This document shows, one piece after another, positions 1-32,000 of a stretch of DNA of 32,000 bases; positions within the stretch are counted from its first letter, which is position 1, and every line of letters begins with the position of its first letter. Position numbers and translations under genes: made by a program. Below the pieces are notes generated by a model. It did no database searches. It had not been told where the DNA came from and saw only the letters and a program-made list of their open reading frames with translations. Origin of the DNA: Candidatus Nanopusillus sp. Lineage in GTDB: Archaea; Nanobdellota; Nanobdellia; Nanobdellales; Nanobdellaceae. The stretch spans positions 95,582 to 127,581 of the forward strand of contig JAWDOO010000001.1 of NCBI GenBank assembly GCA_046533775.1, read 5' to 3'.

Positions 1-1313
1 AATATACCAAAATCAAATGCTGGTAATATATATTCCAAATCTAAACTAAATAATATATCATTTCCAAGATAAACTGGAACATATATAACTTTTACATAAT
101 TATTTTTATCATTATTTAAATTATTTTCTCCTAATTTTTCAATTATAATATTATTTTCTACATCATGAGTACATATTGGTGGATTTTTATTTTTTATTCT
201 ATCTAATTTATCTAATATATTTTTTCCATTATATAAAGATCTAATAATTAAATGTATATTTTCCTCTATATTTTCTTTCAATTTAATATAATCTTTATAA
301 GATCTAATTATATCATCATTTTGTCCTTTAATAATGTAAGGAACAAAAATAAATGCAATAGTATTTAATTTCTTTTCATCTAAATATTTTAATAAATCAA
401 TAAATAGATCTAAACCCTTATTATATGGCTCATATCTACCAATTGTATATATTAGCAAATATTTTTCTGGTAAATCATAATATGGATAAAAATACCAGGT
501 TAAAAATTCATCTATCCATTTCTTTGAAATTTTATAATAATTAAATAATTCCTTTTCTTTTACATTTATATAATTGTATGTTATATAATCTGGCTTTCTC
601 TTATATATTTTATATGCCTCCTCTCCCAAATTATCAGATACTACTGTAAATATATCGGAATTCAATATTGCCTGTTTTTCCAACTGATATTTTGAATTTA
701 TTCCCAATCTATATGAATCTTTATCAGGATCTATTATATTCAATGCATTTTCTACATTTATATTTTTTTCAGATAATGTCCTTCCAATAACTGTTCCATG
801 GATTGTTAATATTGTTTTATAATTTAGATTATTTTTCTTTATATATAATATTGTACCACCAGATAACCATTCATGTGCATGTAATATTTTTTTCTCATTA
901 AAATATTTATCTATTTTTTCTAAAAATATACCAACAGCAACAGACCATAATAAGGGTTCATCAAAAGTAAAATCTGAATTCAAAGAATCTATTTTATACC
1001 ATTCCCAATATTTATATTTCCATAGATTTCTTTCTTTATTAAAAAATTCATCAAATTCTATTAAAAATACATTTGGTTTTGATTCAATATTCCAATATCC
1101 ATAATGTACTTTAATTCCATCCAATTGATAATTTATTTCTTTTATATAATCTGGAGGATCTAATTCAATAAATTCTGAATTATTTTTATATGGACCAATT
1201 AAAAAATATTTATCCTTATATTTTTCTTTTATATATTTTGCTTTAGTAGATATTACAGTATATATTCCCCCTACTTTATTACATACTTCCCAAGATTGTT
1301 CAAATAGTATCAT
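1..1313 (-). CDS. Glycogen synthase, eukaryote-type GT3 family (N-terminal ~437 codons; C-terminus lies beyond the window edge)
   Basis: Absent from the ORF track because it runs off the edge. Manual translation from ATG at 1313 gives MILFEQSWEVCNKVGGIYTVISTKAKYIKEKYKDKYFLIGPY..., then HAHEWLSGG and GRYEPYNKGLDLFIDLL, with no stop down to position 1. These match the conserved GT3 glycogen synthase motifs (WEVxNKVGGIYTV, TKAK, YFLxGPY, HxHEWL, GRYExxNKG). The ATG overlaps the TGA of the upstream ParA-like gene (ATGA). Confidence 0.85.
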   Translation of the reverse strand, partial: MILFEQSWEVCNKVGGIYTVISTKAKYIKEKYKDKYFLIGPYKNNSEFIELDPPDYIKEINYQLDGIKVHYGYWNIESKPNVFLIEFDEFFNKERNLWKYKYWEWYKIDSLNSDFTFDEPLLWSVAVGIFLEKIDKYFNEKKILHAHEWLSGGTILYIKKNNLNYKTILTIHGTVIGRTLSEKNINVENALNIIDPDKDSYRLGINSKYQLEKQAILNSDIFTVVSDNLGEEAYKIYKRKPDYITYNYINVKEKELFNYYKISKKWIDEFLTWYFYPYYDLPEKYLLIYTIGRYEPYNKGLDLFIDLLKYLDEKKLNTIAFIFVPYIIKGQNDDIIRSYKDYIKLKENIEENIHLIIRSLYNGKNILDKLDRIKNKNPPICTHDVENNIIIEKLGENNLNNDKNNYVKVIYVPVYLGNDILFSLDLEYILPAFDFGI

Positions 1314-1972
1314 CTAAATATAATATCAAATATGCTTCTTTTCTTTTTATTGCCAGTTATACAATATGCTAGCTCATCTATATATTTCAATGCCTTTGAT
1401 TTTTCATTATAAAATGCAATTGGCTGATATTGAAATTGATAATTAATAAAATCTTTAATTATTGGAATAATTGCATATACTTCTTTATTATATAAATCCT
1501 CTATAAAATCTATTTCAATACTCTTATCATATTTATTTAATACTATTTTAACCTTATTTTTATCTAAAAGATCATATAATTTTTTATTTACATATAGAGA
1601 ATAGAAATCTGGATTTATTACTAAAAAATTTATATCCGATATTTTCTCAATACTTAATATATAATTTATATTTGGAAGTACATCAAAAATAATTATATCA
1701 TAATACCTTTTCAAATAATTTAAATCATTAATACTAAAATCTAAATTATCTATAATTTTTAAATGAAAATATGGTAATATCTTTATTCCTTCATATATTT
1801 TATTTCCAAATAATTTTTCATTATTTAGAAATATTAAATTCGAAGAATAAATTCCGTTTGTATCTATTATCAATACTTTATAATTATATTCCTTTTTTAA
1901 ATATGCTGCAAGATTATTTGCTAACGTAGTTTTTCCAACTCCACCCTTTAATGATATAAAAGATACTATCAT
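1310..1972 (-). CDS. ParA/MinD-family P-loop ATPase (deviant Walker A)
   Basis: The N-terminus is MIVSFISLKGGVGKTTLANNLAAYL, with the KGGxGKT deviant Walker A typical of ParA/MinD/SIMIBI ATPases. VLIIDTNG and a hydrophobic-D Walker B-like IIIFDVLP follow. It has 4-nt overlaps with both neighbouring genes. Confidence 0.8.
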   Translation of the reverse strand: MIVSFISLKGGVGKTTLANNLAAYLKKEYNYKVLIIDTNGIYSSNLIFLNNEKLFGNKIYEGIKILPYFHLKIIDNLDFSINDLNYLKRYYDIIIFDVLPNINYILSIEKISDINFLVINPDFYSLYVNKKLYDLLDKNKVKIVLNKYDKSIEIDFIEDLYNKEVYAIIPIIKDFINYQFQYQPIAFYNEKSKALKYIDELAYCITGNKKKRSIFDIIFR

Positions 1973-2283
1973 AATCCTAATAATTTTGAAAATTTTACTT
2001 CAGCTTCTTCTTTTGAAAATTTTTTCTTTACATATATTTCATGAGTTTTTAAGAAATTTCCTATAATCTTTATATATTCATCTTTATCTTTTGCTTCTTT
2101 TATTTTTTCATATAAACTTTCCTCCTTTAATGAATTTTTTATCCATTCTGGAAAATGATTTTTATGATAATTAAATTTATCTTGATCTGCATTGTATAGC
2201 CAAATTAATAAATCTTGAAGACCATATAATTTTTGTCCATCAATAGTGATAAATGCTTGTTTTTCATCATCAACTTCAATCAT
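1969..2283 (-). CDS. Small hypothetical protein (104 aa), first gene of the operon with the ParA-like ATPase and GT3 glycogen synthase
   Basis: ORF from the track. It has a 4-nt overlap (ATGA type) with the downstream ParA-like gene and a charged, helical-looking C-terminal half. I recognise no family. Confidence 0.6.
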   Translation of the reverse strand: MIEVDDEKQAFITIDGQKLYGLQDLLIWLYNADQDKFNYHKNHFPEWIKNSLKEESLYEKIKEAKDKDEYIKIIGNFLKTHEIYVKKKFSKEEAEVKFSKLLGL

Positions 2284-2320
2284 ATTAAATTTTATATTGT
2301 TATATCTTTAAAAAATATTT

Positions 2321-3496
2321 ATGACAGGCATTGTATTTTATTTCCATGCACATCAACCAAGAAGAATAAGATATTATTCCTTTTTTGATATTGGATCAAA
2401 AAATTATTTCAACGATGATCTAAATAAAAAAATACTAGATAGAGTTGTATATAAATGTTATAAACCAGCATTGGAAATGATATATGATAATATTACAAAA
2501 TATGATATAAAAGTATCATTTTCAATTTCTGGAACATTAATTGAGCAATTAGAATTATATCATCCAGAAATTTTAGAATTATGGAAAAAATTAGTAGATA
2601 CTGGAAATGTAGAAATTGTATCTGAAACTTATTATCATTCATTGGCATATTTAATTGATAAAGATGAATTTATTAACCAAATAAAATTGCATAGAAAGAA
2701 AATAAAAGAAGTATTTAATTATAAATCTAAAAGCTTTAGAAACTTTGAACTTGTATTTAACAATGAAATCGGAGAAATTGTATATTCTTTGGGATATAAA
2801 GTAGCATTAACCGAAGGAACTGAAAAAATTTTAGGAAATAGGAGTCCAAATTATATATATAAATTAAAAATAAATAATTTAAGATTATTATTAAGAAATT
2901 ATAGATTATCTGATGATATAGGATTTAGATTTACAAATAAAAGTTGGTCAGAATATCCATTAACTGCAGATAAATATTATTTATGGTTAAAAAATACTCC
3001 AGGAGATATAATAAATATATTCATGGATTTTGAAACAATTGGAGAACATATATGGAAAGAATCTGGAATATTTGAATTTTGGAATAAATTATTTGAGTAT
3101 ATTGGAAAAGAAAAATATTTTGAAACATATAATATAACTGAAGCCATAGAAGAATTTAATTATAAAGATGAATTAGATATTCCTGAATTAATATCATGGG
3201 CTGATATTGAGAGAGATCTATCTGCATGGATTGGAGATAGTATACAAAGAGAAGCTTTAGATTATTTGAGAGAATTATATAAAAAATATAAGAATGATGA
3301 AAAAATATTAAATATATTGAGATATTTATCAACTTCAGATAATTTTTATTATATGAGTTTAAAATATAATAGTGATGGAGATGTACATAAATATTTTAGA
3401 GAAGAGGCTTTTGCAACTCCATATGATTCCTTTATATCATATATGAATATTCTAAAAGATATAGAATTAAACCAGGCTATTGAAAATAGAAATTAA
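2321..3496 (+). CDS. Glycoside hydrolase family 57 (alpha-amylase/alpha-glucan-processing enzyme)
   Basis: The N-terminus FYFHAHQPRRIRYYSFFDIG...YFNDDLNKKILDRVVYKCYKP...VSFSISGTLIEQLE matches the GH57 signature (HxHQP, SxSG, EQL). It lies within a glycogen gene cluster. Confidence 0.8.
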   Translation: MTGIVFYFHAHQPRRIRYYSFFDIGSKNYFNDDLNKKILDRVVYKCYKPALEMIYDNITKYDIKVSFSISGTLIEQLELYHPEILELWKKLVDTGNVEIVSETYYHSLAYLIDKDEFINQIKLHRKKIKEVFNYKSKSFRNFELVFNNEIGEIVYSLGYKVALTEGTEKILGNRSPNYIYKLKINNLRLLLRNYRLSDDIGFRFTNKSWSEYPLTADKYYLWLKNTPGDIINIFMDFETIGEHIWKESGIFEFWNKLFEYIGKEKYFETYNITEAIEEFNYKDELDIPELISWADIERDLSAWIGDSIQREALDYLRELYKKYKNDEKILNILRYLSTSDNFYYMSLKYNSDGDVHKYFREEAFATPYDSFISYMNILKDIELNQAIENRN

Positions 3497-4663
3497 TTTT
3501 TCTACAGAATTTTTCCAAGATAAATTTTTTATATCATCTAAACATAATTTTATTTCATATTCTCCCAATTTTGGATAAGATAACAATGCCAATATATAAT
3601 CTGCCATTTTATTTACATCCCAAAAATCAACTGCCAATGCATTTTTTAATACTTCATATACACCTGTTTGTTTTGATATTATAATAAAATCTTTATATTT
3701 TAAAGCTTCAAATGGTGTTAAACCAAAAGGTTCTGATATAGATGGTAAAACAAATATATCTGCTATTGAATATAAATATTCTGCTAAATCATCATCAACC
3801 CATCCTGTAAATATTACATTTTTTGATATATTTAAATCTGCAGCCATTTTTATTAATTGTTCCAACATTTCTCCAGTTCCTGCAAATATAAATAATACAT
3901 CTTTTCTTTTTTCCAAAACTTTTTTAGCTGCTTTTAATAAATAATCCGGACCCTTATGCATTGTCATTCTTCCAAGATATAATACTATTTTATATTTTTC
4001 TTTTATTTTACTATTTATTTTTTCTCTTATATTAAAATCATCATCTGGAGCATTATATATTACATCAATCTTCTTTTCATCGCAATTATAATATTTTATC
4101 AATATATCCTTTTCTCTTTTACTTACTACAATAATCTTATCTGCATATTTACAAGCTTCCAACTCTATTCCATAATCATAATCATATAAATATTTTAATA
4201 TATCTGGGTTCCCTCCAACTCTATCATATACTAAAGAATGAAAATGAACAACCAGTGGTTTTTTGTATATTTTCTTTATTTCTATACCTGCTAAAGCAGT
4301 TAACCAATCATATGCATATATAATATCAAAATCTAATTTCATTTTTTTCAATATATCTAATATTTTATCTTTATATTCAATTACCGCTTTTTTATAGTCT
4401 ATAATTTTTCTTTTATATAATGTAAAAGATTCATATTTAAAATAATCTATATATGATTGATATACTTTCATATTTAATCCGAAGATTTTTGAATTCTTTA
4501 ATTTATCATTCCAAAAGGTTTTTACATCATCGGTCAAGTTTAAAATAAATAAATAAACATTGTTATTAAAATAATCAAGATACTTTAAATAATAATATGT
4601 TACTTTTTCTAATCCACCACCTTTTTGAGGAAACACTCCCCATGATAAAAACAGTATTTTCAT
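3467..4663 (-). CDS. glgA: GT-B glycosyltransferase, archaeal GT5 glycogen synthase-like
   Basis: MKILFLSWGVFPQKGGGLEKV carries the KxGGL motif of GT5 glycogen/starch synthases. The C-terminal SEPFGLTPFEALKY is the GT-B Ex7E-type motif. The 3' end overlaps the GH57 gene by 30 nt (convergent). Confidence 0.7.
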   Translation of the reverse strand: MKILFLSWGVFPQKGGGLEKVTYYYLKYLDYFNNNVYLFILNLTDDVKTFWNDKLKNSKIFGLNMKVYQSYIDYFKYESFTLYKRKIIDYKKAVIEYKDKILDILKKMKLDFDIIYAYDWLTALAGIEIKKIYKKPLVVHFHSLVYDRVGGNPDILKYLYDYDYGIELEACKYADKIIVVSKREKDILIKYYNCDEKKIDVIYNAPDDDFNIREKINSKIKEKYKIVLYLGRMTMHKGPDYLLKAAKKVLEKRKDVLFIFAGTGEMLEQLIKMAADLNISKNVIFTGWVDDDLAEYLYSIADIFVLPSISEPFGLTPFEALKYKDFIIISKQTGVYEVLKNALAVDFWDVNKMADYILALLSYPKLGEYEIKLCLDDIKNLSWKNSVEKLISIFNSLV

Positions 4664-4672
4664 AATTAAAAG

Positions 4673-6319
4673 ATGAATATAAATAATTATAAATCTTTTA
4701 ACAAAAATATTTGTATGGAAAAAGAAATTGAATTAGAAAATTTTGATTATGCCATTATAAATAATAAGGGTTCCTTTTTGTTTTTACCTTTACTATATAA
4801 CAGTAGATATTTTGGTTTATTACAATATCATAATAACAATTTTATCAAAATAATAGAAAAAATAGAAAATAGGGATATAAATTATAATGAAATTGAAAAG
4901 ATAATATTAAAAGATTATAATGATTTAAAAATAATTTATAAAAATGGATGGGAAGAATATAAATTAATAGATAATAAATTAATATATAAGACAAATAAAT
5001 ACTCTACATTGAATGTTTATTTTGATATAAGATATTTATATGATATAGATGAATGGGGAAGGATATATAATAATGAAAAAAATAAGGATTATGTAAAAAT
5101 AAAATTTAATAAAGGTGATTTAAAATATGAAGTAATAATAAAAGGATTTGAAGTTTATCAAGAATTAAATAAATGGATAAAGGTAAATTACAATTATGAT
5201 TTATATAGAAAATCCCCTCCATTTGAAAGATATATATATTTACCATTTTCTTTTTATGCAAAAGAATTAGAAATAATATATAAAAATGATAAGGAAAATT
5301 TAAATGGAAAAAATTTAATTGAAAATAGGTTATTATCTTTTATTTATGATAATAATATCTCTGCAGGTTTTCCATGGTATTTTCAGGAATGGAGTAGAGA
5401 TATATTAATTTCATTAAAAGGATTATATTATATTAATAAAGATATTGTAAAAAATAAGTTAATTGAATATTCAGATTATTTTTTATTAGATGGAAGATTA
5501 AAAAATATAAAAAATGAAAATGTTGGAAATTCTGATGGGATTGGATTATATATTTTTAGATTATTTCAATTTAAAGATTTATTTGAAAAAGAAATATTTG
5601 ACAAATTAATAAATAATATAATTGAAAAAATAAAATTATTTGAAGAAAATTATTTAGATGAAAAATTATTTTTATTTAAAGCATATCCAAATGAAACATG
5701 GATGGATACATTAAATAGAATTTATCCAATAGAAATACAATTCTTAATGGCAAATGCATATGATAATTTATATAATTATACAAAGAAAGATGAATATAAA
5801 GAAAAATTGGAGAAAATAAGGAATTCAATTAGAAAGAATTATTTATCAGATTATTCTTTATATGATGATATAAAAAATAAAAAGATAAGATGTAATGTAT
5901 TTTTATCATATTATTTTTATCCAAAGGTTTTTTCAAATTATGAGTGGGAAAATATTTTTGATTATTCATTAACTCATTTATATCTAAAATGGGGAGGAAT
6001 TAGTAGTTTATCTATATTTGATAAAGAATTTATTCCATATAGTAATGAGGATAATTATTTTAAAAATGAAGGAAAGTCAATGCATAATGGAGATTCATGG
6101 ATTTTTATAAATAACATTGCTGCTATTGATTTATATAATTTAAATAAGGAAAAATATGGAAATATAATAAATAGTATTATAAAATCTAATGAAAGATTGA
6201 TAAAAATGATAGGAACATTACCAGAAAGATCTAGTGCATATGAATTAAAACCAGCAGGAGCTCTACATCAATTATGGTCAATATCAACTTATATAGAATT
6301 ATTAAATAATATAAAATAG
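4673..6319 (+). CDS. Glycogen debranching enzyme / amylo-alpha-1,6-glucosidase (GDE_C-type, archaeal)
   Basis: GFPWYFQEWSRDILISLKGL resembles the PWF..WGRD..ISLxGL motif of archaeal GDE_C proteins, and a C-terminal HNGDSW lies in an (alpha/alpha)6-like region. The true start may be the second ATG at 4715 (MEKEIELENF), which would leave a 51-nt divergent promoter region instead of 9 nt. Confidence 0.7.
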   Translation: MNINNYKSFNKNICMEKEIELENFDYAIINNKGSFLFLPLLYNSRYFGLLQYHNNNFIKIIEKIENRDINYNEIEKIILKDYNDLKIIYKNGWEEYKLIDNKLIYKTNKYSTLNVYFDIRYLYDIDEWGRIYNNEKNKDYVKIKFNKGDLKYEVIIKGFEVYQELNKWIKVNYNYDLYRKSPPFERYIYLPFSFYAKELEIIYKNDKENLNGKNLIENRLLSFIYDNNISAGFPWYFQEWSRDILISLKGLYYINKDIVKNKLIEYSDYFLLDGRLKNIKNENVGNSDGIGLYIFRLFQFKDLFEKEIFDKLINNIIEKIKLFEENYLDEKLFLFKAYPNETWMDTLNRIYPIEIQFLMANAYDNLYNYTKKDEYKEKLEKIRNSIRKNYLSDYSLYDDIKNKKIRCNVFLSYYFYPKVFSNYEWENIFDYSLTHLYLKWGGISSLSIFDKEFIPYSNEDNYFKNEGKSMHNGDSWIFINNIAAIDLYNLNKEKYGNIINSIIKSNERLIKMIGTLPERSSAYELKPAGALHQLWSISTYIELLNNIK

Positions 6320-6320
6320 A

Positions 6321-7235
6321 ATGTGGTGGAAAAAATATGGATTCTCTAAGAATCCATTAGATATAAGACCAAATGAAGATTTGGTAGGAGTAGATGATAT
6401 AATAAAAAAGGTAAAGGATTCTATAATAAATGGTGAAATATTTCTATTATATGGTCCAATTGGTTCTGGGAAAACTTCCTTAGCATTTAAAATTAAAAAA
6501 GATCTATCAAATGACTATAATATAATATATATAAATGGGGAATATGAAAAGGATAAAGATATAAATTACATAATTGAAAAAAATAAATATATTAAGTTTT
6601 TATTCTTTAAATTTGAAAATAAATCGCCTATAGTATTAATATTAGATGAATTTTATAATTTTCCAGAAGATGTATCTAAAAAACTAAAATATTTATATGA
6701 TAATAAAATTGCTCATTCAATAATGTTAATTCAACCATCTCCACAAATAATGAATGCTACACTATCTTTCTTAAATAGATTATATAGAAAGATTGAAATG
6801 AAATTTCCTCCAGAAGATGAAATATTAAAATTAATAAATAAAAAATTAAAGGGAAAAGTAAATATAGATGAAAAAATATTGAGAAATATAATAAGAAAGA
6901 ATAATAATAATGTTAGGCAGATATTTATTGAATTAAATAATTTATTAGAGGAAGGAATAAATAATATAAATAAAGAATTAGAAGAAATAAAGAATTTAGA
7001 AGATAATATAAAATTGTCAAATACACAAATAAAGATTCTAGAAGTATTATATAAAAATAAAATGTCTTCAAGAGAAATATCAAAAATATTAAATCTTCCA
7101 AGGAATACTGTATCAAAATATTTGAATAAAATGCATAAAAATGGTATATTAATAAGAGAAGTAAATAATAATGAATATATTTATAGTATAAATCCTCAAT
7201 ATATAAATATTATATCAAAGAAAATTGGAAAATAG
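6321..7235 (+). CDS. AAA+ P-loop ATPase with C-terminal winged-helix DNA-binding domain (ExeA/ORC-like AAA_22 type)
   Basis: The N-terminal KYGFSKNPLDIRPNEDLVG is followed by Walker A GPIGSGKTS and Walker B VLILDEF. The C-terminal LSNTQIKILEVLYKNKMSSREISKILNLPRNTVSKYLNKMHKNGILIRE looks like a MarR/ArsR-type wHTH. Its start is 1 nt after the debranching-enzyme stop (TAGAATG). Confidence 0.55.
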   Translation: MWWKKYGFSKNPLDIRPNEDLVGVDDIIKKVKDSIINGEIFLLYGPIGSGKTSLAFKIKKDLSNDYNIIYINGEYEKDKDINYIIEKNKYIKFLFFKFENKSPIVLILDEFYNFPEDVSKKLKYLYDNKIAHSIMLIQPSPQIMNATLSFLNRLYRKIEMKFPPEDEILKLINKKLKGKVNIDEKILRNIIRKNNNNVRQIFIELNNLLEEGINNINKELEEIKNLEDNIKLSNTQIKILEVLYKNKMSSREISKILNLPRNTVSKYLNKMHKNGILIREVNNNEYIYSINPQYINIISKKIGK

Positions 7236-7306
7236 CCACCGTAGCTCAGCGGTAGAGCGCTACCCTGGTAAGGTAGAGGTCCCGGGTTCAAGTCCCGGCG
7301 GTGGCA
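7235..7306 (+). tRNA. tRNA-Thr (anticodon GGU)
   Basis: Manual cloverleaf: acceptor GCCACCG/CGGTGGC, D arm GCTC-AGCGGTA-GAGC, anticodon arm CTACC-CTGGTAA-GGTAG, T arm CCGGG-TTCAAGT-CCCGG, discriminator A. It is 72 nt with no encoded CCA and no intron. The first G is the last base of the upstream TAG stop, and a T5 run follows. Confidence 0.9.
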
Positions 7307-7421
7307 CAGTTTTTAACTTAATTTTTCATTAGAAACCATTAAATCAATAATTTTTATTTTTCATAAATTCTAAACATTATAGGTGACATAAATTTATATT
7401 TGAAAAAAATAAAATATTAAA

Positions 7422-8012
7422 ATGATAATAAACTTTGGCATACAAGAATATTTGTTTCTTTTTATAATATCGGAAATAATAGTTGGATTAGTATTGCCAT
7501 TTATTATAATAAAGGAAGAAAGAGAAAAGATAATAGAATTAAAATTATATTCCTTAGTAGCTTTTATATTGTATGTACTTGTTGGAATGACATTTATAGT
7601 AATATTAGCATCAATAAGTTATTATTATAGCTTTGGATTATTTAATTATAATCTAGGTTATATTATTGGATTTGGATTATTTATAATTGGATTAATATTA
7701 CAGGGTGTTGCTGAAGCAACCCTTGGAAAATATTATTTACCATCTATTGGAACTGTTGAAGGTCAAAAGATAATTAAAAATGGTATATACAAATATATAA
7801 GACATCCAGGATATTTAGGAGAAATAATAATATTTTTTGGACTTGGATTTGTAACATATAGTTTACTAGGAATATTAGGAGCTTTTATTATATCATTAAT
7901 GGTATATGTTGGAGAAGTAATTCCAGAAGAAAAATATATGCTAGAAAAGTTTGGAAAGGAATATGAAGAATATATGAAAGAAACTTTTAGATTTATTCCT
8001 TATATATTTTAA
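7422..8012 (+). CDS. Isoprenylcysteine carboxyl methyltransferase (ICMT)/phospholipid methyltransferase-family membrane protein
   Basis: A polytopic hydrophobic protein. The C-terminal KNGIYKYIRHPGYLGEIIIFFG...PEEKYMLEKFGKEYEEY matches the ICMT/PEMT RHPxYxG...E..L...FG..Y..Y signature. Confidence 0.7.
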   Translation: MIINFGIQEYLFLFIISEIIVGLVLPFIIIKEEREKIIELKLYSLVAFILYVLVGMTFIVILASISYYYSFGLFNYNLGYIIGFGLFIIGLILQGVAEATLGKYYLPSIGTVEGQKIIKNGIYKYIRHPGYLGEIIIFFGLGFVTYSLLGILGAFIISLMVYVGEVIPEEKYMLEKFGKEYEEYMKETFRFIPYIF

Positions 8013-8029
8013 TTTTTTATGTTTTATCT

Positions 8030-8103
8030 GGGACCGTAGTCCAGCCTGGAAGGATGTCGGTTTGGGGTACCGGTGGTCCCGGGTTCAAGTCCCGGCGGTC
8101 CCA
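8030..8103 (+). tRNA. tRNA-Pro (anticodon GGG)
   Basis: Manual cloverleaf: acceptor GGGACCG/CGGTCCC, D arm GTCC-AGCCTGGAA-GGAT, anticodon arm TCGGT-TTGGGGT-ACCGG, T arm CCGGG-TTCAAGT-CCCGG, discriminator A. It is 74 nt and abuts the stop codon of the convergent gene at 8104 with 0-nt spacing. Confidence 0.9.
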
Positions 8104-10380
8104 TTAATATAAAATAAATATTATTACTCCAACTATTCCTCCAATTAATAATCCAATATTTAAATAATTATATTGAATTTTTTTATTGAATTGTATAACG
8201 ATATTTAAAGGCTGATTTACAATATAATTGTATCCATTTTCATAATAAATTGTATTATAAAAGAATCCTGGATAAATATATTTTGAAGGTAAAATATTTA
8301 TTATAGTTCCACTATTTAAAAAGATAGAAACATTTCCATAATTATTTATAGAATTATTTATAGAAACATTTACTAAGAATGGTGTATTAATATTTACTAG
8401 ATATTGATATATACAATAATTAGACAAATTAATACTTATTGGAGAAGTTATATTTATTGTTATATTATTTTGATTGCAATATAATCTTTCCTGATTATTT
8501 ATATAATTAATTGAATTTATTAATATTATAATATTGTTATTTGCATTTATATAAAAACTATTATTTCCAGAATATGTATTATTATTTATTGTATAATTAA
8601 ATGGGAAAGATATATTTAATTGATATTGTAAATAGCAATAATTTGATAGATTAATAATTTCTGAACTATTTATATTTAATGTTATATTATTTGGACAATA
8701 ATATTGATAATTTCCAAAATTATATGCTTGATTTAAGTAAATATTCAATAAATTATTTGCATAAAGGTAATATATATTATTATAGTATGTTTCATTTAAA
8801 TAATTTCCAGAAATTGTAAAATTTATTCCAATGCTATCATTTATAGCAACTAAATAATATTCTGTATAGTTTGCAGAAATATTATAATTGTTATTTACTA
8901 ACAAACCTATATTTATATATTGTTGGGAATAATTAATATTATAACTTTCTCCATTTATTGTTAAATTATTTAGTAAATATAATGTATTGTTTTGGTAAAT
9001 ATATATTGGGATATTTATATTAAAAACTGTTCCAAATGGATATTGATAATTTATATATGAATTATTGTAAGAATAATAAATTGATATATTATAATTTAAA
9101 GTATTTGTACTTCCCAAATATTCTGGATAAAAAGGACCTTCAGATAAATTTACAAATCCTTGTGATATTATATTTTCATTAATATTTGATGAATATTCTG
9201 CTGTATTAAAACCATAATTAAATATTGAAGGATCTGGAGTAAGATATTGATTATTATATAAATAATATAAACCCAAATAACCATTAATATTATTTATATC
9301 TATACAAGTTCCATATCCAGGTCCTCCAATAACTAATTCTAAATCTTCCATATTATTGGAACCAGTAAGAGATGGAGAAATAACTATATTTCCATTTGAT
9401 GGAATTAATAGTGTAACATTATCATACCAATATATATTTTGTCCATCTAAACTATATCCAAATTGTATTTCTGGATAAGAATTATTTTGAGTAACATTAA
9501 TTATTAAATATACATTTAATGGATATTGCAAATTAGAATAATTTGTTTCATATACATAAAAATATTTATTATAATAATTACTTACTATTCCATTTCCTTC
9601 AATTAAATTATTTGATAAATAAGAATTTGAAGAAGTAAAATTCCATATATTATCAGCAAATTCATAATATCCGCCAGTATTATTTATTAATAAAACATTT
9701 TGTAACCAATAATATTGACCATTACTTAATTCTAAGATTGCATTTAATTGTATAGAGCCAGAATTTTCACCTATAAAATTATTAGAACATAAAGGATCAA
9801 CATATGAACTAAAACTATTTAAATAAATATCCCCAACAACTTCATCTGTTGTAATATTATATCCATAAATATTTCCATTACTAATATATATACCGTAATC
9901 AGAAATTCCTATTGGAAAATAAATATTATTTATTACTTGATTTGTTAAAATGTATGTAAAATAATAATATGCATTCTGTGTATTATTATTATAAATTACT
10001 ATATAATAATTTCCGGAAGATAAAAATATACTTTGATTTATATAATTTGTATATGTATTATAAATTGAAGTAAAATTACTACCATTTTGAAAATTTTGAT
10101 AATTTTGTTGATTCATTATATAAAAATTTAAAGGAATTGATGAATTGAAATATATATTTAAATATTGATTTGATGAATTTATTGGATAAGAAAAATAATA
10201 TCCCGAATATAAAATATAAAAATCACCGTAAGATCCTTGTCCCAAATTATATAGATTTAATTGATTTATATTTATAGAATTTACTGGAATATTAAACAAT
10301 GTTGATGAATAATTTTGTGAGTATGTATTAAAAAAATTAAATATTAGAATTAATAATGTAAATAGTTTTAATTTATTCAT
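8104..10380 (-). CDS. Thermopsin-like (peptidase A5 family) surface protein with signal peptide, C-terminal Cys-containing tandem repeats and a C-terminal TM anchor
   Basis: Signal peptide MNKLKLFTLLILIFNFFNTYSQ. The central region PIGISDYGIY...ITTDEVVG...SIQLNAILELSNGQYYWLQNV...FADNIWNFTS...LELVIGGPGYG...GLYYLYNNQYLTPDPSIFNYGFNTAE aligns by eye with Sulfolobus thermopsin (PAGIASFGLY, ATLQFNIVL, YAYWLQDV, FIDNVWNLTG, AELVWGGGGNG, GLYYISNG, YTFGADTAE). There are many N-x-S/T sequons, and the C-terminus is NIGLLIGGIVGVIIFILY. Confidence 0.7.
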   Translation of the reverse strand: MNKLKLFTLLILIFNFFNTYSQNYSSTLFNIPVNSININQLNLYNLGQGSYGDFYILYSGYYFSYPINSSNQYLNIYFNSSIPLNFYIMNQQNYQNFQNGSNFTSIYNTYTNYINQSIFLSSGNYYIVIYNNNTQNAYYYFTYILTNQVINNIYFPIGISDYGIYISNGNIYGYNITTDEVVGDIYLNSFSSYVDPLCSNNFIGENSGSIQLNAILELSNGQYYWLQNVLLINNTGGYYEFADNIWNFTSSNSYLSNNLIEGNGIVSNYYNKYFYVYETNYSNLQYPLNVYLIINVTQNNSYPEIQFGYSLDGQNIYWYDNVTLLIPSNGNIVISPSLTGSNNMEDLELVIGGPGYGTCIDINNINGYLGLYYLYNNQYLTPDPSIFNYGFNTAEYSSNINENIISQGFVNLSEGPFYPEYLGSTNTLNYNISIYYSYNNSYINYQYPFGTVFNINIPIYIYQNNTLYLLNNLTINGESYNINYSQQYINIGLLVNNNYNISANYTEYYLVAINDSIGINFTISGNYLNETYYNNIYYLYANNLLNIYLNQAYNFGNYQYYCPNNITLNINSSEIINLSNYCYLQYQLNISFPFNYTINNNTYSGNNSFYINANNNIIILINSINYINNQERLYCNQNNITINITSPISINLSNYCIYQYLVNINTPFLVNVSINNSINNYGNVSIFLNSGTIINILPSKYIYPGFFYNTIYYENGYNYIVNQPLNIVIQFNKKIQYNYLNIGLLIGGIVGVIIFILY

Positions 10381-10425
10381 AAGAGTTTATTATTTTTCAT
10401 TTTTTATAAGATTTTATTTAAATAT

Positions 10426-11049
10426 TTGATTATGAGAACATTTATTTTTTATTCAAATACAATAAGAACTGATGGAAATTTTAAAAACATATATTATTCA
10501 GGAAGATTGGATATAGCAATTAATTCAATTATACATGCTTTTTTTGTATCAAATGGATTAAGAAAGAATATTAGATTTGATTTATATTTAAATGGAAAAC
10601 CTGTTCCTCCAAGATTGATAAGAATAGAATCAGATATAAATACCCCATGGTCAAAAAAGGATATATCTACATTATTATCAATATCATTGAAAAAATATAA
10701 TAAAAAGAATATTAAAAATCCATTCCCAGGTATATATGTTGATAAAATTGATTTTTTCGATTTATTGGATGAATATAAAAATAATGAAAAAAATATATAT
10801 TTATTAGATAAAGATGGAGAATTTATTGAAAATATAAAAATTGAAAATCCGGTATTTATTATTGGAGATTTTTTAGGAATACCAAAAGATGTAAAGAAAA
10901 AAATAGATAGTGATGTAATAAAGATTTCTTTGGGAGATATTAATTATTTTTCATCACAGGTTATTGTAATATTAAATTATTATTTAGATAAAATGAATTT
11001 TGAAAAGGATATATATGATACTTCATATAAATTTATTTATAGGGAATGA
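10426..11049 (+). CDS. trmY: tRNA (pseudouridine54-N1)-methyltransferase TrmY (SPOUT, DUF358)
   Basis: MRTFIFYSNTIRTDGNFKNIYYSGRLDIAINSIIHAFFVSNGLRKNIRFDLYLNG resembles the M. jannaschii TrmY N-terminus (REFIF...GRLDLLCRCV..AFFLSH.IR.DV.F). The track start is a TTG at 10426; the ATG at 10432 (MRTF) is more likely. Confidence 0.7.
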   Translation: MIMRTFIFYSNTIRTDGNFKNIYYSGRLDIAINSIIHAFFVSNGLRKNIRFDLYLNGKPVPPRLIRIESDINTPWSKKDISTLLSISLKKYNKKNIKNPFPGIYVDKIDFFDLLDEYKNNEKNIYLLDKDGEFIENIKIENPVFIIGDFLGIPKDVKKKIDSDVIKISLGDINYFSSQVIVILNYYLDKMNFEKDIYDTSYKFIYRE

Positions 11050-11531
11050 TACTTGGTTTAGATCTATCTGCAAAGGAAAATAATAAAACCGGATATTTTT
11101 ACTTTAATAAAAGACCAATATTTGGGGTATTAAATAAAAATGAAGAAATATTAAATTTAATAGAAAATGAAAAATTTAAATATATATTTATTGATGCTCC
11201 TTTAAGTTATAAATATCCATATAGGGAAGAAGAAAGATTATTATATAAATATGGATTTAAACCATTACCATTATCTTTAAAATCAATGAAATTATTATAT
11301 GAAAGGGCTAATTTATTAAAAAATAAAATAATAGAAATTAATAAGGATATAGAAGTATATGAAACATTTCCAAGAGCTATAGAAAAAATATTAAAATTAA
11401 AATATCAATATTTTTCAAAAGTATTTAAATATAAAGATATTTATGATGCATATTTATCATATTTAGCAGGTTTATTTTTTAAATTAAATAGATATGAAAA
11501 ATTTGGAAATTTAATACTACCAAAGATATAA
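11046..11531 (+). CDS. DUF429-like predicted RNase H-fold nuclease
   Basis: Three motifs match the DUF429 pattern: MILGLDLS (GxDxx), FIDAPLS (IDAPL) and VYETFPRA (EvyP.a), plus a late DAYLSYLAG (DAxxxAL). It has a 4-nt overlap with trmY. Confidence 0.5.
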   Translation: MILGLDLSAKENNKTGYFYFNKRPIFGVLNKNEEILNLIENEKFKYIFIDAPLSYKYPYREEERLLYKYGFKPLPLSLKSMKLLYERANLLKNKIIEINKDIEVYETFPRAIEKILKLKYQYFSKVFKYKDIYDAYLSYLAGLFFKLNRYEKFGNLILPKI

Positions 11532-11539
11532 TATATATA

Positions 11540-11614
11540 GGACCCGTAGTTCAGCATGGATAGAATTCTCGGTTGCGGTCCGAGAGGTCCGGGGTTCGAA
11601 TCCCCGCGGGTCCA
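11540..11614 (+). tRNA. tRNA-Arg (anticodon GCG)
   Basis: Manual cloverleaf: acceptor GGACCCG/CGGGTCC, D arm GTTC-AGCATGGATA-GAAT, anticodon arm CTCGG-TTGCGGT-CCGAG, T arm CGGGG-TTCGAAT-CCCCG, discriminator A. It is 75 nt with no CCA and no intron. Confidence 0.9.
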
Positions 11615-11678
11615 TATATAAATTTTATGTTACTAGAAGATAGTAACTAATAAAAATCTTTTTACCATATAAAATATA
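11615..11678 (+). promoter_or_regulatory. Putative promoter/operator: TATA-like box (tatatataaatttt) followed by a perfect 7-bp inverted repeat GTTACTA-gaaga-TAGTAAC (11629-11647)
   Basis: It lies directly between the tRNA-Arg 3' end and the ATG at 11679. A closely similar ~64-nt block, with the same spacing to its ATG, occurs at 12717-12780. Confidence 0.45.
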
Positions 11679-12491
11679 ATGACATATATAACAAATATAT
11701 TTCTTCCAAATAGGGAAAGAAAAAGTAAAGAGTTAAATTCTAATCTTGATAGTATACTTAATAATTATAATTCTGGAAATCCTAGAAATTATGAAAATAA
11801 AAATACTAGTTATCCCCAAACACCATATTATCATTCTATAATTGTTTTGGGAGGAGGCCCAGAACATACAGCATATAGACTTGAAAAGGCAATAGAATTA
11901 TACAAACAAGGAATTGCAGATTACTTAATTGTAACAGTCGGTGAAAGTGATGTCTCTATTGCTAAAAAAATAATAAAGAATACTGGTATAGATAAATATA
12001 TAGTTGATGATAGATCAACAACCACATTACATAATGCTCTCTATGCTAAAGAAATACTTCACAATTTACATGCACCAAAAGGTACATTAGTAGCAATATT
12101 AACTGAAGAACCTCATTGTGATAGAGCTATAGATACATTTAATTTAATCTTTAGAGGAAAATATAGAATAGATACAATTTGTATTAAGCCCCTTCCAGAT
12201 CCATATATGTGGGATAAAGAAGAAAAAATAAAACGCATAAGAAAGTATATTCATCCTTTATATCCCCTATTAATTAACTCTTTAACATATTCAGAAAAAT
12301 ATTTAAGTTATTTACCAAGAATGAATGAAGAAAAAGCAGAGAAAATGGTAGATAAATTCATAAAATCTACATCAGATACCATCAGCTATTTATTTAATAC
12401 ATCATTAAAATATGCTAATAAAGTAAGAGAATATATTAATAAGATAATTGGAAGTTATAGGTCATATGTAAATGCATCTCCAAGTAGCTAA
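11679..12491 (+). CDS. DUF218 (YdcF/SanA-like) domain protein with N- and C-terminal extensions
   Basis: The core IIVLGGGPEHTAYRLEKAIELYKQGIADYLIVTVGES matches the DUF218 pattern (vLGgG...R...A..Ly..G.a..li.sGg). The N-terminal ~50 aa are low complexity. Confidence 0.55.
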   Translation: MTYITNIFLPNRERKSKELNSNLDSILNNYNSGNPRNYENKNTSYPQTPYYHSIIVLGGGPEHTAYRLEKAIELYKQGIADYLIVTVGESDVSIAKKIIKNTGIDKYIVDDRSTTTLHNALYAKEILHNLHAPKGTLVAILTEEPHCDRAIDTFNLIFRGKYRIDTICIKPLPDPYMWDKEEKIKRIRKYIHPLYPLLINSLTYSEKYLSYLPRMNEEKAEKMVDKFIKSTSDTISYLFNTSLKYANKVREYINKIIGSYRSYVNASPSS

Positions 12492-12716
12492 TAAATATGG
12501 TTAAAAAGGAAAATGGATATTAAATATATACAACTTTTCTTAAAAAACCAATTATAACTTTTATATTCTTCAAAAATATTTAAAAAGCCAAAAAATAAGA
12601 AATCAGAAATTAAATATTATATATAAATAACTATAATTTTTACATTATATTTCTTAAATAATACAAAAGATTATTTCTGAAAAACCTTTAAGTAAGTATT
12701 ACCTTAAAAAGAATCT

Positions 12717-12780
12717 TTGTATATAAATTTTTGTTACTAAAGGATAACAATAAAAGTATTTTTCCAATATTATAATAAAG
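12717..12780 (+). promoter_or_regulatory. Second copy of the TATA-plus-inverted-repeat upstream module (tatataaattttTGTTActaaaggaTAACAa)
   Basis: It aligns by eye with 11615-11678: tatataaatttt, gttacta, taac, aataaaa, ttttt-cc, then ATG at the same distance. The inverted repeat here is TTGTTA-N8-TAACAA (12731-12750). Confidence 0.4.
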
Positions 12781-13401
12781 ATGTCTGAAATACCTAATAT
12801 ACCTCTCAATACAAGAGTCTATGCAATAAGAAGAAAAAACAATCTAGATGAAATACTAGCATATCAAATAGATCAAGAAAAAAGATTTATATCTTATACT
12901 TTTCAAACAAAAAGAGAGATACCAAAAGTATTGGAAATTTATAGAAAAATTAGAGATGAATATTATCCTGCAGCATTTATAGTACCTTCGCCATCACCTG
13001 AAATGAATAGACAACCTATTCCTTTTGATGGTAACTTTGCTTTAGTTGTAGGATATACAAAAGAAATACCACCTTATGTACCACTAAATAATTTAATCCG
13101 TACATATTACATAGAAATTATAAAAGAAAAAAATAAATTATTGGAGATGCATATAAATGGCGTTAGTGGAATTGACATTTTACAGAATCGTGAAGAGCTA
13201 AGAGAATATATTTTATATTTAGAGAAGGTTACTAATCAAGAAGATTTGATTAATCTTATTATATACAATGAAAAATATCCTACAACTATTGGAGAAAATA
13301 AAATGATGAAAAATGGTTGGTTCATCGTTATTGATGATGATACTTCTAAAAATTATATATTTACTCCTACCAATGTTAAAATATTTGAAATATTCATATA
13401 G
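12781..13401 (+). CDS. Hypothetical protein (206 aa), no recognisable family
   Basis: ORF from the track. Its composition is less N/I/Y-biased than its neighbours, and no TM segment or signal is seen. It is preceded by the duplicated regulatory module. Confidence 0.6.
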   Translation: MSEIPNIPLNTRVYAIRRKNNLDEILAYQIDQEKRFISYTFQTKREIPKVLEIYRKIRDEYYPAAFIVPSPSPEMNRQPIPFDGNFALVVGYTKEIPPYVPLNNLIRTYYIEIIKEKNKLLEMHINGVSGIDILQNREELREYILYLEKVTNQEDLINLIIYNEKYPTTIGENKMMKNGWFIVIDDDTSKNYIFTPTNVKIFEIFI

Positions 13402-13493
13402 TATGAGAGTAAAGTTTAGAATATTACCTTAACTACACTATAAGGTCTTATCTTATTACTTTGCATTTTTATTATTAGATAATATCAAAAAAT

Positions 13494-14621
13494 TTAACTA
13501 ATATAAATTGAAGGCATTATATCATTGGGTGGCAATGATCTTAATAAAACCCAATATAAGTATATATTATTACCTGATAGCTGCTGTGCTATTGTTATAG
13601 GCAAACTAAATGTACCAGGTATTGTTGTAGTACTTAATATTTGAGTATAATTCACTAAAAAATAAGTATAATTACTAGAAAATCCAATTTCATATATTGT
13701 TGGAACATAATTATATGTTATACTTCCTACATTAGAAGTTCCTACATATAAATAAAATTGACCTGAATTTCCTGAATTAGTATATGAAAATGCAGCACCA
13801 TCATTATTTCCTCGAACAGCAACTAAAAGTCCACCATAATAGCAATAATAATCATTTCCGTCTGGTGGAGTTGTTCCACCTGCTCCTAAAACTATATAGT
13901 CCCAACCAGTACGATTAGTAATTGGAACAGAAGCATAGATTTCTAATATATCATTTTGCATAGTAAGGTTTACTGTAGTAGTAAGACCATCATTATAAAG
14001 TGAAGTAGGAGATGGAATAATTGTATAATTTGTAGAAAAAGAAACATTATACTGATCATAACAATCATATGCCCAATTTGGGGGTAATGAACTCAAACCT
14101 CCAAAGTTTTGATAATAATTAAATACATCTTGTCCATTATCGTATTGAGAAGTACCTAAAACTTGTATAGGTGCACCAACATATGGATAAAATTGTGAAT
14201 AAAAATCAGCACTACTATTTCCTATATACATATATATTGTTACATTTGAATTAGCAGGTATCTCATTTGGTAAATTTACCCACCATACATCACATGTTAC
14301 CCCATTATAATTTAATGGACCTTCATACCACGAATAATAAAATAATTGATTATTATTTGGATTAAAGAACATTACATTTGATCCATTTGGATTTATTTTA
14401 TTAAATAATGTTACATTATTAATATAAGCAAAGTTATTACCAATATTTATACTTCCATTACATATTGCAATATCTTGTTGAAATGGTGATGGAGTAGGAA
14501 TATTTTGATTATTATATATTATTATTGGATAACTACTAATATTAAAATTATATATTATATTAAATTTATTATTATTTAATATATTATAATTATAACTTAT
14601 TCCATTAAATACAAAATTCAT
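13494..14621 (-). CDS. Secreted N/Y/T-rich protein, probable LamG/concanavalin-like (DUF2341-like) domain; downstream segment of a frameshift-interrupted gene
   Basis: The C-terminal NNIYLYWVLLRSLPPNDIMPS resembles the terminal strand motif of archaeal DUF2341/LamG-like surface proteins (..DWvrvR.yppn..mPs). The reading frame stays open upstream of the first Met, at least to ~15023, and encodes YFGSLKLSTNNLVNQQ... Confidence 0.6.
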   Translation of the reverse strand: MNFVFNGISYNYNILNNNKFNIIYNFNISSYPIIIYNNQNIPTPSPFQQDIAICNGSINIGNNFAYINNVTLFNKINPNGSNVMFFNPNNNQLFYYSWYEGPLNYNGVTCDVWWVNLPNEIPANSNVTIYMYIGNSSADFYSQFYPYVGAPIQVLGTSQYDNGQDVFNYYQNFGGLSSLPPNWAYDCYDQYNVSFSTNYTIIPSPTSLYNDGLTTTVNLTMQNDILEIYASVPITNRTGWDYIVLGAGGTTPPDGNDYYCYYGGLLVAVRGNNDGAAFSYTNSGNSGQFYLYVGTSNVGSITYNYVPTIYEIGFSSNYTYFLVNYTQILSTTTIPGTFSLPITIAQQLSGNNIYLYWVLLRSLPPNDIMPSIYIS

Positions 14622-14914
14622 ACTTTTTATATAATTTGTATAATTATAATAACAAAAAGGATTTATTATATAACATAATTCATTACTTCCAGAAGGTATT
14701 ATATTTCCATTATTACATACAATATTACTTCCATTTATAGATATAGTATTTCCATAATTATCTGTAAATATTATTTGAGAATTATTTATATTTATTGGTA
14801 TATTTCCATTGTTATAGATATTAAAATATAATATATTATTTGAACAATATACACTATTTATTGTAAATGATATAATATTAGATTGTTGATTAACTAAATT
14901 ATTTGTTGATAATT

Positions 14915-15019
14915 TTAATGAACCAAAATACCTGTAGTAAATGAATATAATATTAAAGAAATTGCAACTGTAATAACAATAATTAATATAGATGCTATTA
15001 TTGGAGAAATAGATTTCAT
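14915..15019 (-). CDS. 34-codon ORF encoding a DUF361-type archaeal class III (type IV pilin-like) signal peptide; detached 5' segment of the 13494-14621 gene
   Basis: Manual translation from ATG at 15019 gives MKSISPIIASILIIVITVAISLILYSFTTGILVH-stop. MKxISPIIAxxLxIxITVA is the canonical archaeal pilin-like N-terminus. It is one frame off from the long downstream ORF, with the junction at an A4/T4 run (14925-14928). Confidence 0.6.
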   Translation of the reverse strand: MKSISPIIASILIIVITVAISLILYSFTTGILVH

Positions 15020-15170
15020 ATATATTCTATATTCCTTAATATATAAATATTTTATGGATAATTAATAATTTAGATGAAATAAGTAAATAATCCCTTTATA
15101 TTATTAAAATAATTTAAACAATTAATTTAATTTGCCAATATTTAGAATTATAAAAAATAAAATTTTAAGT

Positions 15171-15254
15171 GCGGCGGAGGGGATTTGAACCCCTGACGGA
15201 TCTTATCCAATCGGACCTAAACCGACCCCCTTTGACCTCTCGGGCACCGCCGCT
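15171..15254 (-). tRNA. tRNA-Leu (anticodon UAG), class II with long variable arm
   Basis: The reverse complement is GCGGCGG-TG-CCCGAGAGGTCAAAGGG-G-GTCGG-TTTAGGT-CCGAT-TGGATAAGATCCGTC-AGGGG-TTCAAAT-CCCCT-CCGCCGC-A, 84 nt. The acceptor, anticodon and T stems pair fully. No CCA is encoded. Confidence 0.85.
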
Positions 15255-15263
15255 TAATAAAAA

Positions 15264-17870
15264 TTAATTTACTTTCTTTATATAAAATTTATCAACTTTC
15301 TTTTCTCCTTCTTTTAAATTAATTATTCCATCCTTACACTTTAAATTTATATCATTTATTAAATTTTTATACTTCAAAACATATTTTATTATATCAGAAA
15401 TACATAAATTGGTTTCTAAATATAATTTTCCATCCTTTATATTGTTTTTAATATATTCATCTAATATTAAATTTAATTTTTTATTATATTCATCTCTTTC
15501 TTTATTTATTTTTTCAATATAATTATTTAAATTATTTATATCAATATTATATTTATTTTTTATATCTAAAATTTTTTCTTCATAATCTTCAAATTCTTCT
15601 ATAACTCTATCACCAGCAACAAATCTAAACCTTATTAATCCATCTGCAATTTTTTCTACACTTTTTATTTTTACTAATCCAATTTCTAATGTATTATCTA
15701 AATGCGTTCCAGAACATGCTTCAACATCTGTATTTTCTATTTCAACAATTCTTAATTTTGTTTCTGGTATAAATCCTCCTTGATATATTATAAATCCATA
15801 TTTTTCTTCAGCCTCATTTCTTAACAAATAAAATTTATTTATTTTTCTTCCTTCTAATATTATTTTATTTAATTCTTTTTCAATTAATTTTATTTCATTA
15901 TATGAAGGTACTTTATAATGCGTAACATCTAATTTTCCTTCATATTCATTTTTTTCAGCACTAGCTTGCCATATATGATTTCCATATATTTTTCTTAATA
16001 CAGATGTTAATAAATGTGTTGCAGTATGATGTCTTGATATCCTATATCTTCTATCTTTATCAATAATTTGTAAAATATTTGAATTTTTATCCCAATTAAC
16101 TTTTCTATCTATTTTATGTAATATTATTTTTTCATATTCAATTACATCAATAACTTTTGCAAAATAATTTTCAAATCCTTCAATTTTATTACCGTTTAAA
16201 TAATCTTTTAATATTTCTTTTACATAATATGGAAAATCATAATTATTTAAAATATCTTTTGAATAATTTTTTATTTCATCTAAATTAAATATATATCCAG
16301 TATCATTTACCTGTCCACCTTTTGTTGGATAAAATACAGTTCTATCAAATATTAAATATTCATCTTCTATTCCAATTAATTTTCCAATATCATAATATTT
16401 TTTCCATGATTCATAAAATGATTTATATGTTTCCGGATAATTTAATTTTAAATTTAATTTTTCTTCTTTTTTTATTTTTTTAGATTTTTCTTTATGTTCC
16501 TCAATTAATTTATTTAATTCTTCTCTATTTATTTTTATATTTGGATTTATATCTTCTATAATTTCTAAAGAAATTCCATATGATGTATATAGTTCAAATA
16601 TTTTCTTTGTATCGATATTTTTTAAATTATTTAAAATTTTTTGAGCATTTTTCTTTACTTCTAAATATTTTTCATATTCATATTTTAATATATCAACAAT
16701 TTCATTTATATTTTCCTTTAATTTTTCTTCATACCAATCTTCAGAAATTTTTATCAATAATTTTCTTAAAAAGTCTTCTATATCATTTATTTCAAAATAT
16801 TTATCAATAAAATAAAACATTCTTCTTGCAATCAATCTTAAATTATAATTTCCTCCAATATTTGAAGGTAATGCTCCATCAGATATTGCAATATATAATG
16901 ATCTAATATGATCTGAAATTGAATATATTGCCCTCATTATTTCAATATTATTCTTTGGATCTATTCCTTTTTCCTTTAAAAATTCCTCAAAAGATTTTAT
17001 ATCATTTTTTTCAAAATCAAATAATGAAGAATACATTGAAATCTTTGATAATAAATTTATATCAATTTCATATTTTATATTATCTAATAAAAATTTTATT
17101 GTATTTGGAAATACAATATCATATGATGTACTTGTACCATTTGTAATCCATGCAACTCTTTCCTGTCCCATTCCCATATCCAAAACTTTTAATTTATCCA
17201 ATTCTATCCATTCATTATTAATAATTTTATATTGCATATATACCTGATTTGCAACTTCTAAACCTCTTATAAAGAATTCAATCGATGTACCACCATTTCC
17301 CCCACCTTCCCATTTATCTTCATGAAATATAAATTCATTCATTGGAAAATTATTATCTTCAAACCAATAATATAGATCTAAAAAATATTGATTTATATCA
17401 TATTCTTCAGGTTTTACAAATGCATGTTGTCCAATCATTACAAAACCTGTATAATGTCTTCCCGTTAATCCAACATTTCTTACATCATTAAATCTTAAAC
17501 AAAATTGTGGAACGGTTAATTTTTTTGAAGGTGGTTCTGTATATCCTTCTACAACCCATGGTTGAAAATCTGCAATTGATGCAATTACAAAATCTATATC
17601 ATCCCTCCATCTAGCTACAACAGGATATCTATTTATTATTGCATATCCTCTTTTATTTAAATATTTTGAAAAACTTTCCCATACTTCTCTATATTTTAAT
17701 TTTTTTCCAACAGGATTATTTATAAAACCATAATTTTCATGATCTCCACATATTTCTCTATTTTTATCAAAAGTCCAAAAATATCTACCACAAATTTTAC
17801 ATTTTTTTCTAAATAGACCTAAACTTTCTAAAGATCTTTTTGGATATAATTTTTCATAATCAGATTGCAC
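15264..17870 (-). CDS. alaS: Alanyl-tRNA synthetase (archaeal type, contiguous 868 aa)
   Basis: N-terminal Zn-like CKICGRYFWT...CGD, a catalytic core (FCLRFNDVRNVG, GQHAF, MGMGQERV), and the editing-domain motifs HHTATHLL and CSGTH. It starts 9 nt after tRNA-Leu. Confidence 0.95.
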   Translation of the reverse strand: MQSDYEKLYPKRSLESLGLFRKKCKICGRYFWTFDKNREICGDHENYGFINNPVGKKLKYREVWESFSKYLNKRGYAIINRYPVVARWRDDIDFVIASIADFQPWVVEGYTEPPSKKLTVPQFCLRFNDVRNVGLTGRHYTGFVMIGQHAFVKPEEYDINQYFLDLYYWFEDNNFPMNEFIFHEDKWEGGGNGGTSIEFFIRGLEVANQVYMQYKIINNEWIELDKLKVLDMGMGQERVAWITNGTSTSYDIVFPNTIKFLLDNIKYEIDINLLSKISMYSSLFDFEKNDIKSFEEFLKEKGIDPKNNIEIMRAIYSISDHIRSLYIAISDGALPSNIGGNYNLRLIARRMFYFIDKYFEINDIEDFLRKLLIKISEDWYEEKLKENINEIVDILKYEYEKYLEVKKNAQKILNNLKNIDTKKIFELYTSYGISLEIIEDINPNIKINREELNKLIEEHKEKSKKIKKEEKLNLKLNYPETYKSFYESWKKYYDIGKLIGIEDEYLIFDRTVFYPTKGGQVNDTGYIFNLDEIKNYSKDILNNYDFPYYVKEILKDYLNGNKIEGFENYFAKVIDVIEYEKIILHKIDRKVNWDKNSNILQIIDKDRRYRISRHHTATHLLTSVLRKIYGNHIWQASAEKNEYEGKLDVTHYKVPSYNEIKLIEKELNKIILEGRKINKFYLLRNEAEEKYGFIIYQGGFIPETKLRIVEIENTDVEACSGTHLDNTLEIGLVKIKSVEKIADGLIRFRFVAGDRVIEEFEDYEEKILDIKNKYNIDINNLNNYIEKINKERDEYNKKLNLILDEYIKNNIKDGKLYLETNLCISDIIKYVLKYKNLINDINLKCKDGIINLKEGEKKVDKFYIKKVN

Positions 17871-18720
17871 CCTTTTTCTTTAATAATTCATATTTTTGCA
17901 TTACTAATATTTCATCCATTGAAAGTTCAGAACCATTCATAATTTTTTGCTGTATCTTTGAATATTCTTCAATTATCTTATTCTTTTCTTCTTCAGATAT
18001 TTCAACTGCTTGCTTTTGTAATCTCTGACTTATATATTTTTGTAAATCTTCATTTAATTTATCTTCAAGTTCTCTTATTTTATCCTTTATTTGTTTTATT
18101 TGTTCCTTAATTTTATTATATTCATCCATTATTTGTGTTAATCTTTCTTTTATTTGCTTTATTTGTTCTTTTACAACCTTTCTTTCATCAATATTTTTTC
18201 TAATATTTTGACCTATTATTGATAATTTAGATCTATAAGCATTATATTCTTCCCTTAATTTATCAAATTCTTGTAAAACAGAAGATATTTCTTCATATTT
18301 ACCTAAAAGTTTTCTTAAATATTTTATCCTATTCCAAATTTTCTTTTCTTGAGAATATGATAAAACTTCTGTCTGTAAAACATATTCCAATGTTTCCAAT
18401 TCTTTTTTATATTTATTTATATCTTTTGCAATATCTTTATTCTTAAATATATCTTTTCTTGCTTGTCTTATTTCATCTAACTTTTTCTTTAATTCTTCTA
18501 ACTTCTCCAATGTTTTTTGTCTTTCGTTCATTAAGTTATCCAATATTTTACTATACTCTTCTTTTTTACTCCTCAATTCCTTTAATTTTTCCAATAATTC
18601 TTTTCTTTCTTTATATAAAACCTTCTTTCTAGAGTATAAATTTTCCTTTTCTTCTCCTAACTTAATTAATTCTTTTTTTGTTAAGATAATGCCCCTATAA
18701 ATTTTATCTGAATCTATCAC
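17860..18720 (-). CDS. Archaeal coiled-coil protein (COG1340-like)
   Basis: 286 aa of almost uninterrupted K/E/L-rich heptad-like sequence (KELLEKLKELRSKKEE..., IKQIKERLTQIMDEYNKIKEQIKQIKDKIRELEDKL). It overlaps the alaS start by 11 nt and lies beside the P1 gene. Confidence 0.6.
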   Translation of the reverse strand: MIDSDKIYRGIILTKKELIKLGEEKENLYSRKKVLYKERKELLEKLKELRSKKEEYSKILDNLMNERQKTLEKLEELKKKLDEIRQARKDIFKNKDIAKDINKYKKELETLEYVLQTEVLSYSQEKKIWNRIKYLRKLLGKYEEISSVLQEFDKLREEYNAYRSKLSIIGQNIRKNIDERKVVKEQIKQIKERLTQIMDEYNKIKEQIKQIKDKIRELEDKLNEDLQKYISQRLQKQAVEISEEEKNKIIEEYSKIQQKIMNGSELSMDEILVMQKYELLKKKGAI

Positions 18721-18755
18721 CTTAAAATTAAATTATATATAAAAATTTATAAATT

Positions 18756-19064
18756 TTAGAAACCAAATAATGATGATAAACCTTCTAATGCTTGCTCTTC
18801 CTTCTTTTCTTCTACCTTCTTTTCTTGCTTTTCTTCCTTCTTTTGCTCTACTTGTTGTGGAGCAGCTTGTGCTGGAGCAACAGATAATGATTCTTCCTTT
18901 ATTTTATCCAAATCAACTCCTTGTAAACTTGCTAATACAGCATTTATCATTGCATCATTTGGTTCTATTCCTACTGATGTCAATACTTTTTTTATATTAT
19001 CTGCATTTATTTCTTTTTTAGCTTCATGTAATAACCATACTGCATATATATATTCAAGACCCAT
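18756..19064 (-). CDS. rpl12: 50S ribosomal stalk protein P1 (L12Ae)
   Basis: MGLEYIYAVWLLHEAKKEINADNIKKVLTSVGIE..., then an A/P/Q/E/K-rich hinge and the conserved C-terminal EGLSSLFGF tail typical of archaeal P1. Confidence 0.9.
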   Translation of the reverse strand: MGLEYIYAVWLLHEAKKEINADNIKKVLTSVGIEPNDAMINAVLASLQGVDLDKIKEESLSVAPAQAAPQQVEQKKEEKQEKKVEEKKEEQALEGLSSLFGF

Positions 19065-19107
19065 TTATTATTGTTAAAAAAAATATATTTAAAAATGATA
19101 GCCTTCC

Positions 19108-20226
19108 CTATTTTATATCCTCAAATCTTTGAACTAGTTTATCTAATATAGGTTTTACTGTAGTTGTTAATAAATCTTCATAAGATACCCTATGAGGTTC
19201 AAATGGGCCATGCCTTCTAATATAATCTGCAATTTCTAATGCTTTATTTCTTGTATAATCAAATGCTGGATCATCAAACATATCTTCTGGACCATATAAT
19301 TTATCTTTCTTTACTTGAAATCCCAATGCAATTACCCTTGGAGGTCCATCAAACCTTGTAGCTCTTGCATTCTTTAAACTTACAGGTAATAAAGGACCCC
19401 AATATGATCCTCTCATCCACCCATTTACCATATATGGAAATGAAAAAGCTTCCAATATTTCTCCTACTGCAGGAAATCCTTTTTGTGCTCTTACAATCAT
19501 TACTGGATCATCCTTTCCAGCATATCTACCAGCTTCTTCATATAATCTTTCTGTAGAAGATACTGCAACAGGTTCATCTTTTGGATATTTATCGGATCTT
19601 GGATATACCCTTTTTATAGCAAACCTTTCAGATGTTCCAATTAATAATAATAAATCATAAATTTCTTCTGGAGAATTTAAATATATTCTTTTATGATTAT
19701 ACAAATCCCATACTTCAAATCTAAATCCAGGTCTCATGTCTGGATCAATTACTAAACCTGGTGTATTAAATGGATTTGCAAACATTTGAAATAAAGGATA
19801 ATTAAATGCTCCAGATTCTGTTTTGTCTGCAGCAAATACAATTATTGATTCTGGAGATCTTAATGTAAATTCCATTTCTGCAACTCCAGGTCCCATTCCA
19901 ATTAATGAACCAGTAAATTCTTTTTTTATTAAATCCCCTCCTGCACCATATAAATTCATTTCTTTTGCAATTTCAGAATTTTTCTTAAATATTTCAAATG
20001 CAATTTGATGTATTTCTCTATTATTTTCCCCTTTATTATGTAATAATATTAAGTTTAAATCATCCCCTACATGTGATACAAAATAATCGAATATTTTTTC
20101 TCCCTTATATTTATCTAATATATCTGAAGCTGTTTCTTCAAATATTTCTGGAATTGTTGAATTTCCAACTAAACTTCCTATATCAGCTTTTAAAACACTT
20201 ATTGTTATTTTTTCTGATGATGTCAT
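19108..20226 (-). CDS. fbp: Fructose-1,6-bisphosphate aldolase/phosphatase (class V FBPase)
   Basis: ITISVLKADIGSLVG (KADxG), GDDLNLILLH, YGAGGDL, PGVAEMEF, NYPLFQMFANPFNTPGLVIDP, GFRFEVWDL, DDPVMIVRAQ and WMRGSYWGPLLPV are all characteristic of the archaeal bifunctional FBPA/P. Confidence 0.95.
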   Translation of the reverse strand: MTSSEKITISVLKADIGSLVGNSTIPEIFEETASDILDKYKGEKIFDYFVSHVGDDLNLILLHNKGENNREIHQIAFEIFKKNSEIAKEMNLYGAGGDLIKKEFTGSLIGMGPGVAEMEFTLRSPESIIVFAADKTESGAFNYPLFQMFANPFNTPGLVIDPDMRPGFRFEVWDLYNHKRIYLNSPEEIYDLLLLIGTSERFAIKRVYPRSDKYPKDEPVAVSSTERLYEEAGRYAGKDDPVMIVRAQKGFPAVGEILEAFSFPYMVNGWMRGSYWGPLLPVSLKNARATRFDGPPRVIALGFQVKKDKLYGPEDMFDDPAFDYTRNKALEIADYIRRHGPFEPHRVSYEDLLTTTVKPILDKLVQRFEDIK

Positions 20227-20321
20227 ATAATAATTTTTAATTTCATTTTTTATAGTATTATTATACCACCTAAGAGTATAAAAATTTTAATAGTTAAATA
20301 CCTTTCTTAAAATATTTAATA

Positions 20322-21509
20322 ATGGCAAAGAGTTCACCTCCTTACATAAAATATATGATACATGCATCAGTATATATTGATGGAGTAGTTGAAAAACCAG
20401 ATGTAATAGGAGCAATATTTGGGCAAACAGAAGGTTTGTTAGGATCTGAAATGGATCTAAGAGAATTACAGAGATCTGGAAAAGTTGGAAGAATAGATGT
20501 AGATCTTAAGGTAGAAAATGATAAAACAATTGGGGAAATTAGAATACCAACAAGTTTAAATAGATTTGAAACTTCATTAATTGCTGCAACATTGGAAACT
20601 GTAACTAGAATTGGACCAACACATGCAACAATAAAGGTACAAAAGATAGAAGATATAAGAAAAACAAAGGTACAACAAATATTAGAGAGAGCTAGAGAAT
20701 TATTAGCAAAATTAATAAACGAAGAATTACCAGATCCAAAAGAATTACTATTATATTTAGAATATTCATATAATATGAAAACATTAATTGAATATGGACC
20801 AGAAAAATTACCTGCAGGACCTGATGTAGATAAATCTGAAGAAATAATATTAGTAGAGGGAAGGGCAGATGTTCTAAATTTATTAAGATATGGAATTACA
20901 AATGTAATAGCATTAAATGGATTAAATGTACCAAAAACAATTATTGATTTATCAAAGAAAAAAATAATAACAACATTCTTTGATGGAGATAGGGGTGGAG
21001 ATTTATTAGTAAAAGAATGTATGCTAAGTGGTGTTGATATTGATTTTGTAGCAAAGCCAGAACCTGGAAGAGAGGTTGAAGAATTATCTGGAAAAGAAAT
21101 ATTAAAAGCATTAAAGAATAAAATATCATTTGATCAAGTTAGGGCATATTATGAAAAATTAGAGGGAACTACTGAAGATATAAAAAATATTAGAAGCGAA
21201 AAGAAGATAAAGGATCCAATATTACAGAAATTAAAATCATATATGAATGATATATTTAAATCAGATCAAGCTTTATTATTAGATGATAACTTTAATATAT
21301 TAAATAAAGTACCTGTAGATAAATTGGGAGAAATAATATTGAAACATAATAATTTAGCATATTTAGTAATGGATGGTATATTAACAAGAGAATTATTAGA
21401 ATTAATAGAAAAAAGTACAAACATAAAATATGTTGTATGTATAGATAGTATACAAAAAAATAGTAATAAGGTAAAGATATATACAATAAGCGATCTTGAT
21501 AAAGTCTAA
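20322..21509 (+). CDS. dnaG: Archaeal DnaG-type primase (Toprim domain)
   Basis: The N-terminal YIKYMIHASVYIDGVVEKPDVIGAIFGQTEGLLG matches the conserved archaeal DnaG N-terminal domain. The Toprim region has ILVEGRADVLNLLRYGI and FFDGDRGGDLL. Confidence 0.9.
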   Translation: MAKSSPPYIKYMIHASVYIDGVVEKPDVIGAIFGQTEGLLGSEMDLRELQRSGKVGRIDVDLKVENDKTIGEIRIPTSLNRFETSLIAATLETVTRIGPTHATIKVQKIEDIRKTKVQQILERARELLAKLINEELPDPKELLLYLEYSYNMKTLIEYGPEKLPAGPDVDKSEEIILVEGRADVLNLLRYGITNVIALNGLNVPKTIIDLSKKKIITTFFDGDRGGDLLVKECMLSGVDIDFVAKPEPGREVEELSGKEILKALKNKISFDQVRAYYEKLEGTTEDIKNIRSEKKIKDPILQKLKSYMNDIFKSDQALLLDDNFNILNKVPVDKLGEIILKHNNLAYLVMDGILTRELLELIEKSTNIKYVVCIDSIQKNSNKVKIYTISDLDKV

Positions 21510-21979
21510 CTTTTTTCTACTTGATAATTTATTATTCCACTAACAGAATTATTTTCTACAGATGAATAATATAATGTTAAATATAAAGTTCCACCAAGTT
21601 TTTCCCATTGAATAATTGTTAATCTTGTTTGATCATCCAATTCAAAATTATATTGCAATGTAATATAACTTTCTGGTTGTATTATATATATATTCTGTAA
21701 AAAGTTTCCAGAAGTTATTATTGATGATGTTTGATATGAATTTTTTAACCCTAAATATGAAAAATATATTTCTACAGAATAGTTATTTGGATTATTTACA
21801 TTAAAGGAAAAATAATTTCCATTTACGCTAAAATTTGATATATATAAATTATATATATTCTCAGGATTTACAATCTTATTTCCAACAAAATATTTTGAAT
21901 ATGAATAATATATTAGGTAAATTACTGGTATAGAAAATGCTAGAAATAATATATTTAATATTATCTTTTCTCTATCCAT
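21506..21979 (-). CDS. Hypothetical N-terminally membrane-anchored protein (157 aa), N/Y/S-rich ectodomain
   Basis: MDREKIILNILFLAFSIPVIYLIYYSY forms a TM helix, followed by beta-rich-looking sequence. There is a 4-nt convergent overlap with dnaG. Confidence 0.6.
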   Translation of the reverse strand: MDREKIILNILFLAFSIPVIYLIYYSYSKYFVGNKIVNPENIYNLYISNFSVNGNYFSFNVNNPNNYSVEIYFSYLGLKNSYQTSSIITSGNFLQNIYIIQPESYITLQYNFELDDQTRLTIIQWEKLGGTLYLTLYYSSVENNSVSGIINYQVEKS

Positions 21980-21984
21980 AATAT

Positions 21985-22581
21985 ATGGATGAATTTAATA
22001 AATTAAAAATATATCATATGAAAAAACTTGAGGAAGCTAAGGAAAAATATTTAGCAGACCAACCTATATATTATATTCTAGATTTTATTAATTCATTAGA
22101 TTTCTTTTTTACAACATCTTCATGTGCTGGTAGAATAATTTTATTAAAAATACCAAAAAGTGGGAAAAAATTTGAGGCAGAATTTCTATTTAAATCTCAT
22201 TATTATGTAAATTTTTATTATATATGGAATAAATTATTAGAAGTATATAAAAATTATGATGAGAAAATATACTTTAAACAAGAACCATTTATTTTACATG
22301 TATCTTCAAAAAATATAGAAAGAGCATATGAACTATTGAATATTGCAAGAAAATCTGGATTCAAACATTCTGGAATATTTTTGATAAATGATAAAAGGGT
22401 AATGGTTGAAATTGTTGGAAATGAAAAAATTGAAACAATTGTATCAAAAAATAGAAAATTATTAATAGATAAAGAATATTTTTATAATTTAGTAAAAGAG
22501 GCAAATGAGAAATTAAAGAATGTAAGAAAAAGAATAGATATATTTTATAAAAATCTTCTATCCTATTATATTACAATATGA
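21985..22581 (+). CDS. taw3: tRNA wyosine-derivative methyltransferase Taw3/TYW3
   Basis: FTTSSCAGRIILL (the SSCxGRI signature of TYW3), FKQEPFILHV and GFKHSG. The size, ~200 aa, is as in archaeal Taw3. Confidence 0.8.
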   Translation: MDEFNKLKIYHMKKLEEAKEKYLADQPIYYILDFINSLDFFFTTSSCAGRIILLKIPKSGKKFEAEFLFKSHYYVNFYYIWNKLLEVYKNYDEKIYFKQEPFILHVSSKNIERAYELLNIARKSGFKHSGIFLINDKRVMVEIVGNEKIETIVSKNRKLLIDKEYFYNLVKEANEKLKNVRKRIDIFYKNLLSYYITI

Positions 22582-24066
22582 ATTATAGCAATAATTATTC
22601 ATTGTTTCATCATTTATTTTTACAAATTCATATAAATAATAATTGTATGTAAATTGATTACCTTGACTACCCATAATTGCTTCTGCAGAAATACATGTAG
22701 CATTAAAATAATAATAACCATTTTCTTCATAACATGCAGAGCTAATATGACATGAAGGTGGAATTAATAAATGATTGTACCAAAAATTACATGCAGAGGG
22801 ATTTTCATATGGCCCAACTGCAACTATTTCTTCATCTAAAGAGCAACTTACATTATTATAATTTATCTGAATATCTACAGGTATTAAACCTGGATAGTAT
22901 CCATCAGTATAATATGTATAATTTTCTAAAACGTTTTCTACAAAATTTTTATCAACCCCTATATCTTCTCCATAACTAATATAATTAATAATATTTACAC
23001 TACTTATATTATAAAAATATATAGTGGATATAGGTGTTTCGCTTAATATTTTATAGTTAGATAAAGCACTATTATTATATAAACATTCTTGCATATATTG
23101 AATATATGTACTATTTACTATACATTGATTATTTACAATCTGTCCAATTGATTCACATGGTATTACAATTGTTACATTTGTAATATTTGGATATTCTACT
23201 GGTAAAAGTTGAGATGTATATAGATCTAGAAGATAATAATATGGATTATTAAATGATAAATTTAAATATAAATTGTCTCCAATTGTTTCATTAGAATATG
23301 CATTTTGATATAAATATATATAATTTGATTGATTTGTTAAATTGTAATATATAAATTGAAATGTTTGATTATATAAATAATCTATTAATTCATTATAATA
23401 TAATAAAAATGGATATATTGAATAAGTTATTTGATTATCTAATTGAGGAAAAGATAAACTTCTATTATATTTATTTAATACAAAGAAAGAATATTGCGGA
23501 TTTGATAATACAAAACTATTTTCAGAAATATCATAATAAAAATCCTGATATGAAAAATTTGCATGTTTAAAATTTAAATTTGCATTTAAATATTCAATTT
23601 CATTGTTTAAATTTTGATTTACAATATTTCCAATATTAGAAAATATATTTTCCATATTTGGATAGTTATTATTATTTATATTATTTAAAGGAAATATTGG
23701 AACACATAATGAATAATTTACATCATAATTATTTCCGTTATTTTCTACACTTTCTACATTAAATAAAAAAGGAATTTCACATTGAGAATAATAATCTGGA
23801 GCATTATTTCCAAATACATAATTTATATTATACGTAGATCCTGAAAAAATATTTGTTAAAAGATTATTTAATAAATTATATCTAATATCAAATGGAATAT
23901 AAACAAATAATATATATAAAAATCCCTGATATGCAATATAATCTTCACTTAAATATCTTAAAGATTGAGTTGAAAGCTGAAGCTGAGAATTTAAATAATA
24001 TATACCAAAGATAGTTAAAATTATTACTCCTAAGAATAATGCTATTGGTGCTAAAGACGTTTTCAT
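22558..24066 (-). CDS. Large secreted/anchored N/Y-rich, Cys-rich protein with N-terminal hydrophobic (pilin-like/signal-anchor) helix; last gene of the surface operon
   Basis: MKTSLAPIALFLGVIILTIFGIYYL, followed by ~475 aa with many N-x-S/T sequons and more than 10 Cys. I recognise no family. The 3' end overlaps taw3 by 24 nt (convergent). Confidence 0.7.
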   Translation of the reverse strand: MKTSLAPIALFLGVIILTIFGIYYLNSQLQLSTQSLRYLSEDYIAYQGFLYILFVYIPFDIRYNLLNNLLTNIFSGSTYNINYVFGNNAPDYYSQCEIPFLFNVESVENNGNNYDVNYSLCVPIFPLNNINNNNYPNMENIFSNIGNIVNQNLNNEIEYLNANLNFKHANFSYQDFYYDISENSFVLSNPQYSFFVLNKYNRSLSFPQLDNQITYSIYPFLLYYNELIDYLYNQTFQFIYYNLTNQSNYIYLYQNAYSNETIGDNLYLNLSFNNPYYYLLDLYTSQLLPVEYPNITNVTIVIPCESIGQIVNNQCIVNSTYIQYMQECLYNNSALSNYKILSETPISTIYFYNISSVNIINYISYGEDIGVDKNFVENVLENYTYYTDGYYPGLIPVDIQINYNNVSCSLDEEIVAVGPYENPSACNFWYNHLLIPPSCHISSACYEENGYYYFNATCISAEAIMGSQGNQFTYNYYLYEFVKINDETMNNYCYNSYCNIIG

Positions 24067-24097
24067 ATAAATTCAATAAATTTTAAAATTATTAACT

Positions 24098-24604
24098 TTA
24101 ATTTGTAATAAAAGTTATATAACTACTATAATTTACATAAAAGTTATATAATACTGTTGGTGGACAAACATAAAATGTATATAATATACCATCTAAATAA
24201 ACATAATAATTTATATATTCTTTATTTGGACATACACCAATGATTGTATTATTATTAAAATAAAATGATAAAATTGTAGCAGAATTGTTTAAATAATATA
24301 ATTCTTCATTTGCCAATTCATTTATTATATAATTATCTAATGCTGTATTATTATTAAATCCTGCGTATATATCTATTACAGGTATAGTTACATTATCAAA
24401 ATAGATTAAAGAATCTAAAAAGCCATTTGCAGATTTATATTCAATACCAACAGTATTTAAACTTGCAATATTATTTAATGTTGGATTTCCATATGAAAAT
24501 ACATTAAATAAAAATATAAATAGTAGGGCTATAACAATAATTACTGCAGCAAGAAATGATAAAAAGAAGCCAATTTGTATCCTCATTATTGAGTAATTTG
24601 ACAT
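24098..24604 (-). CDS. Small secreted/anchored protein with N-terminal hydrophobic helix (surface operon)
   Basis: MSNYSIMRIQIGFFLSFLAAVIIVIALLFIFLF. The alternative start at M7 (ATG at 24586, MRIQIGFF...) gives a TAATG 1-nt overlap with the upstream gene instead of 19 nt. Confidence 0.65.
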   Translation of the reverse strand: MSNYSIMRIQIGFFLSFLAAVIIVIALLFIFLFNVFSYGNPTLNNIASLNTVGIEYKSANGFLDSLIYFDNVTIPVIDIYAGFNNNTALDNYIINELANEELYYLNNSATILSFYFNNNTIIGVCPNKEYINYYVYLDGILYTFYVCPPTVLYNFYVNYSSYITFITN

Positions 24605-25440
24605 GAAGATATATTTATTTGGCCTCCAGCAATTATATTACATGTTTCATTATATATTCCATTCATATAAAGATTTCCTACACCATATAAAGATACTATT
24701 ATTGGTTCTCCACTATCATATTCTGGTAAAGTAATATAATATGATGTTATTGGTTGAATATATACTTCATTATAATCTATTGTTCCTCCACTTGCAATAG
24801 TAGTAAGTATTTTATTAAGATATTCATCAATATTTATAAATTTATAGTTTTGATACATATATTCTGTCTCGTTATATATATATAAACTATAATTATAGAA
24901 ATAATTGATTAAGAATTGGTTTAAAGATGGTAAATTTTCATATGTATAACTTACATTATAAATATTATATGCAACATAATATGGATTAATATTTATATTA
25001 TCTTCAAAAGCAAGTCCATATGGATCATAAGAATATGAATAACTTATATTGTTGATATCATAGAAGAAGAAATATATATAATCGTCATAAGAAAAATTTA
25101 GATAAGTATATATAGCTTTATTTGATTGATTTGATTCATTAATAAGATAATAAAATGTTCCTGATATATTCATAAAACATTGTTGATATATATTATTATA
25201 TTCATTAATAATATTCATATTAGGAGCATAAAATAATAATAATGGATTTCCTGTATTTTCATATAAACAATAATTTAATCTATCAATTAATAAACTATCT
25301 GTAAATTGCTGATATGAATATTCAGAATATGATTCAACATTAAATAATGCATATAATATTGCTATAACAAAAAATACAAATATTATAATAACCGCAGCAG
25401 CTATATATTCAATTATATCTTTTAGAGATAATGATCTCAT
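24586..25440 (-). CDS. Secreted/anchored protein with class III-like signal (surface operon)
   Basis: MRSLSLKDIIEYIAAAVIIIFVFFVIAILYALF has a short basic N-region and an acidic residue before the hydrophobic helix, reminiscent of the QxSxExxxL / Flp IEY-type pilin N-termini. The ectodomain is N/Y-rich. It has a 4-nt overlap with the upstream gene. Confidence 0.7.
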   Translation of the reverse strand: MRSLSLKDIIEYIAAAVIIIFVFFVIAILYALFNVESYSEYSYQQFTDSLLIDRLNYCLYENTGNPLLLFYAPNMNIINEYNNIYQQCFMNISGTFYYLINESNQSNKAIYTYLNFSYDDYIYFFFYDINNISYSYSYDPYGLAFEDNININPYYVAYNIYNVSYTYENLPSLNQFLINYFYNYSLYIYNETEYMYQNYKFINIDEYLNKILTTIASGGTIDYNEVYIQPITSYYITLPEYDSGEPIIVSLYGVGNLYMNGIYNETCNIIAGGQINISSCQITQ

Positions 25441-26558
25441 GGTGATATAGAAGGTAATATTGATACATTTAAATATGGGCCTCCAGATTGTACACCTACC
25501 TTAGATAAAATAATAAACTCTGGAAATACTTGATTACCATTATTATCTACATTTCCCAATTCTAGTTTAAATATATGATCCTGTGAGGTATCTGATGAAT
25601 TATAAATGTATTGAAAGTTTGGATTACATAAATACTGAATATCATTATATTGACCATAACATCCATCATAAAATGTAAAATTTGGATTATAATATATTGA
25701 CAATGTTAAATATGATTGATATACTGTATATTCTCCATTTGGAAATATACCAAGAATACTACCTTGACTCATAAATTTATTATAATAACAACTAGCATAT
25801 GGATTTGATGTATCTTGCCAGTATTGAAATAAAGTAATCGCTGAAGAAAATGCTAAATTAAATGCAAAACCAGCTGCAAAATCAAATGGAGGCGGTAAAA
25901 CTTCATCTAATATCATATCTCCAACTTGCATTATAGTAAATTCTACAGTAGACCATAGAGCAGGTCCTACTGAAGATTGTAATGCATTAAATATATCACC
26001 AAAAAAATTATTATTTCCATATGCATATTGTAAAAGTGCAGATTGATATGTATATAATCCATATGTACCAACAGCATTTATTGCTGTTAGTTTTGCAATT
26101 GATGGCAAAGATTTATATATATCATTTAAAGCGTCCAATATCCCTCCTGTAGCACCGAAATTCTTAAGTCCAGGTAAATATGAAAATACTTCAGTCATAA
26201 AAGAAGTTAATGCATCATCTGCAAGTTGTTGCCATAGATTATTTACATAACATATTCCAATACTAACTAAAAAATTATTATTATTATATAAGGGAATAAA
26301 CAGAGCATATGAATTTATTGGAGGAATTATCCTAAATTCATAGAAAAATGTTGGAGCAGTTGTTACTAAAAATGCTGCCTCCATATTTCCAGGTTCTGAT
26401 GTTGAATATGTAATAAAACCAGCAACTTCTAATATTAAATAAGGATTATGTGTACCAAATATTCTTGTAATAATATATGGAAAATATATTCCTATTAATG
26501 ATACGATTATTAAAAATATTGATGCTATTATTGCATCTAATAATTCATCTATATCCAT
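25437..26558 (-). CDS. Probable polytopic membrane protein (373 aa) of the surface operon
   Basis: MDIDELLDAIIASIFLIIVSLIGIYFPYII is followed by several more hydrophobic or G/A-rich segments (AAFLVTTAPTFFY, FGATGGILDAL, LTAINAVGTYGLY, FDFAAGFAFNLAFSSAITLF). There is a 1-nt gap to the upstream gene. Confidence 0.7.
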   Translation of the reverse strand: MDIDELLDAIIASIFLIIVSLIGIYFPYIITRIFGTHNPYLILEVAGFITYSTSEPGNMEAAFLVTTAPTFFYEFRIIPPINSYALFIPLYNNNNFLVSIGICYVNNLWQQLADDALTSFMTEVFSYLPGLKNFGATGGILDALNDIYKSLPSIAKLTAINAVGTYGLYTYQSALLQYAYGNNNFFGDIFNALQSSVGPALWSTVEFTIMQVGDMILDEVLPPPFDFAAGFAFNLAFSSAITLFQYWQDTSNPYASCYYNKFMSQGSILGIFPNGEYTVYQSYLTLSIYYNPNFTFYDGCYGQYNDIQYLCNPNFQYIYNSSDTSQDHIFKLELGNVDNNGNQVFPEFIILSKVGVQSGGPYLNVSILPSISP

Positions 26559-26559
26559 A

Positions 26560-27492
26560 TTATGTAGAAACAGTCTCTCCTATGTATATATTAATATTTG
26601 CTGTTCCGCTCTGGTTACTTACATATATATACATCACTGTTGGTGGTAAAGAACCTGCAAAATATAATAATGGAAAGTTCATTTGGAAGGTTTGAATGAG
26701 AGAAGTAAATGTTTCAGAACTTATTATTTCACCTACAATATTACTAAGAGTTATTTGAGGATTCAATGGAAATCCTGATAATTCTACACAATCTGATGGA
26801 TTATATGGCAAATTGTTATTATTTGTATTTGGATTTGGAGCACAAGATATACTACCATTTTCTTGATATGTATTACCATTTTCATTAATTGTTGATGTAA
26901 ATGTACATCCATTACTATCACAACTTATTGTCGTATCATTTAATATAGTAAGAAACATCGATTCTGTTGATGGAAAGAAACTATCTATTATATTTATAAT
27001 AATTTGAAGATCACCTAAGTTCTCGTTATTAGAATATGCTAATAAACCAGCATCATCATTTAATCCTTGTATGCTTATATTTATTTGATTTATATTACTA
27101 TTTAATGATTCTTGTTTTACTAATTTACAAAATGCTAATGCTGGTGCAAATATAAAAGTATTTCCATTATCAGTTGTAGAGACATTCCAATATACTATTT
27201 TAACAGATAAGAGATCTACAACCTGATTAGGAGGAAGGCAATGATATAATTGCAAATACCATCCATTATTATATGTCAATACAAAAACATAATTATAGTC
27301 ATAATTACTTATAAATACAGATCCATTACTTCCGCTATTTATATCATTAGCAATTGAATTTAAATATCCTGTATATTCTAATTCATTCCCCAAAGCAAGT
27401 CCAATAAATGCCATAATAATAAAGTATATTAAAACTGCCAATACAATTAATACTATTATATCAAAAATTATTCTAAGAAAATCACCTTTCAT
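26560..27492 (-). CDS. Secreted/anchored protein with N-terminal hydrophobic helix (surface operon)
   Basis: MKGDFLRIIFDIIVLIVLAVLIYFIIMAFIGLAL, then a Cys-containing N/S/T-rich ectodomain. There is a 1-nt gap to the upstream small ORF. Confidence 0.7.
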   Translation of the reverse strand: MKGDFLRIIFDIIVLIVLAVLIYFIIMAFIGLALGNELEYTGYLNSIANDINSGSNGSVFISNYDYNYVFVLTYNNGWYLQLYHCLPPNQVVDLLSVKIVYWNVSTTDNGNTFIFAPALAFCKLVKQESLNSNINQINISIQGLNDDAGLLAYSNNENLGDLQIIINIIDSFFPSTESMFLTILNDTTISCDSNGCTFTSTINENGNTYQENGSISCAPNPNTNNNNLPYNPSDCVELSGFPLNPQITLSNIVGEIISSETFTSLIQTFQMNFPLLYFAGSLPPTVMYIYVSNQSGTANINIYIGETVST

Positions 27493-27493
27493 A

Positions 27494-27652
27494 TTATCCT
27501 AATCCAGATTGATTTAATATATTATATCCTACACTTGTTACATTTGCCTGCATGGAGTTACTTACTATATAATAATAAAATATTATTGCTAAAATAATTA
27601 TTACTATTGCAATAATTAAAAATATTAAAAAATTTATTGCATTATCAGCCAT
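27494..27652 (-). CDS. Unannotated small single-TM protein (52 aa) of the surface operon
   Basis: Below the ORF-track size cutoff. Manual translation gives MADNAINFLIFLIIAIVIIILAIIFYYYIVSNSMQANVTSVGYNILNQSGLG-stop. Its ATG overlaps the upstream gene's stop by 8 nt (ATGGCTGA), and its stop is 1 nt before the next ATG. Confidence 0.6.
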   Translation of the reverse strand: MADNAINFLIFLIIAIVIIILAIIFYYYIVSNSMQANVTSVGYNILNQSGLG

Positions 27653-27827
27653 AGTTATTACTATTTATACTATTTACAACATTTGTGCCATTTGTTTGAG
27701 GTATACTATTAAATAAATTTACTCCACCTTTAAAATAAAAGTACATAATTATTACTAACAATACTAGACCAACTATAAATAATATTATTGCTATTAAAAA
27801 TGTATTTACTTGTGTTTTTTTATCCAT
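27645..27827 (-). CDS. Small single-TM protein (60 aa) of the surface operon
   Basis: MDKKTQVNTFLIAIILFIVGLVLLVIIMYFYFKGG... A GGAGG Shine-Dalgarno-like element lies 3 nt upstream of the ATG. It has 8-nt overlaps at both ends with the flanking small ORFs. Confidence 0.65.
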   Translation of the reverse strand: MDKKTQVNTFLIAIILFIVGLVLLVIIMYFYFKGGVNLFNSIPQTNGTNVVNSINSNNYG

Positions 27828-27966
27828 TTCCTCCTATTAATTGATATTGAGCAAATATATTTATATTTAGCCCTATTTTTGGTCCAAATACAACAAAAAT
27901 AAGTATTAATATTAATACAATAAATATTAATGCAAGAATTATCTTTAAAAGTTCTCCAGTTTCCAT
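27820..27966 (-). CDS. Unannotated small single-TM protein (48 aa) of the surface operon
   Basis: Below the ORF-track cutoff. Manual translation gives METGELLKIILALIFIVLILILIFVVFGPKIGLNINIFAQYQLIGGNG-stop. Its stop overlaps the next ATG by 8 nt (ATGGATAA). Confidence 0.55.
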   Translation of the reverse strand: METGELLKIILALIFIVLILILIFVVFGPKIGLNINIFAQYQLIGGNG

Positions 27967-27996
27967 TATAAATCTAAAAACTTTGCAATTTATAAA

Positions 27997-29268
27997 TTAA
28001 CTTTCACCTACAACTGATGTTAATAAAATTACTCTATTTCCTCCTTCATATGTATACTCAATTATTATACCATTTGGATATCCTATTTCACCTACATTTG
28101 GAATAATTGTAACTTGATTTGGTGCAGGTGTAGGATTATCTGAAGTTGAACTTAATTCATTAGTATTACCACTTTGATCTACTTCATATGAATTTACTAA
28201 TAATTTATTATATACATTTGTTGAATATTGAGGATTTGATGTCAGTGACGAAAACTCTTCAGGACCTAAAACTTGACTTAAAACCTGACAAGCCATATTA
28301 TTATTACTACTTGCTATTACATTATCTCCATACATAACTTCTAATGGAACTTGATTATAATATTCCATCATTTCTAACATACATAAAACATCATTTAATG
28401 TAACACTATAATCACTATTATAGTCAAATAATAATAGCACATATTCATTATGATTTCCCGATATAGTTACACTCTGTCCCAATGTTTCTCCATATGTATA
28501 AAATAAATATTTTGCAATTAAATATGTTGCATATAAATTTTGACATTGTGATGATGTCGGATTACTACAATATCCTTCTTGTGTTATATTATTTGCAAAT
28601 GTTTCATTTAAATCGTTAAGCATTTCATTTACTTGAGATTCACTAATCTCACTTAAATTCACCGCTACTACACCTTCTGGAACTAAATAATATAAAATTG
28701 GTGCTTGCATTGTATGTGCTAAATTATTTAAGAAATATGATGCAAGATCTAAACTAAGTGTTCCAGCTACTAGACCTATACCAAAAGGATTTAAAAATAC
28801 TGTTTTATATGCATTTCCAACACCGGACGCAATATCATCTATTGGAGCACTTCCATCATCAAGATCTTTAAATATCATATTAAGAGTACCCACATCTTCT
28901 TTGTTAATTCCGTAATCCTCTAAAAATTGTACATTCTCATCATAATTTGCTTTAAGTCCAGTAGCTACACCAATAATGGTTGCAGCAACAACAACTCCTA
29001 ATAATACATCATTTGCAATTGTTGCAGCATCAGATATTCCCTGTGCTACTGGATTTATCATAAAACTTATACTCCCTGCTAATGCATATCCAAATTTTGC
29101 TTCTGGTCTACCAGCATAACTAAGACCTTTTAATACATTGAAGAAAACCAATATTATAAATATTATAATAATAATTGCAATAATAAGTTCTATTACACTA
29201 TCACTTATAGATTTCATATCATTTATAAAAATCTTGGATTTTATTAATTTTTTATAATAAATTTTCAA
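27997..29268 (-). CDS. Membrane protein (423 aa), first gene of the surface operon: class III-like N-terminus, extra hydrophobic G/A-rich segments, large ectodomain
   Basis: The internal Met at 29217 gives MKSISDSVIELIIAIIIIIFIILVFFNVL, which resembles the MKSISPIIA pilin-like N-terminus at 15019. Further hydrophobic segments are LLGVVVAATIIGVATGL and FGIGLVAGTLSLDLASYFL. The C-terminal part is S/T/N/P-rich. Confidence 0.7.
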   Translation of the reverse strand: MKIYYKKLIKSKIFINDMKSISDSVIELIIAIIIIIFIILVFFNVLKGLSYAGRPEAKFGYALAGSISFMINPVAQGISDAATIANDVLLGVVVAATIIGVATGLKANYDENVQFLEDYGINKEDVGTLNMIFKDLDDGSAPIDDIASGVGNAYKTVFLNPFGIGLVAGTLSLDLASYFLNNLAHTMQAPILYYLVPEGVVAVNLSEISESQVNEMLNDLNETFANNITQEGYCSNPTSSQCQNLYATYLIAKYLFYTYGETLGQSVTISGNHNEYVLLLFDYNSDYSVTLNDVLCMLEMMEYYNQVPLEVMYGDNVIASSNNNMACQVLSQVLGPEEFSSLTSNPQYSTNVYNKLLVNSYEVDQSGNTNELSSTSDNPTPAPNQVTIIPNVGEIGYPNGIIIEYTYEGGNRVILLTSVVGES

Positions 29269-29336
29269 TATTATAATACTTAAAAAATTATATAAAAAAT
29301 TAAAGTAATAGTTATATTTTTATATTATCTTTGATA

Positions 29337-29919
29337 ATGTTGGATACAGAAATTATAGCACAAACAAATTTAAATGATCAACAATATACAAATACATCGA
29401 TAGTATAGTTTGTTTATATTTATTATACAGAATCAATATCAAGGTATTATCCATAAATTGTAATCAAAATTTGACGTTTAATTTACTAATATACCAAAGT
29501 GCATTTCCAATATTATGGAATAATGAATATGTTACAATTGATGGAGACCTGATTTATTAAGTATATTTTATTGGAATGATACAGAATTACAATCAATTGT
29601 TAATTATATAGCTCAATTTACAATAATTCTAAAAGCAACGATTTTGAATAATAATCTTTATTTAGCATGGTTTGGATTAAATAATATTTCAAATGGACAA
29701 GGTTCAATATATATGGCAATAACATCATTATCTTATCAAATAAGTCAATATACTAATAAAACAACGACTAATAATACTATAAATAATACTTCTAATACAT
29801 CTTTATATAGCTTAATACCGGATACAAATACTAAATTCAATAAATCTTTATTTAGTTCAATACCAACTTAGGTTATTACAATAATAGTTGGTATTGTAAT
29901 GTTTATTATTTTATATTAG
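29337..29919 (+). pseudogene. Decayed surface-protein gene: coding-like sequence in three frames plus an in-frame TAG, ending in a C-terminal TM anchor
   Basis: The manually translated pieces are:
- MLDTEIIAQTNLNDQQYTNTSIV-stop (frame of 29337).
- ...NLTFNLLIYQSAFPILWNNEYVTIDGDLIY-stop (frame open 29378-29560).
- ...IFYWNDTELQSIVNYIAQFTIILKATILNNNLYLAWFGLNNISNGQG...SSIPT-TAG-VITIIVGIVMFIILY-stop (frame open from 29542; includes track ORF 29644-29871).
The tail resembles the anchor of the thermopsin-like protein (IGGIVGVIIFILY). Confidence 0.4.
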
Positions 29920-30030
29920 CTTTTTAGATTGAGAAATTAAAAATATTTATAAAATTTTTATGAAAAAGTTTATTTATTTAATAATTATGAAGATAATTAT
30001 CTTTTTAAAATTTTATTAAAAGTATATTAT

Positions 30031-31035
30031 ATGAAACTATTTGGGGGTTTAGATAGAATTTTAAAGACAATAGAGGATAACGTAAAAGGTAGTTTTGAAA
30101 AAATTAAAGATGAGGCTAATGGATCTATAAAATATTTAGATGAAAGATTAAGAGAAATAGGAAATAAAATATCGGAATATAAACCAATAATAGGAGGTGC
30201 AGCAATAGCAGCATTACCACTTTATGCAAAAGTTCCAATTTTGGCAGGATTACAAATAGAAAATTTATATAAAGGTCCTGGAGGCAAAATTCTAAAATAT
30301 GTATTAATAGGAGGTAGTGCTATCACTCTTGTAGGATTAGGTGTAATGCTTGGATTAAATGCTATACATTCTTTACCTTCAAATAATGAACATATACAAT
30401 ATTTAGGTAATGGATATGAAGGATTTGTACCAAATGGTCAAACAATAAATTATGATGGAAATACAGATCCTGAAGGTGAGTTAATATTAAATAATGGAAC
30501 TACAATGCAAAATGTAATATGGAATGGACAATATGCAAGTACAATAATACAAAATCATAACCAAATAGTTCAATTGAATAATCAATTTGTTGGACAAACT
30601 GATCCAATAAATAATCAACCATATGTACCTTTACAGGATGTCTATATAATTAAAGGTCAAGTACCTGTTGAACAGGTAACAATAAATGGACAAACATATT
30701 ATGTAATAGAAGCTAATAATATAAACCCCGCAGACATTGCAGGATTCTATACATATCAAGGATGGGTATCTAACTTTGTAGCCGCAATGAATACACCAGG
30801 AACATATGCAGCAGGATTACCAGGAAACTCACCAGTATTCCAATGGACAAATACAACAGGAACAGTAGTATACCAAACACAACTATACGAAGGATATGGA
30901 GTTGGGGGAGGATCAAGAGAGGTACTAATAGAACTTAACGGAACCATAATTCCATATGGAGTAACTTATAGTCCTCTTGGCTCAGCCCTATTTAATTTCA
31001 CTACTCCGCAACAAACATATAATCCTTCTAGCTAA
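30031..31035 (+). CDS. Membrane protein: N-terminal charged helical segment, two TM helices, Q/N/T/G-rich C-terminal ectodomain
   Basis: MKLFGGLDRILKTIEDNVKGSFEKIKDEANGSIKYLDERLREIGNKISEY, then the hydrophobic IIGGAAIAALPLYAKVPILAGL and VLIGGSAITLVGLGVMLGLNAI, then ~220 aa of polar beta-rich-looking sequence. I recognise no family. Confidence 0.65.
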   Translation: MKLFGGLDRILKTIEDNVKGSFEKIKDEANGSIKYLDERLREIGNKISEYKPIIGGAAIAALPLYAKVPILAGLQIENLYKGPGGKILKYVLIGGSAITLVGLGVMLGLNAIHSLPSNNEHIQYLGNGYEGFVPNGQTINYDGNTDPEGELILNNGTTMQNVIWNGQYASTIIQNHNQIVQLNNQFVGQTDPINNQPYVPLQDVYIIKGQVPVEQVTINGQTYYVIEANNINPADIAGFYTYQGWVSNFVAAMNTPGTYAAGLPGNSPVFQWTNTTGTVVYQTQLYEGYGVGGGSREVLIELNGTIIPYGVTYSPLGSALFNFTTPQQTYNPSS

Positions 31036-31053
31036 TTTTTTAACAATAGATTT

Positions 31054-32000
31054 TTATGATACACTCGCAACATAAGGAACTCCATAAGTAACTATAACCC
31101 AATCTAAATACATATATCCAGATCCACCTCCTGAGCCTGCTGAAATGAACAAATAAGGATTTCCATTATAATAATTTTCATTATCTTGCAAGGGACCTAT
31201 AGTAATACTATTACCTAGATTACTTCCTTGACCATTATATTCTTCATCATATCCAAAAGTTCCATTTACAAAGTTACTATTTACATCAATATAAGTAAAA
31301 TAGCTATAATGATTTAGAGCCACTTGATAATTTGCAGTAAAATCTTGTGTTTCTTGATTAAACGCTGTATTATATGCATTTATATATGATTGTGCAAATA
31401 TTGGTTCTCCATTTATTGTAGATGCTGGTGGATTTGGTGGTATTACAGATTCATTACATGTAGTTTGGGGAGCACATTCCCAAATATAATGTTCTGTAGT
31501 AGAAGCAAGTGAATAATTAAATATATTACCATTCATTAAGAAATATATATTCATATTACCACCTCCTGCTTGGAACCAATTATATAACCAAAATAATCCA
31601 TATTGAGAATATGGTTGCCTAAAGAATTGATTTTGTTGTTGATCTAGTGGCATAAAAGCATAATAGTTTGATCCTGAATATCCACTTGGACTTCCAGTAT
31701 TATCTTCTAAGAAATAATAATTGTTTGAACCACCACCTGATGATCCTGAATAATAATAATCATAATATCCATTAGAACACAAAAGAGAGTTATCATAAGT
31801 TTGACATTCAACTTGAGGATTTACTTGAGTAGTTAGAAAATATCCCAATCCTTTTGTATTATTATCTTCCAATATCCCAACATAATAACCTGAAGAAACA
31901 CCAGGACCCGGACTTAGATCAGGTGCCCATCCATATTCATACATAAATATTGGAAAGCCAGAAGGTAAATAAGTATCACCTCCAACACTTATTCCTATAT
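31054..32000 (-). CDS. Secreted G/Y/N-rich protein, LamG/DUF2341-like C-terminus; N-terminus lies beyond the window edge
   Basis: The track ORF starts at M31944, but the frame stays open to position 32000 (upstream codons read IGISVGGDTYLPSGFPIF-M). The C-terminal GSGYMYLDWVIVTYGVPYV resembles the terminal motif of the 13494 protein (IYLYWVLLRSLPPNDIMPS). Confidence 0.6.
   Translation of the reverse strand, partial: IGISVGGDTYLPSGFPIFMYEYGWAPDLSPGPGVSSGYYVGILEDNNTKGLGYFLTTQVNPQVECQTYDNSLLCSNGYYDYYYSGSSGGGSNNYYFLEDNTGSPSGYSGSNYYAFMPLDQQQNQFFRQPYSQYGLFWLYNWFQAGGGNMNIYFLMNGNIFNYSLASTTEHYIWECAPQTTCNESVIPPNPPASTINGEPIFAQSYINAYNTAFNQETQDFTANYQVALNHYSYFTYIDVNSNFVNGTFGYDEEYNGQGSNLGNSITIGPLQDNENYYNGNPYLFISAGSGGGSGYMYLDWVIVTYGVPYVASVS

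Follow-up and report, generated by a model that had tools for sequence, protein, structure and literature searches.

The window, the whole stretch of 32,000 nucleotides that was analysed, comes from a Candidatus Nanopusillus MAG and carries, according to its ORF list, a block of nine tightly coupled minus-strand genes at positions 22558-29217. A sequence-only reading had marked nine consecutive minus-strand ORFs here; all of them are present, but the starts of the first (g1) and the eighth (g8) had to be corrected. The g1 start is the ATG at 29217 (MKSISDSV...) and not the TTG at 29268, because the 406-aa GenBank protein is 100% identical and every orthologue begins at this position. The g8 gene likewise begins where all its orthologues do, at 24586 (MRIQIGFF...), and overlaps the stop of g7 by 1 nt. 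The junctions from g1 to g9 are then +30, -8, -8, +1, +1, -4, -1 and +31 nt. The nine genes and two possibly associated neighbours are listed below, a slash marking the candidate processing site.

27997..29217, minus strand: g1, 406 aa, 100% identical to GenBank RXQ68_00730; N-terminus MKS/ISDSVIEL, then a hydrophobic helix
27820..27966, minus strand: g2, 48 aa; acidic tip METGELLK, one hydrophobic helix, 20-aa tail
27645..27827, minus strand: g3, 60 aa; N-terminus KKT/QV, then a helix
27494..27652, minus strand: g4, 52 aa; N-terminus of the M(K/R)S/DNAINFLIF type, then a helix
26560..27492, minus strand: g5, 310 aa; N-terminus MKG/DFLRIIFDII
25437..26558, minus strand: g6, 373 aa; acidic tip MDIDELLDAIIASIF
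24586..25440, minus strand: g7, 284 aa; near-invariant N-terminus MR[SAG]/LSLKDIIEYI
24098..24586, minus strand: g8, 162 aa; start MRIQIGFFLS, with QIGFFLS invariant
22558..24066, minus strand: g9, 502 aa; N-terminus MKT/SLAP, then a helix
30031..31035, plus strand: possibly associated 334-aa protein, transcribed divergently
31054..32000, minus strand, leaving the window: C-terminal third of a possibly associated protein of ~800 aa with an N-terminal hydrophobic helix

The junctions are similarly tight in YN1, and the overlapping stops and starts suggest that the nine genes would be co-translated in fixed stoichiometry. All nine products open with a polar tip and a hydrophobic helix, as had been claimed, with one strong segment each (Kyte-Doolittle 19-mer maxima 2.5-3.9). 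By our own count over the listed part of the published N. acidilobi gene table, single-TM genes make up about one in five, and nine of them in a row are expected at ~1e-6 per position; given this expectation and the conservation of the run across genera, its occurrence is more than chance. The GC content of the block equals that of its surroundings, in a genome of ~22% GC. Housekeeping genes, among them DnaG, TYW3, FBPase and AlaRS, surround the block.

As to the two neighbours, the 31054..32000 product shares 56% identity with an 847-aa ORF of N. acidilobi and 37-44% with YN1_778. In N. acidilobi and YN1, this ~800-aa gene lies upstream of g1 on the same strand, after a 62-aa single-helix gene and a VKOR gene, the latter being found near the block in both organisms. 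The 334-aa protein has two TM segments; its N-terminus is charged and cytoplasmic, and its C-terminal domain is poor in K/R. Its gene adjoins g1 in N. acidilobi and YN1, and is absent from that place in more distant lineages.

Our comparison of loci (24 fetched, collapsing to fewer distinct places) revealed that the nine genes form a conserved unit across genera, one that holds together in all relatives examined. Nanopusillus, Nanobsidianus, Nanobdella aerobiophila (g1 is MJ1_0042) and YN1 (g1 is YN1_3840) have all retained the block gene for gene, a synteny spanning at least four genera, and more distant nanoarchaeotes have diverged copies. In one of the latter, the block has been relocated en bloc, leaving its usual neighbours in place. 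In four distant lineages, g3 and g4 are fused into a single protein with two helices, which implies that both products work together physically. The profile search retrieved only 29 clusters for g1 among 1.84 billion representative proteins, and the 49 homologues of g9 all belong to Nanopusillus or Nanobsidianus. Every carrier that was identified is a nanoarchaeote of the Nanopusillaceae type, and the three in culture live as obligate ectosymbionts. The block is best explained as a lineage-specific operon of thermoacidophilic nanoarchaeotes (Nanopusillaceae/Nanobdellaceae), and the expectation of a reduced, host-dependent source agrees with its assignment to Nanopusillus, a nanoarchaeote.

In the alignments, g1 has an invariant YxGRxxAKxxYxLxG motif after its N-terminal helix, followed by two more hydrophobic helices of G/A-rich composition and by a C-terminal alpha/beta domain that holds 4 invariant Cys. 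The hydropathy profile places a second segment at residues 64-91 (2.15) and a weaker third at 138-165 (1.5), and the AF2 model (pLDDT 74.9) exceeds 90 in places within the C-terminal domain. The g6 protein combines an invariant Y.TS.PG motif after its helix with weaker G/A-rich hydrophobic stretches. The tail of g3 has a conserved GG.NLF motif and an NGT sequon, and that of g4 a conserved N-V-T sequon. The g5 protein has a conserved pair of a basic and an acidic residue in the first helix turns and 6 Cys in its ectodomain; in hhalign it aligns with g7 over the N-terminal 47 residues alone. In the AF2 model of g7, which is only moderately confident (pLDDT 65.6), residues 6-63 form a long N-terminal helix that leads into beta-sheets, and the protein has 4 invariant Cys. 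Two invariant Cys are found in g8 (CPPT motif), while g9 has the largest ectodomain of the block, with 12 Cys and 16 sequons.

The composition of the block products points to acid-exposed, membrane-anchored ectodomain proteins, on the basis of low K+R, paired conserved Cys and sequons. At 0-5%, the K+R content of the block proteins matches that of the thermopsin-family surface protease in the window, whereas their cytoplasmic neighbours reach 12-18%; this depletion is specific to the block and other extracellular proteins. Cys counts are even, with conserved Cys columns in the alignments of g1 and g5-g9, and sequon density reaches 1.9-3.5 per 100 aa in g5, g7, g8 and g9. The proposed N/Y-rich, Cys-containing and sequon-dense ectodomains hold for Cys and sequons; the N/Y richness partly reflects genome composition (~22% GC).

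The N-termini are the best-conserved parts of these proteins and hence no mere disposable Sec signals. Conservation peaks at residues 1-14 in g2, g4, g5, g7 and g8, residues 1-60 are better conserved than the remainder in all large proteins, and the first helix turns hold conserved charged residues. Similarity among the families of the block is confined to the N-terminal helix. The earlier proposal of pilin-like signals survives at the level of a pattern in five of the proteins: a loose [KR][GAST] site stands directly ahead of the helix in g1, g3, g5, g7 and g9 (6-8 of 7-8 orthologues), while a stricter FlaFind-type core is found in at most 3 of 7-8 orthologues in any family. It fails for g2 and g6, where no basic residue precedes the helix in any of eight orthologues, and for g8, where the loose site occurs in one of seven orthologues and most have I, N or F at position -1. 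A similar short leader, MRRA/AF, is seen in a nanoarchaeal archaellin-type protein.

The view that the block belongs to no characterised system was upheld, as none of the nine proteins was matched significantly by sequence, and neither g1 nor g7 by fold. Nothing significant was obtained in Pfam, NCBIfam, PHROGs or PDB profile searches, which include the absence of PDB relatives for g5, g7 and g9 and of a Pfam match for g9, or in Foldseek searches with the two AlphaFold models; the g1 model had no PDB or BFVD match, the g7 model none at E<=0.001, and neither found a pilin or pseudopilin. The sole match of g2, to DUF7554, lies below the cut-off (18.8 bits versus 25) and occurs in 4 of 11 members. 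The nine proteins and the upstream small genes did not match pilin, archaellin, Flp or TadE families, and none of the nine contains a recognisable ATPase, platform, peptidase or enzyme domain.

The absence of assembly machinery is accurate for the block and its borders in the 24 loci, but not for the genome. The published annotation of N. acidilobi contains five FlaI/VirB11-type ATPases (arCOG01817 x4, arCOG01818 x1) and at least two TadC-like platforms (arCOG01814 x2), Jarett et al. described multiple T4P systems with four FlaJ/TadC homologues, and Makarova et al. did not find cognate pilins for one nanoarchaeal ATPase clade. The scattered ATPase and platform genes of N. acidilobi have single-TM neighbours of their own, which are potential pilins of those genes. 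A prepilin peptidase is annotated neither in N. acidilobi nor in Nst1. Shotgun proteomics of N. acidilobi detected none of the seven annotated orthologues of the block, which is weak evidence because methods based on trypsin hardly ever pick up membrane proteins so poor in K/R.

Taken together, our analyses suggest that the block very probably encodes the subunits of one co-assembling, extracellular, membrane-rooted surface structure. That its assembly works like that of a type IV filament, yielding a fibre or a tip complex, is a reading to which we give slightly less than an even chance. The subunits would then associate through their N-terminal helices, as type IV filament subunits do; g2-g4 (48-60 aa) could form a thin shaft or core, while g1 and g5-g9 would be minor-pilin-like, priming or capping the shaft and bearing host-binding ectodomains. 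Membrane extraction and polymerisation would be powered by a FlaI/VirB11-type ATPase and TadC-like platform pair encoded elsewhere in these fragmented genomes. On the other hand, the g3-g4 fusion is hard to square with two ordinary N-in pilins, and the extra hydrophobic helices of g1 are unlike a pilin.

Imaging of YN1, N. aerobiophila and YN4 has revealed an 'attachment organelle' consisting of cone, portal and filament, and the authors state explicitly that the component proteins are unknown. Its filament or tube is 6.6-8.2 nm in diameter, and Gaisin et al. described a 'tube' with a lumen, which is not the look of a type IV filament. Since YN1 and N. aerobiophila have both the organelle and the block, the earlier suggestion of an attachment or bridge structure fits the literature; the block may be part of this organelle, although we regard this assignment as tentative and less likely than not. 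The most attractive product would be a 7-8 nm filament or tube passing through the organelle portal into the host, the alternative being an adhesive pilus.

Instead of a polymerised fibre, the nine proteins could form a static, membrane-embedded hetero-oligomeric envelope complex of uncleaved signal-anchor (type II) subunits, in which the ectodomains build cone layers, a portal collar or the 'barrier', g1 and g6 add membrane- or pore-like helices, and no ATPase-driven extraction takes place. The coupling of the nine genes suggests near-equal amounts, unlike a filament with one dominant subunit, and descriptions of the cone speak of repetitive densities that take the place of the S-layer on the outside of the symbiont membrane. 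Such a complex would also accommodate the lack of class III features in g2 and g6, the resemblance of fused g3-g4 to a two-helix membrane hairpin, the two or three hydrophobic helices of g1, and the absence of pilin family or fold matches and of an annotated peptidase. However, the first 10-14 residues and the charges at the start of the helix show an extreme conservation that is unusual for plain anchors, and a ~220 nm wide cone needs thousands of monomer copies, which would predict a single gene with very high expression and not nine equimolar genes. Moreover, the two tails of fused g3-g4, being K/R-poor and having a conserved sequon, both look extracellular, an arrangement that a simple hairpin cannot achieve. 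We consider the static complex possible but doubtful.

Another possibility would be that the products are lineage-specific surface glycoproteins that serve the envelope in general, for instance in the anchoring or biogenesis of the S-layer or in protecting the cell at low pH, and form no specific part of the host contact. The block lies among housekeeping genes, and the composition of its products is common to the thermopsin-like protease and a 375-aa secreted-looking protein in the window. Yet the known S-layer candidates are other genes (MJ1_0160, MJ1_0707, YN1_5000, YN1_2560, Nps_00760), the retention of nine coupled genes in 0.6-0.8 Mb genomes argues for a dedicated machine, and the restriction to Nanopusillaceae-type carriers, with ectosymbiosis in every cultivated one, points the same way, making a general role unlikely. 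If the block were left over from an integrated virus or mobile element encoding membrane or virion proteins, this would explain many small hydrophobic proteins without homologues, and the tiny proteins weakly and non-significantly match viral membrane protein families. This origin is highly improbable given the GC content, the chromosomal position fixed between housekeeping genes across genera, the lack of PHROG matches at a meaningful E-value and of BFVD fold matches, a scan of 2.9 million viral contigs that found no relative, and block borders at which the ORF list and tRNA scan gave no integrase, repeats or tRNA junction.

Among known systems, tripartite alpha-pore-forming toxins (AhlB/SmhB) resemble g1 in their long helical hairpins and hydrophobic G/A-rich head, which could insert into a target membrane. 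They were among the top, non-significant Foldseek matches of g1, at chance level (E 0.7-4, probabilities <=0.12, TM-scores 0.13-0.16); contact of g1 or g6 with the host membrane is kept as a possible lead. Minor-pilin and pseudopilin operons, such as the bacterial fimU-pilVWXY1E, T2SS gspG-K and comG operons and the archaeal Epd pilin sets, may have their assembly genes elsewhere in the genome. Like the block, they comprise several co-transcribed, tightly packed genes. In both cases, the products have only a short leader and an N-terminal hydrophobic helix with charges in its first turns in common; the globular domains beyond it are unrelated and vary greatly in size, the large members having disulfide-bonded putative adhesin modules. 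The block differs in the lack of a pilin sequence or fold match, the acidic leaders of g2 and g6 with no basic residue, the fusion of g3-g4 in some lineages, the extra helices of g1 and the lack of a recognised peptidase.

Tad/Flp pili and their archaeal Epd-like relatives share with the block tiny subunits (43-63 aa) with little beyond a hydrophobic helix and a short tail, accompanied by larger proteins with N-terminal helices (TadE/F/G-like). In the Flp motif, G/XXXXEY, position -1 is Gly and position +5 is E. The I-E-Y triplet that g7 has in common with it is outside this context, with EY at +8/+9 of the [KR][SAG]/LSLKD site and no Gly in register, and no TadV, TadA, TadB or TadC gene lies near the block. 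The Nanobdellales attachment organelle (cone, portal, barrier, filament/tube) is known from cryo-ET only; descriptions of the structure speak of a tube or sheathed filament, and the cone needs a highly abundant repeating monomer. However, organelle and block occur in the same organisms (YN1, N. aerobiophila), the organelle is symbiont-made and membrane-rooted, and the filament diameter is compatible with a glycosylated thin helical fibre, making these nine proteins without known relatives testable candidates for organelle parts.

The block is a real, conserved and uncharacterised surface-assembly operon of thermoacidophilic nanoarchaeotes. All nine minus-strand open reading frames described in the sequence-only reading are present in the window, as the ORF list confirmed, but the starts of g1 and g8 had to be moved, to 29217 and 24586, respectively, according to the orthologue alignments. 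The genes are thus as follows:

27997-29217, minus strand: g1 (GenBank product 406 aa), with a second clear hydrophobic segment and a weaker third
27820-27966, minus strand: g2
27645-27827, minus strand: g3
27494-27652, minus strand: g4
26560-27492, minus strand: g5
25437-26558, minus strand: g6, with weaker G/A-rich stretches
24586-25440, minus strand: g7
24098-24586, minus strand: g8
22558-24066, minus strand: g9

The successive junctions from g1 to g9 are +30, -8, -8, +1, +1, -4, -1 and +31 nt, and hydropathy places one very hydrophobic segment at the N-terminus of every product. The g1 of the window is 100% identical to RXQ68_00730 from a Candidatus Nanopusillus MAG. The surrounding DNA (GC about 22%) carries housekeeping genes, namely AlaRS, DnaG, FBP aldolase/phosphatase, TYW3, glycogen enzymes and four tRNAs, the last being the only matches in an Rfam scan of the window. 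At the 3' side, TYW3 (plus strand) and g9 (minus strand) converge and their 3' ends overlap by 24 nt (22558-22581), so that a separate terminator has no room. At the other side, 813 bp between g1 and a divergent 334-aa gene (29218-30030) hold no convincing gene, an unusually long gap for a compact genome; only a low-complexity, N/T-rich ORF on the plus strand (29644-29871) is found there, with no Rfam match.

The nine genes recur across related genomes with their order kept, their sizes similar and their junctions comparably tight, which bears out the synteny that the earlier reading had proposed to check. Several MAGs carry the nine-gene block, as do the following named organisms:

Nps_00225-00255: block of N. 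acidilobi, in which g2 and g4 are unannotated
Nst1_039-047: block of Nanobsidianus stetteri
L017: block of Nanobdella aerobiophila MJ1, with g1 as MJ1_0042
L001/L018: block of YN1, with g1 as YN1_3840 and g7 as YN1_3900

Identity between the window and YN1 ranges from 29% (g5) to 74% (g2). When 1.84 billion representative proteins were searched with the g1 profile, only 29 clusters were retrieved; the named ones all belong to Nanopusillaceae-type archaea, except for one MAG labelled Aenigmatarchaeota, and none is named as a homologue from N. equitans. The more distant loci L020, L021, L022 and L024 keep the block in diverged form. In L024 it lies behind AlaRS, while TYW3, a 157-aa protein, DnaG and FBPase are still together elsewhere, indicating that the block moves as a unit. 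We weighed the 157-aa transmembrane protein beside TYW3 as a possible tenth member but excluded it, as it remains with TYW3 and DnaG where the block has moved. At L023:10001-11092 lies a distant homologue of g1 (363 aa, profile E 7e-17), flanked by NurA and CysRS and unaccompanied by g2-g9; g1 can therefore exist apart from the others in some lineages.

The claim that the block belongs to no recognised system held up, in that the profile and structure checks gave no significant sequence or fold match. Searches of Pfam, NCBIfam and PHROGs with the nine proteins, their neighbours and the small upstream genes of related loci returned only sub-threshold transmembrane noise, and PDB profile searches with g1, g5, g6, g7, g8 and g9 gave no match. 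DUF7554 was tried as the family of g2 and dismissed, since its score was below the cut-off and it matched closely related members only. The AlphaFold2 model of g1 has a pLDDT of 74.9, exceeding 90 in places in a C-terminal alpha/beta domain; that of g7 is moderate (65.6) and shows a helix (residues 6-63) and then beta-sheets. For comparison, pilins have a long N-terminal helix that packs on an antiparallel beta-sheet, a fold that structure comparison can recognise. Neither model had a Foldseek hit at E<=0.001 in the PDB, nor did the g1 model in BFVD. In the published N. acidilobi gene table the orthologues are uncharacterised proteins to which no arCOG is assigned and which have one or two TM segments, and no mention of the block's locus tags was found in the literature searched.

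Composition points to where these proteins reside. K+R make up 0-5% of g1-g9 versus 12-18% of the cytoplasmic proteins of the window, cysteines are conserved in even numbers, and g7, g8 and g9 are rich in sequons. From these features we infer that the protein bodies are extracellular and acid-exposed. The scarcity of K and R also explains why the block proteins were not detected in the trypsin-based proteomics of N. acidilobi, whose coverage reached only a third of the proteome. In N. aerobiophila, the survey of surface proteins took in only those with detectable signal peptides, and MJ1_0042-0050 go unmentioned in it.

The window encodes other proteins of related character. A 758-aa thermopsin-family protease (8104-10380, minus strand; Pfam 3e-57) has an N-terminal signal-like segment, a C-terminal TM anchor, a K+R content of 0.9% and 5 sequons per 100 residues; its homologues in N. 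aerobiophila degrade the host S-layer, as Kato et al. speculated. A 375-aa K/R-poor, N/Y-rich protein (13494-14621, minus strand) matches DUF2341 near the threshold (22.9 versus 23.4 bits), and a weak DUF2341 match also occurs in a 500-aa gene upstream of g1 in L020. Further off, the stretch 1310-6319, which encodes a ParA/MinD-type ATPase together with a cluster for glycogen metabolism (GH57, glycosyltransferase, debranching enzyme), is syntenic with N. acidilobi Nps_00360-00380.

Conservation peaks at the N-termini. In g2, g4, g5, g7 and g8 it is highest over the first 14 residues, and in every large member residues 1-60 are better conserved than what follows. Near-invariant strings include LSLKDIIEYI (g7), QIGFFLS (g8), SLAP (g9), ELLxxIIASIF (g6) and FLRIIFDII (g5). 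Such conservation indicates that the N-termini are not throw-away signals. A cleaved Sec-type signal peptide would be poorly conserved and removed, an improbable description of these best-conserved 14-60 residues.

In archaeal class III signals the leader is short and basic, K/R occupying position -2 and G/A (or S) position -1, and a hydrophobic helix of about 20 residues follows directly. A similarly short leader is present in a nanoarchaeal archaellin-type protein (MRRA/AF; the slash marks the putative cleavage site, with position -1 to its left). We tested a loose form of this rule, which asks for K/R and then G/A/S/T directly ahead of the helix, across the orthologues. The site was found in all eight orthologues of g1 and of g3, in 7/8 of g5, 7/7 of g7 and 6/7 of g9, falling to 3/8 for g4, 1/7 for g8 and 0/8 for both g2 and g6. 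The latter two families never have a basic residue, and most g8 orthologues have I, N or F at -1. The loose pattern carries little information, as any signal anchor can show it. A stricter FlaFind-type core occurred in at most 3/8 orthologues of any family, and no pilin, archaellin or class III signal family was matched at E<=1 by the nine proteins or the upstream small genes of related loci. The proposed pilin-like signals are at most a loose pattern in g1, g3, g5, g7 and g9; the strict core is rare, g2 and g6 lack the basic residue altogether and no pilin family is recognised.

The sequence-only reading had also remarked on the absence of assembly machinery. This is correct in cis: no T2SSE/T2SSF-type gene occurs in the window or in the 24 related loci, none of these loci has a secretion ATPase, platform or peptidase beside the block, and no class III signal peptidase (PibD/FlaK/EppA) is encoded within the 32-kb window. 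It does not extend to the genome as a whole, as the published N. acidilobi annotation lists, elsewhere, four arCOG01817 ATPases, one arCOG01818 ATPase, at least two arCOG01814 platforms and two archaellins, which makes assembly of the block products in trans possible. That annotation lists no prepilin peptidase (neither arCOG02298 nor arCOG02300); archaellins and archaella nevertheless occur despite the missing annotated peptidase. Makarova et al. described a nanoarchaeal ATPase clade without identifiable pilins and two nanoarchaea without a recognised peptidase, and Jarett et al. reported two T4P systems plus an archaellum, with four FlaJ/TadC homologues. Outside the region homologous to the block, runs of single-TM "uncharacterized" genes in N. 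acidilobi (Nps_00490-00525, Nps_01165-01185 and Nps_02245-02265) flank a TadC-like platform (Nps_00520) and two ATPases (Nps_01175 and Nps_02250). These runs may be further unrecognised pilin sets, which weakens the case for the block as "the" missing pilins.

Genes with similar N-termini extend beyond g1. Two or three extra small genes lie immediately upstream of g1 in L020-L022, with class-III-looking N-termini such as KKA/ISLPINIII, KRS/VSLPIEL and KRG/FSFIHII, and one 54-aa gene of that kind (MRKA/VSTDVII) is found upstream of g1 in L024. In addition, a gene for a protein of about 800 aa with an N-terminal helix is located upstream of the block, and g3 and g4 are fused in four distant lineages:

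31054-32000, minus strand: C-terminal third of the ~800-aa protein, the ORF running off the window
L003:4870-7598 (N. acidilobi) and L001:6337-8858 (YN1): the corresponding stretches in relatives
L020:5544-5888, L021:11326-11682, L022:6598-6936 and L024:11265-11591: g3-g4 fused ORF, equivalent to window 27494-27827

In N. acidilobi and YN1 a VKOR gene and a 62-aa single-helix gene precede the ~800-aa gene. The 62-aa/~800-aa pair is on the same strand as the block in the window, in N. acidilobi and in YN1, with a divergent two-TM gene between the pair and g1. The N. acidilobi gene calls contain the 847-aa ORF only as a 181-aa C-terminal fragment and leave the 313-aa divergent ORF uncalled.

The fused g3-g4 products, single ORFs of 108-118 aa with two hydrophobic helices, retain, directly ahead of the second helix, a cluster of basic residues and a small one (RRMKRS/D, KKHKRA/D). 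Both tails look extracellular, in conflict with the topology, and a plain hairpin gives no explanation either. The fusion argues against g3 and g4 as two ordinary N-in pilins.

A possible destination for these proteins is the attachment organelle, the host-contact structure seen by cryo-ET in YN1, N. aerobiophila and YN4. On the symbiont membrane it has a cone made up of repeating densities; its other parts are a portal of about 22-25 nm, a barrier, and a filament or tube of 6.6-8.2 nm that extends into the host for hundreds of nanometres. The cryo-ET papers of 2024-2026 on the three cultivated Nanobdellales all call its proteins unknown. The complete block is present in two organelle builders, YN1 (L001/L018) and N. 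aerobiophila MJ1 (L017); such presence is necessary, but far from sufficient, for membership of the organelle, and the tie to host contact is circumstantial.

Since the known pilin families tested were not found, we describe the block by how it might work and not by family. Our preferred reading, held tentatively and at somewhat less than even chances, is a type-IV-filament-like fibre or tip complex, whose subunits would be assembled by way of their N-terminal helices, using machinery encoded elsewhere. The strongest alternative is that the proteins form a static complex in the membrane, as part of the attachment organelle, a proposal that we regard as rather unlikely while keeping it in serious contention. 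The bolder proposal that g1-g9 and the upstream 62-aa/~800-aa pair are the structural kit of the organelle, a new inter-species bridging machine and not type IV filament subunits, is more doubtful again. Single-helix subunits would then join by their N-terminal helices into the portal, barrier and tube entering the host cytoplasm, and the G/A-rich helices of g1 and g6 might remodel the host membrane or become inserted in it. We rank a general envelope role below all of these. An origin from a virus or mobile element is essentially excluded, as there is no meaningful PHROG match, no BFVD fold match for the g1 model, no relative among viral contigs and no atypical composition, and the block keeps a fixed position on the chromosome.

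It has long been asked how nanoarchaeotes and other DPANN ectosymbionts get through the S-layer and membrane of a host to draw lipids, nucleotides and ATP, and the block offers a short, concrete list of organelle candidates in two imaged strains (MJ1_0042; YN1_3840 and YN1_3900). If the proteins prove to be only an unusual pilus, they would be candidate "missing pilins" for those nanoarchaeal secretion ATPases that were described as orphans in 2016, and the sequence space of type IV filament subunits would be extended.

The systems available for comparison differ in how closely they resemble the block. The Micrarchaeota nanotube was set aside, as it comes from a different phylum and is made by the host. 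A Flp-type (IEY) likeness had been suggested, but the IEY of g7 is out of register: Flp/Tad prepilins have the motif G/XXXXEY, whereas g7 reads M-R-[SAG]-[LF]-[SG]-L-K-D-I-[IV]-E-Y, with L and not G five positions before EY, and no other block member has an EY motif. Profile-profile comparison (hhalign) detected no paralogy among the block families beyond the N-terminal helix. Similarity between the families is confined to that helix, and it is in this respect that they resemble pilins.
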